A DNA stretch of 64,000 nt from an uncultured Chloroflexia bacterium. GTDB taxonomy: Bacteria > Chloroflexota > Limnocylindria > Limnocylindrales > CSP1-4. The position numbers and the translations under genes are program-made. Below are positions 1 through 64,000 of this stretch, in pieces. The stretch is taken from assembly GCA_963833285.1 (NCBI GenBank), contig CAWHXM010000005.1, forward strand, positions 285,324 to 349,323. The letters run 5' to 3'. The notes below the pieces were generated by a model. That model had not been told where the DNA came from. It did not search any database and saw only the letters and a program-made list of their open reading frames with translations. Position 1 is the first letter of the stretch. Every line of letters begins with the position of its first letter.

Positions 1-850
1 CGACCTCGTCGGCCAGAAGGTCGCGAACCTCGGGCAGGTGGAGGTCCTCGTGCTCGACGAGGCCGACCGGATGCTCGACATGGGCTTCCTGCCGGACATC
101 CAGAAGATCATCGCGCTGCTCCCCGCCAGGCGCCAGAACCTGATGTTCTCGGCGACCTTCTCGGACGACATCCGGCGGCTGTCCGGCGGGATCCTGCGCG
201 ACCCTGCGACGGTCGAGGTGGCGCCGCGCAACACGACGCTCGAGGCGATCCACCAGCTCGTCTACCCGGTCGACCGCGACCGCAAGGAAGCCCTGCTCGC
301 CCATCTCATCCGCAAGGACGACCTGCGCCAGGTCCTCGTCTTCACGCGGACCAAGCTCGCCGCCAGCCGGCTCGCCACGCGCCTCGATCGCGAAGGTCTC
401 GATGCCGTCGCCATCCACTCGGATCGCTCGCAGCCCGAGCGGACGCGCGCCCTCGAAGGCTTCAAGTCCGGCGAGATCCGGGTCCTCGTCGCGACCGATG
501 TCGCGGCGCGCGGTCTCGACATCGAGGACCTGCCGGTCGTCGTCAACTTCGAATTGCCGTGGAACCCGCAGGACTACATCCACCGGATCGGGCGGACCGG
601 CCGGGCGGGCGCCACCGGCGAGGCGATCTCGCTCGTGTGCATCGACGAGACGGACCTCCTGCGCGGCGTCCAGCGCATGCTTCGGCAGGCCATCCCGTGG
701 ACCGTCGAGGAAGGCTTCATCCCCGACCGCGATGCGGAGCCACGGCCGCTCGGCGCGCGGGCCGGTCATGCCCGCACGACCAGCGAGCATCACGCCCATC
801 GGAAGCCGGTCCGCCGGCGCGCCGGTGCCGGGAGTGGCAGCGGGGGCTGA
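1..850 (+). CDS. DEAD-box ATP-dependent RNA helicase, C-terminal part (5' end lies outside the window)
   Basis: DEAD motif (VLVLDEADRMLDMGF), SAT motif (FSATF), helicase C-terminal motifs HRIGRTGRAG and ARGLD; basic Gly/Arg-rich tail; frame is open from position 2. Confidence 0.85.
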   Translation, partial: DLVGQKVANLGQVEVLVLDEADRMLDMGFLPDIQKIIALLPARRQNLMFSATFSDDIRRLSGGILRDPATVEVAPRNTTLEAIHQLVYPVDRDRKEALLAHLIRKDDLRQVLVFTRTKLAASRLATRLDREGLDAVAIHSDRSQPERTRALEGFKSGEIRVLVATDVAARGLDIEDLPVVVNFELPWNPQDYIHRIGRTGRAGATGEAISLVCIDETDLLRGVQRMLRQAIPWTVEEGFIPDRDAEPRPLGARAGHARTTSEHHAHRKPVRRRAGAGSGSGG

Positions 851-912
851 TCCCGGACAGCGGGTCGGTGGTGCCGGCCGCTCGGTCGCGCCGTGTGCCC
901 CGGGGCGTTGCT

Positions 913-1436
913 TCAGGCGACCCCGCCGACGGTGCCGATCGGATCGACGACGGCGCCCGGGAAGAAGAAGCCGAGCATCAAGTCGGCCCGCATCCGATCC
1001 ACCGCGTAGCGATTGACGAGGGCGTGGTCGCCGAGCGCGACGCCCGCGTCCGGGTTCGAGCGCACCGACAGACGGATGTCGCGCAGCAGCACGAACTCGC
1101 CCGAGGGACGGGTCAGGGCGCGACCGGGGTCGAAGCCAGGCATCGTCGCCAGGTCGCCCTCCACGGTGTACGGGCCCGACTCGAGCTGGACGCGATGCCA
1201 GGCGGCGTGGACCGGGATGCCTGGGTCATCGTCGGCGACCGCGATGAGGACGTCGTCGCTCGGGATCGTCATCGATCCGGCGACCCGTGCCGTGGCGTCG
1301 TCGAGTGCCTGCCAGGCCGCCCGGTCGAGTGGGAGCGCGCCGTCGGTCTCGAGCGTGTCACGCAGCGGTCCGGGTCTGGCCAGCACGCCGCTCGCCATAC
1401 CCCGACTCGTGTAGGCATCGACACGGATCGCCATAG
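913..1436 (-). CDS. hypothetical protein
   Basis: Varied amino-acid composition (MAIRVDAYTSRG...). The ATG at 1436 is preceded by GGAAGGA 5 nt upstream; the ORF-track extension to 1488 looks like untranslated leader. Confidence 0.5.
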
Positions 1437-1496
1437 TCGTCCTTCCCCGGCGTGGTCCCAGTCTGACCCGCCTGGGGCCTCTCGCCAAGACCCGTC

Positions 1497-1524
1497 GGTA
1501 CCGGTCTTGACCGGCACTGGTACC
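1497..1524. promoter_or_regulatory. GGTACC-N16-GGTACC paired motif upstream of the hypothetical gene 913..1436
   Basis: cGGTACCggtcttgaccggcactGGTACCg. A TTGGCG-17-CAGACT putative promoter for the minus-strand gene lies immediately downstream, at about 1448-1478. Confidence 0.35.
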
Positions 1525-1561
1525 GGTGCCTGCGTTCGGAGGTTCCTCGAAGCACCGCCGC

Positions 1562-2935
1562 TCAGGGCGCCGGCGTGCAGGTGACGCAGGACGCCGGCGG
1601 TCGGAGGACGAGCGCGGCCAGATCGGCGAGGAGAAGACCGGGATCGGTCCGGCTCTGGTTGGTCAGGACGGCGATGGCCATCCGCTCGCCGGGGATCCAG
1701 CGCATGACGGCGCGCGAGCCGAGGAACCGGCCGGAATGGCCCAGCGCCGGCCGGCCGGCGACCGGGATCCCCTGGACGCCCAGCCCGTACGGGATCGTCG
1801 CCTTGAGGCGCGCGGTCCGCGCCATGTCCGCGACCATCGCGCCGCGTGAAGCGTCGTCTAGGATCGTCCCGCCATAGAGGGCCCTCGCCCACTGCGCCAG
1901 ATCGGTCGCCGAGCTGGCGATCGAGCCGGCCCCGCCAGATGCGCTGATGACCGAGGTGAAGGGCACGACGCCCGAGCCGTCCGACAGGTCGATCGCCGGG
2001 AGCTTCGGACTCTTGCCGGCGAAGCGGTACCCGTGCGCGACAGGCGCCCGCGGGCGTTCGACCACCTGGTACCAGGTGTGGTCGAGCCCCAGCGGCTCGA
2101 AGAACCGCTGGCGGAGCTGGTCGGCGACGGGTGCGTGCCCGACCGCCGCCGCGACCAGCCCGAGGACAAGGTAGTTCGTGTTCGAGTAGTGCCACGACTG
2201 CCCGGGCCTGGAGAACGGCTTGCCGACATAGCCGAGCGATCGCGCCGGGTCCCACACCTGGCTGCGCCGGGCGAGCAAGGCCTTGTCGATGCCCTTGCTG
2301 AGATAGAAGTCGCGCAGGCCGCTGGTGTGATCGAGCAGCTGGCGGACGGTGATCGCGGGATCGATGGCGAGACCGGGCAGATAGCTCTTCGCGGTCGAGT
2401 CCAGGCGGATCCGGCCGTCCTCGACGAGACGCATGATCAGCGCCGAGGTGAACGTCTTCGAGACGCTCGCCACCGAGAACGCGGTGTCGGCCGTCACGGC
2501 GCGACCGGCCGCGATGTCGGCCAGGCCCGACTCCCCGTGCCACACCGATCCGTCGGCGAATACGATCGCGACGGCGGCACCCGGGATCCCATAGGTCGCC
2601 CGCAGCCGGTCGAGCTGGGCGTCGAGCTCGGCGATCAGCGTGGACGTGGCGCTCGGCGCGCCCGGGTACGGCACGCCGCTGCCCGCGGGCCGGCCCGGCA
2701 GGGGGGCCGGCGGCGTCTCGGTGGTCGGCGTCGGCCGGACGGTCGCGGCGGGCACCGCGCTCGGTCGCGGATCCGGCGTCGGCTGCGCCGCGGCGCCGGG
2801 GACGGTGACGGCCACCGGCACCGCCTCTGGCCCCGCCGTGGGCGATGCCGCCAGGCTGCCGGCGACCGAGAGACTGGCGATGACCAGCGCGACGAGACGC
2901 CGGATCACGAGGCGATCGATGGGTGTGGTTGCCAC
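1562..2935 (-). CDS. serine hydrolase, beta-lactamase / penicillin-binding-protein family, with signal/TM segment and Pro-rich linker
   Basis: SxxK (SVSKTF) and YxN (YSNTNY) motifs, an HSG triad, an N-terminal hydrophobic segment, and a P/T-rich linker. The GTG start at 2935 is preferred because the ATG at 3010 would overlap the divergent GreA-domain gene. Confidence 0.8.
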   Translation of the reverse strand: MATTPIDRLVIRRLVALVIASLSVAGSLAASPTAGPEAVPVAVTVPGAAAQPTPDPRPSAVPAATVRPTPTTETPPAPLPGRPAGSGVPYPGAPSATSTLIAELDAQLDRLRATYGIPGAAVAIVFADGSVWHGESGLADIAAGRAVTADTAFSVASVSKTFTSALIMRLVEDGRIRLDSTAKSYLPGLAIDPAITVRQLLDHTSGLRDFYLSKGIDKALLARRSQVWDPARSLGYVGKPFSRPGQSWHYSNTNYLVLGLVAAAVGHAPVADQLRQRFFEPLGLDHTWYQVVERPRAPVAHGYRFAGKSPKLPAIDLSDGSGVVPFTSVISASGGAGSIASSATDLAQWARALYGGTILDDASRGAMVADMARTARLKATIPYGLGVQGIPVAGRPALGHSGRFLGSRAVMRWIPGERMAIAVLTNQSRTDPGLLLADLAALVLRPPASCVTCTPAP

Positions 2936-2985
2936 GACATGTGACTCGCACCATAACGCGACGCGCCCACCTGTACCATCGACCG

Positions 2986-4251
2986 ATGACCCGGGACCCC
3001 GGTGCCCCATCGCTCCTTCGTTCGGTCGGCCTGCTCGCCGACGGCCCGGTGGTCTGGGGGAGACCGGTCGCCGTGCAGGGTCCGGGCGTGTTCGTCATCG
3101 AGCTCGCCGCGCCGACCCCGACCGCGCATGTCGAGCTCACCCGCGTTGGGAAATGGATCGAGCGCGTCGAGACCCTTCGCCTCGATGGCGAACGGCCGAG
3201 CTCGCGCGCTTTGGCCGCGCGCCTGGCGTCGTTCTGGCTGCCATCGCAGCAGGTCCTCTATGTCGGGGCCACGGCGCACTCGATCGGCCGGCGGGTCGCG
3301 GCGATCGGCGCCACGGAGCTTGGCGATCGTCGACCCCACTCCGGCGCGCACTGGCTCAAGACGCTCCGGTCGCTCGATGGCGTCCGGGTCTGGTGGGCGC
3401 CGACCACGGCTACCGAGGAGTACGAGGACGCCCTCCTGACTTCATTCGCCGAGGGTGTGCCGCAGGCCGACCTCGAGGGACTCCCGGATCGCACGGTCGT
3501 GCTCCCATGGGCGAACCTCCGGACGGTCACCGGCGATCGCAAGGCGACCGGTCTGAGCGGGTCGCTGGTCGCCGAGCCGGTCGAGGCACCACCGCCGCCG
3601 ACCCGTGTCGTCGTCGTCCCCGACGGCGACGCCGAGGGTGCCCGCGGCGAGCCACCCGAGCCGAAGCGCCGGACGGCAACTCCGCGATCGACGCGTGGCG
3701 CCGTGGCCGCGGCCGGGGCGGGCGGGCCCGCTGCGGGCGCGGGCACGGGCAGCACGGCGACGTCGGCCGTCAGCCCGCCGCCCGGCGCGATGCCCGCACC
3801 CGAGGCGCTCACGACCGAGGGGGATGCCCGTCTGAGGGCCGAGCTCCACGAGCTCACCCACGTCCGCCGGCCGCAGATCATCGCCCGGATCCGGACGGCC
3901 AAGGAGCACGGCGACCTCAAGGAGAACGCCGAGTATCACGCGGCTCGCGAGGAGCAGTCGTTCCTCGAGGGTCGGGTCCAGGCGATCGAGGCTCGACTGC
4001 GGTCGGCCGTGATCGTCGAGGCACCCGCTGCCGGGTCGCGGGTCGGTCTCGGCTCGGTCGTGACGCTCGACGACGACGGGGAGTCGGTGGTCTACACGAT
4101 CGTCGGGGCCGACGAATCCGATCCTGTCCGCGGTCGGATCTCGTCCTCGTCGCCCGTCGGGCGGGCCCTCGTCGGGCGCGACGCGGGCGACTACGTGGTC
4201 GTGCAGACGCCTGCCGGCGAGGCCCGCTACCGGATCGTCGACATCGCATAG
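2986..4251 (+). CDS. greA: GreA transcription elongation factor domain fused to an uncharacterised 280-aa N-terminal region (start uncertain)
   Basis: The C-terminal 150 aa are a complete GreA (GDLKENAEYHAAREEQSFLEGRVQAIEARL ... SSSSPVGRALVGRDAGDYVVV). The same frame is open upstream without a stop, through a Pro/Ala linker and a globular-looking N-terminal region. Confidence 0.7.
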   Translation: MTRDPGAPSLLRSVGLLADGPVVWGRPVAVQGPGVFVIELAAPTPTAHVELTRVGKWIERVETLRLDGERPSSRALAARLASFWLPSQQVLYVGATAHSIGRRVAAIGATELGDRRPHSGAHWLKTLRSLDGVRVWWAPTTATEEYEDALLTSFAEGVPQADLEGLPDRTVVLPWANLRTVTGDRKATGLSGSLVAEPVEAPPPPTRVVVVPDGDAEGARGEPPEPKRRTATPRSTRGAVAAAGAGGPAAGAGTGSTATSAVSPPPGAMPAPEALTTEGDARLRAELHELTHVRRPQIIARIRTAKEHGDLKENAEYHAAREEQSFLEGRVQAIEARLRSAVIVEAPAAGSRVGLGSVVTLDDDGESVVYTIVGADESDPVRGRISSSSPVGRALVGRDAGDYVVVQTPAGEARYRIVDIA

Positions 4252-4279
4252 GTAGGGGAGGTCGCGGCCTCGCCCCGCC

Positions 4280-5011
4280 CTACCTCGGCGGTTCGACCAG
4301 CTTGTGCTCGACCGCGTAGAGGGCGGCCTGCGTCCGCGACGCCAGGCCGAGCTTGCCGAGGATGTTCGAGACGTAGGTCCGCGCCGTCCGCTCGGTGATG
4401 AACAGCGCGGTGCCGATCTCCTTGTTGCTCATCCCCTGGCCGAGCAGGTTGAGGACGTCCTTCTCGCGGTCGGTCAATGGCTCGACGAGACTGTCGTTGG
4501 GGGCCTTGCGGTTGCGCATCCGCTGGGCGAGCAGGCGGGCGACGGCCGGGTCGAGGTGGACCTCGCCGTGATACGCGGCGCGCACCGCCGCGGCGACCTC
4601 ATCCGCGTCGGCGTCCTTGAGGACGTAGCCGGAGGCACCGGCCTCGAGTGCCGCGGTGACCTGCTCCTCCTCGATGAACGAGGTCATCGTCACGATCTCG
4701 GTCTCCGGCCGCTCGGCCTTGATCCGGCCGATGGCGGTCACGCCGTCCATGTTCGGCATGAGCAGGTCCATCAGCACCACGTCGGGTTCGAGCCGGCGGG
4801 CCATGGCCACGCCCTCCGACCCGTCGGTCGCCTCCCCGACCACCTCGATGTCGGGCTGCAGCTCGAAGAACATGCGCAGGCCCATCCGGACGACCGAGTG
4901 GTCGTCGACGATGAGGACGCGGATGGTGGGCTGATCGGTCACGTCGGCTCCTGGGGCGAGGGCGCCCTGGTGCAGGTCTATGGACGCGCGGGACGGCGTC
5001 GAGTCTAGCAA
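4280..5011 (-). CDS. two-component response regulator, NarL/LuxR family (receiver + HTH)
   Basis: Receiver motifs (VLIVDDH, phospho-acceptor in DVVLMDLLMP, T and K sites) and a LuxR HTH (LTDREKDVLNLLGQGMSNKEIG...TYVSNILGKLG). The true start may be the GTG near 4942. Confidence 0.9.
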   Translation of the reverse strand: MLDSTPSRASIDLHQGALAPGADVTDQPTIRVLIVDDHSVVRMGLRMFFELQPDIEVVGEATDGSEGVAMARRLEPDVVLMDLLMPNMDGVTAIGRIKAERPETEIVTMTSFIEEEQVTAALEAGASGYVLKDADADEVAAAVRAAYHGEVHLDPAVARLLAQRMRNRKAPNDSLVEPLTDREKDVLNLLGQGMSNKEIGTALFITERTARTYVSNILGKLGLASRTQAALYAVEHKLVEPPR

Positions 5012-5030
5012 ACGACCGTGCCCGGGGACA

Positions 5031-5456
5031 TCAAAGCACGACGAGCAGGCACGCCGCCAGGATCGCGGTGAGCAGGTCGCCTGCGCGGAACGTCTTGCGG
5101 CAGACGCAATCGGCGGCCGATGTCAGGTCGGCGATCTGCGGCATGTCCGACCCACCCATGACCACGACCCGGACACCCGGGACCAGCGCACGGAGGCGGC
5201 GGATGAACTCGAGACCGCCATCGACCTCGGGCAGGCGCGGATCCACGACGACGACGTCCGGCTCGGTCGCCCTGACGATCTCGAGCGCCGGCTCGGCTTC
5301 GCCGGCACTGCCCACGATGTAGAGGCGGTCGCCGATCCCGAGCAGGCGGGTCAGGCTCTCCCGGACCCGGTCATCGGCATCGACCACCACGACGCGGAGC
5401 GGCGAGGGCGAGCCCGGATCGGGGTGCATCGCGTCCATCCTGCCGCGCCGGCGCAC
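5031..5456 (-). CDS. single-domain response regulator (CheY-like receiver)
   Basis: VVVVDADD ... VVVVDPRLPEVDG ... VVVMGG pattern of a receiver domain; no output domain. Confidence 0.75.
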   Translation of the reverse strand: MRRRGRMDAMHPDPGSPSPLRVVVVDADDRVRESLTRLLGIGDRLYIVGSAGEAEPALEIVRATEPDVVVVDPRLPEVDGGLEFIRRLRALVPGVRVVVMGGSDMPQIADLTSAADCVCRKTFRAGDLLTAILAACLLVVL

Positions 5457-5515
5457 TCCGGCGGAATCGACCTTCGCCCATGTCGGCCATCGGCCGAACG
5501 ACGAACCCGCCTACG

Positions 5516-8500
5516 TCATCCGTCGCGGATCGATGCAGGCTCGGCGGGCGGCGGCGGGGCGCCGAGCGCGGCGATCGCCGTGTCGGGGACGACGATCTCG
5601 ACGGTCGTCCCCTCGCCGGGCACGCTGCGGCACGAGAAGCGCGCCCCGATCTTGGCGGTCCGGGCGCGCATCCCGGCCAGGCCGAGATGTCCGTCCGGGA
5701 CGCGCTCCGGGTCGAACCCCCGGCCGTCGTCGCTGATGCGCAGGCGGACGCCCTTGGCGATCCGGCCGATCTCGACACGCACCTGGCGGGCGTTGGCGTG
5801 CTTGACGACGTTGTGCAGAGCCTCCTGGGCGATCCGGTAGAGGACCTCCTCGACCTGGAGCGGGAGCCGCTCGTCGATGGTGCTCTCGACGACCACCGGG
5901 AGCCCGATCCGGCCCTGGAGCGCGGCGGTGTGCGTGCGCAGCGCGCGACTCAGACCATCCTGTTCGAGGTTGCCGGGACGGAGCTCGAAGATGAGCGCGC
6001 GCATCTCGGCCAACGCCTCGCGCTGGAGGTCGCGCAGCTGTGCCAGCTGGGCCTTCGCGGCGTCGCGGTCCCGGTCGAGCAGCATCTCCACCGACTTCGA
6101 GACGAGGGTCATCGAGAACAGCGCCTGGGTGACCGAATTGTGGAGCTCGCGGGCCAGATGCGCGCGTTCCTCACCGGCGGCGAGCTCGCCGGCCTGACGG
6201 CGGAGGTCGCGCTCGAGCCGGTCGCGCTCGCTGACATCGCGCGCCGCGCCGTGCGCCCCGATGAACCGGCCATCGGCGGTCATCCCCGTGCCGTTGATCT
6301 CGACGAGCACGTCGTGTCCGTCGGCGTGCCGGAACGGGAGACGCATCCGGTGGACCGCCGTGGGGTGGCGGGCCAGCCAGCGGAAGCGGATCGTCGCGTC
6401 GCGGCGTGCCGCAGGGGCGAAGATCTCGGCGTACGGGCGACCCATCAGCTCGGTCGGCTCGAAGCCGAGCATCGAGCGCGCCGCGTCGCTGATGAACGTC
6501 AGCGTCCCCTCGGCATCGGTCAACCAGACGAGATCGGGCGACGACGCGACGAGGTAGCGATAGCGCTCCTCTGACTCACGCAGCTCGCGTTCGAGGCGAT
6601 CGCGCTCGCTGATGTCGCGGGTCGAGCCATGGATGCCCGCGAACTGCCCGTCGGCATCGAGCATCCCGATGGCGCTGACCTCGACCGGGACGAGCCGGCC
6701 CTCCGGGCTCTTGAGCTTGATGTGCGCCACCTGTTCGGTGGACGGATCGGCCGCGAGCGCGATCCAGCGGGTCATCGCCTCCGGATGGCTGGCCTCGTCG
6801 ACGACGACGCTGAAATGCTCGCCGGTGACCTCGTCGGGCGGCCAGCCGCTCATCCGCTCCATCGACTCGGACATGAAGGTGAAGCGGCCCTCCGCGTCCG
6901 TCGAGAACACGACGTCGGGCGAGTTCTCGACGAGGAAGCGGTAGCGCTCCTGCGAGTCGCGCAGCTCGCGCTCGAGCCGCTCCTGCTGGGTGACGTCGCG
7001 GACGGTGCCCTGGACGCCGGCGAACCGACCTTCCTCCCAGACCGAGACCGAGGTGATCTCGGCGGGGAACGTCGTCCCGTCGCGGTACTTGACCATGTAG
7101 CGGAAGCGACGGACGACGTCGTGCTCGTGGCGCTGCGCCTCGAAATTCGCGAGCGCCTCGGCGAGCGACGCCTCGCCGGTCAGGTCGGCGAACGACATGC
7201 CGACGATCTGCGCCGGTGTCAACCCGAAGAGCGGTTCCGAGCCCTCCGCCACGAACAGGAAGCGTCCGTCGGCGTCGCAGCGGTAGATGACGTCCGGCGT
7301 CGTCTGGACCAGCTGGCGGAAGCGAGCCTCCGACTCCTGGAGCTCGCGCTCGAGGCGATCGCGGTCGCGCATGTCGCGGACCGAACCGTTGGCGCCGATG
7401 AACCGGCCGGCCTCGTCGAGCCGCGCCGTCGCGATGAACTCGGCGGGGATCGGCGAGCCATCCCGACCGAGGAGGTTGACCCTACCCCGGACCTCCTGCG
7501 CGCCTACGCTCATCCCGACCGACCAGTCGAAGTCAGCGACCTCCTGCGACGATCCGTGGACGAGCGCCGCGAACGGCTCGCCGATGAGCTCATCCGGGCG
7601 GAAGCCGGTGAGTCGCTCGACGGCGTCGGACACGAAGGTGAGGCGCGTGTCGGCCCCGATCGACCAGACGATGTCCGGCGCGTTCTCGACCAGGTACCGG
7701 TAGCGCTCCTCCGATTCGGTCAGGCGCGTCAGGAGCGTCGAGTTGGTGATCGCGATGGCCGCCTGGTCGGCCAGGCCCTGGAGGAGATCCAGCTCCTCCG
7801 CGGCGAACATCCGCGGCAACGCCGACGAGATCGCGAGCGTGCCGATGACCTCACCGCCAGGGGCGCGCAGCGGGGCGGCCGCCATCCCGCACAGGTTCAG
7901 GCGCTGGGCGACCGCGACGTCGTCCGGCTCGTGCGGGATCCGCGGGTCGGTGCCGTAGTCGCTCGTCCAGACGGCTTCGCCCTGGCTCGCGGCGAGACCG
8001 TTGATCCCGCCATCGAGCGGGAAGTGCATCCCCAGCAGCCACGACTGGGTCTCCGGGTCGGTCGCCCCGGCCACCACGACCGGCACGAGGTAGGTGCCGT
8101 CGTCGCTCATCCTGGTGAGGTGGGCACCGTCGGTGCCCAGCAGCCGCTGCGCCTCCTCGACGACCCGCTCGAGGATGACCTCCGGCTCGCGCAGCGCGGC
8201 GATCCGGGCGGTGATGTCGCGCAACGCGCGCTCCGTGTCGGCCCGCCTGGCGACCGCCGCCTGCGACCGCTCGAGCTCCTCGATGAGGCGGGCGTTCGTG
8301 ATCGCGATCGCCGCCTGGTCGGCAAGCCCGCCGAGGACCGCGGCGTCGATCTCGTCGAACGCGTGCGTCTCGCGGCGATAGACCTCGATCGCGCCGAGCG
8401 GGCCCTCGTCGCCGATGATCGGCGCGACGATGAGATCGCCGATCCCGGTCCGCCTGGCCAGATCGTCGGTGCGCTCGACGTGATGGAACTCGCCGGCAAG

Positions 8501-9616
8501 GTAGTCGCCCGCCGCGATGACCTTGCCCTCGGCCATCGCGCGACCGGACAGGCCCTCGCCGGTGCGCAGCCGCGTCGCCCGGACCGTGTCGCGCTGCTCC
8601 TGGCTCAGGCCCGCGTCATAGGCCGTGACCAGCACGCCCTCGACATCGTCGTACTCGTCGATGACCGCGCCGTCCGCCCGCAGCAGCCGGCGTGCCTCGT
8701 CCACGATGCGCTGGAGCAGGTCGCCCGGCTGGCGGATCGCCGTGATCCGCGCGGTGATCTCGCGCAGCGCGCGTTCCGCCTCGGCGCGACGCTCGATGAC
8801 CGCCCGCGAGCGGGCGAGCTCCTCGATCAGCCGGGCATTGCGGATGGCCACCGAGGCCTGGGTCGCCAGGGCGGTCAGCACCTCGCCGTCGGCGTCGTCG
8901 TAGGCCGCGACCTGGCGCGACACGACCGACAGCGTGCCGATCGGCCCGGCGTCGCCCGGCAGCGGGACCGCGACGACCGAGCGGATCCCGGTGGACTCGA
9001 CGAAGGCGCGGGCCGCGTCGTCGCGCACGAACCGGTCGTCGTCGAGGTAGTCGTCGGTGCGCACCGCGCGCTGCTCGGCGAACGCGGTCCCGGCCACGGC
9101 CTGCCCGGGCCTGAGGCCGCCGACCCTCGCCCAGTCGGGGACGACCGCCATCGTCTCCCCGGCCGCGTACGACCAGCGCAGCGCCTCGATCGACGGATCC
9201 CACAGGTCGATCCGGGCGCCGTCCGATTCGAGCAGGCGAGTCGTCTCGTCGACGATCTGCTGGAGCACCTCGGCGGGCTCGAGGATGGCCGACACGCGGG
9301 CGGCGATCTCGCGCAGCGTCTGCTCCGAGTCGGCGCGCCGGGCGATCTCGGTCCGTGACCGCTCGAGCTCGTCGATGAGGCGGGCATTGGCGATCGCGAC
9401 GGCGGCCTGGTCGGCCAGCGCCGAGAGGAGGCCGGCATCGGCCTCGCCGAACGCGTCCGGTCGATCGCCATAGACCGTGATCGCCCCGACGACCACGTCG
9501 CGGTGGATGAGCGGCGCGGCGATGACCGACCGGATCCCCGACTCGCGCACGAACGCGTCACGCTCCGGCGTGTGCTCGAAGCGGTCGTCATCGAGGTACG
9601 AGCCGGTCCATTCCAC
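5516..9616 (-). CDS. sensor histidine kinase, C-terminal 1,366 aa of a giant gene: end of GAF4, GAF5-7, four PAS domains, HisKA_3 and HATPase
   Basis: Repeated GAF signatures (W..DYL.D.RF...GIRS..A.PL), each followed by a signalling helix ARLIEELERSR. Four PAS repeats (RYRYLVENAPD..., RFRQLVQTTPD..., RYRFLVENSPD..., RYRYLVASSPD...). HisKA_3 (ERAHLARELHNSVTQAL) and an ATPase domain (DDGRGFD...GLAGMRAR). Confidence 0.85.
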   Translation of the reverse strand: MEWTGSYLDDDRFEHTPERDAFVRESGIRSVIAAPLIHRDVVVGAITVYGDRPDAFGEADAGLLSALADQAAVAIANARLIDELERSRTEIARRADSEQTLREIAARVSAILEPAEVLQQIVDETTRLLESDGARIDLWDPSIEALRWSYAAGETMAVVPDWARVGGLRPGQAVAGTAFAEQRAVRTDDYLDDDRFVRDDAARAFVESTGIRSVVAVPLPGDAGPIGTLSVVSRQVAAYDDADGEVLTALATQASVAIRNARLIEELARSRAVIERRAEAERALREITARITAIRQPGDLLQRIVDEARRLLRADGAVIDEYDDVEGVLVTAYDAGLSQEQRDTVRATRLRTGEGLSGRAMAEGKVIAAGDYLAGEFHHVERTDDLARRTGIGDLIVAPIIGDEGPLGAIEVYRRETHAFDEIDAAVLGGLADQAAIAITNARLIEELERSQAAVARRADTERALRDITARIAALREPEVILERVVEEAQRLLGTDGAHLTRMSDDGTYLVPVVVAGATDPETQSWLLGMHFPLDGGINGLAASQGEAVWTSDYGTDPRIPHEPDDVAVAQRLNLCGMAAAPLRAPGGEVIGTLAISSALPRMFAAEELDLLQGLADQAAIAITNSTLLTRLTESEERYRYLVENAPDIVWSIGADTRLTFVSDAVERLTGFRPDELIGEPFAALVHGSSQEVADFDWSVGMSVGAQEVRGRVNLLGRDGSPIPAEFIATARLDEAGRFIGANGSVRDMRDRDRLERELQESEARFRQLVQTTPDVIYRCDADGRFLFVAEGSEPLFGLTPAQIVGMSFADLTGEASLAEALANFEAQRHEHDVVRRFRYMVKYRDGTTFPAEITSVSVWEEGRFAGVQGTVRDVTQQERLERELRDSQERYRFLVENSPDVVFSTDAEGRFTFMSESMERMSGWPPDEVTGEHFSVVVDEASHPEAMTRWIALAADPSTEQVAHIKLKSPEGRLVPVEVSAIGMLDADGQFAGIHGSTRDISERDRLERELRESEERYRYLVASSPDLVWLTDAEGTLTFISDAARSMLGFEPTELMGRPYAEIFAPAARRDATIRFRWLARHPTAVHRMRLPFRHADGHDVLVEINGTGMTADGRFIGAHGAARDVSERDRLERDLRRQAGELAAGEERAHLARELHNSVTQALFSMTLVSKSVEMLLDRDRDAAKAQLAQLRDLQREALAEMRALIFELRPGNLEQDGLSRALRTHTAALQGRIGLPVVVESTIDERLPLQVEEVLYRIAQEALHNVVKHANARQVRVEIGRIAKGVRLRISDDGRGFDPERVPDGHLGLAGMRARTAKIGARFSCRSVPGEGTTVEIVVPDTAIAALGAPPPPAEPASIRDG

Positions 9617-11753
9617 CCGATGGGTGCGCAGCGAGCGGCCGGAAACGCCGGCGTCGGCGCGCGAGCACGGTGTCGCCCAGGAGCGAGATGTTGGACGACG
9701 CCCGGATGCCGGCCTCCCGGCTCGACCAGGCCTCGGCGGTCCCGGTCGCGCCCAGCAGGTCGATCATCGCACCGGTCGCGCCGAGGAGGCGGACCGAGGC
9801 GTCGATGACCGCCTGGAGGATCTCGTCCTGGTCGTGCGTCGCGCTGACACGGCCGGCGATCTCGCGCAGCGTCCGCTCGGCGTCGGCGGTCCGGGTGAGC
9901 TCGCCGCGGGACCGCGCCAGCTCCTCGATCAGCCGGGCGTTGGTGATCGCGATCGCGGCCTGGCTGGCGAGGGCCCCGACGAGTGCGGCGTCCGTGTCGT
10001 TGAACGCGGCTCGCTGCGTCGAATAGACCTCGATGACCCCGAGCGGGCCGGATTCGCCGGTGATCGGCGCGGCGATCATCGAGTGGAACCCGGTCCGTTC
10101 GTAGAACTCGGTCGACTCCGCCGACGGCGGGAAGAGTGACGCGAGGTCGTCGTCGGCGACGACGACGCGATCCTCGGCGACAGCGGTCCCCGTGGCGCCG
10201 ACGCCCACCGAGATCCACAGGCTGGCGCGTTCCTCCGGCGTGAACTCCTCGGACAGGCCGTCGTCGAGCGCCCAGTTCAGGTTTCCCGTCGCGGGGTCGA
10301 GCAGGTCGAGGATGACGCCGTCGGCACGGACCAGCCGACCGGCCTGCTTCACGACGTCCTTGAGGATCTCGCCCGGCTCGCGCAGGACCGTGATCCTGGC
10401 GGCGATCTCGCGCAGGCCCTGTTCGGCCTCTGCCCGTCGCCTGAGCGCGTCGCGAGAGCGATCGAGCTCGGCGATCAGGCGGGTGGTCCGGATCGTGATC
10501 GAGGCCTGGTCGGCGATCGTGGTGAGCACTGCCGCGTCGGCCTCGCCCCAGGCATCGGGCCGGCCGCTGGACACCAGCAGGGCTCCGATCGAGCCGTCCT
10601 CGTCGGTCAACGGGACGGCCATCACGGAGCGGATCCCCGACGCCTCGATGAACCGGTCGATGTCGGGCAGATGGGTGAAGCGTGGGTCGCCCAGGTAATC
10701 GCCCGTCCAGAACGGCCGCCCACCCACGACGGCCTGCCCGGCCACGCCCTGGTCGAGCATCTCGTTGGGGTCTGCCGGCAGTGGCATCTGGGGCTCGAGC
10801 GCGCCCGACGCATAGGCCCCGCGCAGGAGCCCGACGGCGGGATCGATGAGGTCGATCCGTGCGCCGTCCGCGTCCATCAGCCGGGCGGCCTCGTCGACGC
10901 TCAGCTGGAGCACGGCTGGCAGATCGCTCGCCGCGCTGATGCGCGCCCCGATCTGGCGCAGCGTGCGCTCGATGTCGGCCAGCTTGGCCAGCTCGCCGCG
11001 CGAGCCGTCGAGCGCCTCGATGAGCCGGGCGTTGCTCATCGCCGCGGCCGCGTGGTCGGCGAGGGCTCGGACCAGACCGATCTGGGCCGGGCTGAACGCC
11101 TCGGGTCGCGAGGAGAACGTGCCGAGCGCGCCGTACACCTCGTCGCCGGCCACGAGCGGGGCGACGACCATCGAGCGGATCCCGATGTCGCGAACGACCC
11201 GGTCGGTGTCCTCGGCGTGGATGAACGCGGTGTCCGCGAGGTAGTCGTTGGTCAGGACGACTGCGCGCTCGGCGACGGCACGACCGAACATCCCGATCCC
11301 GACCGGCAGGTCGATCGAGCGGACCCACGCCCGGCTCCGCCGGCTGCGGATCCCGGCATCGTGCGCGAACCGCAGGTGGCCGGTCGCCGGATCGATCACG
11401 TAAACCATCGCGCCGTCGGCGTCGAGCAGCCGCGCGGCCTCGTCGACGGCCGCGGTCAGGAGCTCGTGGACGTCGCCGGCGCCGCCATCCGGATCGCGCC
11501 CGAGCCGGCGGCCGTCGCGGCTCCCCCGGCGGCGCGTCGCGGTAGCGGGGCTCGCGGCCTGGGCCGGGTCCGGGGTCGCGGATCCGTTCGAGGCGCCGTT
11601 GGCGTCGTCGGTCGCGGCGTGTGCGGCGGCCTCGAGCGGCTCCGTCGCCGGCGGGGCGGTCGGGGCTGTGGCGGTCGTCGGGCGGCGGGCGCGCGGCGCG
11701 CGCGTCGGGCTGGTCACCGCCCGAGGATACGACGCCACCGCCAGGACAGGCAT
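9588..11753 (-). CDS. N-terminal 721 aa of the same sensor kinase (GAF1 to start of GAF4), separated from 5516..9616 by a +1 frameshift near 9656-9662
   Basis: Three and a half GAF units with the same signature motifs. The GAF4 sequence continues seamlessly in the other frame (GVSGRSLRTHRMEWTGSYLDDDRF), so both ORFs belong to one ancestral reading frame. Confidence 0.8.
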   Translation of the reverse strand: MPVLAVASYPRAVTSPTRAPRARRPTTATAPTAPPATEPLEAAAHAATDDANGASNGSATPDPAQAASPATATRRRGSRDGRRLGRDPDGGAGDVHELLTAAVDEAARLLDADGAMVYVIDPATGHLRFAHDAGIRSRRSRAWVRSIDLPVGIGMFGRAVAERAVVLTNDYLADTAFIHAEDTDRVVRDIGIRSMVVAPLVAGDEVYGALGTFSSRPEAFSPAQIGLVRALADHAAAAMSNARLIEALDGSRGELAKLADIERTLRQIGARISAASDLPAVLQLSVDEAARLMDADGARIDLIDPAVGLLRGAYASGALEPQMPLPADPNEMLDQGVAGQAVVGGRPFWTGDYLGDPRFTHLPDIDRFIEASGIRSVMAVPLTDEDGSIGALLVSSGRPDAWGEADAAVLTTIADQASITIRTTRLIAELDRSRDALRRRAEAEQGLREIAARITVLREPGEILKDVVKQAGRLVRADGVILDLLDPATGNLNWALDDGLSEEFTPEERASLWISVGVGATGTAVAEDRVVVADDDLASLFPPSAESTEFYERTGFHSMIAAPITGESGPLGVIEVYSTQRAAFNDTDAALVGALASQAAIAITNARLIEELARSRGELTRTADAERTLREIAGRVSATHDQDEILQAVIDASVRLLGATGAMIDLLGATGTAEAWSSREAGIRASSNISLLGDTVLARRRRRFRPLAAHPSGGMDRLVPR

Positions 11754-11943
11754 CGCCGTTCGCCGATGGCGGCTACGTCATCCGGCCGATGCCACGATCG
11801 TCGCGCGACGAGCCGCTGCGCGGACGTCCGACCGCCGCGAATCGCGGTCGCTTGCCCACCGCCATCTGCATCGCCCGCGCCGACGATGCGGCCTGACGCC
11901 GGCGACCCGCCCGGCCTGAGCATCCAGAGAGGTCCACCGCCCG

Positions 11944-12369
11944 ATGTTCGCCTCCCGCACCTCGCTCCGAACGTCCGACATCGTCGTCCGCGCCGCGATC
12001 GTCGCCCTCGCGCTGGCGACCGGCTACATCCACTCGACGCTCGGCGGCCTGCTGTTCACGCTGAACGCCGTCGGCTACGCCGTCGCCGCCTTCGCGATGG
12101 TCGTCCCGCTCGCGCTTGCCGTCCGGTTCCGCTGGGTCATCCGCATCGGCCTCATGGGCTATGCCGCGACCGCGATCCTCATGTGGGCCATCCAGGGTCC
12201 GTACTACAGCACCGCCTACATCGCCAAGGCCATCGAAGTCGCGCTGATCGTCCTCCTCGCGGTCGACTTCGCCCGCCACGACGGCAACCCGGTCGCGGTC
12301 GTCCGTCGCGAGCTCGCGGCCTTCACGAGCCTCGTCACCCGCCGCGGCACCGCCGCCGCCGGCGCCTGA
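11944..12369 (+). CDS. small integral membrane protein (four predicted TM helices), hypothetical
   Basis: Four hydrophobic 20-aa stretches; GAGAGG Shine-Dalgarno 8 nt upstream of the ATG. Confidence 0.6.
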   Translation: MFASRTSLRTSDIVVRAAIVALALATGYIHSTLGGLLFTLNAVGYAVAAFAMVVPLALAVRFRWVIRIGLMGYAATAILMWAIQGPYYSTAYIAKAIEVALIVLLAVDFARHDGNPVAVVRRELAAFTSLVTRRGTAAAGA

Positions 12370-12403
12370 TCCCGCCCGACCGCACGAGACAGGAGTCACC
12401 GAC

Positions 12404-12793
12404 ATGAAGCGCCTGACCCTCACCTTCGGCCTGCTCGCGCTGGCCGCCGTGCTGGCCGCCTGTTCCGGCGCGTCGGCGGCTCAGGGGGAGAAGCCGACCA
12501 CCCCGGCCGGCAACCCCAGCGGCGACAGCGTCGCCGTGGTGGCCAAGGACATCAAGTTCGTCACCCCGGCCGTCACCGTCAAGGCCGACAAGGCGTTCGC
12601 CATCGACTTCGACAACCAGGACGGCGCCCCGCACAACATCGCCGTCTCCGACGCGTCCGGCAAGAAGGTCTTCAAGGGCGACATCGTGTCGAGCACGAAG
12701 GTCACCTACCAGGTCCAGGCCCTGGCCGCCGGCACATACACCTTCATCTGCGAAGTCCATCCCGACATGAAGGGCACGATCACCGTCCAGTGA
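12404..12793 (+). CDS. cupredoxin (type-1 blue-copper) lipoprotein
   Basis: Lipobox LAAC after a signal peptide; type-1 Cu ligands His (APHNIAV) and C-x2-H-x2-M (FICEVHPDMKG) in a 129-aa beta-rich protein. Confidence 0.8.
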   Translation: MKRLTLTFGLLALAAVLAACSGASAAQGEKPTTPAGNPSGDSVAVVAKDIKFVTPAVTVKADKAFAIDFDNQDGAPHNIAVSDASGKKVFKGDIVSSTKVTYQVQALAAGTYTFICEVHPDMKGTITVQ

Positions 12794-12813
12794 TCGGTCC
12801 ATTCCGCGAGATC

Positions 12814-12848
12814 GAAGCCCCGGCTCCGGCCGGGGCTTCGGCGTTTCC
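12814..12848 (+). terminator. intrinsic terminator after the cupredoxin gene
   Basis: GAAGCCCCGG-ctcc-GGCCGGGGCTTC perfect GC-rich hairpin followed by GCGTTTCC. Confidence 0.6.
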
Positions 12849-12874
12849 ACGGCGGATCAGGTTGTTGTTGCATC

Positions 12875-12903
12875 TTGACACTTCATAGCAGTATTGCTAT
12901 ATT
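12875..12903 (+). promoter_or_regulatory. sigma-70/SigA-type promoter (TTGACA-17-TATATT) with a palindromic operator ATAGCAgtatTGCTAT in the spacer
   Basis: Perfect -35 TTGACA at 12875-12880, a 17-nt spacer, -10 TATATT at 12898-12903, then ATG at 12925. A 6-bp-arm palindrome at 12885-12900 overlaps the -10. Confidence 0.7.
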
Positions 12904-12924
12904 TCGTCGCGACAACTCAACGAG

Positions 12925-13428
12925 ATGGAGCGGACTCGCATGGAAACACCCTGGCTCACTCTCTATCGCCGAGCCCCGGCGCTCAAGCGCCGGGACCGCC
13001 GCCTGGCCGTCGCGGCCGCGTTCCTCGGCTATCCGGCACTGATCGTCGGCTACGACCTGCTGGTCGCGCCGGGACGGCTGTCGACAGTGCTCTGGGCACC
13101 CATCGCCATCGTCCTCTTCTCGCTGACGCTGGTCGGTGCGGTGGCGCTGTACGGCTACGGCCAGGGCCGCATGGACCGCCGCGCCCGCCTCGACGAGCGA
13201 CAGCGCCAGATGGTCGACCAAGCCCTCGTCGTGAGCTATGGGGTCCTCGCCACCGTCGTCTCGGTGGCCCTCGGCATCCTCGCCGTGGCGGCCTCGTTCC
13301 AGACCATCGAGATCCACATGGACGCCCTCGCGCCGTGGCTCATCGCGGCCGGTCTGTACCTCCCGATGCTGCCATTCGCGGCGATGGCCTGGGTCGAACC
13401 GGACGCGCCGGTCGACGACGAGGCCTGA
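12925..13428 (+). CDS. membrane protein (DUF2975-like, 4 TM) co-transcribed with an XRE regulator
   Basis: Four hydrophobic helices; stop TGA at 13426-13428 abuts the GTG of the next gene. Confidence 0.6.
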   Translation: MERTRMETPWLTLYRRAPALKRRDRRLAVAAAFLGYPALIVGYDLLVAPGRLSTVLWAPIAIVLFSLTLVGAVALYGYGQGRMDRRARLDERQRQMVDQALVVSYGVLATVVSVALGILAVAASFQTIEIHMDALAPWLIAAGLYLPMLPFAAMAWVEPDAPVDDEA

Positions 13429-13429
13429 C

Positions 13430-13720
13430 GTGGCCGATCCCTCCCCCGCCCCGGAGCGGGAGGTCGTCTTCAACCGCATTCCGCTGCTGCGGGCCGACCG
13501 CGGGCTGTCGCGCGGCCAGCTGGCCGAGGCGCTCGGCATCCACTACCAGACGGTCGGCTACATCGAGCGCTGCGAGTACTCGCCGAGCCTTCACCTGGCG
13601 ATGCGCATCGCCCGGCTGTTCGAGCTGCCGGTCGAGGCGGTCTTCTCGCTCGACCCGTTCGGGCCACTCGGCGTCGAGGCGCTGGTGGCGCGCAAGGCAC
13701 CGGCCGGGGAACCTCGGTAG
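13430..13720 (+). CDS. XRE-family helix-turn-helix transcriptional regulator (about 96 aa)
   Basis: LSRGQLAEALGIHYQTVGYIERCEYSPSLHLAMRIARLF is a canonical XRE/Cro HTH. The GTG start is 1 nt after the upstream stop. Confidence 0.75.
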   Translation: MADPSPAPEREVVFNRIPLLRADRGLSRGQLAEALGIHYQTVGYIERCEYSPSLHLAMRIARLFELPVEAVFSLDPFGPLGVEALVARKAPAGEPR

Positions 13721-13729
13721 CATCGAACC

Positions 13730-14644
13730 ATGCTCGAGATCGTCGACCTCGCCAAGCGCTACGGGTCCGTCGTGGCCCTCGACGGCGCGTCGTTCACGGC
13801 CCGTCCGGGGCGGATCGTCGGCTTCCTGGGCCCCAACGGAGCCGGCAAGACGACGACCATGCGCTGCGTCTTCGGGCTGGCCAGGCCCGACCGCGGCGAG
13901 GTGCGCTGGGAGGGCACCGTCGTCGACCGCGACGACCGCCTGCGGTTCGGCTACATGCCCGAGCAGCGCGGGCTGTATCCGAGGATGCGCGTCGCCGAGC
14001 AGCTCAGCTATTTTGCCCAGCAGCACGGGATGCCGGGCAAGCCGGCCAACGCGGCCGCGCTGCGCTGGCTCGCCCGGATGGGGCTCGAGGACCGCGCCCG
14101 CTCGAAGCTCGAGGAGCTGTCGCACGGCAACCAGCAGCGGGTCCAGCTCGCGACGGCACTCGTCCATGACCCTGAGCTGCTCGTCCTCGACGAGCCGTTC
14201 TCCGGCCTCGACCCGATCGGGATCGCCACGATGACCGAGGTCGTCCGTGAGCGCGCGTCGGCGGGCGTCGGCGTCGTCTTCTCGAGCCATCAGCTCGATC
14301 TGGTCGAGGACGTCTGCGAGGACGTCGTCATCATCGCGCGCGGCCGGGTCGTGGCCTCGGGACCGATCGAGGAGCTCAAGACCGCTTCGGGCCGTCAGCA
14401 TCTCGAGGTCGAGGTCGTCGGGTCCCGCGGTGCCTGGCTGGACGGCCGACGCGGCCTGACGGTCCTCGAGCGCGTCGGCGACCGGGTCAAGCTGCTGGTC
14501 GACCGGTCGGTCGACCTCGACGGCCTGCTGGCGCAGGCGCGCGGGGCCGGGGAGGTCCGCATGTTCGCCTACCAGCCGCCCAGGCTGTCCGAGCTGTTCA
14601 TGGAAGCGGTGGCGCCCGACGCCACACCCGCGGAGGCGGCGTGA
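13730..14644 (+). CDS. ABC transporter ATP-binding protein (ABC-2 exporter type)
   Basis: Walker A GPNGAGKTTT, signature LSHGNQQR, Walker B LLVLDEP. TAGCAT lies 7 nt before the ATG, suggesting a leaderless mRNA. Confidence 0.9.
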   Translation: MLEIVDLAKRYGSVVALDGASFTARPGRIVGFLGPNGAGKTTTMRCVFGLARPDRGEVRWEGTVVDRDDRLRFGYMPEQRGLYPRMRVAEQLSYFAQQHGMPGKPANAAALRWLARMGLEDRARSKLEELSHGNQQRVQLATALVHDPELLVLDEPFSGLDPIGIATMTEVVRERASAGVGVVFSSHQLDLVEDVCEDVVIIARGRVVASGPIEELKTASGRQHLEVEVVGSRGAWLDGRRGLTVLERVGDRVKLLVDRSVDLDGLLAQARGAGEVRMFAYQPPRLSELFMEAVAPDATPAEAA

Positions 14645-15840
14645 TGCCGCGCTGGCGGAGCATCTGGCTGGTCGCCCGGCGCGAGATCCTCGAGCGCGGC
14701 CGGAGCCGCGGGTTCATCCTGAGCGTGGCCTTCACGACGCTCGTCGTCGTCGGCTCGTTCCTCGTCCCGGCGATCCTCTTCGGCGAGGACAAGGCGACGA
14801 AGGTCGGCGTCGTCGAGCCCGCGCCGGCGGGACTGTCGACCGCGATCGAGTCGACCGCGCAGCGGTTCGACCAGGAGGTCGCCATCAGGACCTACCCGGA
14901 CGCGGCCGCCGCGGATGCCGCGCTGGCCGACGGCAAGGTCGATGTCGTGGTTGCGATGCCACCCGACCTCTCCGGGCCAGGTGACATCCGGTTCGACAAA
15001 CGGCCCGATCAGGCGACGGCCCAGATCGTGTCGGCGGCGATGACCGGCCTCCGCGTCCAATCGGTCCTCGGCGCGAGCAACGTCGACCTGGGTGCCCTGT
15101 CTGCCGCGCAGCAGCCGCCAGCGGTCGGTGCTCGCCAGCCGCAGACCGAGGACGACCAGGCGAGGTTCCTCGTGGCCAACATCGGCGCCGTCCTGATCCT
15201 CGTCGGGATCTTCAGCTTCGGGTTCGCCGTGCTGACCGGCGTCGTCGAGGAGAAGCAGAGCCGCGTCGTCGAGGTCGTGCTCTCGACGGTCCGCGCCCGC
15301 GACCTGCTGATGGGCAAGGTCCTCGGCATCGGCGTCCTCGGCCTGGTCCAGCTGCTCGTCTTCGTCGTCGCCGCGATGGTCGCCGCGCTCGTCACGAACC
15401 GGCTCACCCTGCCGACCACGACGCCGGGCGCCGTGGCCCTCCTGGCACTGTGGTTCGTCCTCGGCTACCTGCTGTACTCGACTGCCCTGGGCTTCCTCGG
15501 CGCGCTCGCGTCGCGGATGGAGGAGGCCTCGAACGCCTCCACGCCGGTCACGATGGTGGCGATGATCAGCTACTTCGTGGCGATCTTCGCGGTCATCGAA
15601 GACCCGAGCGGCACGGTCGCCACGATCGCGACGTTCCTGCCACCGTCGGCACCCTTCGTCGTCCCGTTGCGGGCCGCATTCGATGCGATCCCGGCCTGGC
15701 AGGTCGGGCTCTCGGCGATCATCACGATCGCCGGGATCTGGGTCCTGTTCGCGATCGGAGCGCGGGTCTACTCGGGGGCCGTGCTCCAGGTCGGCGGGCG
15801 GATGAAGATCCGCGATGCGTGGCGGTCGGCCGGGGAGTGA
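14641..15840 (+). CDS. ABC-2 family transporter permease
   Basis: Six hydrophobic helices; start overlaps the ATPase stop (ATGA). Confidence 0.8.
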   Translation: MMPRWRSIWLVARREILERGRSRGFILSVAFTTLVVVGSFLVPAILFGEDKATKVGVVEPAPAGLSTAIESTAQRFDQEVAIRTYPDAAAADAALADGKVDVVVAMPPDLSGPGDIRFDKRPDQATAQIVSAAMTGLRVQSVLGASNVDLGALSAAQQPPAVGARQPQTEDDQARFLVANIGAVLILVGIFSFGFAVLTGVVEEKQSRVVEVVLSTVRARDLLMGKVLGIGVLGLVQLLVFVVAAMVAALVTNRLTLPTTTPGAVALLALWFVLGYLLYSTALGFLGALASRMEEASNASTPVTMVAMISYFVAIFAVIEDPSGTVATIATFLPPSAPFVVPLRAAFDAIPAWQVGLSAIITIAGIWVLFAIGARVYSGAVLQVGGRMKIRDAWRSAGE

Positions 15841-15878
15841 CCGCGGGCTGAGGCCCACCTTCCGCCGGGCATCCCGGC

Positions 15879-16877
15879 TCACCCCTCGGCGGGATCCAGC
15901 GGCTCGAACAGCCCGGGCAGTCCCCCGGCATGCCAGAACACGACCCGCCGGCCGTCGAACGCACCGGCCCTGACCCGGGCCACGAGGCCGGCCAGGGCCT
16001 TCGCGGTGTAGATCGGATCGACCAGGATGCCCTCGCTCCGGGCGAGCAGGCGGGTCGCCTCCTCGGCGGCCGCGCTGCGATGGCCATAGCCCGCCCCGTA
16101 CTGATCGTCGTCGAGCACGATCTCGCCGTCCCCGACGGAGGCGAGCCCGTCGAGCGCCCCCAGGCCGCCGACCATCGCAACCACGGCACGGCGCAGCTCG
16201 TCGCGCGGCGTCACGGCGATGCCGTGGACCGCGGTCGGGGCGCCGGCCGTGCGCAGGCCGACGAGCAGGCCCGCCTGGGTGCCACCCGTGGCAGCCGGAA
16301 CGACGACCTCGTCGGGCACGAACCCGCGGCGCGCCGCGTCATCGGCCAGCTCGATCCCGGCGAGGACCTGCCCGACGGTCCCGACGACGCCGGACCCACC
16401 GACCTCGACGAGATACGGACGGCGACCGGCGTCCGCCAGATCGGCCATGACCCCCGCGACGAGCGCCTCGCGCTCGGCTCGCTCGCCGGTCGCCGCGCGG
16501 TGGACCGTCGCCCCGAGCAGCTCGGCGAGGCGGAGGCCCGGGTTGGGTGGATCGGTCGGCGGCCCTGACAGCACGAGATGCACCTCGAGGCCGGCGCGGG
16601 CGCCGGCCGCCGCGGTCAGCCGGGCGTGGTTCGACCAGCGCCGGCCGGCGGTGACGAGGCTGTCGGCGCCCGCGGCAAGGGCCGCGCCGACGAGGAACTC
16701 CAGGTTGCGCAGCTTGTTGCCGCCGAAGGCGAGCGGCAACAGGTCCTCGCGCTTGATCCACAGCTCCGCGCGCCCGCCGAGCGCGCTTCCGAGACGCGGG
16801 AGCGGCGCCAGCGGCGACGGGCCGTCGAGCAGCGGGAACCTCGGGAAACGGGTCGGGTCCGGGGTCCAGCTGGCCAC
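15879..16877 (-). CDS. PLP-dependent 1-aminocyclopropane-1-carboxylate deaminase / D-cysteine desulfhydrase family protein
   Basis: Family signature FGGNKLRNLEFL and Gly-rich PLP-binding stretches. Confidence 0.8.
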   Translation of the reverse strand: MASWTPDPTRFPRFPLLDGPSPLAPLPRLGSALGGRAELWIKREDLLPLAFGGNKLRNLEFLVGAALAAGADSLVTAGRRWSNHARLTAAAGARAGLEVHLVLSGPPTDPPNPGLRLAELLGATVHRAATGERAEREALVAGVMADLADAGRRPYLVEVGGSGVVGTVGQVLAGIELADDAARRGFVPDEVVVPAATGGTQAGLLVGLRTAGAPTAVHGIAVTPRDELRRAVVAMVGGLGALDGLASVGDGEIVLDDDQYGAGYGHRSAAAEEATRLLARSEGILVDPIYTAKALAGLVARVRAGAFDGRRVVFWHAGGLPGLFEPLDPAEG

Positions 16878-16911
16878 GCGGCCGATGGTACCCGGCCCGT
16901 ATCATCGGTCG

Positions 16912-17328
16912 ATGGCCACCCGCATCACGCCGGCCGACCGGCAGACGACGGTCGGGCAGCATCCCGGGATGGAGCGCTCGATCGCGATCTCGGCCTCGAC
17001 GGTCGGCTCGTCGCGACTGTATTCGTCGGTCGTCTCGACCGCGCCGGGCGACCGGACCCGGATCCACCACCACGGCGAGTGCGAGACGTCCATCTACATC
17101 GTGTCGGGCGACGCAAGCTACACGTACGGTCCGACCGGCGTGGAGCACGGGTTCGAGGCGGCCGCCGGCGACTTCATCTACATCCCCGCCGGCGAGGTCC
17201 ACGTCGAGGCCAACGCGTCGGACCTCGATCCGCTCGTCGTCGTGCTGACCCGCAACTGCCCGGATTCGCACGTCGTCTACCTCGACGGTGGGCCGGACGG
17301 CGCGACCGACGTCCCCGCCCCGTGCTGA
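16912..17328 (+). CDS. cupin domain protein
   Basis: Cupin motifs HHHGECETSIYIVSG ... GDFIYIPAGEVH; the upstream part of the listed ORF is RP-rich junk in frame. Confidence 0.75.
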   Translation: MATRITPADRQTTVGQHPGMERSIAISASTVGSSRLYSSVVSTAPGDRTRIHHHGECETSIYIVSGDASYTYGPTGVEHGFEAAAGDFIYIPAGEVHVEANASDLDPLVVVLTRNCPDSHVVYLDGGPDGATDVPAPC

Positions 17329-18482
17329 GACACTGGGACGAGCGGGCACTCCCCGACCTCCTCGCCGAGAACGGCCTGACCGGCGTCGCGGAGTCTGCCT
17401 TCGCCAACGACGGATGGTCGGGAGCGTCGCTGACACGGCTCGTCCGCCCGTCGGACGGGACCGCGTTCGTCCTCAAGCGCACCTCCTGGGCGGTCGACTG
17501 GATCGCCCGCTCGACGCGCGACCACGCACTCCGGGAGGGGTTCGTCGCGGCCATGCCGTTGCCGCTGCCCGAGCCGCTGGTTGCCCCGTATCTCGGGGCA
17601 GCGTCCGAGGGAACCTCGGTGGCCATCCTCATGCCGGACCTCAGCGATCGGTTGCTCGGGTGGGAGCTCGGCGAGACCCCGGCGGACGGCCACGTGCTCG
17701 CGCGCGTCATCGACGCGGTCGCCCGCCTCCACGCAGCCCCGTGGCCGGTGGCGGGGACGCCCGATGCCGGTCATGCCTGGCCGACGGCGCCCATCGCCGA
17801 ACGACTACTGCTGCTCGCACCTCGGTCGGCGGCGAGGCTGGCGGCCGCCGGCGTCGCGGCGGGTCGCCGGTTCGTCGACGGCTGGAGCGCGTTCGAGCGA
17901 CGCGCCCCGGGCACCGCCGTCGGCCTCGTCCGGGCGCTCGACGCCGACCCGAGCCCGCTGCTATCGGTGCTCCACCGGCTGCCCTCGACCGGACTGCACG
18001 GCGATCTCAAGCTCGGCAACGTGGCGCCCCTCCCCGACGGTCGGATCGCGCTCATCGACTGGCAGATGACGATGCTCGCCCCGGTCGCGGTCGAGCTCGG
18101 CTGGCTCCTCGTCGGCAACTCCGGGGTCCTGCCCGACCGGCCGGAGACGGTCCTCGAGGCATACCGGCGGGCCGTCGCCGCCGCGGCCGGTGAGACGGCG
18201 GCGGCCGGTACGCCGTTCGACCCGCGCCGGGCGTACCCGCCCGATGCGCTCGCGGCGGTCCTTGGCGACCCGCGGCCCTCGCGCTTCAGATCCCCGGACG
18301 AGGTCCTCGGTGACTGGGCGGCACAGGTCGATCTGGCCTTGATCGTCGGGCTGCTGTTGCGCGGCTGGCGCAAGGGCCTCGACGCCGAAGCCGGCGCCAC
18401 CCTCGGTTCGGGTGTCGACGCAACGGACGACCTCGCCTGGTGGTGCGATCGGGCAGTCGACGCCGCCGGTCGCCGGCTGTAG
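17322..18482 (+). CDS. aminoglycoside/antibiotic phosphotransferase (APH) family kinase
   Basis: Brenner motif HGDLKLGNV and an IDWQ motif; GTG start overlaps the cupin stop (GTGCTGA). Confidence 0.75.
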   Translation: MLRHWDERALPDLLAENGLTGVAESAFANDGWSGASLTRLVRPSDGTAFVLKRTSWAVDWIARSTRDHALREGFVAAMPLPLPEPLVAPYLGAASEGTSVAILMPDLSDRLLGWELGETPADGHVLARVIDAVARLHAAPWPVAGTPDAGHAWPTAPIAERLLLLAPRSAARLAAAGVAAGRRFVDGWSAFERRAPGTAVGLVRALDADPSPLLSVLHRLPSTGLHGDLKLGNVAPLPDGRIALIDWQMTMLAPVAVELGWLLVGNSGVLPDRPETVLEAYRRAVAAAAGETAAAGTPFDPRRAYPPDALAAVLGDPRPSRFRSPDEVLGDWAAQVDLALIVGLLLRGWRKGLDAEAGATLGSGVDATDDLAWWCDRAVDAAGRRL

Positions 18483-18494
18483 CCGATCCGCGGG

Positions 18495-19292
18495 TCAGCT
18501 CGGCGCGGCGAGGTCCCGGCGCGGGAAGAGCACGAGGGCTGCCAGCACGGCGACGGCGGTCACGCCACCGAGCACGAGGAGATCGGTTGCATCGGGGAAG
18601 CCCGCGAGGATGGCCTTCGGGTCGAGGTAGTGGAAGACCGAGTACGGCTGGAGGCCCTGCGCATCGGGCCACAGCGACCCGAGGACGTCGAGGAAGTACG
18701 ACACCGCGACGAAGGCGAGGGTCAGGCCGAGCGCCTGCGACAGCCGGTCGAACGACGCCGACGCCAACAGGGCGATCGAGCCGATCGCCCAGTACAGCAG
18801 TGCGCCGTTGAGCCACAGGAGCGGCAACTGGCCGACCCCGAGCTCTGCGGTGCGACCGGTCAGGCTGGCCCCGATGAGCGACCCGACGATCGACCCGAGG
18901 ACCGCGATCCCGACGAACAGCGCGCCCGAGATCGCCAGCGTCGTGTAGACCATCCGCCGCGAGATCGGTCGCGACAGCATCACCTCGAGTGTGCCGCGCT
19001 GGCGCTCGCCGGCGATGGCCGCGGTCGCGAAGCCGACCGCGAAGACGAGGTTCAGCCCGACCGCGATGGGGTGGATGAAGCCGATCGCGACCGAGCCGCT
19101 CAGCGAGAAGATGTCGCCGCCCCCGAACTGGGCGAACTGCGGCGGGAAGGCCCCGCTGGCAAAGATGTCCTTGAACGCCGACCCGAACGAGTCGTAGATG
19201 ATCGGCAGGAACGTGCCCCACACCGCGAGCGCGACCGCCACGATGAGTACCCGTGTCCGGTTCGCTCGCCAGGTATGGGCGAACAGCGCGAG
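18495..19292 (-). CDS. ABC-2 family transporter permease
   Basis: Six hydrophobic helices; GTG start (VNLALFAHTW) abuts the upstream ATPase stop. The N-terminal 124 aa of the listed ORF are RP-rich overlap. Confidence 0.75.
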   Translation of the reverse strand, partial: LALFAHTWRANRTRVLIVAVALAVWGTFLPIIYDSFGSAFKDIFASGAFPPQFAQFGGGDIFSLSGSVAIGFIHPIAVGLNLVFAVGFATAAIAGERQRGTLEVMLSRPISRRMVYTTLAISGALFVGIAVLGSIVGSLIGASLTGRTAELGVGQLPLLWLNGALLYWAIGSIALLASASFDRLSQALGLTLAFVAVSYFLDVLGSLWPDAQGLQPYSVFHYLDPKAILAGFPDATDLLVLGGVTAVAVLAALVLFPRRDLAAPS

Positions 19293-19294
19293 GT

Positions 19295-20296
<1,002 letters not shown>

Positions 20297-20342
20297 CGAC
20301 CGAAGGCTACTCTAGGCGCCGACCCGTTCGCTGGAGGACCCG

Positions 20343-20723
20343 ATGCCAAAGACCGTCCCGAACCTGCCCGGCCTCGAGCCGGGCGACCTCCCGTTCTCCA
20401 AGGTCGTGGAGGCGAACGGCTTCGTGTTCCTTTCCGGGCAGGTCGGCGATGTGCCCGGCGTCCACGGGGCGGTCCCGGGCGGTATCGAGGCCGAGACCCG
20501 GGCGATGCTCGACAACGTCGGGCGGTTGCTGCGGATCGTCGGGCTCGACCATCGCGACGTGGTGCGCTGCACGGTCTACCTGCGCGACTTCGCCGACTTC
20601 GCGGCGATGAACGCGGTCTACCGCACGTACTTCCCGGCGGACGCCCCGGCCAGGGCGACGGTCGGCGTGACCGCCCTGGCCGCGGACTACCGGGTCGAGA
20701 TCGAGGTCACCGCCGCGCGCTGA
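20343..20723 (+). CDS. ridA: RidA/YjgF family reactive-intermediate deaminase
   Basis: 126 aa with the typical RidA fold signature (FVFLSGQVG ... YRVEIEVTA); GGAGGA Shine-Dalgarno. Confidence 0.85.
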   Translation: MPKTVPNLPGLEPGDLPFSKVVEANGFVFLSGQVGDVPGVHGAVPGGIEAETRAMLDNVGRLLRIVGLDHRDVVRCTVYLRDFADFAAMNAVYRTYFPADAPARATVGVTALAADYRVEIEVTAAR

Positions 20724-20733
20724 CCGGAGCGGC

Positions 20734-21621
20734 TCACCCGCCGACGGCGAGCTCGTCGATGGCCACATACGGGTGGCGCGCCGTGCCGACGACCTCGATG
20801 ACGAGCGTGTGCTTGGCGGCCGCCGTCCAGGTCTGGCTGAACACGGCCTTGCGCGCGGTGAACGAACTGCTGCGGAGGTCGACCGTCCTGACCAGCTTCC
20901 CGTCGACGGACACCCGCGCCCGGCCACGCGTCGGTCCGACGGGTCCGTACCACGTGACGCTGCTGCCGCTGAACGTGAACGTCGCGGTTGCGCCCGCCCT
21001 CGTCGCGTAGCGCACCGCGCCACCGGCGTAGCCGGCATGGGTCGCCGATGGCCACGTCCCGCGGTAGCTGATGCTCGTGCTCCGCTCCGAGTAGGAGCGC
21101 GGCGATGGGGCGACGGGGGCGACGGGAGCGACGGAGGCGACGGAGGCGACGGGCGCGACGGAGGCGACGTCGGGCGGCGCGGCATTGGCGTAGTAGCCCA
21201 TGAGCTTGGCGACATAGCGTGTCGCGTAGGCCGACCGGCCCGTGGTTACGCCCGACCCCGTCAGCCACCAGTAGGCGACGCGCGGCCAGCTTCCGAGACC
21301 GCTGTACAGCGATCGGACCTTGGCCCTCGCCACGAGCTCCTGGTTGGCCGGCGTCGGGATGGCGTTCGGGTCGCCGAGGTAGCGGTCCGCCCAGGCGCGC
21401 CAGCTGGACGGCATGATCTGGTACTTGCCATACGCGCCGGACAGTCGGTTCCGTGCGGCGTAGTCGCCCCCGGATTCCGCGCGGCCCAGGGCATCCATGA
21501 AGCGCGACATGCCGGCGGGATCGCTCGCGAGCGTGGTCGCCGGTCCACGCACGCCGAAGATGAGGCTCGCCGCGAACAGGGCGACGACGACCGCCTTGAG
21601 GCGGCCCGACAGCACTCGCAA
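20734..21621 (-). CDS. secreted SLT-type lytic transglycosylase-like protein with C-terminal beta-rich domain and VAP/VAS repeat linker
   Basis: Signal peptide; catalytic-Glu motif AESGGDYAARNRLSGAYGKYQIMPSSW; TTG start with GGAAGGAG Shine-Dalgarno. Confidence 0.7.
   Translation of the reverse strand: MRVLSGRLKAVVVALFAASLIFGVRGPATTLASDPAGMSRFMDALGRAESGGDYAARNRLSGAYGKYQIMPSSWRAWADRYLGDPNAIPTPANQELVARAKVRSLYSGLGSWPRVAYWWLTGSGVTTGRSAYATRYVAKLMGYYANAAPPDVASVAPVASVASVAPVAPVAPSPRSYSERSTSISYRGTWPSATHAGYAGGAVRYATRAGATATFTFSGSSVTWYGPVGPTRGRARVSVDGKLVRTVDLRSSSFTARKAVFSQTWTAAAKHTLVIEVVGTARHPYVAIDELAVGG
21108..21178. repeat. imperfect 9-bp tandem repeat (GCGACGGRG, about 8 copies) inside the transglycosylase gene
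   Basis: ggcgatgggg cgacgggggc gacgggagcg acggaggcga cggaggcgac gggcgcgacg gaggcgacg; encodes VAPVASVASVAPVAPVAP. Confidence 0.8.
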
Positions 21622-21848
21622 TGGAGCTCCTTCCTGCCGGGACGGCGCGGTGAGCGCGCCGAGCGTCGGCCGGGTTGCGGCGCGACCGGGGCCCGACTGG
21701 GGTCGGGCCGGGGTCGTCGCGACCGCAACATCGATTCGCTGGTCCGGGCAACGTGAGCGTCACCCGTACGCTGGGGAGCGACACGATACGAGCCGCCCGG
21801 ACCGAAGGCAACCCCGGTGATTCGCCTTATCCCGTCGAGTGAGCGCGA

Positions 21849-22377
21849 TCAGCTCGCCGGGGCCGCCGCATGGAGGAAGGCTGCGGCGCGATCCAGCGCG
21901 TCGTCGAGGACGGGCTTGAGCGTGTGCCCGAGGCGCGGGTACGTCACCAGCTCGCCCCGTGCCAGGAGCGCGACGTGCGCCCGCAACAGGTCGATCCGGG
22001 CGAACGGATCCGACTCCCCGGAGAGGAGCAGCACCGGGCAGCGGATGGCCGGCCAGTGGGCGATCCGCGCATCGGTGCGTTCCGGAGCGCCGGGTGGGTG
22101 GAGCGGGTAGCTGAAGCAGATCAGCGCGAGATATGGAGCGTCGGGTTCGGCGGCGGCAAGGCTGGCCACGCGTCCGCCGAACGAATGGCCGCCGACCGCG
22201 ACGTCGCGCTCCGAGGGTACGGCCAGGTGGAAGGCCGGCAGCGCGTCCTCCGCCTTCCGCCGCGGCAGGTCGATGGCGGTGGCCGCGACCCCGCGAGCGC
22301 GCAGGCCTTCGACGAACGGCGCCATGCTGGCCGACGTTCCGCTGGCGCCATGACCCAGGAAGCAGCGCACGCTCACG
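21849..22377 (-). CDS. alpha/beta hydrolase (dienelactone-hydrolase-like)
   Basis: GHSFGG nucleophile elbow with D and H later (SGESDPF, GHTLKP). Only the C-terminal 175 aa of the 512-aa listed ORF look protein-like. Confidence 0.7.
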
Positions 22378-22814
22378 ACGACAGGGTAGCCCGCTCGTGG
22401 GTCGCCCGAGGGTCGTCCTGCGGATGCCTCGTCGTCCGCGGCACAGCCGCCGACAGCCGGCTCCAACTGTGGTCGAAGCCGTCGGCGTACGACCAGTACC
22501 GCGGCGTGCTCCGGATCCTGGCCGCCAAGACCCCCACGATCAACGTCGTCAACGAGCTCTCGCTCGAGACCTACCTGCGCGGCGTCGTCCCGGTGGAGAT
22601 GCCGTCGACCTGGCCGGGGCCGGCACCGAAGGCGCAGGCGATCGCCGCGCGCTCGTACGCCGCCCGCCGGCTGCGCCGCGGCGTGACCCTCATCGGCAGT
22701 GCGGGCAGCCGGAAGGTCTCCAGCAAGGTCTTCCGTTCGGCCTTCGACGCCCGGCGACCGCCGGACGACCCGATGATGCGCAGCACGCTGGTCGCCACCG
22801 CACCCATCCCCTGA
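22347..22814 (+). pseudogene. SpoIID/LytB-domain gene remnant (central part of the domain only)
   Basis: YRGVLRILAAKTPTINVVNELSLETYLRGVVPVEMPSTWPGPAPKAQAIAARSYA matches the SpoIID core (N..LE.YL.GVVP.EMP..W..EALKAQAVAART). The domain N- and C-terminal thirds are absent and the flanks are low complexity. Confidence 0.4.
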
Positions 22815-22823
22815 GCCGCTATC

Positions 22824-23417
22824 GTGGCGGCCATGGTGGAGCCACGACCCCGCTGCACATGGGCCGGCACCGACGGCCCGAGCCCCGATCCGCTGATGGT
22901 CGCCTACCACGACGACGAGTGGGGCACGCCCGTCCACGATGACGTCGAGCTGTTCGAGCGGCTCGCGCTCGAGTCGTTCCAGGCCGGGCTGTCGTGGTCG
23001 ACGATCCTGCGCAAGCGCGAGGCCTTCCGGGCCGCGTTCGCGGGCTTCGATCCGCACCGGGTGGCCGCCTTCGACGAGGCCGACCGGGCGCGCCTGATGG
23101 CCGACGCGGGCATCGTCCGGAACGGCGCGAAGATCGATGCGACGGTCGCTAATGCGGCCGCCCTCCTGGTGACGAGCGCGGCGTTCGGGTCGTTCGACCG
23201 GTACCTCGCGTCGATCGTGCCCGGACCGCCCGTCCCGTTGCCGGCGGCGGCGATGCCGGGGGGCATCCCCGCCACCACGCCCGTCTCGGACGCGCTGTCG
23301 AAGGATCTCCGCGGTCGGGGCTTCCGGTTCGTCGGCTCGACGATCGTCTACGCGTTCATGCAGAGCGTCGGGCTCGTCGACGATCACGTCCCTGGCTGCT
23401 TCCGCTACCGGGGCTGA
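22824..23417 (+). CDS. tag: DNA-3-methyladenine glycosylase I
   Basis: Signature YHDDEWG and ESFQAGLSWSTIL. Confidence 0.9.
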   Translation: MAAMVEPRPRCTWAGTDGPSPDPLMVAYHDDEWGTPVHDDVELFERLALESFQAGLSWSTILRKREAFRAAFAGFDPHRVAAFDEADRARLMADAGIVRNGAKIDATVANAAALLVTSAAFGSFDRYLASIVPGPPVPLPAAAMPGGIPATTPVSDALSKDLRGRGFRFVGSTIVYAFMQSVGLVDDHVPGCFRYRG

Positions 23418-23426
23418 CCATCGCGT

Positions 23427-24278
23427 TCAGAGGTCGCGACGCTCGAACCACCAGGTCGCGCCACCGAGCACCAGCGCGATCCACAGCGCCGACCAGCCGA
23501 CGAAGGCGAGCGACGGCGGGTTCGCGGCGTAGAACGGGTTCGCCTCGATGAGGCCGGGCGCGCGTCCGGCCGCGATGAGCACCACGAGCGGCGGTTCGAG
23601 CCCGTAGATGACGCCACGCCACAGGCCGTCGCTCGGGAACAGCCAGCGGCTCAGCTCGGCGACCGGGCCAAGTCCGGACACACCCAGGGCGGTGGCGACA
23701 CCGGCCAGCACGCCGGCCATCCAGCCAAGCCCGAATGCGACGACCGCGATCGAACCGGCGGCGATCGACGGCAGCACCGATCCGAGCGCGAGCGTCAGCG
23801 TGAGCAGGACGAGCGCCTGGCCGGCCAGGAAGGCCACCGCCAGCTCCGGGTGGGGCGGCCCGAAGCCCGAGATGATGACAGCGACCGCGACGGCCAGCAG
23901 CCCCGACGCCGCGGCGTAGACCGTCACCACGAGCGCGCTGCCCAGCCAGCGCCCCACCAGGACATCCGCTCGCCGCAGGGGCCGGGCGAGGATCGCGTAG
24001 GCGACGCCACTCTCGAGGTCGCCGCCGATCGCCGGCGCCCCGATGAACGCGGCCGTCATCGCCAGCACGAAGCTGAACATGAAGGCGATGAGGATGAGGA
24101 CCTGCGAGACGCCGATCTGGATGTCCACGGCCGTGGACCCGCCCTCGCGCGCGAGGACGATGAGCCGGTCGAGGCCCCAGGCGACGAGCGCGATCGAGAC
24201 TACGGTCAGCGCGGCGAGGACCCACACGACGCGGCGGCGGACGAGCTCGCGGACGGTCAGCCGCGCGATGGCGATCAC
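23427..24278 (-). CDS. ABC-2 family transporter permease
   Basis: Six TM helices; GTG start abuts the ATPase stop. Confidence 0.75.
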   Translation of the reverse strand: MIAIARLTVRELVRRRVVWVLAALTVVSIALVAWGLDRLIVLAREGGSTAVDIQIGVSQVLILIAFMFSFVLAMTAAFIGAPAIGGDLESGVAYAILARPLRRADVLVGRWLGSALVVTVYAAASGLLAVAVAVIISGFGPPHPELAVAFLAGQALVLLTLTLALGSVLPSIAAGSIAVVAFGLGWMAGVLAGVATALGVSGLGPVAELSRWLFPSDGLWRGVIYGLEPPLVVLIAAGRAPGLIEANPFYAANPPSLAFVGWSALWIALVLGGATWWFERRDL

Positions 24279-25201
24279 GGCGCGTCGTCCGGGTCCCCGA
24301 GGAGCTCGAGGAAGCGCGATTCGAGCGAGCCCCGTCCGGGCTCGACGGCGTGGACCCGGCCGCCGCCGGCGACGATCGCGGCGACGAGTTCGGGGATCCG
24401 GTCCGCGGCGAACGGCCTGACGGACAGCCACTCGCCGTCGACGGCGGCCGGGCCGAACGGAGCGGCGATCGCCCGGCCCGTGTCGGCGACGTTCGTCACC
24501 CGCAGGCGGACCCCGTCGACGGCAACGACCTCGTCAAGCGGGCCGGCGGCGATCGACCGGCCGTGGTGCAGGATGACCACCCGATCGCACACCTGCTCGA
24601 CCTCGGTCAGGAGGTGCGAATTGAGGATGACCGTCGCCCCGCGATCGCGAGCCGCACGGACGATGGACCGGACGTCTGTCCGGCCGAGCGGGTCGAGCGC
24701 GGACGTCGGCTCGTCGAGCAGGACGAGCTCGGGATCGCCGAGCAGCGCGACGCCGAGCCCGAGCCGCTGCTGCATCCCCTTCGAGAAGCCGCTGACCGAG
24801 TCGTCGCCTCTATCCGCGAGACCGACGCGGTCGAGCGCGTCGTCGACGGCGCGCCGGTGGTCCCGGCCGGGGAGATGGGCGAGACCCGCGTGGAGGGCAA
24901 GCACCTCGCGCGCGTGCAGCCATGGCTGGTAGCGGAAGAGCTCGGGGAGGTAGCCGATCCGCGCTCGCGCCGCCCGGTCGCCGAGCGCCGCGCCAAGGAC
25001 GCGGCCCGAGCCCGAGGTCGGTCGCGCCAGGCCGAGCAGGAGCTTGATCGTGGTCGTCTTGCCGGCGCCGTTCGGACCGAGCAGCCCGACGATCTCGCCA
25101 CGCCCCACGGTCAGGTCCAGGCCGGCCAGGGCAGTCGTCCGGCCATAGGTCTTGACCACCCCCTCGAGCGCGATGACGGGGTTTGACACGCTAGCTGTCA
25201 C
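24275..25201 (-). CDS. ABC transporter ATP-binding protein
   Basis: GPNGAGKTTT, signature SGFSKGMQQR, LVLLDEP. Confidence 0.9.
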   Translation of the reverse strand: MTASVSNPVIALEGVVKTYGRTTALAGLDLTVGRGEIVGLLGPNGAGKTTTIKLLLGLARPTSGSGRVLGAALGDRAARARIGYLPELFRYQPWLHAREVLALHAGLAHLPGRDHRRAVDDALDRVGLADRGDDSVSGFSKGMQQRLGLGVALLGDPELVLLDEPTSALDPLGRTDVRSIVRAARDRGATVILNSHLLTEVEQVCDRVVILHHGRSIAAGPLDEVVAVDGVRLRVTNVADTGRAIAAPFGPAAVDGEWLSVRPFAADRIPELVAAIVAGGGRVHAVEPGRGSLESRFLELLGDPDDAP

Positions 25202-25256
25202 GAGGCCCCGCCAGGGTTCGGGTCAGAGCAACCTTCTGGAGTGGAGGCACACGCGG

Positions 25257-25400
25257 ATGATGCATGTCGAGTGTCCATGGTGCGCCGGGCCGGCGACCGT
25301 CGAGGCCGGCCCGGCCGGTGCGTTCGAGTGCACGGGGTGCGCCGTCCGGATCGACATCGCGCCGGAGCCCGTGAGCGAGCCGGTCGCCCGCGCAGCCTGA
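25257..25400 (+). CDS. small zinc-ribbon protein (47 aa)
   Basis: MMHVECPWCAGPATVEAGPAGAFECTGCAVRIDI has CxxC and CxxC pairs 19 aa apart. Confidence 0.4.
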   Translation: MMHVECPWCAGPATVEAGPAGAFECTGCAVRIDIAPEPVSEPVARAA

Positions 25401-25507
25401 GGGACGCACCCGTCGCGCTCCCCGTGACGCTTCGCACGGGGCGGGCGAGCGCCCCGGGTTGCCGGTCCCCGTCGCGAGCGACCCGTCTCGCCGCGTACGA
25501 TGACGCG

Positions 25508-26164
25508 GTGGATCGCCGTGCCGCCGCCGATGGGTTGATCGCGGCCGGTCGCCGTCTCGGTGCGCGGGGCCTGATCTCGGCCGGAGAGGGCAACCTGTCG
25601 GTCCGCCTCGATGCCGACCGGCTGCTGATGACCCCGACCGGGCTGCGCAAGGATGAGCTCGGCGCCGACGACCTCGTCGTTGTCTGGCTCGGCCATCCCG
25701 ACCGAGAGGCGGTTTCGCCGAGCGGGCACGGTCCATCCTCGGACCTTGCCATCCATCTCGCCGTGCATGCTGCGCGACCGGACATCGGTGCCGTCGCCCA
25801 CGCCCACCTCCCGGCGTTGATGAGCCTGACGCTGGCGGGCGAGATACCGGACCCGGCGGCGCTGCCGGAGACCGCGTTCCATCTGCCCCGACTCCCGTTC
25901 CTCGTCTTCGGGGAGATGGGCAGCCAGGAGCTCGCCGGCCGCATCGCGGCAGCCCTCTCGGATCCGCCGGAGCCGGCCGCCTCCGCCGTCCTCCTCGAAC
26001 GGCACGGCGCAGTGGCAGTCGGGCGCGATCCGGCCCACGCCGTCGATCGTCTCGAGCTCGTCGAGGTCCTGTGCCGGACGTGGCGCGACGCGCTCCTGAT
26101 TCGCGCGGCGAGAGCCGATGTGGGTATCGTGGACGCGCCCAGTTCCATAGAGTCGGAGAGATGA
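25508..26164 (+). CDS. class II aldolase/adducin family protein
   Basis: SAGEGNLSVR and HAHLPALMSL motifs; GTG start 27 aa before GNLSVR. Confidence 0.75.
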   Translation: MDRRAAADGLIAAGRRLGARGLISAGEGNLSVRLDADRLLMTPTGLRKDELGADDLVVVWLGHPDREAVSPSGHGPSSDLAIHLAVHAARPDIGAVAHAHLPALMSLTLAGEIPDPAALPETAFHLPRLPFLVFGEMGSQELAGRIAAALSDPPEPAASAVLLERHGAVAVGRDPAHAVDRLELVEVLCRTWRDALLIRAARADVGIVDAPSSIESER

Positions 26165-26832
26165 TGAACGCGAGGAAGTACCTGGCCGAGCTGCTCGGCA
26201 CGTTCCTGTTCATGATGGCCGGCTACGCGTCGGTGGCGAACTTCGGTCTCGCCCAGCCGGCGATCCCGGGGATCCTCGTCGTCCCCTTCTCGTTCGGCCT
26301 TGGCCTGTTGGCGGCGATCTACGCCTTCGGCCACGTCTCGGGTGGGCATTTCAACCCGGCGGTGACGGTGGCGATGGTCCTCGATAAGCGCACCGCACCG
26401 ATCGACGCGGTCGGCTACATCGTCGCCCAGATCATCGGCGCGATCGCCGCCGCCGCCGTCATCTACGTGACCGTGAGCCAGGCCGCGGTGACGGCCGGCA
26501 TCACCAAGCCCGGAGCCGGCATCAGCGACGTCAGCGCGCTGGTCCTCGAGACCGTGTTCACGGCGATCTTCCTGATCGTCATCCTGACCGCCTCGAAGCG
26601 CGCCGGGGACTTCGCCGGACTGGCCATCGCGCTCACGCTCGTCGCGATCCACTTCGCCATCGCGAACGTGACCGGATCGTCGGTCAACCCCGCGCGCTCG
26701 ATCGGCTCCGCCCTCGTCGGCGGTGACCTGACCGGCCTGTGGATCTACCTCGTCGGACCGACCGTCGGGGGGATCATCGGCTGGGGGATCTTCAGGGCGA
26801 TGGAGATGACCGGCGACGAGCCGGCGACCTGA
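26161..26832 (+). CDS. aquaporin / MIP-family channel
   Basis: Two NPA boxes (GHFNPAVT, SVNPARS) and six TM helices; overlaps the aldolase stop. Confidence 0.9.
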   Translation: MMNARKYLAELLGTFLFMMAGYASVANFGLAQPAIPGILVVPFSFGLGLLAAIYAFGHVSGGHFNPAVTVAMVLDKRTAPIDAVGYIVAQIIGAIAAAAVIYVTVSQAAVTAGITKPGAGISDVSALVLETVFTAIFLIVILTASKRAGDFAGLAIALTLVAIHFAIANVTGSSVNPARSIGSALVGGDLTGLWIYLVGPTVGGIIGWGIFRAMEMTGDEPAT

Positions 26833-26950
26833 TCCTTACAGCCGGATCATGACGCAGGCGTCCCAGTCGCGGCGCGTCTCGTTCACGGCCCGATGCCACG
26901 TGCGGCCGCTGCCGGCGTCCGGGTCAGCCCGCTGGCCGCGACGCCGGGGC

Positions 26951-27547
26951 TCAGCCCTCGAGCGAGGCGAGCCTCCGGATCAGCGCGAGGCGCTCGATGG
27001 CGACGACCGTCATCGCATCGGTGATCTGGCCGTCGAGGGTCATCGCCAGGACGTCGTCGAACGGCAGCCAGCGGACCTCGAGCGCCTCGGTCGCATCCGG
27101 CGTCGCGGCTGCCTGCCGGAGGTCGGTCGCGAGGAAGAGCACCGCTAGCTCGTCCGAGACCGAGTTCGAGAGGTGGAGTCTGGCGAGCTCGCGCCACGTC
27201 CCGGCCTCGACCCCGGTCTCCTCGCGCAGCTCGCGCCGGGCGCCCTCGAGCGCGGTCTCGCCGTCCGGCACGCCGCCCTCCGGGATCTCCCAGGAGTACG
27301 CGTCGAGGGTGTAGCGGTGCTGCCCGACGAGCACGACGCGGTCGCGTTCGTCGATGGCCAGCACGCCCGCCGCCTGGTTGGCGAAATGGACGACCCCGTA
27401 GATCCCTGGACTGCCGTCGGGGCGGGTCACCTCGTCGTGCCAGATGGTGACCCAGGCATTCTCGTAGGCGACCCGCCGCGAGCGCCGGAACCACGGACCG
27501 TTGGCGATCGGCGGCCCATCCGTCGAGTGTTCATCCTCCATCGAGCC
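26951..27547 (-). CDS. NUDIX hydrolase (ADP-ribose pyrophosphatase-like)
   Basis: Nudix box GGVPDGETALEGARRELREETGV. The listed ORF continues upstream through RP-rich sequence that overlaps the divergent aminotransferase and is not called. Confidence 0.8.
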   Translation of the reverse strand, partial: GSMEDEHSTDGPPIANGPWFRRSRRVAYENAWVTIWHDEVTRPDGSPGIYGVVHFANQAAGVLAIDERDRVVLVGQHRYTLDAYSWEIPEGGVPDGETALEGARRELREETGVEAGTWRELARLHLSNSVSDELAVLFLATDLRQAAATPDATEALEVRWLPFDDVLAMTLDGQITDAMTVVAIERLALIRRLASLEG

Positions 27548-27817
27548 ATGGTCGCACCTCGTGGTTGCCCGCGCCCAGCCCGCGGCCGCTCGTCGGTAGG
27601 CTCGTCGAGGAGGCCGGCACGGGCGAAGCTGCGGGCGTTCTCGCCGGGGGCCCGCTGGCGGAGGCCGGCTCCGACCGCTACCGAGCATTGCCCGATGGGC
27701 GCCGGCTGTACTCGGCTCGAGGTCGACCTCGACGGCGAGCCGTTCTTCCGTCGAACCTGGGACGAGGCGATCGAGCGGCGGCTCGTGTGAGCCGTCGCCG
27801 GTCGTAGACTGGCGCCC

Positions 27818-28996
27818 ATGCCACGTCCCCGGATCTCGGCCAAGGCCGAGCGCTTCACCGAGTCGGTCATCCGCGAGATGAACCGGCTCGCGGTCGCGGC
27901 CGGCGCGGTCAGCCTGGCCCAGGGGTTCCCCGACTTCGCCTGCCCACCGGAGCTCAAGGCCGCTGCGGCGGCCGCCGTCCACGACGACATCAACCAGTAC
28001 GCGATCACGTGGGGCAGCAAGCCCCTGCGCGACGCGATCGCACGATCCACCGTCGCCCACTTCCAGGGCTGGGGCGAGATCGACCCCGAGACGCAGGTCA
28101 CGGTCACCTGCGGCGCGACCGAGGCGATGGTCGCAGCGATGCTCGGCCTGCTCGATCCGGGCGACGAGATCGTGGTGTTCGAGCCGTACTACGAGAACTA
28201 CGGACCCGACGCGATCCTGACCGGCGCGGTCCCGCGCTACGTCACGCTCCATGAGCCGGACTGGTCGATCGAACCGGACGAGCTGCGGGCCGCGTTCGGG
28301 TCGCGCACGCGTGGCATCGTCGTCAACTCCCCGCACAACCCGACCGGCAAGGTCTTCCGCCGAGATGAGCTCGAGCTGATCGCGGGCCTTTGCGTCGAGT
28401 TCGATGCAATCGCCTTCACCGACGACATCTACGAGCACATCGTGTTCGAGGGCGAGCACATCCCGATGGCGACGCTCCGTGGCATGGCCGAGCGGACCGT
28501 GTCGATCCACTCGATGTCGAAGTCGTACTCGGTCACCGGCTGGCGGATCGGCTGGACCATCGCGCCACCGGATCTGTCGGTCGGCATCCGGCGCGTCCAC
28601 GACTTCCTGACCGTGGGCGCTGCCGCTCCGCTGCAGGCCGCGGCGGTCGTGGCCCTCGGCTTCCCGGACTCGTACTACGACGAGCTGGTCGCCGGCTATC
28701 GCGCCCGGCGCGACCTCCTGCTGCCCGCCCTGCGGTCGGCCGGCTTCCGTATCCACGAGCCGGCCGGCGCCTACTACGTGATGACCGACATCGCCGACCT
28801 GGCTGAGACCGGCGAGGACGACGTGGCGTTCGCGCTTCGGATCATCGCCGACCCGGGCATCGCGGCCGTCCCCGGATCGTCGTTCTTCTCGCGACCCGAG
28901 CTCGGCCGCTCCAAGCTCCGCTTCGCGTTTCCCAAGCGGACCGACACGCTGCGGGCGGCAGCGGACCGGCTGGCTCGCCTCGCGGTCCGGGCGTGA
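27818..28996 (+). CDS. pyridoxal-phosphate-dependent aminotransferase, class I/II
   Basis: PLP-lysine motif SMSKSYSVTGWRIGW. TAGACT lies 7 nt before the ATG, suggesting a leaderless mRNA. Confidence 0.85.
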   Translation: MPRPRISAKAERFTESVIREMNRLAVAAGAVSLAQGFPDFACPPELKAAAAAAVHDDINQYAITWGSKPLRDAIARSTVAHFQGWGEIDPETQVTVTCGATEAMVAAMLGLLDPGDEIVVFEPYYENYGPDAILTGAVPRYVTLHEPDWSIEPDELRAAFGSRTRGIVVNSPHNPTGKVFRRDELELIAGLCVEFDAIAFTDDIYEHIVFEGEHIPMATLRGMAERTVSIHSMSKSYSVTGWRIGWTIAPPDLSVGIRRVHDFLTVGAAAPLQAAAVVALGFPDSYYDELVAGYRARRDLLLPALRSAGFRIHEPAGAYYVMTDIADLAETGEDDVAFALRIIADPGIAAVPGSSFFSRPELGRSKLRFAFPKRTDTLRAAADRLARLAVRA

Positions 28997-29002
28997 CCGC
29001 CG

Positions 29003-30517
29003 CTAGGTAGGCCTGAGCCGCCCGGCCATGTCCGCGATCATCCGCCGGGCATCGGCCGAGTCGAAGTGCATCAGCGGATCGGTTTCGATGGCCTGTTCGA
29101 CGATCCGTCCGGCGATCCTCGTGTAGAGGACCGGATAGATCGCCCCCGAGCCGTCGGCCTCGAGTGTCGTGGCCAGCGCGTCCGGCCCGCCGGCGTCGAG
29201 CACGTGAGCCAGCGGCTGGATGCCGTCGTCGCGCAGACCGCCGGCCGGGTCGGCGGTGAGCACGTGGGCGAGATACCCACGCTGATGGAAGAGCACCGGC
29301 GATTCGGCCAGCTCGGCGGCGACGATGCCGGGCACCGCCTCCTGTGCGACGACCTGGCGTTCCGGATCGATCCCGAAATACGTCCGCGCGATGTGTCCGG
29401 CGAGCACGCGTGCGTTGTAGCGCGCGCCGTGGACCGCCCCTGAGTTCGAGGGCACGCCGTGCTTCTGGAGGCCCTTGGAACCCTGGCCTATCGTCCCGGC
29501 GAAGAAGATGCCCGGCACGCTCGCGCTCTCCCACCACGGCGTCTGGACCGGCAGGCGGCTCGCCCCGAAAGTCGTGACCCCCAGCTCGGGGAGGTCCACG
29601 AGCGGCGTCACGAAGCCGGTCGCCGAGATCGCGTCGTCGACCTCGATGGCGAGGTCCGCGCCGCCGTCGGTGCGCCGCAGGTGAACGGTCAACCGGCCGT
29701 CCGCCATCCGCTCGATCCGGTCGATCGCCGCGTCGAGCACGCTGACCCCGCCACCGAGCACGTGGTCCTCGTACGGTTGGACGTATCGGGCACGAACACC
29801 GACGAGCGTCTTGGTGTCGACCGACAGGCGAACCCGCGAGGGCGAGGCGACGACCAGCTGGCGCGCCCACGGCAGCAGCCCGGTGGCCAGCTCGAACCCG
29901 GAGTTCTGCTTGCCGATGATGAGCACGCGGTGATCGGCGTAGTCCTGGACCGGCCGGACATCGGCGTAGTGATGGGTGTACTCCATCCCGACGCCGGGCG
30001 GTGTGAACGGCTCGGCCACGCCGACCGCGGCCACGAGGACGCGGGCGTTGTACGTCCCGTCGGTCGTCTCGAGCTCGAACCGCTCGCCATCGGGAGTCGA
30101 CACCCGGCGCGTTCCCGTCCAGCGAGTGCCGTACCGGACGGCCACGCCGGCGCGGTCCGCGAACAGCGCCAGGTTGGCCTCCATCTCCGGCCGCGACGGG
30201 AAGTACGACGTCCCGTCCATGAGCGTCGGCTGGAGGGCACACGTGTCCGGCTCGTCGCCGAGCAGGCTGTTCCAGTCGTAGCGCTCGTAAGCGGGCGTGC
30301 CCCGCCTGGCCGGGGCGTGCGGCTTCGTCCACGACAGGAGCCGCTGGAAGAACGGCCAGCGCCGGAACATGCCACCCGGCGACGGGTCGGCCGAGATGAC
30401 CGCGTGACCGACGCCCAGCCGGCGCAACGAGTACGACACCTGGAGGGCGCCGGGGCCACTGCCGACGACGACGACCGGGTACTCGCCCGGCGGGAACGAG
30501 CCGCTCAGCTCCGCCAT
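29003..30517 (-). CDS. FAD/NAD(P)-binding oxidoreductase (flavin monooxygenase-like)
   Basis: Two Rossmann GxGxxG motifs (VVVVGSGPGALQ, LIIGKQNSGFE). Confidence 0.75.
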   Translation of the reverse strand: MAELSGSFPPGEYPVVVVGSGPGALQVSYSLRRLGVGHAVISADPSPGGMFRRWPFFQRLLSWTKPHAPARRGTPAYERYDWNSLLGDEPDTCALQPTLMDGTSYFPSRPEMEANLALFADRAGVAVRYGTRWTGTRRVSTPDGERFELETTDGTYNARVLVAAVGVAEPFTPPGVGMEYTHHYADVRPVQDYADHRVLIIGKQNSGFELATGLLPWARQLVVASPSRVRLSVDTKTLVGVRARYVQPYEDHVLGGGVSVLDAAIDRIERMADGRLTVHLRRTDGGADLAIEVDDAISATGFVTPLVDLPELGVTTFGASRLPVQTPWWESASVPGIFFAGTIGQGSKGLQKHGVPSNSGAVHGARYNARVLAGHIARTYFGIDPERQVVAQEAVPGIVAAELAESPVLFHQRGYLAHVLTADPAGGLRDDGIQPLAHVLDAGGPDALATTLEADGSGAIYPVLYTRIAGRIVEQAIETDPLMHFDSADARRMIADMAGRLRPT

Positions 30518-30927
30518 CGGTTCGCGGCCCGCAGCCGGCGGGCCTGCGCCTGGAGCATCCGCCACATGACCCTCGGGTGATCGACGAGGAACGGCTCGAC
30601 CCGCGGTCCGGCGAGGACGAGGCAGCGCAATTCGCGGAGGGCCACGACGTCGGCGATCGGCGACTCGCCGAGGATGATCGAAACCTCGCCGAAGAACTCG
30701 CCGCGCCCGAGCCGGGCCCGCTCCGTCCCGTCGACGACCACCGCCGCCTCACCATCGAGGATCACGTAGAAGCCCGATCCGGTCAGGCCCTGGCGAAGGA
30801 CCTTCTCACCCTCGCCGAAGACCACTTCCTCGAACAGGTGGACGATCCCTTCGAGACGGGGGTTCGGCAGGTCGGCGAACAGCGCGAACGAGGCGATGGT
30901 ATCGATCAGCTCCTCGCGTCCGGCCAT
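30505..30927 (-). CDS. standalone cyclic-nucleotide-binding domain protein (140 aa)
   Basis: cNMP-binding signature FGEGEKVLRQG ... FFGEVSII ... RELR; no HTH. Confidence 0.75.
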   Translation of the reverse strand: MAGREELIDTIASFALFADLPNPRLEGIVHLFEEVVFGEGEKVLRQGLTGSGFYVILDGEAAVVVDGTERARLGRGEFFGEVSIILGESPIADVVALRELRCLVLAGPRVEPFLVDHPRVMWRMLQAQARRLRAANRWRS

Positions 30928-31032
30928 GTCCGCATGGTGCCAGATAGCGGAGGAGAGCGGGTGCCGCTGGCGCGGTTGACGGCGCCGCGTCGCGCAGCGC
31001 AGCATGGCTGGGAAGCCACCCGGAGGTAGTGC

Positions 31033-31461
31033 ATGACCCTGACCCTCGACCGCAAGGCGGAGCTGCTGTCGGCCGCTCGGCTGTTCGATGGCGTCGACGC
31101 CGCCGGGATGGACCGGATCGCGGCCGTGGCGGTCCAGGTCGACTTCCCGGCCCATCATGTGATCGCGCGCCAGGGTGAGATCGGGACGGGGTTCTTCATC
31201 GTCGTCGACGGCGCCACCCGGGTGGTCCGCGACGGCGAGACCATCGCGACCCTCGGCCCCGGCGACTTCTTCGGCGAGCTGTCAGTCCTGGACGGCAAGC
31301 CGCGGAACGCCCAGGTCGTCGCCGTCGGGCCCACGACCTGCCTCGGGCTCGCGTCGTGGGACTTCGAGGCCGTCCTGCTCGCCGAGCCGCGCGTCGCCCT
31401 TGCGATCCTGCGCGGGCTCGCGACGCGCCTGCGCGACCTGACCGACCAATCCCATCACTGA
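31033..31461 (+). CDS. standalone cyclic-nucleotide-binding domain protein (142 aa)
   Basis: GEIGTGFFIVVDG ... GPGDFFGELSVL ... cNMP-binding motifs; GGAGG Shine-Dalgarno. Confidence 0.8.
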   Translation: MTLTLDRKAELLSAARLFDGVDAAGMDRIAAVAVQVDFPAHHVIARQGEIGTGFFIVVDGATRVVRDGETIATLGPGDFFGELSVLDGKPRNAQVVAVGPTTCLGLASWDFEAVLLAEPRVALAILRGLATRLRDLTDQSHH

Positions 31462-31483
31462 CCCGCGACCGACCTCGCCCTCG

Positions 31484-34258
31484 ATGACCGAGTCGCAGCC
31501 GGCGCCGGGCGGCACCGTCACCTTCCTCTTCACCGACATCGAAGGCTCGACGCAGCTGGAGCAGCGTCTCGGCACGGAGCGCTACGCCGAGGTCCTCGAA
31601 CGCCACCGGGCGCTGCTGCGCGAGGCGTGGGCGGCCAACGCCGGCGTCGAACAGGGCACCGAAGGCGATTCGTTCTTCGTCACCTTCGCGCGCGCGACCT
31701 CGGCGCTGGCCGCGGCGATCGCCGGGCAACGCGCGTTGCGCGCCGCGGCCTGGCCGGACGGTGTCGATGTCCGGGTCCGGATGGGGCTCCACACCGGCGA
31801 ATCGGAGCGCATCGGCGCCGCCGGCGGAGGCGGCGGCATGGTCGGCATCGACATCAACCAGGCAGCGCGCATCGCGGCGGTCGCCCACGGCGGCCAGATC
31901 CTGATGTCCGAGTCCACCCGTGGGCTCCTGACCACCCACCTGCCCGGCGAAGTCAGCCTGCGCGACCTTGGCGCGTTCCGCCTCAAGGACCTCCTGGCGC
32001 CGGTCCATCTCGTCCAGGTCATCGTCGACGGCCTGCCGAGCGAGTTCCCGGCCCCACGGACGCCCGACGCCCACCCCAACAACCTCCCGACCCAGCTGAC
32101 GACGTTCGTCGGTCGCGACGCGGAGCTGGCCGAGGCGGCGGCGCTGCTCGGCACGACTCGACTCCTGACCCTGACCGGTCCGGGCGGCACCGGGAAGACG
32201 CGGCTGTCGCTGCAGCTCGCCGCCCGCGTGTCGGACGACTTCCGGGACGGCGTCTTCTTCGTCCCGCTCGAGCCCATCCGCGACCCGATGCTGGTCGCGC
32301 CGAGGATCGCCGGCACGGTCGGCGTCACCGAGGGCGGCGCCCGGCCGATCGCCGACTCGCTCGCGGACTGGCTCCGCGACAGGACGACGCTGCTCGTGCT
32401 CGACAACTTCGAGCAGGTCGTCGCGGCTGCGCCGATGGTCGCCGACCTGCTCCGTGCCGCACCGGCGATCAAGATGATCGTCACCAGCCGCGCTGCGCTC
32501 CACGTCTCGGGTGAGCAGGAGTACCCGGTCCCGGGGCTACCCATCCCGCCCGATCCCAGCCATCTCAGCGGGCTCGAGCGGCTGGCCATGCCCGGTGGGA
32601 CGCGGGCGATCGACCCGGCCACGCTCGAGCAATACGCCGCCGTCCGCCTGTTCATCGAGCGCGCGGTGGCGGTCAAGCCCGGTTTCATGGTCACCAACGA
32701 GAACGCGCCGGCGGTCGCTGGCATCTGCGCCCGGCTCCAGGGCATGCCGCTCGCCATCGAGCTGGCGGCGGCGCGGATCAAGTTGCTGTCACCCGAGGCC
32801 ATCCTCGGCCGGCTCGAACACCAGCTCGACCTCCTCGCGGCGGGCGCGCGCGACTTGCCGCCCCGCCAGCAGACGTTGCGCGCCGCGATCGCCTGGAGCT
32901 ACGACATCCTCGACGACGGGGCGAAGCGGCTGCTCGATCGCCTGTCGGTCTTCGCCAGCGGGTTCGACCTCGCCTCGGCCGATGCGATCAGCGGCCCGTC
33001 ATCGGAGATCGGCGGCGACATCGTCGATGGCGTGATGGCCCTCCTCGACCAGAGCCTGGTCAAGCCGGAGGAGACGGCCCTGGGCGAGTCGCGTTTCCGG
33101 CTCCTCGACACCATCCGCGAATACGCCGCCGAGCACCTCGAGGTGCGTGGCGAGACCGCCCTCGTCCAGGGGCGCCATCGAGACTGGTACGTGGCCCTCG
33201 CGACGCAGGCCGCGGCCGAGCTGTCGGGCGCCGACCAGCGGCGCTGGCTCGACCGCCTCGAGCTCGAGCACGACGACATCCGGGCGGTCCTCGACCGGGC
33301 GGTCGCGGCCCAGGACCCGCCGGTGGCGATCGGCCTGGCATTCTCGATGTGGCGCTTCTGGCAGAAGCACGGCCATCTCGCCGAGGCCCGGATGCGTCTC
33401 GATGCCATGGCCGCCGCACGGTGGTCGCACGACGACCCCCGCCTCCGCGCGAAGCTGATGGAGGCCCTCGGCGGCACCTGCTGGTGGCAGGGCCAGCTCG
33501 AACCCATGGGCCGCTGCTACGACGAGGCGCTCGAGCTGTGGCTCGCCATCGGCGACGACGCCGAGATCGCAAACGCCTACTACAACGCGTCCTTCAAGTA
33601 CTCGGTCGCCGCGGACGGCCTGCTCTCCCAGGGCGATCTCTACGCCGACCCGGATGGTCTCGGGCTCACCTACCTCGAGAACGCGCGCGACACGTACCAC
33701 CGGATCGGCGACCGGCGTGGCGAGGCGAACGCGCTGTGGGGGCTCGGCAACTACCGCTATTTCCGCATGCACGAGGGGTTCGGCATCGAGGAGAACCGGC
33801 AGTCGCTCGAGATCTTCCGCGAGGTCGGCGACCGGACGATGGAGGCGTGGGCCCTCCACATGCTCGGGACGGGTCTCCTCCGCGCCGGCGATCCGGTCGA
33901 GGCCAAGGTCCACATCGCGCACGCCGTCCGGCACTTCTACGCCGCCGGCGATGCCGCGGGCCTGACGCTGACCCTGGACGACCTGTCGGCGGTCGCCGTG
34001 GCGGAGGGCGACCTCCCTCGTGCCGCCCGGCTGCGCGGCGCGGCGCGCAACCTCACCACGGAGACCGGGGCCGGCCTGGCGGGGTTCGTCGAGGACTCGT
34101 TCGAGGCGGGCGTCCGGCCTGGTGTCCGCTCCCACATGTCCGAGGCGGACCTCGTGCGCTATGGGGACGAGGGCGCGGCCATGACGCTCGACGAGGCCGT
34201 CGCGTTTGCCCTCGAGGGTGTCGCCGACCACGTCGCGGACGACGGGGACGTGGCGTAG
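31484..34258 (+). CDS. class III adenylate/guanylate cyclase fused to NB-ARC/AAA ATPase and TPR repeats
   Basis: Cyclase motifs FLFTDIEGST and RVRMGLHTGE; Walker A LTGPGGTGKTRL; C-terminal TPR-like helical repeats. Confidence 0.85.
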   Translation: MTESQPAPGGTVTFLFTDIEGSTQLEQRLGTERYAEVLERHRALLREAWAANAGVEQGTEGDSFFVTFARATSALAAAIAGQRALRAAAWPDGVDVRVRMGLHTGESERIGAAGGGGGMVGIDINQAARIAAVAHGGQILMSESTRGLLTTHLPGEVSLRDLGAFRLKDLLAPVHLVQVIVDGLPSEFPAPRTPDAHPNNLPTQLTTFVGRDAELAEAAALLGTTRLLTLTGPGGTGKTRLSLQLAARVSDDFRDGVFFVPLEPIRDPMLVAPRIAGTVGVTEGGARPIADSLADWLRDRTTLLVLDNFEQVVAAAPMVADLLRAAPAIKMIVTSRAALHVSGEQEYPVPGLPIPPDPSHLSGLERLAMPGGTRAIDPATLEQYAAVRLFIERAVAVKPGFMVTNENAPAVAGICARLQGMPLAIELAAARIKLLSPEAILGRLEHQLDLLAAGARDLPPRQQTLRAAIAWSYDILDDGAKRLLDRLSVFASGFDLASADAISGPSSEIGGDIVDGVMALLDQSLVKPEETALGESRFRLLDTIREYAAEHLEVRGETALVQGRHRDWYVALATQAAAELSGADQRRWLDRLELEHDDIRAVLDRAVAAQDPPVAIGLAFSMWRFWQKHGHLAEARMRLDAMAAARWSHDDPRLRAKLMEALGGTCWWQGQLEPMGRCYDEALELWLAIGDDAEIANAYYNASFKYSVAADGLLSQGDLYADPDGLGLTYLENARDTYHRIGDRRGEANALWGLGNYRYFRMHEGFGIEENRQSLEIFREVGDRTMEAWALHMLGTGLLRAGDPVEAKVHIAHAVRHFYAAGDAAGLTLTLDDLSAVAVAEGDLPRAARLRGAARNLTTETGAGLAGFVEDSFEAGVRPGVRSHMSEADLVRYGDEGAAMTLDEAVAFALEGVADHVADDGDVA

Positions 34259-34259
34259 C

Positions 34260-34373
34260 ATGCTGGGCGTGACCAGGGAATCGATGGACGTGGCGATCGC
34301 CCGGACGGACGAACGGAAGTGCAAGCTGATCCGTCGCTGCGGCTGCTTCCTGTCGTGCTCGGACTACTACTGA
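34260..34373 (+). CDS. unannotated 37-aa Cys-rich small ORF (MLGVTRESMDVAIARTDERKCKLIRRCGCFLSCSDYY)
   Basis: ATG overlaps the cyclase stop (TAGCATG); there are four Cys in the last 17 residues. It fills an otherwise unexplained 140-nt gap. Confidence 0.3.
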   Translation: MLGVTRESMDVAIARTDERKCKLIRRCGCFLSCSDYY

Positions 34374-34398
34374 CGGCCACCGGCCAGCGGGACACACC

Positions 34399-34824
34399 AT
34401 GATCGAGACCCTTCCCCCGATCGTCCTCGAGATCGAGACACCCGCCTCGGCGGACGCGGCGTGGGCCGCCCTGACCGAGCCCGACCTCGTCGCCGAATGG
34501 CTGACCGATGCGACGCCGGTGGGCGCCGTCGGCGATCGCTATCGCCTCGATTTCGGGGATGGCAGCGTCGTCGAGGGCGTCATCCGCGAGATCGAGCCCG
34601 GACGCCGCTTCGTCCACAGCTGGATCTGGACCGACGCGTCCCCGACACAGGAGACGGTCGTCGCCTGGACCGTCGAGCCGCTGCCCAACGGCGGCGGGCG
34701 GATCACGCTCGTCCACGACGGCTGGGCCGAAGCGGGTGCGGATTCGGTCGCCAGGGACGACCACGAGGCGTACTGGAGCGGCTACCTGGACGACCTCGCC
34801 GAGATCCTCGCCGAGCGCGCCTGA
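34399..34824 (+). CDS. SRPBCC (AHSA1/polyketide-cyclase-like) domain protein
   Basis: 141 aa with the typical beta-grip pattern (RFVHSWIW ... WTVEP ... ITLVHDGW). Confidence 0.7.
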   Translation: MIETLPPIVLEIETPASADAAWAALTEPDLVAEWLTDATPVGAVGDRYRLDFGDGSVVEGVIREIEPGRRFVHSWIWTDASPTQETVVAWTVEPLPNGGGRITLVHDGWAEAGADSVARDDHEAYWSGYLDDLAEILAERA

Positions 34825-34878
34825 CCGCTCGGCCCGGTCGGGGGTCGGACTGGTCCGACTCGGCTAGACTGGCGTCCG

Positions 34879-35742
34879 ATGACGACCCAGACGCCGCCCG
34901 ATCCGGCACGCGACAAGACCGGGATCCCCAGGAACCCCGGGCGGCGTGACCTCGGGATGCGGGCGACCCTGGTCTTCCCGAACCGCGAGATCGTCGACCG
35001 CTACTACGTCCCGATCATCTACACCGCCTGCCGGACCTGCTATTCGGAGCAGGACCCGGACGAGATCTTCCGGCGCGCGGTCGAGGGCGAGTTCGACCCG
35101 CTCAAGATGCAGAAGCTGATCGGGTCGGTCATCGAATCGGGCCACGGCTCGACCATCGAGCACGTCGTCTTCACGTTCGCCATCAGCGGCGTGTCGCGGA
35201 CGCTGTCGCACCAGCTCGTCCGGCACCGCGCCGGCGTGGCGTTCGACCAGCAGAGCCAGCGCTACGTAAAATTCAAGGGCGCGGCGACGATGCTCCCCCA
35301 TTCCATCGCCGAGGGCGACCCCGACCTGCGCGGGCGCTACGAGGAGCAGGTGGACGGGGCGCTGGGGCTGTACGGCGAGCTGCTGGGCGCCGGCGTGCCC
35401 GGCGAGGACGCCCGTTTCGTGTTCCCCAACGCGACCCGGACGAACCTGGTCATGACCACCAACCTGCGGGCGCTCATCCACATGTCCGGCCTGCGCCTGT
35501 GCACGATGGCCCAATGGGAGATCCGGCGGCTCTTCCAGCTCATCCGCCACGAGATCTTCGCGGTCTCGCCGTTCCTCGGCTCGTTCCTCGCCCCGAAGTG
35601 CGTGCCGCTCGGCTACTGCGACGAGTTCAACAACCGCGACGGCCATTGCCCGATCCGGCCGCACAAGGACCAGGTCCTCGCGGCCTGGGCGGAGAAGGCG
35701 GCCGCCGCGAAGGCCGCCGGTCGCGAGCTGCCGGTTTCCTGA
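34879..35742 (+). CDS. thyX: FAD-dependent thymidylate synthase ThyX
   Basis: ThyX signature RHRxxxxxxxSxRY (LVRHRAGVAFDQQSQRY) and HGSTIEHVVFTF. Confidence 0.9.
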   Translation: MTTQTPPDPARDKTGIPRNPGRRDLGMRATLVFPNREIVDRYYVPIIYTACRTCYSEQDPDEIFRRAVEGEFDPLKMQKLIGSVIESGHGSTIEHVVFTFAISGVSRTLSHQLVRHRAGVAFDQQSQRYVKFKGAATMLPHSIAEGDPDLRGRYEEQVDGALGLYGELLGAGVPGEDARFVFPNATRTNLVMTTNLRALIHMSGLRLCTMAQWEIRRLFQLIRHEIFAVSPFLGSFLAPKCVPLGYCDEFNNRDGHCPIRPHKDQVLAAWAEKAAAAKAAGRELPVS

Positions 35743-35852
35743 AGTTCGGGTCGCCCGAGGCGCGGTCCCCTCAGACGCGGTCCCCTGCGGCGCGGGGCAC
35801 CGGCCGTCCGAAGCGCAGGTCGCCTCGGGAGCGGGTCGCCCGGGACGCAGGC

Positions 35853-36254
35853 CTAGGTGTCCGTCGCCGCGACACCCTCGAGCGCATCGCGGATCGCCGC
35901 GTCCAGCCGCGCGCCCGTCGGCTGTCCGAGCAGGATCGTCACGCCATGGGACCCGCTCGCCTCCTCCCAGCTGAGCGCCAGCCCGGGCGAAGTCAGCACG
36001 ACCGGCGTGTCGGGATGGATGTCGCGGATGTTCTCGATGAGGGTTCGGGACCCCTCGGCGTCGCCGCTGGCCCACACGTCGTAGACCAGCACATCGGCCC
36101 GTTCGGCGAGATCGCAGGCCCGTCCGGCCAGGACCGGACAACGATTGCGACTGGGTCCACCGCACTCGACCACGTCGTAGCCGAACCGACGAAGCGAATC
36201 GACCTCCTGCCCTGCGAGGTCGAGGTCGTGATGGACGACGAGGACGCGCGTCAT
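35853..36254 (-). CDS. receiver-like (CheY-fold) domain protein with a degenerate acidic pocket
   Basis: MTRVLVVHHDLDLAG ... DVLVYDVWA ... beta/alpha alternation resembling a receiver with HH replacing DD. Confidence 0.45.
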   Translation of the reverse strand: MTRVLVVHHDLDLAGQEVDSLRRFGYDVVECGGPSRNRCPVLAGRACDLAERADVLVYDVWASGDAEGSRTLIENIRDIHPDTPVVLTSPGLALSWEEASGSHGVTILLGQPTGARLDAAIRDALEGVAATDT

Positions 36255-36637
36255 GTCACGCCTCCGATCGGTGTGCGTCGTCCGGTCCACACGGGCCGGT
36301 GATCGCCCGAGTGTGGGCCGGCCTCCAGTCTCGACCGAGTGGCGAAGGTCATCCGCCGGCAGGCCGTCCGGCACCCCTGCATGCGGTCGAAGCGGGGGTA
36401 CGGGCGGTCGCGTCGCGGCACTCGGCTCGGCGGGTCACCGCCGGGGTCCACCGCCGGGTTCCGTTTGCCGGGTTCCGTTGGCCGGGCCGAAACTGTCCTC
36501 TGACGGGCGACGAGGCGCGCCCGATGGGGTCACGATCGAGCTCCGCGCCCCCGAGATGTCGCCTGGCAGGCGACGAAACGTGCCGGGTTGGTGCGACCGT
36601 GGCCCGCCGACCACCCGGCCGCGACCGGGCGATGCCA

Positions 36638-37512
36638 TCAACCGGGCGGCAGCTCGGCGACGAACCGGGCGATGACGCGTGCCAGCCGCGGTCCCGCGAC
36701 CTGGCCCGCCGCGAGGACCTCTTCGTGCGTCAACGGCTCGCCGGTGTACCCGGCGCCGGCGTTCGTCACGAGCGACACGCCACAGACCTCGAGGCCGACC
36801 CACCGCGCGGCGATACATTCCAGCACGGTGGACATCCCGACCGCATGGCCGCCGATCGACGCCAGCCAGCGGACCTCCGCCGGGGTCTCGTAGGTGGGGC
36901 CGGTCAGCCCGACGTAGACGCCTTCGGCGAGGTCGATCCCCTCGGCCGCCGCGGCCGCGTGCAGGCGCTCCCGCAGACGGGGACTCCAGGCCTCGGTCAG
37001 GTCCGGGAAGCGTGGCCCGAGCTCGTCTGCGTTCTGGCCGATGAGCGGGCTGCGCCCGGTCAGGTTGATGTGGTCGCGCATGACCATGAGCGTCCCCGGG
37101 CCGAACGTCGGATCCAGACCACCCGCCGCATTGGTCAGCACCACGATCCGCGCGCCGAGCCGGCGGAACAGCAGGACCGGCTGGATGACGAGGCCCGGGT
37201 CGTTGCCCTCGTACAGGTGGAAGCGGCCCTGGAGCATGACTACGCGCCTGCCGCCGAGGCTCCCCAGGAGCAGCCGACCGACGTGACCCGGCGCGGTCGC
37301 CGCCGGCCAGCCGGGCAGCTCGTCGAACGGGATCGCGACCGGGTCGAGGAGGTCGTCGGCGAGGCTGCCGAGACCCGACCCGAGGACGATCCCGACCTCA
37401 GGCAGCAGCGCGGTCCGGGCACGCACGGCGGCCTCGAGCGCGGCCAGGCGTGGGGGTTGGTCGACCGGCGGGATCGGGCGCATCGGGTCGACGCGGGACG
37501 TCATGTCGGACA
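36638..37512 (-). CDS. punA: purine nucleoside phosphorylase (PNP/MTAP family)
   Basis: Conserved blocks GSGLGSLAD, LTNAAGGL, VGMSTV and LVTNAGAGYT. The N-terminal 80 aa of the listed ORF are leader, not protein. Confidence 0.85.
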
Positions 37513-37910
37513 TGCGGCGGCCTCCACAGCGATTCGGGGAGTTCGACGGTCGAGGCCGCGGGGGCTTCGTGCCCGACGGAAGTATCGACACCGGGATGCC
37601 GATCACGTCCCGTCGGGCTCGTCCACGCGAGCGCACCGTGGTGAGACGGCGACCACATGGGCAACGAAGCGCCCGAAGCGACCGGCGGCGGAGCGAAGGG
37701 TCCTTGATGTGATCTCGGGGTCCTTCGATCCTGTCGGCCCCTTCGGGCAAGACCTACGGTACGGGCGGCCGGTCCGGTGGGTCAACGCGGTTATCCACGA
37801 AGTCCCGCGGGTGTCGGCCGGAGCCATCCACGAGTTGTGGACGGCTGTTGACAGGCTGTGGAGAAGACCGGCTGCGGTCCCTCCGCCCTCGGCGCCAGTT
37901 CCCCGATCTC

Positions 37911-38959
37911 TCAGCCGCCCATCGCGAACATCTCGATCCTGGGCAGGGTCGAGGTCGCCGCCGAGCGCAGCTCGGAATAGCGATCGCCACGCGCGACCCA
38001 GATCGACTCGATGGCGGCGGTCAACTCGTCGTCACTCGCTCCCGAGCGCAGTACCGAGCGCAGATCGTGACCCTCGACCGCGAAGAGACACGTGTAGAGC
38101 TTGCCCTCGGCCGAGATCCTCGCGCGCGTGCAGTCGCGACAGAACGGCTGGGTCACAGACGAGATGACCCCGAACTCCCCGGCGCCGTCCAGATAGCGCC
38201 AGCGGCCGGCGACCTCGCCGCGGTACGACGGTTCGGCCGGCTCGATCGGCCACGCCGCGGCGATCGTGTCGATGAGGTCCGCGGCGGGGACGACCTCGTC
38301 GAGCCGCCAGCCGTTCGAGTGACCCACGTCCATGTACTCGATGAACCGCAGGATCACGCCCTTGTCGCGGGCCCAGCGTGCCATCGGCAGGACGCTCTCC
38401 TCGTTGATCCCGCGCCGGACGACCATGTTGACCTTGACCGGCGCGAGACCCGCCTCGAGCGCCGCGTCGATCCCGTCAAGCACCCGGGCGACCGGGAATT
38501 CGATCCCGTTCATCGCACCGAAGACCGCGTCGTCGAGCGAGTCGAGGCTGACCGTGACGCGCTGCAGGCCGGCCGCCGCGAGAGCGCCAGCGAGCGGGCG
38601 CAGCGCGGATCCATTGGTCGTGAGGGTCAGGTCGATCTCGCCGCCATCGGGACGGCGGATGTCGGCGAGCATCGCGATGAGGCTCGGCAGGTCGCGCCGG
38701 ACGAGCGGCTCGCCCCCGGTGATCCGCAGCTTCTCGACGCCGAGCGAGACGAACGACCGGGCGGCCCGCGCGATCTCCTCGAAGGTCAGGACCTGGTCGT
38801 GCGGCAGGAAGACGTAGTCACGGCCGAACACTTCCCTGGGCATGCAATACGTGCAGCGGAAGTTGCAGCGGTCGGTCACCGAGATGCGCAGGTCGCGCAT
38901 GGCTCGACCGAGGGTATCGGTCGGGCCCGCGCGTCCGTCGAAGGTCGTGTCAGCTCCCA
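37911..38959 (-). CDS. moaA: GTP 3',8-cyclase MoaA (radical SAM)
   Basis: CNFRCTYCMP radical-SAM cluster motif and MoaA C-terminal Cys motif (CRDCTRARISAEGKLYTCLF). Confidence 0.9.
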
Positions 38960-39022
38960 TCGGACCCATGGTAGACCGAACCGCGCGGATGGCCGGCGTG
39001 GTGCATCGCGGACACGCACGGC

Positions 39023-39050
39023 GGTACCACCGGCGCAGTCCTCTGGTACC
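39023..39050. promoter_or_regulatory. second copy of the GGTACC-N16-GGTACC paired motif, in the moaA / coiled-coil gene divergent region
   Basis: cGGTACCaccggcgcagtcctctGGTACCa, with the same 22-nt centre-to-centre spacing. Confidence 0.35.
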
Positions 39051-39151
39051 ACTAGTCAACTGCACCTCACCGACCCCCGCTGCCACGATGCGCTCAGCCG
39101 TGGACGTCGGATCGACCCGCCTGACGTCCCCACTACGAGGATCGAAGACCC

Positions 39152-40489
39152 ATGTCCCAGACCGACACGCGACCTGGCTTCAGGCTTCCATGGACGGCGG
39201 AGCGGAGTGATTCCGGCCAGCCGGGCCAGACGCCCGGTGACGCGCCGTCCGGAGAGCCTGCCGTGGAGCAGACCGCAGAGCCGGCCGCCGAGTCGACCGG
39301 AGAGCCGACCGAGGAGCCTGTCGCCGTGGACGATCCCACCCTTGCCGAGGAGCACGTGACGCCCGACATGACCGATGCGACCGCCATCTCCGCAGCCCGC
39401 CGGCCGACCAAGTTCATGGCCGATCTCAGCCGGGCGATGCAGACCGCGGCTGAGTCCTCGCGCGACGAGACCATGACCCGCTTCGCGGCCGAGGCGAAGG
39501 TCGCGGTCGAAGAGATCCGCACCGGCTCGGCCGACGAGGCCGCCGCGCTCCGCCGCCGCGCCGACGACGACGTTGCCGCGGTGCGCGAGTGGTCCAAGGC
39601 CGAGATCGCCCGCATCCGCGAGGAGACCGACGCGCGGATCGTGGCCCGCAAGTCGGCGCTCGACGGCGAGATGGATGCATTCGCGGCGATCGTCGAGGCG
39701 CGCGTCGAGCGGGTCAACGCGACCGTCACCGAGTTCGAAGCCGAGATGTCCGACTTCTTCGAGCGCCTGCTCGCGGAGCAGGACCCGACCCGCATCGCGA
39801 CGATGGCGCAGGCCATGCCGGATCCGCCCGACCTGGCGGCGATCGCGGCGACGGTGACCGAGGCCGCGCCGCGACCGGTCCCGACCCCGGAACCGCAGTC
39901 GATGGAGCCCGAGGCTTCGCCGGATGCCGAGAGCGCCGTCGAGATCGCGGGCGAGACCGCGGCCGAGACCGAGCCACTGGCTGAGGCCGAGGCCGGGGCG
40001 GCCCCCGCCGGGGACGAGACGCCCGTCGTCGACGCCGCCGGCGTCGAACCCGAGGCGACGACCACGACCGATCCCGACTTCGCCGCCGCGGAGGCCGAAG
40101 CCGCCGCGCTCAGCGGTGACCTCGACAACGACGACGGCCTGACGTCGCTCGGCGCCGACCACGGCGATACGCCCGTCGAGGACGCCCCGGCCCCGAGTCC
40201 GGCGGGACGCCACGCCGGCGACCGCGTCACGACCCGGGTGGTCGTGCTCGGCCTCGTCAGCGTGGCCAGCATCGCGACCTTCAAGCGCAGCCTCGGCCGT
40301 GTGTCGGGGGTCTCGGCCATCGGTGTCGCGTCCGGACCCGACGGCGAGTTCGTGTTCACCGTCAGCCACGACTCCGGGCTCGCCCTGGGCGAGGCCATCG
40401 GCGCCCTGCCCGGCTTCGACGCCAAGATCACCGCTGAGACGCCCGACGGCCTCGAGGTCGCCGCACACGACCCCGACGCCGGCGACTGA
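39152..40489 (+). CDS. hypothetical acidic coiled-coil protein with a C-terminal 80-aa alpha/beta domain
   Basis: Heptad-rich central region (AAESSRDETMTRFAAEAKVAVEEIR ...), a Glu/Ala/Pro/Thr acidic low-complexity segment, and a C-terminal VVVLGLVSVASIATFKRSLGRVSGVSAIGV...FVFTVSHD module. Confidence 0.6.
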   Translation: MSQTDTRPGFRLPWTAERSDSGQPGQTPGDAPSGEPAVEQTAEPAAESTGEPTEEPVAVDDPTLAEEHVTPDMTDATAISAARRPTKFMADLSRAMQTAAESSRDETMTRFAAEAKVAVEEIRTGSADEAAALRRRADDDVAAVREWSKAEIARIREETDARIVARKSALDGEMDAFAAIVEARVERVNATVTEFEAEMSDFFERLLAEQDPTRIATMAQAMPDPPDLAAIAATVTEAAPRPVPTPEPQSMEPEASPDAESAVEIAGETAAETEPLAEAEAGAAPAGDETPVVDAAGVEPEATTTTDPDFAAAEAEAAALSGDLDNDDGLTSLGADHGDTPVEDAPAPSPAGRHAGDRVTTRVVVLGLVSVASIATFKRSLGRVSGVSAIGVASGPDGEFVFTVSHDSGLALGEAIGALPGFDAKITAETPDGLEVAAHDPDAGD

Positions 40490-40515
40490 CCCCACCGTCC
40501 CCGAGGAGTCGACCC

Positions 40516-41748
40516 GTGGCCCGTCCTGCCGTCATCGTCGCCCTTCCTCCCAACGAGGCCATCCCGGTCTCGACGGAGCTGCTCATGGCCGGCTTCGAGG
40601 TCATGGAAGTCGAGGATCCCCGTGCCCTCGAGGAGGCGCTCGAGGTCCGGCAGGACGTCGCGCTGGCCATCCTCGACGGCGAGGGCGACCCCGATGAGGC
40701 GCGCGCCTACGAGGCGGCCCTGCGCGACGCCGGCCGTCCGATCGCCGCACTGACGGTCGTCTCGCAACGCGCCCTCGAGCGCCTGACCGCGCTCGATACC
40801 GGCGACGACACCCTGAACGAATACTTCACCAGGCCGTATTCGGCCGATTCGATCCGCTGGCGCGTCGAGGCGATGTGCATCCGGCGCGAGACCGTCGACG
40901 ACGGCAGCGGACCCATCCTCCAGGGCGGCGACTTCGGGGCCGGGACCTGGGGCGGGAAGGCGACGACCATCGCGGTCTTCAACCCGAAGGGTGGCGTCGG
41001 CAAGACCACGGTCGCCACCAACCTGGCCGCCGCGCTCCAGATGCGGAAGGGCAAGTCGGTCCTGCTCATCGACGCCGACACGGTCACCGGTCATGTGACC
41101 TCGTCGCTCGGGATCGACGGCGTCCGGACCGTGGCCGACAACTGGCGCGACGAGGCCGAGGGCGGGCCTTCCGAGGCGCTCTACGACATGGCCGCGGCAC
41201 ACGGATCGGGGATGCGTGTCATCGCCCTGACCGACTCGCCGCTCCATACCGACGTGCTCGATCCAGCGCGGATGGCGGCCGCGATCAAGACCGCTCGCGC
41301 CCGGGTCGACGTCATCGTCGTCGACCTGCACCCGTCGTACAGCTCCCTGAACCAGGCGATCTTCAGCGAGGCGGACCGCATCCTGGTGCCCGTCACCCCG
41401 GACGTCCCGGCCATCCGCGCCGCCGTCCAGCTGCGCGACGTCGCCCGCGGGCTGGGTTGCCGCGAGCGCCTTGCGATGGTCGTCAACCGCGCCAACAGCG
41501 GCGTGTCGGTCGAGGACATGGAGACCACGGTCGGGATGCCGGCCCTCGCGCTCATCCGGTCCGGCGGGCTGCTCTTCGTGCGCGCCGCCAACGAGGGCCG
41601 CACGGTCATCGAGATGTTCCCGCGCGAGAAGATCACCAGCGAGTTCGACACGCTCGCGGACCGCGTGCTCGGCACGCCCAAGCCGACGCCGGCGGCGAAG
41701 GCCGGCTTCCGGGTCCTGCCCCGGGTCAAGGAGGCTGCGCGCGCCTGA
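40516..41748 (+). CDS. TadZ/CpaE-like protein: atypical receiver domain fused to MinD/ParA-type ATPase
   Basis: The N-terminal receiver-like fold lacks the acidic pair; the ParA deviant Walker A is FNPKGGVGKTTVATNLA. No tad/cpa pilus genes are adjacent. Confidence 0.75.
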   Translation: MARPAVIVALPPNEAIPVSTELLMAGFEVMEVEDPRALEEALEVRQDVALAILDGEGDPDEARAYEAALRDAGRPIAALTVVSQRALERLTALDTGDDTLNEYFTRPYSADSIRWRVEAMCIRRETVDDGSGPILQGGDFGAGTWGGKATTIAVFNPKGGVGKTTVATNLAAALQMRKGKSVLLIDADTVTGHVTSSLGIDGVRTVADNWRDEAEGGPSEALYDMAAAHGSGMRVIALTDSPLHTDVLDPARMAAAIKTARARVDVIVVDLHPSYSSLNQAIFSEADRILVPVTPDVPAIRAAVQLRDVARGLGCRERLAMVVNRANSGVSVEDMETTVGMPALALIRSGGLLFVRAANEGRTVIEMFPREKITSEFDTLADRVLGTPKPTPAAKAGFRVLPRVKEAARA

Positions 41749-41766
41749 CCCGCGGTCAGGCCCGTG

Positions 41767-42414
41767 TCAGCGGGACCGGTCGGTCCAGTTGACGCCGCCC
41801 ATCGATGACCCGGGCAGCTTCTCGTGGCGCTCCCCCGTCCGGACGTCGACCTGCTCCACCCCGCGCAGGTACTGGCGATTGACGAGGACGGTCGGATAGG
41901 TGGCCGTGCCGATCTGGGTCTGACCGAGCAGCGCCGTGGCATCGACGATGGGCACGAACATGTCCGATGAGCGCTGGAGCAGCGAATCGGGCTCCGAGCC
42001 CGGATAGAGATAGACGGTGCCGATGACCCGGTAGGGCGGCGCCTCGAGGGCCACTTCGTAGGACACCTTGTGGACCTTGTGCGCGCTGCGCTCGTCGGCG
42101 TTCGCCTCGGGCAGCGAATCGTCGCCGGTCAACACCAGGACGAGGTCGTACGGGTCCACCGACTTGAGCCCGGGCGCGGGCGCCATCGCCTGCGTCCCGT
42201 CGGCGGGCGCCCAGGTGACGTCCTCGATGTCGATCGGCTCGCGCTTGTTGAGGGCGTCCGACAGGCGCCCGTCGATCATCATCCGCCCGACCAGGCGCCA
42301 GTCCTCGGTCATCCCGTCGAACGGGATGCCCGTCCGGCCGCTCTTGGGCACCTCCGGCGAGGCGTCGGCCCCGACCGGCGGGGTCTTCCGCCGCTTCAGG
42401 AAATCGAACGGCAC
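41767..42414 (-). CDS. conserved hypothetical protein
   Basis: Balanced composition with W, Y and K usage; ends 1 nt before the acs start. Confidence 0.5.
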   Translation of the reverse strand: MPFDFLKRRKTPPVGADASPEVPKSGRTGIPFDGMTEDWRLVGRMMIDGRLSDALNKREPIDIEDVTWAPADGTQAMAPAPGLKSVDPYDLVLVLTGDDSLPEANADERSAHKVHKVSYEVALEAPPYRVIGTVYLYPGSEPDSLLQRSSDMFVPIVDATALLGQTQIGTATYPTVLVNRQYLRGVEQVDVRTGERHEKLPGSSMGGVNWTDRSR

Positions 42415-42415
42415 G

Positions 42416-44380
<1,965 letters not shown>

Positions 44381-44516
44381 CGGTCTCCTCGTGTTCGTGG
44401 GCCGACTGGCCCGAGCATCGTACCGCGCCGCATGGGCAGGCGCGACCGGTACGCTCGTCCAGGTGTGCGGCGAACAGTTCGGTCGGCGCCGAGGCGCCGA
44501 GACCTCGATTTGACGG

Positions 44517-45449
44517 TCAGTCGGTGTCCTGGGCCAGGTCGTCGTCGTCAGGTGCCGGGGCGGGTCGCGCCGGGGCCGGATCGGGGACGGCCAGGTCGCC
44601 CAACGGCCGGGCGATCTCGATGCCGTTCGTCCGGAACGCGTCGAGCAGGCGACGCCGGAAGTCGCTCGCGGCGGACCACTGGTCGGCCGCCCGGACGGTC
44701 CCCAGGATCTTCATCGTGACGCCCGCCTCGGCAAGGTCGGCGATGCGCTCGACTCGCGGGGCATCGAGGACGCGGCGGCGCCAGACGGGATCCGCAGCCA
44801 TCGTCCGGCCGACCTCGTCGACGACCTCGATCGCGCGCTCGATATCGGTGCCGTGGGCGACCGTCACGTCCTGGTTGATCCGCGACCAGACGCGAGTCAG
44901 GTTCGACGCCACCTTGATCTCGCCGTTGGGGACGGTGTGGACCACGCCGTCGAGGTCGCGCAGGGTCGTCCGCCGCAGCGTGAAATCCTCGACCGTGCCC
45001 TCAACCCCGGCAAGGCGGACGACGTCGCCGCGCGAGAACTGGTTCTCGATGAGGATGAGCGAGCCGCTGAGGTAGTCGCGGACGAGGAACTGCGCACCGA
45101 ACCCGACCGCGATCCCGACGATGCCGAGGCCCGCGACGGCGGGCCCGATGTCGAGCCCGACCTGGCCCAGGATCATCAGGAACGCGATGACCACGATGAA
45201 GAACTGGAGCGCGTTGGCACCGAGCGAGTCGAGTGTGTCCATCCGCTTCTTGAGCTCGACCGCGCTCAGCTCCTGGGCGGTGCCCTCGGCCGCTTCGCGG
45301 TCGAGCAGCGTCTTCACGACACCGTGGACGAACAGCCGGGCGAGACGCAGCGCCACGTAGGCCGCGACGATGATCAGGAGGACCGGCAGCACCTCGTGGC
45401 GCACGAAGTCGGCGATGTCGCTCCAGGGTGACTTGGCGAGGTCGGGCAT
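44517..45449 (-). CDS. mscS: small-conductance mechanosensitive channel, MscS family
   Basis: Three TM helices followed by the MscS beta-domain signature ([34 protein letters not shown]). Confidence 0.85.
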
Positions 45450-45480
45450 CGCGGCACAGCCTAGCGCGCCGACCGGAGCG

Positions 45481-46251
45481 TCAGGCGGCGGCCCCGCCGA
45501 GCCGGACCGAGATGGCCGCCGCCGCCTCGCGCGCCTGGGCCGCCAGCTCGGGGATGCGCCGTGGGGTCAGCCGGAAGGCCGGGCCCCAGATGTCGACCGC
45601 GGCGATCACGTTGCCGCGCGCGTCGTGGACGGGCGCCGCGACCGCGTTGAGCCCGAGCTCGTATTCCCCGATCGCCGTGGCGTACCCACGCCGGCGGATG
45701 CGCGCCAGCTCCTCGAGGAGCGGCTCGAGCTCGACGATCGTCCGTTCGGTGAAGCTGACGAGGCCGCGTCGGACGACGCGCAGCACCTCGCGTTCGGCGA
45801 GCGACGAGAGGAGGACCTTGCCCGACGCGACGCAATGGAGCGGCGTCGCCCGGCCGGTCCAGTCACCGACGGCGATGAGGTTCGGGCCGTCGACCTGGGC
45901 GACCGCTAGCATCGAGTCGCCGTCGAGGATGCCGAGCCCGGTCGTCTCGTGGGTCAGGCGGGCGAGCCGTTCGAGCTCGGGCAGTGCGATGCCTCGCAGG
46001 TCCAGCGTCCGCTCGGCCCGCTCGGCCAGCCGGATCACGACGAGCCCGAGGCGGTACTTGCCGGTCTCCCCGTCCTGTTCGACCAGTCCCCGTCTCTGGA
46101 GGGTCGCGAGGAGACGCGATGCGGTCGACTTGTGGAGGCCCAGCCGACGGGCGAGCTCGGTGACCCCGGCCTCACCCTGGCTCTCGCCGAGGGCGAGGAG
46201 GAGCGCCGCCGCTCGATCGACGGATCGGACCGCGTTGCCGTCGAGGACCAT
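45481..46251 (-). CDS. IclR-family transcriptional regulator
   Basis: N-terminal wHTH (VTELARRLGLHKSTASRLLATL) plus IclR effector domain. Confidence 0.85.
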   Translation of the reverse strand: MVLDGNAVRSVDRAAALLLALGESQGEAGVTELARRLGLHKSTASRLLATLQRRGLVEQDGETGKYRLGLVVIRLAERAERTLDLRGIALPELERLARLTHETTGLGILDGDSMLAVAQVDGPNLIAVGDWTGRATPLHCVASGKVLLSSLAEREVLRVVRRGLVSFTERTIVELEPLLEELARIRRRGYATAIGEYELGLNAVAAPVHDARGNVIAAVDIWGPAFRLTPRRIPELAAQAREAAAAISVRLGGAAA

Positions 46252-46265
46252 ATCGCCCGGGCCTT

Positions 46266-47669
46266 TCAGTGGGAGCCGTCCACGGCGCCGAAGCCGACGT
46301 GTGGCGTCTCGATCGACTGGCCCCCGGCGCGAGCGTCGAGGGCCGCGTCCAGTGAATCGGAGAAGATCGAGATCACGCGATCGATGGTGTCGCCGCCGGC
46401 GTGCGCCTCGCACATGAACCACGGTTCGCGCGAGTCGGGCTCGGGCATCGCCCCGCGGGCATGCATCCCGACCGCGATCGCGTCGTACAGCTCGTGGTCG
46501 GTGTTCGCCCAGTCCCGGTATTCGCTCGGGTCCACGTCGGTGAACATGATCCCGAACATGCACGGATGGCCGGTGAACACGTACGGCAGGCCCTTCGGAT
46601 CGAGGACCTGGCGAAGGCCGGCCTGGAGGCGCCGACCGGTCTCGTGGACGGTCTCGAGCGCGTTCGTCTCCTTGAGGATCGTCAGCGTCTTGACCGCGGC
46701 GGCCGCCGCGACCCGATTGCCGGCGTACGTCCCCCCGTGGCTGACCTTGTCGGGGAGGACGCTCATGACCTCCTCACGGCCGCCGAAGGCCGCGGCCGGG
46801 TAGCCGTTGCCCATCGCCTTCGCGTACGTCGCCAGGTCCGGTGTGACCCCGAAGAATTCCGCCGCGCCACCGCGGGCGAAGCGGAAGCCGGTCTTGACCT
46901 CGTCGAAGATGAGCAGGATCCCGAACTCCTCGGTCAGCGCGCGCATCGCCTGGTGGAAGCCCGGCCTGGGCAGGATGGCCTGGGCGTTGCCCAGGACCGG
47001 CTCGACGATGATCGCCGCGATCTCCTCGCCACGCTCCTCGAACAGGCGCCGCAGGCGCTCGATGTCGTTGTAGCGGGCCGGGATGATCGTGTCGGCCACC
47101 GCGTCGGGGATGCCCCGGCCCCACGCCAGCCGCACCGGCGCATCCGCATCACCCAGGTCGGACATGTCGTCGGGCGAGACGCTGATCAGCGCGTAGTCGT
47201 GGACCCCGTGGTACTGGCCCTCGAACTTCACGATCTTGTCGCGGCCGGTATAGGCTCGCGCCACGCGCATCGCGTGCATCGTCGCCTCGGTCCCGGACAC
47301 GGTCATCCGGACCTTGTCGACCCAGCCGGTCAGCTCCCTGACCAGCTCCATCGCGACGACCTCGTCCTCCGAGGTCAGCGAGAAGGAGACGCCCTTGCGC
47401 ATCCGCTCGTTGACGTAGTCGTCGACGCGCTCGTCCGCGTGGCCGAGGATGACCGGGCCATAGCCCATCCGCAGGTCGATGTACTCGTTGCCGTCGATGT
47501 CCCAGACCATGCCGCCCTTGCCGCGGTCGACGTAGACCGTGTCGTCGCCCCAGGCGCGGAAGTTCGAATCCGTGCCGCCAGGGAGGGTGCCGCGCGCACG
47601 CTGGTACATCGCGGTCTGCGCCTCGCGGCGGAGGGAGGGGGTCGAGCGGGCGGCGGGCTCGGTGGCCAT
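46266..47669 (-). CDS. class III (omega-type / GSA-aminomutase-like) PLP aminotransferase
   Basis: FDEVKTGFR PLP-lysine motif and a conserved class III N-terminus. The upstream 53 codons of the listed ORF are not called. Confidence 0.8.
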   Translation of the reverse strand: MATEPAARSTPSLRREAQTAMYQRARGTLPGGTDSNFRAWGDDTVYVDRGKGGMVWDIDGNEYIDLRMGYGPVILGHADERVDDYVNERMRKGVSFSLTSEDEVVAMELVRELTGWVDKVRMTVSGTEATMHAMRVARAYTGRDKIVKFEGQYHGVHDYALISVSPDDMSDLGDADAPVRLAWGRGIPDAVADTIIPARYNDIERLRRLFEERGEEIAAIIVEPVLGNAQAILPRPGFHQAMRALTEEFGILLIFDEVKTGFRFARGGAAEFFGVTPDLATYAKAMGNGYPAAAFGGREEVMSVLPDKVSHGGTYAGNRVAAAAAVKTLTILKETNALETVHETGRRLQAGLRQVLDPKGLPYVFTGHPCMFGIMFTDVDPSEYRDWANTDHELYDAIAVGMHARGAMPEPDSREPWFMCEAHAGGDTIDRVISIFSDSLDAALDARAGGQSIETPHVGFGAVDGSH

Positions 47670-47873
47670 GAAGTTCCTCGGTGGGGGGTTGGCGACCCGG
47701 TCTGCGGGACGGTCGTTGCGCGTGGCGGGACACGGGGCCGCGCCCATCCTGCCACGGCCGGCTGACGCCGTCAACGCGATTCTCGCGACTCGTCGGGAGG
47801 CAACGTGCGAATCACGTAGGGCCCGCACCGTAGAGGTGCGGGATGCGCGGTCACGTCGGTGTCACCATGGTGT

Positions 47874-47883
47874 CATGGCTACC
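47874..47883. promoter_or_regulatory. perfect 10-bp palindrome CACCATGGTG immediately upstream of the FAD-oxidoreductase start codon, in the divergent region shared with the aminotransferase-iclR operon
   Basis: ggtgtCACCATGGTGtcATGgct; a hairpin CCCGCACCgtagaGGTGCGGG lies 35 nt upstream. Confidence 0.4.
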
Positions 47884-47885
47884 TC

Positions 47886-49242
47886 GTTCTGGCTGCGCGG
47901 CGACACGCCGGCCATGGATCCGCCACCGGTCGAGGACGGTGCCTGTGACGTCGTCGTCATCGGTGCCGGGTTCACCGGGCTGTGGTCGGCGCTGGCCCTG
48001 ACCGACACGGACCCCGGACTGCGGGTGGTGGTCCTCGAGGCGGAGTCGGTCGCCTTCGGCGCGAGCGGGCGGAACGGTGGCTTCACCGAGGCTTCATTGA
48101 CGCACGGCCTGGCCAATGGCATCCGTCACTTCGACGACGAGCTGGACCGGCTGGAGGCCGAGGGGCTGGACAACCTGCACGAGCTCATCGCGTTCACCCG
48201 CGATCACGCGATCGAATGCGACCTGGAGGAGACCGGGACGCTGCGCGTGGCCGACCAGGCTTTCCAGGTGGACGAGTTCCGCGCCTGGCTGGACCAGGCG
48301 GCGGCGCATGGCGAGCACCTCGAGTTCATGGACCGTGCGACCGTCCAGGCCGAAGTCCACTCCCCGCTGTGGCAGGCCGGGCTCCATCGGCCGCCCGGGC
48401 GCGATGCGCTGCTCGATCCGGCGGCGCTGTGTCGCGGTCTCGCGCGCGTGGCGCGCGAGCGCGGCATCCGGATCCACGAGCTGACGCGCGTGACCGGGCT
48501 GGAGCGGGTCGCCGGTGGCGTGCTGGTCGCCACGGCCGTCGGCGTCAGGTTCCGGGCGGCCCACGTCGTGGTCGCCACCTCCGCCTACTCGGGATGGCTG
48601 CGGCGGCTCGGCGGCCTGTTCGTCCCGGTCTACGACTACGTCATCGTGTCGGAGCCGCTGACGCCGGACGAGCGCGAGGCCGTCGGCTGGAAGCGGCGCC
48701 AGGGCCTGTCGGACGCCAACAACCAGTTCCACTACTTCCGGCTGACCGCCGACGACCGGATCCTGTGGGGTGGCTACGACGCGATCCACTACTTCGGAGG
48801 CCGCGTCGGGCCGGAGCTCGATGACCGGCCGGCGACGTATCGCAAGCTGGGGGCCCAGTTCGCGCGCGCGTTCCCGCAACTCGAGGGGCTTCGCTTCCCG
48901 TATCGCTGGGGTGGGGCGATCGACACGACGACGCGTTTCACGGTCACCTTCGGCCAGGCCATGGGCGGACGGCTGACCTACGCCCTCGGCTACACGGGGC
49001 TGGGCGTCGGCGCGAGCCGCTGGGCCGGCGGCGTCGTGCGCGACTTCATCCTCCGCCCCGACGAGGACCGGCTCCGGCTGCGGATCGTGGGGAGTCCGCC
49101 GGTCCCCTTCCCGCCCGAGCCGCTGCGCTCGCTGGCGGTCAACCTCGTCCGCCACGAGCTCGATCGAGCGGATCGCGACAACGGCCGGCGGTCGGTGCTG
49201 CTCCGGACGCTCGACGCGCTCGGGATCGGCTTCGACTCTTGA
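47886..49242 (+). CDS. FAD-dependent oxidoreductase (DAO / glycine-oxidase family)
   Basis: N-terminal dinucleotide motif DVVVIGAGFTGLWSA ... GASGRNGG. Confidence 0.8.
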
Positions 49243-49278
49243 AGTGGCGCACAAGCTGGCGTGGCGATTCTCGGTTTC

Positions 49279-51006
49279 TCAGACCGGGCTGGCCAGCCAG
49301 TTCGGGAGCTCGCGGCTGAGCGTCGCCAGCGGCAGCGAGCCATGGCCCAGGACCGCGTCATGGAAGGCCCGCAGGTCGAAGCGCGACCCGTCCCGCGCGG
49401 CGAGCTCGGCGCGCAGCCGCTCGATCTCCCGCTGGCCGATCTTGTAGGTCAGGGCCTGGCCCGGCCAGCAGATGTAGCGGTCGGTCTCGATGACGGCGTC
49501 GGTCTCCGACAGCCCGGCCTCCCTGAGGAAGTCGACCGATCGCTGGCGCGGCCAGCGGAGTGCGTGCAGCCCCGTGTCGACGACGAGCCGGGCGGCGCGC
49601 CAGGCCTGCGCATCGAGCATCCCGAAGCGCTCGGCCTCGGTCCGGAAGAGTCCCATCTCGTCGGCCAGGCGCTCGCTGTACAGTCCCCAGCCTTCCACGT
49701 AGGCCCCACCGACCATCCGCGCGCCGAGCCGCCGGAACGTGATGAGGTGCGGGTTCTCCATCTCGAGCGCGATCTGGAAATGGTGCCCGGGGGCGGCCTC
49801 GTGATAGGTCGTCGTGGCGAGCTTGGTGTACTTGCGACTGGGCAGGTCGTAGCCGTTCGCATAGTAGATGCCGGGCCGCGCTCCGTCCGGGGACGGCGGG
49901 TAGTAGTAGGCGAACGGTGCGTCCCGCTCCTTGTATTCCTCGACCGCGCGGACCTCGCAGGCGGCGCGCGGCAGGACGCCGAAGTAGCGTGGTGCGATCG
50001 ACATCGCTCGCTCGATGTCCTCGTGCGCGCGGACGACCAGCTCGTCCTTGGTGCCCGGGGTGTTCGCCGGATCGGCGTCGAGCGAGGCGCGATAGGCGGT
50101 CGTGTCGTCCTCGAAGCCGGCGCTGCGCGAGATCTCCCGTCGCTCGAGCTCGATCGCGTCGAGCTCGTCGAGCCCGACCCGGTGGACCTCCTCGGGGTCG
50201 AGATCGAGCGTCGTCCAGCTGCGGATCGCCGTCCGATAGAGCTCCTCGCCGTTCGGTGCCGACCACAGCCCGGGATCCTCGCGGGTCGCCGCGAGGTAGT
50301 CGCCCCGGAGCGCCTCGAGGAACGCCAGGTCGGCCGGATACACCTGGTCGCGCACGACGTCGCGCACCCGCTCGCGGTCGGCGTCCTTGGCGACCTTGAC
50401 CATCGAGGGGATGACCGCCGCCTCGATCGGGACCTCGAGCAACCGCCCGATCTGGGCGATGGTCCGCTCCGCAACTATCCGCGGCGCGGTCAGCCCGGAC
50501 GCCAGGGCGTCGCGCAGGATCTCGATGTTGGCCTCCATGAACGCCGGATAGGCATGGAGCCGGGTCAGGAACGCGTCGAGTCGGTCGGGGGTGTCGGCCG
50601 GCTGGAACTGGGTCAGCTGCGGCAGGAGCTGCTGCGGGCCGGCCATCTGGTCGACGACCCGGAGCTGGTACAGGTGCTGGTCGTCCTCCTCGATCTGGAG
50701 ATCGGCGATGACCTTGAGCATGTCCCGCGTGATCCGGTCCTCGGTCGGGAGCCCGTCGGTATCGATGGCGGCGGCCTCCGCGCCCGTCCGCTCCATGAGG
50801 GCTCGGGCGCGTGCCCGACCGGTGGCCGAGGGATCCTCGAGTCGGTCGGCATAACGCTCGTCGCCGTACAGCGTCGCGGTCGTCGGGTTGAGCTCCAGGA
50901 CGGCCTCCCAGAAGCGCTCGGCGAGGTCGTTGACTGGCGTCAGGGCGGGGTCGGGCAGGGTCACGCTTGGCTCCTGTTCGCGACGCGCGATCGGCATCGT
51001 GGTCGA
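49279..51006 (-). CDS. DUF885-family putative metallopeptidase
   Basis: HEAAPGHHFQ zinc-site-like motif in a 575-aa protein with the typical DUF885 length. Confidence 0.55.
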   Translation of the reverse strand, partial: STTMPIARREQEPSVTLPDPALTPVNDLAERFWEAVLELNPTTATLYGDERYADRLEDPSATGRARARALMERTGAEAAAIDTDGLPTEDRITRDMLKVIADLQIEEDDQHLYQLRVVDQMAGPQQLLPQLTQFQPADTPDRLDAFLTRLHAYPAFMEANIEILRDALASGLTAPRIVAERTIAQIGRLLEVPIEAAVIPSMVKVAKDADRERVRDVVRDQVYPADLAFLEALRGDYLAATREDPGLWSAPNGEELYRTAIRSWTTLDLDPEEVHRVGLDELDAIELERREISRSAGFEDDTTAYRASLDADPANTPGTKDELVVRAHEDIERAMSIAPRYFGVLPRAACEVRAVEEYKERDAPFAYYYPPSPDGARPGIYYANGYDLPSRKYTKLATTTYHEAAPGHHFQIALEMENPHLITFRRLGARMVGGAYVEGWGLYSERLADEMGLFRTEAERFGMLDAQAWRAARLVVDTGLHALRWPRQRSVDFLREAGLSETDAVIETDRYICWPGQALTYKIGQREIERLRAELAARDGSRFDLRAFHDAVLGHGSLPLATLSRELPNWLASPV

Positions 51007-51062
51007 GGGTCGGGTTCGTTGCGGCAAGCGTACTGCCGCTGACGACCTGCCGCCGGGCGGCC

Positions 51063-53906
51063 TCAGCCGCCGAACAGTGGCATCTGCTCGCCGCTCCGCT
51101 CGATCGGCGGGTCGAGCCCGAGGTACGGCTCCAGATCGGCCAGATCGAGCGGGTCGCGCCCGAGGAACGTCCGCAGGTGGACCGACTTGATGATGTGCCA
51201 GTTCGCGGCCTCGAGGGCCTCGCGCAGCAGCGGCGAGCGGGCGAGCTTGTAGCGCACGAGCTCGGTCCGCTCGGGGGCGATCACGAGGAACCTGATGTGC
51301 GACTCGTCGGCGGGGATGCGCGTGTGGCGGCGCAGCACGGGCTCGTTGAGCATCGCCGTCCACTCGACCTCGAACAGGAATGCGACCTTGCCCCGGACGT
51401 ACCAGATCGCGTCGACCTCCGCGAGCTCGTCGGCCGCATGGCTGATCCCGCCGAGGTAGGCCCGCTGCTCGCCCGGACCGAGCAGGTCGCCGAGCAGGCC
51501 ATCGCCGAGCCGACGCGTCTGCTCGCGGCGACCGATCCAGACGCGCATGCCAAGCCGGTGGCCGCCCCCGGCGATGGTCGCCAGGAGGTCCGTGTGTTCC
51601 TGGCTGCGGCGCAGCAGGTCGTCGGCCGTGATCACGCGTTCCGGCGTGCTGGCGAGGCTTCGGTAGCTGTCGAGGCACGCCCGGACGAGGCCCTCGTCGG
51701 GCAGGTCGTGGCCGCCGAACATCGTCGCGATCCGCTCGAAGAACGCGGTCTCGGCGATGGGGCCGGCGGTCGAGAGGAGGCTGAAGACGGCCCATTCGAC
51801 GCGGTCGGCGAGGGGCACGGCCGCACTCTCGAGGTCCTCCGGATCGGCCAGCCACCAGCGGCCGGGCTCGATCTCGGTCAGGCGATGCTGCGTCGCGCGA
51901 CCGAGCTCGTTGCGGATGAGGCCGAGCAGGCGCTCGACCGGATCCGCATCGGCCTCCCGGTCCGACGTCGCCCGGCGGGACCGCGTCGTGATCCCCGGTG
52001 GCGGCGAGGACGGCGTCGCGCCGCCAGCGGCCGAGGTCGCGCCGGTCGGCTCGCCGGTCGGCTCGCCGCTCGCGCGCCCACCCTCCGCGGGCTCCTCGGT
52101 GGCCGGGTCGCCGGCGCGATCGTCGTCCGGAGGCCCGTCGTCGAGGCCCGGATCGTCGGGCGATCCGGTCGCACCGGCCGGCGACAGCGTCGCAGTCGCC
52201 AACCGACGGAGCTGGCCCGCCCGATCCAGCCCGACCAGGATCTCGCCGAGCAGCCGCTCGAAGCGCGCGGGCTCACCCCTCGCGCGCAGCGTCTCGACCG
52301 CGGTCTCCGTCACGGTCCGCGCCGCGTCGGCCGTCGAGAACGGACGCTGGTCGAATTGCTCCGGCGCTGCGAACAGGCCCTTCGCCGGGACGAGGTCGGG
52401 ATCGCCCGCCCCGCCCGGGACCGGCTCGAGCCCGACGTTCGCGCGCGTCCGGGGTCCGGGTGGCAGGAGCCCGCCCGGTGGCAGCGACTCGACGATGGCT
52501 GCGGCATCCTCGTCCGGGTCGGACATCCTCGCGCCGAGGAGCCGGTAGCCGGCCGTCGCGCCGCCCATGACCGCCGCAACGATCGCCTCCGGGCCGCCGT
52601 CGACGAGCTGGATCACCCGGCCGTCACGGGCCATCGAGGGCTCGATCGCCTCGAGCGCATGCCCGATCGCGGCAGCCTGCCAGCTCCACGGCGGCCGGAG
52701 CGACGGACCCGTCAGCGCGTCGACCGGCAGCAGGCTCGCCGCCTCGCGCCCGAGGACCCAGGATGTGGCGTGGTACGCACCGGCGAGCCGATCCAGGTTC
52801 GGGCGCATCGGCGGCTGGCCGAGGACGAGGCGGACCCTTGGCGTTGGAGCGGTCCGCCCATAGGCGGTCGGGTCGTCGCGGAGGAGCAGCAGCCCGCTCG
52901 CGCTGGCGAGCCCGAGCACGGCGGTCGCGGTCCCTTCCCCGAGGCTTCGCAGGTCCTCGCCGAGCCGGGCCTGGATCGGGCCTGCCGTGCCAGTCTCGAG
53001 GCGCTGGATGAAGCCGCGGACGCCGCGGAACGCGTCCTCGAACGCCAGCCACGGGTTGCGCTCTCGGAACTGGATCCCGCTCTGCGGCCGGACATGCCCC
53101 GCCGACACGCGCAGGGCGGCGGCACGACCGGGCCCGGTCGCGAGCCGGCTGGCGGGCAGGATCGAGTGGAGCAGGGCGAGGCGGAGTGCCGCGAGCACGG
53201 GGGCGGCGCGCAGGTCGGCCTCGATCCGCTCGAGGATCGCGCCGAGCCCCACCAGCTGGCGCGGCGTATGGAGGTCGAGCAGCTCGTCGGTGAGGGTCTC
53301 CGCGCCGTCGATAGCGGGGAAGCGGGATCGCAACGAAACGCGCATCGCCTCGGCGCCGACGTCGCTCGTCGCGCGGCGCAGGTCGTCGGGATCGAGCGGT
53401 GCCTGGCGCTGCTCGGAGCCGCCTTGCTGGTCGCGACAGACCGTGCATCGGTAATGCCGGGCGACCGGCCGTGCCCGACCTGCCACGCCGGCCTCGTCGT
53501 CCACCGACCAGACGACCTCGTCGATCACCAGCGTCCGGCCGCACGTCGCGCAGCGCGTGGCGAACAGGTCGCCGATCGACACCTTCAGGCTCGACTCGCG
53601 ACGCGGCGAGGCAGCCAGTCCCTGGAACGCGGCGTCGAGATGGCGGACGTCGGGCGGCCGGAGGACGACCTCGGCGAGCATCCTCGTCAGCGGGCTCGAT
53701 TCGAGCGAGACCGCGCGGCGCTGGCGATCCACCGCCGCCCGGGCGACCCATGCCCCACGGCCGAACAGGTCGACCACGACGTCGCCCGGTCCGGTGTGAA
53801 GCTCGATCCGCGCCGCCACGACCGACGGCGGCGGCGCGGGCGCGAGCCGGTCGAAGACGGGAAGCGAGTAACCCGGTTGGGCGTTGGCAGGTCCGCGTCC
53901 GGTCAC
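51063..53906 (-). CDS. 947-aa multidomain hypothetical protein: degenerate MTase motif I, Cys4 zinc ribbon, acidic/Pro linker, C-terminal PD-(D/E)xK-like domain
   Basis: GDVVVDLFGRGAWVARAAV resembles the SAM-MTase motif PGDxVLDPFxGSGTT, with no NPPY/DPPY motif found. A CxxC...CxxC pair follows (CATCGR...CTVCRD), then a linker (PDDDRAGDPATEEPAEGGRASGEPTGEPTG), and a C-terminus with VDAIWYVRGKVAFLFEVEW ... IRFLVIAPER. Confidence 0.7.
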   Translation of the reverse strand: MTGRGPANAQPGYSLPVFDRLAPAPPPSVVAARIELHTGPGDVVVDLFGRGAWVARAAVDRQRRAVSLESSPLTRMLAEVVLRPPDVRHLDAAFQGLAASPRRESSLKVSIGDLFATRCATCGRTLVIDEVVWSVDDEAGVAGRARPVARHYRCTVCRDQQGGSEQRQAPLDPDDLRRATSDVGAEAMRVSLRSRFPAIDGAETLTDELLDLHTPRQLVGLGAILERIEADLRAAPVLAALRLALLHSILPASRLATGPGRAAALRVSAGHVRPQSGIQFRERNPWLAFEDAFRGVRGFIQRLETGTAGPIQARLGEDLRSLGEGTATAVLGLASASGLLLLRDDPTAYGRTAPTPRVRLVLGQPPMRPNLDRLAGAYHATSWVLGREAASLLPVDALTGPSLRPPWSWQAAAIGHALEAIEPSMARDGRVIQLVDGGPEAIVAAVMGGATAGYRLLGARMSDPDEDAAAIVESLPPGGLLPPGPRTRANVGLEPVPGGAGDPDLVPAKGLFAAPEQFDQRPFSTADAARTVTETAVETLRARGEPARFERLLGEILVGLDRAGQLRRLATATLSPAGATGSPDDPGLDDGPPDDDRAGDPATEEPAEGGRASGEPTGEPTGATSAAGGATPSSPPPGITTRSRRATSDREADADPVERLLGLIRNELGRATQHRLTEIEPGRWWLADPEDLESAAVPLADRVEWAVFSLLSTAGPIAETAFFERIATMFGGHDLPDEGLVRACLDSYRSLASTPERVITADDLLRRSQEHTDLLATIAGGGHRLGMRVWIGRREQTRRLGDGLLGDLLGPGEQRAYLGGISHAADELAEVDAIWYVRGKVAFLFEVEWTAMLNEPVLRRHTRIPADESHIRFLVIAPERTELVRYKLARSPLLREALEAANWHIIKSVHLRTFLGRDPLDLADLEPYLGLDPPIERSGEQMPLFGG

Positions 53907-53943
53907 GCGGCAGATGCTAGCCGACCCGCGCTACGCTTGGCCG

Positions 53944-54888
53944 ATGGATGACCCGTTGATCGCGTTCGCCACGATCCCACCCATCCCGGTGCACCCGGCG
54001 GTCATCGCCGCTCGGCAACCCATCGGGCGTGTCGTGTCCGACCTGTTGGCCGTCCCGGACGAGGCTCTCGAGGATGCGTGGCGATGGCGACCGTCCGACG
54101 TGGACGACGTCGAGCTGCGCTATGGCGTGTATCGGATCCACGAGCGACTCGAGGCCGCGATCGGGGCGATCGAGGTCGGCCGGGTGGCGACCGGCCGGGG
54201 CGAGCCGATCGGACCTGCCGTTCCGCCTCTGGCCGCGATGGCCGCGGCGCGGTGGGAGCTCCGTGGGGCGCTATCGCCGCTCGACCCCGAGGCCTGGGAC
54301 GCCGAGCCGGGTGGCGGTGAGTGGACGGTCCGCCGGACCGTCGGGCACATCGTCGGGAGCCAGCGGTCGTACGGCTGGTACAACGCCTGGTACCTCAAGG
54401 AGGGAGTCGTCGGCGCTGAGGTCGTCCGACCATCCGATGACGTCATGCCGCCCGAGCCGACCGAGGAGGAAGAGGCGCTCGGCACGCCGGCGACCGTCCT
54501 GGCACGGTTCGACGACGTGGTCGACGCGAATCTCGCGGCGACCGCCGGCCTCGACGCGGGGGCGATGCGCGTCAGCGCCAGGTGGTCTGGCCTGCCGGTG
54601 ACCATCGACTTCCGGCTCGGGCGGTACGGCTCGCATATCCGCGAGCACACGGTCCAGGTCGAAAAGACCCTGGCGATGCTCGGGCATCGGCCGTCCGAGG
54701 TCGAGCGGCTCGTGCGGCTCATCCTCGCGACGTATGGGCGGCTCGAGGCAGTGCTCGTCGGGCGGTCGCACGACGAGCTGGGGCGGCCGCTGTCTGACGG
54801 AACGAGCGCGGTCGGGATCCTTGGCGCGGCCCTGACCGATGCCGCGGCGACCGCGGCCAGGGTGCGGGCGGCAGCTGACGGCGGCTGA
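53944..54888 (+). CDS. DinB/YfiT-like (DinB_2) metal-dependent protein
   Basis: TVGHIVGSQRSYGWYNAW and GSHIREHTVQ histidine pattern of the DinB_2 four-helix-bundle family. Confidence 0.6.
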   Translation: MDDPLIAFATIPPIPVHPAVIAARQPIGRVVSDLLAVPDEALEDAWRWRPSDVDDVELRYGVYRIHERLEAAIGAIEVGRVATGRGEPIGPAVPPLAAMAAARWELRGALSPLDPEAWDAEPGGGEWTVRRTVGHIVGSQRSYGWYNAWYLKEGVVGAEVVRPSDDVMPPEPTEEEEALGTPATVLARFDDVVDANLAATAGLDAGAMRVSARWSGLPVTIDFRLGRYGSHIREHTVQVEKTLAMLGHRPSEVERLVRLILATYGRLEAVLVGRSHDELGRPLSDGTSAVGILGAALTDAAATAARVRAAADGG

Positions 54889-55100
54889 CCGGGCCGGCGG
54901 TCGGTGGCTGGTGGCCTGCGGTCGGCGGCTGGTGGCTGGCGTCGGCCGACCGCGGCCGGCGCCAGAGGATGTGCGCCAGCGGCTCCGGATACCGGCCCCC
55001 ATACCAGCCGGATAGGACTCCCAGGCATCCGAGTTATGTCCGGGGGCCGAACGGGCTTCGAGACAGCTGCGATCGGCCCCGCGGGACGCGGCTCGGCGAC

Positions 55101-55958
55101 CTACGGCTCGTCGAGCTCGTCCGGCTCGTCCTCGAAGGCCTCGTCCGTCGTCGACTCCGGCGGCAGGACGCGATCGAGGTCCTCGATCTCGTCGTCCTCC
55201 TCGTCGTCCTCGAGGTCCTCCTCGAGATCCATCTCCTCGCGGACGAGCGTGCCCTTGGTGTACGGCCTGAGGTCGGTCGACTTGGCCGCCGTCGGGAAGC
55301 TGACCTTGCCGTAGTTGGCCGGGTCCTGGAAGATCTCGCGAAGGATGATCCGGACGTCCTTGTCGCCGAGCGAGGTGACACCGGCGGCGTACTTGTTGCC
55401 GTCGGCCATGAGCTTGAGCAGGCGGGCGGCCACGCGCGGCTCGACGACGCCGATCCGGACGCCGTTGCTGTGCGCGATCAGCCGGTTGCCCTCGGGCGTC
55501 AGCTCGACCGCGTCGCCCGGGTTGACCTGCGCGAGCTGGCGCGGATCGGCGAGATCGGTGAGGAACGCGAAGCCGGTCTTGCCGGTCTCCTCGACGAAGA
55601 TGCTGACCGGGGCCTTGCTGCCCTCCTGCGCCGGGACGGTCTTCTCGCCGGCCGCGACGAGGAGCATCTTGAGCCGGTCGATATTGCGCTCGGCGATGCG
55701 GTTGGTCGGGTCGAGCGCCAGTGCGGTCTGGTAGTGCTCGCGAGCGGAGCCGAGCTCGCCCATCTCCCACAGCGCCTTGGCCAGCCGGTTCTCCGACTCC
55801 GCGTCGGGGCCGAGCTCGAGGAGGCGACGGTTCGTCGTGGCGGCTTCGGCCCACTGGGCGGCGGTCGCCTGGGCGATCGCCTGGTCGGCCAGCTGCCGCT
55901 TCTGACGGGTCAGATTGACAGGGCTGGGCGCGGTGGTCTCGACATCGGGGAAGGTCAC
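55101..55958 (-). CDS. TPR-repeat protein with a strongly acidic C-terminal tail
   Basis: TPR-like helices (WAEAATTNRRLLELGPDAESENRLAKALWEMGELGSAREHYQTALALDP) and a DLEEDLEDDEEDDEIEDLD tail. GTG start with AAGGACG Shine-Dalgarno; a TTGACG-17-TAGAAA promoter lies at 56046-56081. Confidence 0.6.
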   Translation of the reverse strand: MTFPDVETTAPSPVNLTRQKRQLADQAIAQATAAQWAEAATTNRRLLELGPDAESENRLAKALWEMGELGSAREHYQTALALDPTNRIAERNIDRLKMLLVAAGEKTVPAQEGSKAPVSIFVEETGKTGFAFLTDLADPRQLAQVNPGDAVELTPEGNRLIAHSNGVRIGVVEPRVAARLLKLMADGNKYAAGVTSLGDKDVRIILREIFQDPANYGKVSFPTAAKSTDLRPYTKGTLVREEMDLEEDLEDDEEDDEIEDLDRVLPPESTTDEAFEDEPDELDEP

Positions 55959-56114
55959 GAGGCGGTCGTCCTTTCGGGGCGCGGCTGGTAGCGGGTGCAC
56001 GGGCGGGGTGCCGGGCGCGCGGGCACACGGTGCGCATGGCGGACATGCTTTCTAGCACCGTCCGGGCGGCACGTCAAACGGGGGTGCGTCGCGCCGCGCC
56101 CGAGCCCGAAGGCA

Positions 56115-56918
56115 TCAGGAGCGCAGGAGCAGGTTCCAGACCGCGACCACGATGCCGAGTGCGGCGAGCACGGCGATCTGGCCGATCCAGCGGCGATCGC
56201 GACGACGCATCGGGACCGAGCCGATGAACGCGTCCCACAGGTAGAACGCGAGCGTCAACAGGGCCGGCCCGACGAGTCGCGGGATCTCCATCGCCCGGAT
56301 CGCAGCGGCACCGATCGCGATGGCCGCGGCATAGGTGAGCGCGGGCCACAGCGCCTCGCGCACGCTGGTCACGCGCAGCGCGACCGCCCGATAGCCGAGC
56401 AGCCCGGCGATGAGCGCGTCGCCGGCGGCGAGGACCAGGAGGTTGCTCTCGTCGATCGCGCCACCGGTCTGGACGAAACCGCCCGGCACCATCGCCGCGA
56501 CGCCGGTGAAGCCGAGGAAGGCCACGAGCAGGATCGTGACCAGCAGGGCCGTCCGGTCGTCCTCGGCGGGACCCGTCAGCCCGTGGTTGATGCGGGCCTC
56601 GAGCGACAGCGTCCGGATGACGATCAGCCAGGTCACCCCGAGCGCGGGCACAAGCCACAGCCCGAACGGCACCAGCCGGATCGCGCCCAGGCAAGCGACG
56701 GCGGCGACCGACGGCAGGATGAGCGATTCGATCGCCACCCCGAACCATGCCTGGGCCGGGGCTGCCTCGTCGGCGAGGACCTGCAGGGTCCCGAGGAGCA
56801 TGGCGCCGAGCAGCGCGGCCGCGCACAGCCAGATGAGCGGCGGCTCGAGCAGGCGGGACAGGCCTACGACGGTGACCGCGACGAGGGCCAGGTCGCGGCG
56901 CGCCGAGCGGTCGTCCAT
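56115..56918 (-). CDS. polytopic integral membrane protein, hypothetical
   Basis: Seven to eight hydrophobic helices; the start at 56918 avoids overlap with polX. Confidence 0.6.
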   Translation of the reverse strand: MDDRSARRDLALVAVTVVGLSRLLEPPLIWLCAAALLGAMLLGTLQVLADEAAPAQAWFGVAIESLILPSVAAVACLGAIRLVPFGLWLVPALGVTWLIVIRTLSLEARINHGLTGPAEDDRTALLVTILLVAFLGFTGVAAMVPGGFVQTGGAIDESNLLVLAAGDALIAGLLGYRAVALRVTSVREALWPALTYAAAIAIGAAAIRAMEIPRLVGPALLTLAFYLWDAFIGSVPMRRRDRRWIGQIAVLAALGIVVAVWNLLLRS

Positions 56919-56941
56919 CGCCGCGATGGTACGCGAGCCGC

Positions 56942-58765
56942 TCACATTCGCCCCGCCTTGCCGGCCGACCAGGCCAGCAGATCGGCCCGCGATCGGGTGT
57001 TGACCACGTCGTCCGCCGTGACCCACGCGCGGCGCGCCTGGCTGATCCCCCAGCGGACGAAGTCGAGCTCGTCGAGGTCGTGGGCATCGGAATCGATGGC
57101 GAGCAGGCAGCCGAGGCCGACGGCGCGCCGGGCCCGTTCGACGGCGAGGTCGAGGCGGGGTGGCGAGCCGTTCATCTCGAGCGCGGTCCCGGTCCGCGCC
57201 GCCTCGCTGTAGATCGCGTCCCAGTCGAGATCGAGGTCGTCACGCTGACCGATCTTCCGCCCCGACGGGTGGGCGATGACATCGACATGCGGGTTGCGGA
57301 TGGCGTTGAGCGTGCGCTGGGTCAGCTCGGCCCGCGTCTGGCGGCGCGACACGTGCACCGACGCGACGACGAGGTCGAAGCGAACCAGCAGGTCGTCATC
57401 GAAGTCGAGCCGGCCATCGGCGCGGACCTCGAGCTCACAGCCGTGCAGCAGGCGGAACCCCTCGGCAGGGGTCCCGGGCGGCGCCGTCCCGGCGGCCTCC
57501 TCCGCGGCGAACCGGGCATTGAGCGCGGCGATGATCTCGACCTGTTCGGCAACGCGATCCGGGGTCAGGCCGCGGGCGATCGAGAGCGACTGTGTGTGAT
57601 CGGTCAGCACCTGGTAGGCGTACCCGCGCCGGCGGACGGCCTGCGCCATGACCTCGATCGACTGGTGCCCGTCGGACCAGTCAGAATGGCTGTGGAGATC
57701 GCCGCGCAGATCGCTCTGCTCGACGAGCGCCGGGAGCCGGCCGGCGAGCGCTGCCTCGATCTCGCCCGCGTCCTCGCGCAGCTCGGGCTCGATGAACGGG
57801 AGGCCCAGGAAGGCATACGCCTCGGCCTCCGTCGGGAAGGTCCGCAGCTCGGCGGCATCGCCGGTCAGCGGCTCGCCATCGTCGCCGATGCGCAGGAAGC
57901 CCTTCTCCGACAGGCTCCAGCCGCGATCGCGGGCCATCGCCCGAAGCCGGACGTTGTGCTCCTTGGAGCCGGTGAAATGGATGCGATACGTGCCCGCCTC
58001 CCCTGGCGGCACCACCATCAGGTCCACTTGTGGTCCGCGCATGAGCCGGACCGCCGCCTTGTGGCCGCCCCGGTTGATGACCGAATCGACGAGCCCGAAC
58101 GACGTGAACGCGTCGATCAGCGCCGCCGGCCGGTCGGTCTCGGCCAGCAGGTCGAGGTCGCCGATCGACTCCCGACGGCGACGCAACGAGCCGGCCGGCT
58201 CGATCGAACGGACCCCCTCCGTCGGCGACAGGAGGCCGATGAGGGCCCCGGTCAGCTCCTCGGCGCGGCCGAGGAGCATCCGGTCGAATTGATCGTCGAG
58301 CTTGGCGATGCCCTCGAGGACCAGGGTCTCGGTCCTCGCCGACATTCCGCGGACGCCCCGCAGCTGACCGGATTCCGCAGCCTGCCGGAGGTCGTCCACG
58401 GTCTCGATGCCGAGCTCCGCGTTGAGCTGGCGGACGGTCTTCGGTCCGAGACCGGGGATCCGCAGGAGCTCGACCAGCGAGGGCGGCACCTCCGCCCGGA
58501 GCCGCTCGTAGAACGCGAGGTGGCCGGTCGCGGCGAGCTCGGCAAGCTTGTCGCTGATGGCCTTGCCGACGCCCGGGATCTGCGGTGGCGTCCCCGCCCG
58601 GTACGCCGACACGATATCGACCGGGCTGCGCCCGATCGCCTCGGCGGCGCGGTGGTAGGCGACGGTCTTGAACACGAGCTCGCCCTTGAGCTCGAGCATG
58701 TCCCCGATCTCGTGGAAGATCCGGGCGAGGTCGCCGTTGGTGAGGTCGGCCGGGTCGTTGGTCAC
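56942..58765 (-). CDS. polX: DNA polymerase X family protein with C-terminal PHP phosphoesterase domain
   Basis: Pol beta-like N-terminus (HhH GLGPKTV, nucleotidyltransferase GS/DLDLL) and PHP motif DLHSHSDWSDG. Confidence 0.85.
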   Translation of the reverse strand: MTNDPADLTNGDLARIFHEIGDMLELKGELVFKTVAYHRAAEAIGRSPVDIVSAYRAGTPPQIPGVGKAISDKLAELAATGHLAFYERLRAEVPPSLVELLRIPGLGPKTVRQLNAELGIETVDDLRQAAESGQLRGVRGMSARTETLVLEGIAKLDDQFDRMLLGRAEELTGALIGLLSPTEGVRSIEPAGSLRRRRESIGDLDLLAETDRPAALIDAFTSFGLVDSVINRGGHKAAVRLMRGPQVDLMVVPPGEAGTYRIHFTGSKEHNVRLRAMARDRGWSLSEKGFLRIGDDGEPLTGDAAELRTFPTEAEAYAFLGLPFIEPELREDAGEIEAALAGRLPALVEQSDLRGDLHSHSDWSDGHQSIEVMAQAVRRRGYAYQVLTDHTQSLSIARGLTPDRVAEQVEIIAALNARFAAEEAAGTAPPGTPAEGFRLLHGCELEVRADGRLDFDDDLLVRFDLVVASVHVSRRQTRAELTQRTLNAIRNPHVDVIAHPSGRKIGQRDDLDLDWDAIYSEAARTGTALEMNGSPPRLDLAVERARRAVGLGCLLAIDSDAHDLDELDFVRWGISQARRAWVTADDVVNTRSRADLLAWSAGKAGRM

Positions 58766-58812
58766 TCAGCCGATGGTAGCCGTCGGCCACCGACGACGCG
58801 CCCTGCCGGCCG

Positions 58813-60171
58813 TCAGGCGGCGACGACCCGGTCGCGGCCACCACGCTTGGCCCGGTAGAGCGCCCGGTCCGCGTTGGCGATCAGGTCGTCGATCGGCTGG
58901 TCGGCGTAGTCCGCGACGGCCACCCCAACGGACGCGCTGACGGCGTCGACGCCGAGCCGACGGAGGTCTAGCCCACCGACCGACGCGCGGACGCGCTCGC
59001 CGACCTCGAGGGCGATCTCCAGGCTCGGGTTTCGCAGCAGGACGACGAACTCCTCGCCCCCGTAGCGGGCCGGGACGTCGTCCTCGCGGACGGCCGCGAC
59101 GATCGCTCCGCCGACCGCCCGCAGGACCTCGTCGCCGGTCGCGTGCCCATGGGTGTCGTTGAGGACCTTGAACCGGTCGATGTCGATCATCAGCACGCCC
59201 ACCGCGTCGTCCGCTCGACGGCGACGCGCGAGCAGGCCGCAGAACTCGTCGAAGTAGCGACGGTTCGGCAGGCCGGTCAGGGCGTCGGTCGAGGCCTGCG
59301 CCTCGGCCGCGCGCAACGAGTACGCCCGCGACAGGGCGGACGACGCCTCCAGCGCGGCGCCGTTCAGGATCCGTCGCGTCGTCGCCGACCAGGCGCCCGC
59401 CGTTCGTTGCGACAGGACGATCGCCCCGATCACGCCACCCTGCGAGGTCAGCGGCGCGGCGAGCGTGTCGCTCAGCCCGTACGCCTGCCGAGCCCGTCGC
59501 GCGATGCGGTCGGCGACGGCCTGATGGCTGACGGTGGCGGTGTCCACGGACGCCACGATGCCCGGCGTCGGGCCGGCCGACGCGATCCTCGCGGTCAAGC
59601 CGTCGATCCGCGTCCGCAGGGCGACGGCGGCCACCGCCTGCGGCGCGTCCGCGCCGACCGGGATCGCCACCGGCTCGCGGTCGGCGAGCTCGGCGTCACC
59701 GGCGACGGGGTCCTCGAGATCGCCGATCGGCAGGAGTGTCGTGGAGTCGGACACGCCGGGCCGAGCGCTGACCAGGGTCGCCTCGAGGACGCGGGCGTCC
59801 GGTCGCCGGCGCGCGATGACGATGTGGTCGGCGCCGGTCGCCTCGGCCAGCTCGTCGACGATGGCCCCCAGGATCGCGTCAGGCGACACGGAGCGCGACA
59901 GACTCGACAGGATCCTGGCGAACGACTCGGCCTCCTCGCGACGGCCGACCTCGAGCGCGGCGACGGCCTGACGATGGCGGATCGCCGCGTAGCCGACAAG
60001 GACGATGAGGCCGACCAGGACCACGTCGATCGGCCGCGTGTCCAGCGCGAGCCGAAGGACGGCGATCAGGCACAAGCTGAAGAACGAGACGACGAAGATC
60101 CACCAGGCTCGTCGGATCCGACGATCCGTGGGCTCCTCGGGTCGAGCCGGCGGGTGGGTGGGTTCGCTCAC
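58813..60171 (-). CDS. membrane-anchored GAF-GGDEF diguanylate cyclase (GGEEF variant)
   Basis: Two TM helices, a GAF-like region, then RYGGEEFVVLL and the inhibitory-site-like RxxD context. GTG start at 60171 avoids overlap with the next gene. Confidence 0.8.
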   Translation of the reverse strand: MSEPTHPPARPEEPTDRRIRRAWWIFVVSFFSLCLIAVLRLALDTRPIDVVLVGLIVLVGYAAIRHRQAVAALEVGRREEAESFARILSSLSRSVSPDAILGAIVDELAEATGADHIVIARRRPDARVLEATLVSARPGVSDSTTLLPIGDLEDPVAGDAELADREPVAIPVGADAPQAVAAVALRTRIDGLTARIASAGPTPGIVASVDTATVSHQAVADRIARRARQAYGLSDTLAAPLTSQGGVIGAIVLSQRTAGAWSATTRRILNGAALEASSALSRAYSLRAAEAQASTDALTGLPNRRYFDEFCGLLARRRRADDAVGVLMIDIDRFKVLNDTHGHATGDEVLRAVGGAIVAAVREDDVPARYGGEEFVVLLRNPSLEIALEVGERVRASVGGLDLRRLGVDAVSASVGVAVADYADQPIDDLIANADRALYRAKRGGRDRVVAA

Positions 60172-60259
60172 GTCAGGGATAGAGGATGGCGGTCCGGGAC
60201 CGTCGCGTCCATCCCCTTCGGTGGTACTCCGTGGGCTCCCGGCGGGCGGTACTTTCGTA

Positions 60260-62326
60260 CTAGGAGACGCGCTCGACCGGATCCGCGGCGCCGGTGGCCC
60301 GCGCGCCCGCGAAGTCGTTCCCACCGTCGCGCTTTACCCGATACAGCGCAAGATCGGCGGCGACGATGAGCTCGGTGGCGGTCCGGCCGTCGGTCGGGAA
60401 CGTGGCGGCGCCGATCGACGCGCCGATCGGGACCGGACCGCGCTGCTCCCCGACGAAGGCCTTGTCCCGGAAGGCCGCGACGATCCGTTCGGCGGCCGAG
60501 CGCGCTTCGTCCGCGTCCGTCTCGGGCAGGATGATCGCGAATTCGTCGCCGCCATAGCGGGCCGGGACATCCGACGCGCGCAGCGTCGAGCGGATCAGCT
60601 CCGCGGTCCAGGTCAGGACGCGGTCGCCGAACAGATGCCCGAACGTGTCGTTGACGAGCTTGAAGTCGTCGAGGTCGAGCATCAGCACGCTCATCGGCCG
60701 GCGCGCCCGTTGCGAGCGGACGACCTCCTCGCCGAGCCGCTCGTGGAGGAACCGGTGGCTGTAGAACCCGGTCAGCGGGTCGCGGTCGGCGAGGTTCCGG
60801 GCATCCTCGTAGAGGCGCGCGTTCTCCAGCGCCATGGCCGCCTCGTTGGCCATCGTCCTGGCGAGCCCGAGGCGTTCGTCGTTCCAGGTCATCGGGCCTT
60901 TGGAGATCAGCTCGACCAGGCCGATCGATTGTCCCTTGGCGACCAGCGGCAGCATGGCCAGGAGGCGACTGCCGTCCTGGGCCATCAGCGCGACTTCGGC
61001 GCGGTCGGCGGCCGGATCCTCGGCGTCGACGATGACCGTCTCCTGTCGTTCGAGCACGCGCAGCGTCTCCGGATAGCCGGCGACCAGGAAGAACGGCTCG
61101 AGCTCGCCACGCCGCTCGCTCGGGAAGTACCCGAGCGACTCGACGCGGCCGGCGGCCCGGTCCCAGTAGCTGATGAGGCACTCGTCGACACCGGTGGCGC
61201 GGACCAGGTGGCGGGCCATGAGGTCCGCGACCTGGCGCGGATCGAGGCTGCCCGACAGTTCGGCGCTCATGTCGAGCAGGCGCCGCAGCTCGCCGGCGAG
61301 ATCCTGGGTCCTCGTCAGCAGGCGCGCCGATCCGACCGCGGTCGCCGCCCGGTCGGCGAGGATCGTCAGCAGGCGAAGGTCGTCCGAGCCGAAGCCGTCG
61401 AGTCCCAGCTTGGAGAGCGTGATGACCCCGATCGTGACGTCGTCGTAGCGCATCGGGACGACCAGCATGGATTCGTCGATGTCGTCGGTCCCGGCGATGG
61501 TGACGCCGCGCGGGTCACGGTTCGCGTCGTTGACGAGGATCGGCTCCCCGTGCTCGGCGACCCAGCCGGTGAAGCCTTCGCCGAGCTTGCAGGTGAGGAG
61601 CGCCATGTCGACGATGTCGTAGGCGCCCACGCGTCCCTCGAACGCGATCGGGACCACGTCCGACCCCTCGATGAGGTAGACCCGGGCGTTGTGGTAGTCG
61701 ATGATCCCGCCCGTCTCCTCGACGATGGTCCGGCCGATCTCGTCGATGGACACCGCGCGGCTCAACCGCGCCGACGCATTCTGCAGGACCTCGAGCTGTG
61801 CGGCCCGCGCCACGGTCTGCTCGAACAGATCGGCATTCGCGAGGGCGATCGCGGCATGCGTCGCGAGTGTCGAGATGAACGCGACGTCGCCGCTCGTCCA
61901 CGATCGCGGCTCGCGTGTCACGGCAGACAGCGCCCCGATGACCCCGTCGTGGTACATCAGCGGCGCGCTGAGGTGGCCGGCGACCTCGAAGATCCCGTCG
62001 TAGCGCTCGATGCCGTTGTCGCCATCCTCGCGGACGTCCGGAAGGGCAAGGACCTGGCCGGTCCGCAGGGCCTCACCGACCCAGCCCTCGTCGCGCCCGA
62101 GATCCGGCAGGTGCCTCGCCATGTCGTCCGGGATCCCGGCCCACGCCGTGAGTTCGAGCCGATCGTCGCGGACGGTCCGGATCGTCGTGGCGTCCGCTCG
62201 CAGGACCCGCTTCGTCTCGTCGACGATCATCCGCAGCAGCTCCCGCCGGTCGTGCGAGGCCGCCAGCCGTCCGGCGATCCCGAGGACGGTGTCCAGCCGT
62301 TCGGCGAGCTCCGCCTCGAGACCCAT
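60260..62326 (-). CDS. cytoplasmic triple-GAF GGDEF diguanylate cyclase
   Basis: Three GAF domains and a C-terminal RYGGDEFAIIL GGDEF domain. The upstream 170 codons of the listed ORF are RP-rich and not called. Confidence 0.8.
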   Translation of the reverse strand: MGLEAELAERLDTVLGIAGRLAASHDRRELLRMIVDETKRVLRADATTIRTVRDDRLELTAWAGIPDDMARHLPDLGRDEGWVGEALRTGQVLALPDVREDGDNGIERYDGIFEVAGHLSAPLMYHDGVIGALSAVTREPRSWTSGDVAFISTLATHAAIALANADLFEQTVARAAQLEVLQNASARLSRAVSIDEIGRTIVEETGGIIDYHNARVYLIEGSDVVPIAFEGRVGAYDIVDMALLTCKLGEGFTGWVAEHGEPILVNDANRDPRGVTIAGTDDIDESMLVVPMRYDDVTIGVITLSKLGLDGFGSDDLRLLTILADRAATAVGSARLLTRTQDLAGELRRLLDMSAELSGSLDPRQVADLMARHLVRATGVDECLISYWDRAAGRVESLGYFPSERRGELEPFFLVAGYPETLRVLERQETVIVDAEDPAADRAEVALMAQDGSRLLAMLPLVAKGQSIGLVELISKGPMTWNDERLGLARTMANEAAMALENARLYEDARNLADRDPLTGFYSHRFLHERLGEEVVRSQRARRPMSVLMLDLDDFKLVNDTFGHLFGDRVLTWTAELIRSTLRASDVPARYGGDEFAIILPETDADEARSAAERIVAAFRDKAFVGEQRGPVPIGASIGAATFPTDGRTATELIVAADLALYRVKRDGGNDFAGARATGAADPVERVS

Positions 62327-62564
62327 GCCGAACGTCTCGGGTCGCGCGAGGTAGGTCTCCGGGATCGCGGCACGATCCGTCCCGACGATGCGCCGGAAGA
62401 TGGATCCCGACGCCGTGGCACCCGGGCCGTGGGTAGTCGGCGCGGACGTCGGCGATCCCGCCGGAGCCGGCGGGTAGTCCCCGAGACCAGGTCGAACGCG
62501 CACGGTCCGATGGTCCCACCGCGGGACCTCGCCAAGGAGCCGCCATGAGTCCTGGGCACGGGGC

Positions 62565-62602
62565 TGACCTTTGGCTGTCGTGACCTTTGGCTGTCGTTGA
62601 CC
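62565..62602. repeat. tandem direct repeat TGACCTTTGGCTGTCG x2.3 overlapping the -35 of the mgtE promoter
   Basis: tgacctttggctgtcg tgacctttggctgtcg ttgacc. Confidence 0.8.
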
Positions 62603-62626
62603 GCGTCGCAAGCCCGGGACTAGACT
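62597..62626 (+). promoter_or_regulatory. candidate mgtE promoter: TTGACC-18-TAGACT, giving a leader of about 200 nt
   Basis: -35 TTGACC at 62597-62602, -10 TAGACT at 62621-62626; ATG at 62836. Confidence 0.5.
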
Positions 62627-62835
62627 CCAAGACGCGCCGCGGGCCTCGCGCCCGGGCGGTTCCATGTCGCACTCGAGGTCAGCACACAACCCGTGGACGA
62701 CGGTCCCAGTCCCGCCGGCGCCGAGCGCGCCGGCATCACCGAGGAAACGGTTCGTCCCGCCTCCTGACGGCTGACCGCGACCACGTGGTCGCGCCACCGG
62801 AGCGGCGGGACGTCCCGCCCGTGAGGTGGCAACCA

Positions 62836-64000
62836 TGCTCTATCTGAGCCAGGCCATCGGCCGCCCCGTGCTCGATGCCAACGGCGAGCCGCTCGGCAAG
62901 GTCGACGATCTCATCGTCGCCGTCGGCGATCGCTACCCGCCGGTCACCGGCCTCGTCGTGGCGACCGACAAGCGACGCATCTTCATCCCGTGGACGCAGG
63001 TCGCGCGCTTCGATTCGTCGGGTGCCCGGCTGTCGACCGACAGGATCGACATCACCAGGTTCCAGGGTCGCGAGAACGAGATCCAGCTCCGCGCCGATCT
63101 CCTCGACAAGCAGATCGTGGACATCGACGGCCGCAAGGTCGTGCGCGTCAACGACCTGCGCCTCGACGACGTCGACGGCCGGCTGCACCTGGTCGCGGTC
63201 GACGTCGGCGCGGCCGGGCTGCTCCGCAGGCTCGGGATCGAGGGCGCCTACCGGATCCTGGCCCGCAACCTGCACCTGCCGACCCCCGAGCGGTACATCG
63301 ACTGGGAGGACGTCGACCCGGTCGAGACGAGCATCGCCTCGATCAAGCTGCGGATCCCGCATGCCGGGCTGACCGAGCTCCACCCCGCCGACCTGGCCAC
63401 GATCATCGACCAGCTCTCACCGCGCGATCGGGCCGGCGTGCTCGCCGCGCTCGACGATGAGGCGGCCGCGGACGCGATCGAGGAGATGGAGCCCGACACG
63501 CAGGTCGAGGTCCTCGAAGGCCTGGCGCCCGAACGCGCCGCGGACATCCTCGAGGAAATGTCGCCCGACGACGCCGCGGACCTGGTGGCCGATCTGTCGG
63601 ACGAGACGCGCACGGAGCTCCTCGCCCTGATGGAACGCGACGAGGCGGAGGAGCTCGGCGGCCTGCTCGCGTACCCGGAGGACACCGCCGGCGGGATGAT
63701 GACGACCGAGTTCGTGGCCGTCCCGGCCGAGCTCACCGCAAGTCAGACGATCGACCGGTTGCGTGAGCTCGAGCCCGATGCCGAGACCATCTACTACGTC
63801 TACGTCGTCGACGCCGACAGGCGGCTCGTCGGCGTTCTCTCGCTGCGGGACCTCATCGTCGCGCGGCCGGATACGCCGATCGGGGAGGTGATGATCGACG
63901 AGCCCGTCGCGGTCGAGGTCAGCGCCGATCGCGACGACGTCGCGAGCGTGGTCGCGCGCTACAACCTCCTCGCCGTCCCGGTCGTCGACGGCGATGGCGG
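62836..64000 (+). CDS. mgtE: magnesium transporter MgtE (N-terminal PRC-barrel-like, MgtE_N and CBS domains; runs off the window end)
   Basis: MgtE_N acidic helical domain (DDEAAADAIEEMEPDTQVEVLEGL ... EEMSPDDAADLVADL) followed by a CBS pair (IYYVYVVDADRRLVGVLSLRDL). It has no stop in the window, so it is not in the ORF track. Confidence 0.85.

Follow-up and report, generated by a model that had tools for sequence, protein, structure and literature searches.

A giant GAF/PAS sensor kinase gene of Limnocylindria split in two by one extra base, probably a long-read consensus error

Sensor kinases of the HisKA_3 class, as exemplified by DesK (Bacillus subtilis) and VraS, work with partner regulators of the NarL/LuxR family, and both are membrane sensors with short input regions. 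DosS (also DevS) and DosT of Mycobacterium tuberculosis are tandem-GAF HisKA_3 kinases that target the NarL-family regulator DosR; they carry two GAF domains, the first of which binds haem, and no PAS domain. Herein we analysed a 64-kb stretch of DNA from an uncultured member of the Limnocylindria (Chloroflexota), referred to as the window, which encodes a kinase whose core (residues about 1842–2056) matches the DesK and VraS structures with E-values of 3e-16 to 5e-13, and whose gene is interrupted by a frameshift. Its direct orthologues in Limnocylindria, annotated as “GAF domain-containing protein” or “PAS domain S-box-containing protein”, are uncharacterised, and a literature search turned up nothing specific on multi-GAF kinases characterised in Limnocylindria.

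One gene in two reading frames

Positions 5516–11753 on the minus strand are one gene, split into two open reading frames (ORFs) by one extra base (Table 1). The upstream and downstream ORFs are each identical to an entry of our protein collection (P0241 and P0242, respectively), both from a 792,833-bp NCBI/ENA contig. The upstream ORF encodes a low-complexity N-terminus, GAF1–3 and the first half of GAF4, followed by ~23 out-of-frame codons (9588–9659) and a TGA stop. The frame of the downstream ORF is open further upstream, to 9763, and there encodes ...ADAGVSGRSLRTHRVEWTGSYLDDDRF, i.e., the continuation of the GAF unit that the upstream ORF begins (...LLGDTVLA). Any single-base deletion from about 9639 to 9674 yields one ORF of 2078 aa (the repaired protein), and its split GAF unit aligns with 13 full-length homologues without a gap at the junction, which rules out chance.

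Table 1 Features of the kinase locus, in window coordinates.
Feature	Position	Strand	Details
Upstream ORF	9588..11753	(-)	721 aa, ATG start; called gene in source record
Downstream ORF	5516..9616	(-)	1366 aa, GTG start; called gene in source record
Continuation in +1 frame	5516..9659	(-)	GAF4 second half, GAF5–7, PAS1–4, kinase core
Extra base G	about 9660, within 9656..9662	(-)	CTCGC[G]CGCCGAC; DNA alignments
Seven-GAF array	7748..11474	(-)	Period about 182 aa; Pfam and module alignment
GAF module 4 and preceding linker helix	9386..9938	(-)	Repaired residues 606–789; cut by the shift
Four PAS domains	6218..7720	(-)	Pfam
HisKA_3 (dimerisation/phospho-acceptor)	5969..6169	(-)	Residues 1862–1928; PF07730, 54.4 bits (cut-off 24)
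HATPase_c	5582..5851	(-)	Residues 1968–2057; PF02518, 53.3 bits (cut-off 26.4)
Receiver-only response regulator	5031..5456	(-)	Profile search; acidic residues present
NarL/LuxR-family regulator (Response_reg + GerE)	4280..5011	(-)	Pfam, NCBIfam

Single-ORF, full-length homologues of about 2000–2200 aa (71–78% identity, 97–100% coverage) are common in Limnocylindria. The repaired protein shares 78% identity over 98% coverage with P0004 (2101 aa), and aligns end to end, at 100% coverage, with P0006 (2065 aa) and P0008 (2089 aa). An earlier note on this DNA, made from the sequence alone, had read the two ORFs as consecutive parts of one protein with the shift inside GAF domain 4, and had proposed aligning them with full-length homologues; the existence of such homologues, the collinear DNA of the orthologues and the ungapped junction bear out both points, and neither of the observations that the note had named as speaking against it turned up. 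The same note had called the domain count unusual, which did not hold, since the common full-length homologues make the size and domain count of the kinase normal for the lineage. The best 120 homologues listed are between 1433 and 2522 aa long; counted by linker motif, about 10 of them contain seven GAF-type modules. Natural shorter homologues with fewer GAF modules measure about 1430–1600 aa.

Such shorter homologues imply that a kinase with fewer GAF modules is viable in principle, and the downstream frame has a GTG codon 40 nt past the shift. The split could be real and functional, giving a 721-aa multi-GAF protein and a kinase (three GAF, four PAS and the core) restarted at GTG 9616; if so, nature would have put the shortening of a modular input array to the test. 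We regard this as very unlikely: the break cuts through the middle of GAF4 and not a module boundary, leaving half a domain in each product, GTG 9616 lacks a preceding Shine-Dalgarno-like purine run (CGCACCCATCGG stands before it), and no relative examined carries two separate genes bounded at the shift position.

Architecture and operon of the repaired kinase

The repaired protein contains seven GAF domains, four PAS domains, HisKA_3 and HATPase_c according to Pfam, with the seven GAF/GAF_2 stretches totalling 398.6 bits and the four PAS stretches 185.7 bits (all above thresholds). Pairwise identity among the GAF modules is 28–49%, and the helical linkers between them are conserved (ARLIEELxRSR...ERxLREIxARI). 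In this gene family, seven GAF modules of ancient divergence and four PAS domains form a uniformly built array ahead of a DesK-class core. The HisKA_3 domain has the H-box ELHN, with the His at repaired residue 1871, and the N box (NVVKHA), G1 box (DDGRG) and G2 box (GLAGMRAR) of HATPase_c are intact. No transmembrane segment was found in the repaired kinase. With its acceptor His, its HATPase_c boxes and a NarL-type regulator encoded nearby, it shows the features of HisKA_3-class sensor kinases, and the gene product is predicted to be a soluble cytoplasmic sensor histidine kinase of the DesK/NarX (HisKA_3) class of about 2078 aa.

The kinase gene opens a conserved operon, in which it is followed by genes for a single-domain receiver and a transcription factor of the NarL/LuxR type, in line with the earlier placement of the gene upstream of a receiver-only and a LuxR-type regulator. 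The order kinase, receiver, receiver plus GerE is kept in L001, in the three closest loci (L080, L081 and L082) and in loci from Microflora Danica (MFD) genomes. In the receiver-only regulator, the candidate acceptor Asp lies in VVVVDPRLP. The best NCBIfam resemblance of the second regulator is to NarL (E = 7.8e-56, below the equivalog cut-off), and since its 94% identity to the L001 orthologue spans window positions 4283–4942, its true start is probably near 4942. The phosphorelay suggested earlier was not substantiated, as Pfam finds neither an Hpt domain nor a Response_reg domain fused to the kinase; the two receivers are separate proteins encoded downstream, and the layout is that of a two-component system in which both are candidate partners.

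From what is established for the HisKA_3 class, we infer that ligand or redox signals would be sensed at the GAF and PAS modules and relayed by the coiled-coil linkers to the DHp helix, upon which the His in ELHN would be autophosphorylated. The phosphoryl group would then be transferred from this His to the Asp of the NarL-type regulator, changing transcription, and the receiver-only protein may act as a competing acceptor or sink for the phosphoryl group.

Origin of the extra base

DNA alignments of the window against 10 orthologous loci, and against the three closest loci (90% aa and 86% nt identity), revealed exactly one surplus base, in agreement with the +1 insertion that the earlier note had located in the GC run at 9656–9662. 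Removal of the extra G leaves CTC GCC GCC GAC (L A A D), where relatives have LAVD, LAPD or LATD. The shift falls at residue ~699 of the repaired protein, directly before the conserved D-x-G-V/I-x-G motif of GAF4. The extra G is absent from all ten orthologous loci and all three closest loci, and is hence private to the source assembly. Members of the 90%-identity cluster, i.e., P0243 (1948 aa), P0248 (1785 aa) and P0244, read uninterrupted across the site (...SLAVDAGVSGRSLRTQRVEWTGSY...). No genome of the same species as the source was found, the nearest relatives being 86% identical at the nucleotide level, and a scan of JGI metagenome contigs for the exact pattern around the shift, with a variable gap of 0–3 nt, gave 0 matches and so no same-species contig for comparison. 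In a scan of GTDB genomes the best match was 77% identical, the 90%-identity relatives not being among its results, and the closest genomes were MFD*.bin metagenome-assembled genomes (MAGs).

The short alternating GC run at the shift, with the zero frame ending 23 codons on, is what one might expect if the full-length kinase were restored or switched, either by programmed +1 frameshifting of the ribosome or by slipped-strand phase variation of the GCGCGC tract. We reject this as hardly credible, for the site is not conserved and the tract is of an unsuitable type. Programmed sites are conserved among homologues, whereas here the 13 proteins, the 10 loci and the closest relatives are all in frame; no stop-codon-adjacent slippery motif is seen at the site, and no Rfam element was found anywhere in the 64-kb window. 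As for phase variation, a (GC)3 run is too short and would change by 2-nt steps and not by 1. Among the three causes offered in the earlier note, a sequencing or assembly indel is favoured. A slippage-prone tract is disfavoured, since a dinucleotide run has here gained 1 nt and no relative shares this lesion.

The kinase gene is broken in six of the ten GTDB MFD loci, each at a different place, and in all three of the closest assemblies, the positions again all differing. It is intact in both short-read (k141) loci. In L080–L082 the kinase lesions are private 1–2-nt indels, mostly single-base insertions, and none lies at a shared position; L080 and L081 are 98.6% identical, yet each carries a private insertion. 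The contexts of the frame breaks in the MFD loci, read against the expected protein, likewise resemble single-base insertions, and flanking genes (APH, PALP, GreA, RR-GerE and DEAD) also have several frameshifts in MFD loci L004, L005, L007, L008 and L012. The nearest relatives belong to MFD assemblies, the products of a Nanopore-only pipeline described in PMC12313526. Apart from the source, members of the 90%-identity cluster lie on contigs of 164–733 kb, and the three of these contigs examined, L080–L082, have Flye-style names (contig_N) and belong to ENA assemblies ERZ2503949x and ERZ25039585. Judging from these relatives and from its own 792,833-bp contig, the source assembly is probably Nanopore as well.

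The lesion is thus private, and sister assemblies show other private indels in the same and in neighbouring genes, which is the pattern of a consensus artefact. We consider it likely that the locus is an intact gene for a DesK/NarX-class cytoplasmic kinase carrying a long-read consensus indel error, where the extra G at about 9660 would be a residual indel of a long-read, probably Nanopore-only, metagenome assembly.

Alternatively, the extra G may be a genuine and very recent frameshift, fixed or dominant in the population, which would make the giant kinase a fresh pseudogene, at best a 3.5-GAF fragment without an output domain; we judge this possible but unlikely. The deposited sequence contains the extra G, and the source record lists the two halves as genes of their own. 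A gene of 6.2 kb also offers mutation a large target, and the insertion site is not a homopolymer, the classic site of Nanopore errors. In addition, the remainder of the window shows no further frameshift, and the assembly is therefore not generally error-ridden. All 13 flanking genes are intact, and no split domain was found in roughly 45 ORF translations scanned across the window, which implies that the assembly has at most about 1 erroneous indel in 64 kb. Frameshift candidates, drawn from a GC3 frame plot and from overlapping same-strand ORF pairs, were dismissed: those at 12889–13720, 25241–26832, 29003–31158, 31030–34258, 34330–35742 and others have complete domains in each ORF (Pfam, NCBIfam), the 166-aa and HTH genes are called separately in sister loci, and the flavoprotein ORF has stand-alone homologues of 504 aa. 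An error rate this low is close to the frequency of genuine frameshifted pseudogenes that free-living bacteria carry as background.

Against a genuine frameshift, the extra G is absent from the three closest relatives and the ten other orthologous loci, and the gene and operon are conserved and syntenic throughout the lineage. Comparison with L080 revealed no second lesion in the kinase gene (other stop or frameshift), and dN/dS was 0.149 for the part upstream of the shift and 0.120 for the part downstream; the single lesion and these ratios show neither further decay nor relaxed selection, so that an inactivation, if any, must date from the very recent past. Furthermore, sister long-read assemblies have like lesions scattered at random, also in flanking genes, and the 98.6%-identical pair has different insertions, which means that the pipeline makes such lesions. 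Were the frameshift genuine, a sensor that all examined relatives in Limnocylindria have kept may have been inactivated only just now in this population.

Under the favoured reading of a consensus error, the two ORFs should be merged in annotation and flagged as one frameshifted gene, and treated neither as two genes nor as a biological pseudogene. More broadly, the case illustrates how often private single-base indels interrupt conserved genes of great length in long-read-only MAGs.

Comparison with known systems

The lesion is like those of split genes in the Nanopore-only MFD assemblies, in that a private single-base insertion breaks a conserved ORF, but lesion density differs, being 1 in 64 kb in the source window versus several per 20 kb at most sister loci. 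With its Limnocylindria orthologues the kinase shares Pfam families, similar length, operon and flanking synteny, and only the private G, the low-complexity N-terminus and the number of modules differ. The family, which occurs widely in soil Limnocylindria, is experimentally uncharacterised, although each of its components is of a known kind. Like kinases of the DesK/VraS class, the source kinase has H, N, G1 and G2 boxes and a NarL-type regulator encoded alongside, whereas its input of about 1750 aa of GAF and PAS modules, with no transmembrane segment, contrasts with their short membrane sensors. Its logic is shared with DosS and DosT, i.e., soluble GAF inputs, a HisKA_3/HATPase core and a LuxR/NarL-type regulator, in an array of seven GAF and four PAS domains as opposed to their two GAF domains and no PAS.

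A kinase gene split over two reading frames

The sensor kinase gene lies on the minus strand of the window, where G+C content is 71.6%, as two ORFs that lie in different frames and share 29 nt (see table). Translation of the three minus-strand frames over 9480-9900 showed that the upstream frame reads ...AGIRASSNISLLGDTVLARRRRRFRPLAAHPSGGMDRLVPR* near the junction, with RRRRRFRPLAAHPSGGMDRLVPR as the out-of-frame tail of the upstream ORF, and that the +1 frame, open from 9763 onward, encodes ...ADAGVSGRSLRTHRVEWTGSYLDDDRFEHTPERDAFVRESGIRSVIAAPL... Loss of any one base between ~9639 and ~9674 restores a single ORF of 2078 aa, in which Pfam recognized seven GAF and four PAS stretches, HisKA_3 (1862-1928) and HATPase_c (1968-2057).

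Using this repaired protein as a query against a collection of 5.8 billion proteins, we retrieved many single-ORF homologues that span it end to end, including P0004 (2101 aa, 78% identity, 98% coverage), P0005 (2060 aa, 77% identity), P0006 (2065 aa, 75% identity, 100% coverage) and P0008 (2089 aa, 73% identity, 100% coverage). Homologues carrying a name from their source are called 'GAF domain-containing protein' and originate from Chloroflexota or Candidatus Limnocylindrales MAGs. The junction has no gaps in a MAFFT alignment with 13 homologues: LLGDTVLA-x-DAGVSGRSLRT in the window matches LL..V.L(A/S/D)-x-DAGVSGRALRT, and exactly one residue separates 'LA' from 'DAGVSG'. Alignment of the protein's seven GAF modules placed the shift at residue ~699, directly ahead of a G-x-G-x-x-G motif conserved in all seven; since this is mid module 4 (606-789), the break falls within a domain and off a module boundary. 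A functional split into two proteins is unlikely, because GAF4 would be bisected and the GTG at 9616 is preceded by CGCACCCATCGG, which holds no Shine-Dalgarno-like sequence. An earlier note, made from the sequence alone, had described one interrupted kinase gene; its description and coordinates were correct, given that ORF calls, translations, one-base repair and Pfam agree, and its core reading is supported by the full-length homologues, the gap-free junction and the position of the shift inside GAF4.

Coordinates of the features discussed in the text
Feature	Coordinates	Strand	Remarks
GreA-like coding region	2986-4245	+	
tRNA-Gln(ttg) call	3179-3251	+	ARAGORN; within GreA-like region
Response_reg+GerE regulator	4280..5011		downstream of kinase, after receiver-only regulator
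Receiver-only regulator	5031..5456		next gene downstream of kinase
Kinase, downstream ORF	5516..9616	-	1366 aa, GTG start
Kinase, upstream ORF	9588..11753	-	721 aa, ATG start
Private 138-nt stretch	~11521-11658	-	N-terminal kinase region
166/167-aa ORF	12925-13428	+	no Pfam match
HTH_3 (XRE-type) ORF	~13440-13720	+	small
Flavoprotein	29003-30565	-	504 aa
cNMP-binding ORF	30505-31158	-	upstream of flavoprotein
Second cNMP-binding ORF	31030-31461	+	divergent from flavoprotein pair
Adenylate/guanylate cyclase-STAND ATPase-TPR protein	31484-34258	+	divergent from flavoprotein pair
AHSA1/SRPBCC-family gene	34330-34824	+	
thyX	34825-35742	+	Thy1 domain; own ATG at 34879
Diguanylate cyclase gene	58813-60324	-	GAF input
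Diguanylate cyclase gene	60260-62836	-	GAF input

Cause of the extra base

A DNA alignment of ten orthologous loci identified one extra base in the window, CTCGC[G]CGCCGAC, where the orthologues read CTCGC-CACCGAT, CTCGC-TCCCGAC and similar. Against the three closest loci (L080-L082), the gap falls at window position 9660 (CTCGCGCGCCGAC vs. CTTGC-CGTCGAC). Without the extra G the codons read L-A-A-D, compared to L-A-V-D in the closest relatives, and three members of the 90%-identity cluster of the downstream ORF (P0243, P0248 and P0244) are in frame across the site. JGI metagenome contigs, scanned for an exact match to the shift site with a variable gap of 0-3 nt, yielded no hit. Programmed frameshifting would require conservation of the site, yet the shift was present in no orthologue examined, while phase variation would have to arise by slippage at a (GC)3 run that is too short and slips in 2-nt steps. 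Taken jointly, all readings other than a consensus indel or a genuine frameshift appear highly improbable.

Both ORFs are annotated as separate genes on a 792,833-bp NCBI/ENA contig (exact look-up). Contigs of 164-733 kb carry the six further members of the 90%-identity cluster (1948, 1785, 1052, 737, 593 and 480 aa), and several of these proteins begin or finish in out-of-frame junk (N-terminus MPRVPGSTSSIRPAGCCAGAYASG..., C-terminus ...STRASAPSSPSRCPARPARS). L080-L082 derive from ENA assemblies ERZ25039490, ERZ25039492 and ERZ25039585, with Flye-style contig names (contig_N). In the DNA alignment, L080 and L081 each carry one private extra G (columns 781 and 1294, respectively) and L082 five small private indels; despite 98.6% identity between L080 and L081, their lesions lie at different positions. 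Among the closest GTDB genomes, which did not include the window's 90%-identity relatives, the orthologue is frameshifted in six of ten MFD*.bin (Microflora Danica) MAG loci, every time at a different position, and intact in both short-read (k141) loci. Judged against the expected protein, the MFD frame breaks resemble single-base insertions. Flanking genes (APH, PALP, GreA, RR-GerE, ABC permease and DEAD helicase) are multiply frameshifted in L004, L005, L007, L008 and L012. Since L080-L082 and the MFD loci carry private indels and the MFD long-read catalogue is Nanopore-only (PMC12313526), the data type behind the window's nearest relatives demonstrably yields lesions of this kind, in which a private single-base insertion breaks up a long ORF.

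The window itself is far cleaner than this: 13 of 13 flanking genes are in one frame each, and Pfam/NCBIfam revealed no further ORF pair with a split domain. Because it is clean apart from the 9660 site, the residual indel rate of its assembly is no more than about 1 per 64 kb. Genuine frameshifted genes are expected at a density of similar magnitude, which leaves a real mutation some probability. Such a frameshift would have to be very recent, as dN/dS against L080 is low on both sides (Nei-Gojobori: 0.149 upstream, 0.120 downstream) and no second lesion was seen in the kinase gene. These values, together with the private insertions of the same kind in sister long-read data, make a genuine recent frameshift rather unlikely, and we consider a long-read consensus indel the most likely, indeed the probable, cause of the extra G. 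Of the causes listed in the earlier note (sequencing or assembly indel, recent pseudogenization, slippage-prone tract), the private lesions in sister assemblies thus favor the first, whereas the slippage tract is disfavored because no orthologue is shifted.

More broadly, conserved genes in public long-read Limnocylindria assemblies (L004, L005, L007, L008, L012 and L080-L082) are split by numerous private indels of 1-2 nt, most of them insertions, and as many as ~10 frame breaks occur within ~18 kb. Public-database protein calls from these assemblies are consequently fragmented, with out-of-frame N- or C-termini.

Gene neighborhood and other signaling genes

The order kinase, receiver, receiver-GerE recurs in L001 (a short-read contig encoding P0004), in L080-L082 and in the GTDB loci, with a common set of neighbors: genes for a 141-aa protein, cupredoxin, ABC transporter, PALP, cupin and APH on one side, and GreA-like and beta-lactamase-like genes and a DEAD helicase gene on the other. 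The window and L080 also hold a 166/167-aa ORF and a small HTH_3 ORF, located between the cupredoxin and ABC transporter genes; in L081 the former is present and the HTH gene is not called, and L001, otherwise syntenic, has neither. The pair looks like a small lineage-specific insertion. The tRNA-Gln(ttg) call is probably a false positive, since Rfam gave no tRNA there at the gathering threshold.

A gene cluster rich in cyclic-nucleotide signaling occupies 29003-34258. Its cNMP-binding and flavoprotein ORFs were the most suspicious pair in the window, and were rejected as a split gene because flavoprotein homologues stand alone at 504 aa, one being 100% identical. The neighboring AHSA1/SRPBCC-family gene and thyX share one frame with a single stop codon between them; an in-frame nonsense mutation was likewise rejected, as both domains are complete and thyX has its own ATG, making them two genes. 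The adjacent diguanylate cyclase genes, which combine GGDEF with a single GAF in one case and with three GAF domains in the other, form a further multi-GAF signaling pair.

Kinase architecture and related systems

The seven GAF modules recur every ~182 aa, each behind a conserved helical linker (ARLIEELxRSRxxxxRRAxxERxLREIxARI), and are followed by four PAS domains and a DesK-like HisKA_3/HATPase core whose H, N, G1 and G2 boxes are intact. No transmembrane segment was found in the protein (maximum Kyte-Doolittle 19-residue mean 1.53), which, with knowledge of the family, points to a cytoplasmic sensor. The GAF duplications are old, since the modules are 28-49% identical among themselves while the whole protein is collinear with, and 71-78% identical to, full-length orthologues. 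Such conservation suggests that selection maintains the whole input array, in keeping with several distinct inputs to one kinase.

PAS module number varies among very close relatives: one PAS unit (378 nt, alignment column 5540) is missing from L082, and in P0247 and P0245 the start of PAS1 is joined directly to PAS2, reflecting either real recombination between repeats or long-read repeat collapse. The ~90 N-terminal residues and the true start codon are poorly conserved, and the private 138-nt stretch, relative to L080-L082, lies in this low-complexity Pro/Ala/Thr-rich region.

Output would proceed by phosphotransfer from the kinase to the adjacent regulator, whose best NCBIfam resemblance is NarL (E = 7.8e-56, below the equivalog cut-off) and in which the acidic pair DD, an acceptor Asp (within VVLMDLLMP) and the conserved T and K are all present; the single-domain receiver could serve as a second phosphoryl acceptor. 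As Pfam detected neither Hpt nor a fused receiver in the kinase, the phosphorelay suggested in the earlier note is unsupported. The domain count it regarded as unusual (7 GAF + 4 PAS) is large in absolute terms and proved typical of the lineage, given that lengths among the best 120 homologues listed range from 1433 to 2522 aa and GAF module number is variable.

The protein is an orthologue within a widespread, experimentally uncharacterized Limnocylindria family, and our literature search found no paper on these multi-GAF kinases. Its core is of the HisKA_3 (DesK/VraS/NarX/DosS) class, and we take the closest characterized systems, alike in overall logic, to be the GAF-HisKA_3 kinases DosS and DosT with DosR.

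Follow-up and report, generated by a model that had tools for sequence, protein, structure and literature searches.

The window, the whole 64,000-nucleotide stretch of contig CAWHXM010000005.1 analysed here, contains a large reverse-strand gene whose product combines a methyltransferase-like fold with a restriction-endonuclease-like fold (Table 1). The ORF is real: its base composition is coding-like (GC3 0.90, GC2 0.55), its start position is the same in orthologues, and the 994-aa ORF on the opposite strand is Arg-rich junk. The protein has more than 1500 homologues, which, together with the high-confidence structure models and the strong conservation of key residues, indicates that the architecture is more than a product of chance. 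In the databases, members of the family are named "hypothetical protein" or, now and then, "site-specific DNA-methyltransferase", and the statement of the first-pass annotation that the architecture belongs to no characterised family stands. Pfam and NCBIfam scans with the query itself returned no match (Pfam to an E-value of 1), and neither did phmmer when the single query sequence was compared with PDB sequences. Literature searches for PF27126/NmeDI_C, or for an inactive methylase occurring together with both a restriction nuclease and the sliding clamp, yielded nothing relevant. The promoter region of the gene contains no LexA-type box (GAACN4GTTC), and across the window this pattern is matched about as often as expected by chance (20 observed vs. 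16.8 expected).

Table 1. Location of the gene and of the features of its product; coordinates are those of the window.
Feature	Residues	Coordinates	Strand	Basis
Whole gene, 947 aa and stop codon, GTG start		51063..53906	(-)	ORF list, translation
N-terminal half of methyltransferase fold (motif X/I/II region, β1-αA-β2-αB)	1-83	53658..53906	(-)	profile match, model
Motif-I-like DLFGRGAW; motif-II acidic residue	46-53; E69	within 53658..53906	(-)	
Module inserted into methyltransferase fold	84-325	52932..53657	(-)	model secondary structure, conservation
Cys4 zinc ribbon, CxxC-x31-CxxC (C119, C122, C154, C157)	119-157	53436..53552	(-)	translation
C-terminal half of methyltransferase fold (β3-β7)	326-476	52479..52931	(-)	
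Degenerate motif IV, VRLVLGQPPMR	357-367	52803..52835	(-)	translation, alignment to 2zie and M.RsrI
Loop modelled as disordered, sequence conserved within Limnocylindria	477-523	52338..52478	(-)	
Three helices with family-wide R543-G-E-P546 motif	524-572	52191..52337	(-)	model
Pro/Asp/Glu/Gly/Ala low-complexity linker	573-650 (approx.)	51957..52190	(-)	
Winged-helix region	651-760	51627..51956	(-)	
PD-(D/E)xK restriction-endonuclease-like domain	761-910	51177..51626	(-)	
QMPLF, β-sliding-clamp-binding-type motif in flexible C-terminal tail	941-945	51072..51086	(-)	translation

The N-terminal part has the seven-stranded Rossmann-like fold of class I SAM-dependent methyltransferases, an assignment at the superfamily level. 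The family profile matches the motif X/I/II region of the β-class N6-adenine/N4-cytosine methyltransferases (PF01555) TTHA0409 (2zie), M.RsrI (1nw8), and M.MboIIA (1g60) with E-values from 4.7e-8 to 2e-5, and this segment is homologous; in the model, the strands of the N-terminal domain comprise residues 43-49 and 64-69. The motif IV strand VRLVLGQPPMR aligns with SvhLVvTSPPY of the solved methylases 2zie and M.RsrI, the aligned pattern being SVdLvLtxPP. The closest structural neighbours include the tRNA, rRNA, and protein amino-methyltransferases Trm11, TrmN, PrmA, and HemK, and a Foldseek comparison of the N-terminal model with the PDB gave only weak matches (best E-value 6.6e-3). The order of motifs differs from that of the β-class: motif I (profile positions 25-76) precedes motif IV (332-355) by about 310 residues, as in the α-class or linear order, whereas the order is reversed in 2zie and 1nw8. 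Also unlike in the β-class, the fold is split by an insert of about 240 residues, (D/N/S)PP(Y/F/W) is reduced to xPPx, and Arg takes the place of the first Gly of FxGxG.

This degeneration extends over most of the family, as assessed on 106 representatives (50% clustering, identity down to 27%), the set from which all conservation percentages given here are derived. The glycine loop of the query reads D-L-F-G-R-G-A-W in place of the SAM-binding motif I D-P-F-x-G-S-G-T-T, and distant members have DPFCRxxxx; position 50, the first Gly of FxGxG in methylases, carries Arg in 80% of representatives and Gln or His in others. The query motif IV, G-Q-P-P-M, departs from (D/N/S)-P-P-(Y/F/W), and within it only P366 is conserved (94%): position 364 is occupied by Q, E, A, S, R, or D (63, 14, 10, 6, 3, and 1%, respectively) and position 367 by V, Q, A, P, R, L, S, or M, with no aromatic residue among those listed. 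The residues for amino-methyl transfer thus appear to have been lost, which would imply the loss of methylation, and those for SAM binding were probably lost too. Since D46 and the motif-II acidic residue (E69 or Asp) stay conserved, some ligand might still be bound in the former SAM pocket. The first-pass annotation had located motif I at about residues 38-55 and reported no (D/N)PP(Y/F) motif after it; the motif-I-like segment GDVVVDLFGRGAWVARAAV is indeed present, but at residues 41-59, and while no canonical catalytic motif follows, the degenerate motif IV does.

The database name "site-specific DNA-methyltransferase" should therefore be treated with caution by annotators, as it is based on about 50 residues around motif I, namely a partial Pfam match to the last 50 profile positions, and the catalytic motif is absent. 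In distant homologues, the match to Pfam N6_N4_Mtase is confined to profile positions ~160-215 of 221, the score exceeds 26.7 bits in just two of ten of them, and the query falls below every Pfam threshold.

The module inserted into the methyltransferase fold consists of the zinc ribbon, a helical bundle, a β-meander, and a near-invariant motif E282-x-N284-x-W286..F289. The four Cys residues of the ribbon are invariant in alignment A2 and conserved in about 95% of the representatives, and the ribbon has weak matches to zinc-ribbon proteins; the Cys4 ribbon proposed in the first pass is genuine, but with a spacing of x31 rather than x17. Alignments A2 and A4 show no variation at E282 and W286; in A4, N284 is invariant too and F289 nearly so, and all four residues are conserved in 87-92% of the representatives. 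Downstream of the fold, the loop has pLDDT below 50 at residues 484-518, yet alignment A1 is without variation at nine of its positions (P482, P483, R486, R488, N490, G498, G499, G501, and D502); in distant members the loop is missing or unalignable. R543 and P546 of the following helices are invariant in alignment A2. Among orthologues, the length of the low-complexity linker, already recognised in the first pass, ranges from 0 to about 100 residues, with P0030, P0106, and P0113 having no linker; "fast-evolving", a term used in the first pass, applies to this linker and to nothing else.

The C-terminal domain contains the α-β-β-β-α-β core of restriction endonucleases. Its residues 770-895 match positions 177-308 of the 351-position REase_II profile of PADLOC (PDLC03534; E-value 1.8e-5), which also matches 9 of 17 members, and NmeDI_C (PF27126) has been annotated in many orthologues, such as P0002 (86% identity), though not in the query entry P0001. 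The earlier suggestion of a PD-(D/E)xK core at the C-terminus is thereby upheld, the strings quoted in its favour being located on strands of the modelled fold. Candidate active-site residues are E770/H771 on a helix, D832, E846-x-E848 on a strand, and E879/R880/K887. D832, preceding strand 2, is conserved in 94% of representatives; E846 and E848, at the end of strand 3 (E846-V-E848), in 89 and 93%; and R880 in 98%. Taken with H771, these residues are 89-98% conserved, above the methylase motifs. A few members have a non-acidic residue at position 846 (Q, V, and T in P0208, P0238, and P0252, respectively). The second Glu occupies the place where the catalytic (D/E)-x-K motif usually has Lys, and, judging from the sequence, the positive charge could come from R880 or K887.

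The pentapeptide QMPLF fits the pattern Q-L-x-L-F in a C-terminal segment predicted to be exposed (pLDDT of the tail about 50), which suggests a client of the β sliding clamp, whose binding consensus is QLxLF (PMC4549789). Of 233 full-length members, with identities down to 25%, 208 carry a motif of this type, compared with 3 of 487 background ORFs and an expected frequency of about 0.2%; Q941 and F945 are conserved in 89 and 84% of representatives. Because the motif is short and is also found in IS transposases (PMC4549789), it is no proof of a housekeeping role. It had been missed in the first pass.

The first 600 pattern matches listed for the gene cover at least 547 species genomes. The arrangement PolX-TPR-target-DUF885 was found in 72-73 of 80 loci (neighbour by neighbour, DUF885 in 73, TPR in 72, and PolX in 62 of the 80), and the divergence of the protein tracks that of its neighbours (rho 0.57-0.68); this synteny in Limnocylindria may stem from recent common ancestry alone. 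The neighbours in the window are metabolic, signalling, or repair genes, and those in five distinct lineage contexts are housekeeping genes. Several candidate partners were considered and rejected. DUF885 lies downstream on the same strand (49279..51006), at a gap of 56 nt rather than the 57 initially given, but its co-occurrence with the target, proposed as a check in the first pass, holds in the close Limnocylindria clade only, as other genes are found downstream in distant lineages. TPR and PolX, which lie upstream, are likewise not neighbours in distant lineages, and TPR and the target are kept apart in the window by a divergent DinB_2 gene; this arrangement does not point to an operon. 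Genes of HIT and of HD hydrolases each occur immediately upstream in two distant lineages, with no consistent pattern across the family.

We propose, with a probability of about 0.5, that the product of the gene is a stand-alone endonuclease for genome maintenance, which is inherited vertically in Chloroflexota and derives from a fusion of the restriction-modification type. Genome maintenance is preferred over phage defence because the fusion of an apparently dead methylase with a nuclease ends in a motif of the clamp-docking type and because the gene is a conserved chromosomal one. The N-terminal 476 residues, which keep the methyltransferase fold and its insert, would now serve as a DNA-binding or base-inspecting module, joined through the flexible acidic linker to the winged helix and the NmeDI-type nuclease. 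The latter, with its largely intact acidic site (D832, E846, E848), would cut DNA with a metal cofactor. Docking of the QMPLF tail on the β clamp would bring the protein to replication forks or repair intermediates, and not to incoming foreign DNA.

The strongest alternative is a restriction or defence enzyme, either similar to types IIG/IIC with an unusual but working methylase, or a type IV-like nuclease that reads modifications of foreign DNA through the dead methylase. Features of this kind had led the first pass to a DNA-targeting or defence protein, and both halves are homologous to components of restriction-modification systems, the C-terminal domain belonging to a family named after the restriction enzyme R.NmeDI; the gene has no partner, as is the case for type IIG and type IV enzymes, and toxin-antitoxin genes are located within a few kb of it in two distant loci. 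We nevertheless regard this alternative as unlikely. Nearly all members are without the D/N/S-PP-aromatic motif IV, and such an active nuclease would be toxic without self-methylation. Defence genes are typically patchy, whereas this gene has the distribution of a core gene, stable housekeeping synteny over 80 genomes, and co-divergence with its neighbours. No cognate methylase or defence genes were found near it in the five lineage contexts, and PADLOC-DB 2.0 yielded only weak domain-level matches (generic REase_II, MTase_II). No relatives were found in IMG/VR (alignment A1 was used for viral contigs), PLSDB, or INPHARED, although the silence of the plasmid and phage collections is weak evidence, as mobile elements of Chloroflexota are poorly represented there. 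Finally, to our knowledge, a conserved tail of the clamp-binding type has not been described for restriction enzymes.

Single-chain restriction-modification fusions of type IIG/IIC/IIB (e.g., MmeI, BpuSI, BcgI) also combine a methylase fold and a PD-(D/E)xK nuclease in one polypeptide encoded by one gene. In these enzymes, the nuclease is N-terminal, the methylase is of the γ-class with an intact NPPY/F motif, a target-recognition domain is C-terminal, and the distribution is sporadic. In the Chloroflexota protein, the domain order is reversed, and degenerate methylase motifs are found with core-gene synteny and vertical inheritance in place of an active host-protecting methylase with sporadic distribution. 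The nuclease core resembles that of R.NmeDI-type type II endonucleases in its PD-(D/E)xK fold, its match to the REase_II profile, and the presence of NmeDI_C in many orthologues. R.NmeDI, however, is a small stand-alone enzyme of 351 aa that cuts on both sides of RCCGGY and has its cognate C5 methylase as a separate protein, along with a Vsr gene (PMC2095814), whereas the nuclease considered here makes up the C-terminal third of a chain of 947 aa that also contains a pseudo-methylase, and has no cognate methylase, a core-gene distribution, and a clamp-motif-like tail.

A second alternative is a clamp-associated protein without enzymatic activity, both domains being dead, that would bind DNA or serve as a scaffold, e.g., in chromosome organisation or as a regulator of replication. 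The degenerate methylase motifs, the nuclease motif D...ExE in place of D...ExK, the absence of E846 from a few members, and the many putative DNA-binding modules (zinc ribbon, winged helix) are consistent with it. We consider it improbable, since conservation of D832, E848, R880, and H771 in 93-98% of the representatives at identities down to 27% suggests catalysis, and the ExE and ExQ variants of BamHI and BglII are functional. Least probable is an active non-canonical methyltransferase of DNA, RNA, or protein with a nuclease-like domain that only binds nucleic acids: it would agree with the complete Rossmann fold, the conserved D46 and motif-II acidic residue, the structural neighbours, and the name given to some relatives in NCBI records, but not with Arg, Gln, or His at position 50 of the glycine loop, the free variation of positions 364 and 367, unexpected for a catalytic site, the stronger conservation of the nuclease acidic residues than of any methylase motif, or the origin of that name in a partial match.

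Within the genome-maintenance reading, a more specific but doubtful scenario is a hitherto unrecognised, replication-coupled DNA repair or surveillance pathway of Chloroflexota. The dead methyltransferase would act behind the fork as a base-flipping sensor of a mismatch, a lesion, or a modified or unmodified base, and the clamp-held NmeDI-type nuclease would incise, making the protein a functional analogue of MutH or NucS that arose from a domesticated restriction-modification enzyme. MutH and Vsr are precedents for the recruitment of a restriction-type nuclease to chromosomal repair. They are small single-domain proteins with neither a methylase-like domain nor a clamp motif, and neither was detected in any search with the target. 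The resemblance to NucS/EndoMS (2vld) is an analogy only, as there is no sequence homology; NucS has about 225-250 aa and an N-terminal dimerisation and DNA-binding domain, and is devoid of a methylase fold, a zinc ribbon, and a winged helix.

Each kind of domain in the protein, i.e., the methylase fold, the zinc ribbon, the winged helix, the restriction-type nuclease, and the clamp motif, is known. In the literature, we found no description of their combination, a methylase fold devoid of catalytic motifs with a nuclease and a clamp-type tail, as a core gene throughout a phylum. In Limnocylindraceae, a family of the same class, loss of DNA repair genes has been linked to genome evolution (PMC13212565). 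If the proposed role is true, the protein would clearly exemplify the domestication of an entire restriction-modification-type enzyme for chromosome maintenance, and it would be one more client of the bacterial sliding clamp.

The gene described in the first-pass annotation was confirmed by the ORF listing and by translation as a reading frame of 947 residues with a GTG start. At the window's G+C content of 72%, long ORFs are often spurious; the values for the three codon positions (GC1 0.77, GC2 0.55, GC3 0.90) are the signature of a real gene. An overlapping plus-strand ORF of 994 codons was rejected as a gene, its translation being Arg-rich nonsense. All sequence features reported from the first reading were found in the protein, with corrections to the zinc-ribbon spacing, the position of motif I, and motif IV, and the structural observations were largely right.

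Comparison of the single sequence with Pfam, NCBIfam, and PDB sequences gave no match. More than 1500 homologues are present in large protein collections, and the family amounts to 1174 clusters at 50% identity. The closest 120 homologues are full-length, 70–86% identical, and derive from Limnocylindria/Chloroflexota metagenome-assembled genomes; remoter full-length members (25–37% identity, about 830–890 aa) occur in other Chloroflexota, e.g., Dehalococcoidales. In a one-genome-per-species collection, relatives are encoded in at least 547 species genomes (547/600 among the pattern matches listed). Database names are "hypothetical protein" and, rarely, "site-specific DNA-methyltransferase"; the literature searched contains no description of the family as a whole, which agrees with the earlier remark that the architecture resembles no characterised family. 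No relatives were found among IMG/VR viral contigs, PLSDB plasmids, and INPHARED phages, where Chloroflexota elements are so sparse that this counts as weak evidence.

The gene is surrounded by genes for MscS, a class III aminotransferase, a DAO oxidoreductase, DUF885, DinB_2, a TPR protein, PolX-PHP, and GAF-GGDEF proteins, with sensor kinases and metabolic genes farther away; within the window, these surroundings lack methylases, mobile elements, and defence genes. Most of 80 related genomes share the order PolX-TPR-target-DUF885-aminotransferase-MscS. The divergence of the protein follows that of its neighbours (Spearman rho 0.57–0.68), at a somewhat faster rate (69% vs. 76–88% identity). 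Distant lineages have different neighbours, namely, a HIT hydrolase, an HD hydrolase with histidine ammonia-lyase, or a phosphoribosyltransferase, and again no methylase or defence partner adjoins the family members in these loci. The defence role suggested in the first-pass annotation is not supported, and a genuine restriction enzyme or type IV defence enzyme is an unlikely reading: this genomic context, the core-gene behaviour, and the degeneracy of the methylase all argue against it.

Several neighbours deserve separate mention. The 299-aa TPR protein (a single TPR hit, an acidic tail, no NCBIfam match) is the most conserved gene product of the neighbourhood, with 81–97% identity across 72/80 loci, and in most relatives its gene lies immediately upstream of the target. 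The divergent DinB_2/mycothiol-maleylpyruvate-isomerase-like gene between them occupies that place in only 15/80 loci and is thus a variable insertion in an otherwise fixed synteny; the listed ORF start overlaps the start codon of the target, so the gene probably begins farther downstream. PolX, a DNA-repair polymerase of the bacterial type with a PHP domain (NCBIfam PRK08609 equivalog, 460 bits), is encoded on the same strand as the putative repair nuclease, two to three genes upstream of it; the two are syntenic in 62/80 loci, but the linkage does not extend to distant lineages. Of the distant upstream hydrolase genes, one HIT gene abuts the family member; these hydrolases may be lineage-specific operon partners. 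The locus L080 (DASRJS010000032.1), labelled Candidatus Polarisedimenticolia, has the Limnocylindria order GGDEF-PolX-TPR-DinB2-target-DUF885-aminotransferase-MscS-ACS at 58–79% identity, probably owing to mistaken binning or labelling and not to transfer. The large signalling genes abundant in the window are ordinary chromosomal content, without mobile elements.

Coordinates of the target gene, its protein features, and associated genes (L0xx, loci of related genomes)
Feature	Nucleotide position (strand)	Residues	Details
Target gene	window 51063..53906 (-)	1-947	
Motif-I-like string		41-59	
Insert		about 84-325	zinc ribbon, helical bundle, beta-meander
Zinc ribbon		C119, C122, C154, C157	CxxC-x31-CxxC
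Conserved insert motif	window 53037..53066 (-)	281-290	F-R-E-R-N-P-W-L-A-F-E
Degenerate motif IV		357-367	VRLVLGQPPMR
Limnocylindria loop	window 52338..52478 (-)	477-523	
Clamp-binding-type motif		941-945	QMPLF
DinB_2-like gene	window 53884..54888 (+)		
TPR gene	window 55101..56000 (-)		
PolX-PHP gene	window 56942..58765 (-)		
Large signalling genes	window 5516..9616 (-), 9588..11753 (-), 58813..60324 (-), 60260..62839 (-), 31484..34258 (+)		1366-aa GAFx4-PASx4 histidine kinase, triple-GAF protein, two GAF-GGDEF cyclases, adenylate-cyclase-AAA-TPR (STAND-like) protein
Genes directly upstream of distant family members	L081 7014..7502; L084 5511..5978; L083 7208..7828; L085 4792..5448		HIT-family hydrolases (two loci), HD-domain hydrolases (two loci)

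With the PADLOC model REase_II PDLC03534 (351 positions), the target gives a hit over residues 770–895 (E 1.8e-5), as do 9/17 divergent family members, and many orthologues carry a precomputed Pfam hit to PF27126 (NmeDI_C). R.NmeDI itself, a type II enzyme of 351 aa, cleaves on both sides of RCCGGY (PMC2095814). In the structure model, D832 immediately precedes strand 2, and E846-V-E848 stands at the close of strand 3. BamHI is known for the same ExE arrangement. Among 106 cluster representatives, D832 (94%), E846 (89%), E848 (93%), H771 (93%), and R880 (98%) are clearly better conserved than the methylase motifs, and for this reason the C-terminal domain is likely, as judged from sequence, to be an active nuclease. 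The conserved acidic triad makes it distinctly improbable that the protein is a fully non-catalytic, clamp-associated DNA-binding protein.

A profile built on 17 divergent members matched, chiefly through the motif X/I/II segment, the solved beta-class N6/N4 DNA methyltransferases TTHA0409 (2zie, E 4.7e-8), M.RsrI (2.6e-7), and M.MboIIA (2e-5), followed by N4C methylases, PvuII, and CcrM. A second match, weak but consistent, aligns the family string SVdLvLtePP with the motif IV strand SVhLVvTSPPY, and with the Pfam N6_N4_Mtase model two distant members score above threshold, though only along the final ~50 profile positions. It follows that the methyltransferase fold is complete; an insert splits it. 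Motif IV follows motif I at a distance of about 310 residues, an alpha-like order, whereas beta-class methylases are permuted. The motif-I-like string noticed in the first pass is real and was slightly misplaced, the motif IV said to be absent exists in degenerate form, and the Cys4 ribbon has a spacer of 31 rather than 17 residues.

The motif IV D/N/S position is occupied by Q/E/A/S/R in the 106 representatives and the aromatic position by V/Q/A/P/R/L/S/M, while in 80% of them Arg replaces the first glycine of the FxGxG loop. We infer that the N-terminal half is a pseudo-methyltransferase which has lost its chemistry-defining residues; some ligand binding is possible, because D46 and the motif-II acidic residue are conserved. 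An unorthodox active methyltransferase is very improbable, given that the would-be catalytic positions vary freely.

Within the insert, E282-x-N284-x-W286 is near-invariant; E282 and W286 are invariant across divergent alignments, and E282, N284, W286, and F289 (all 87–92% conserved in the representatives) mark one of the best-conserved motifs of the N-terminal half. The loop at 477–523 is modelled as disordered (pLDDT <50), nearly invariant across Limnocylindria (LPPGPRTRANVGLEPxPGGAGDPDxVP...GLFAxPE.FD.RPFS), and missing from distant members; it could represent a short linear interaction motif peculiar to that lineage.

The C-terminus, EQMPLFGG, was overlooked in the first pass. It matches the beta-clamp-binding consensus Q-L-x-L-F, which is typically C-terminal in clamp clients (PMC4549789). 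The pattern Q[LMIV]x[LMIF][FLW] falls within the last 14 residues of 208/233 full-length members, the most divergent of which terminate exactly at QLSLF, QLTLF, or QLQLF; among the remaining coding-like ORFs, taken from the window and 80 related loci, 3/487 have it (chance expectation about 0.2%). The tail is flexible in the structure model and is predicted from its sequence to bind the clamp. The three ORFs outside the family that alone share such a clamp-motif-like end (L015, L016, and L072; about 620–630 aa and 233 aa), all ending in REGGQL(L/V)LLRIPGA, are orthologues of one protein.

In the reading best supported by these data, to which we give about an even chance (0.5), the protein is a domesticated restriction-modification-type fusion that inspects and cuts DNA and is recruited by the clamp. 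DNA binding or inspection would fall to the dead methylase fold, the zinc ribbon, and the winged helix, and cleavage to the NmeDI-type domain; the QLxLF tail would bring the protein to the sliding clamp, i.e., to replication or repair sites. Such functional logic parallels, by analogy, that of NucS/EndoMS and of the restriction-derived repair nucleases MutH and Vsr, although the protein is homologous to none of them. Every domain is of a known kind, the C-terminal one already having a Pfam entry; what is unusual is that a core gene found throughout the phylum combines a pseudo-methylase, a conserved nuclease, and a clamp motif.
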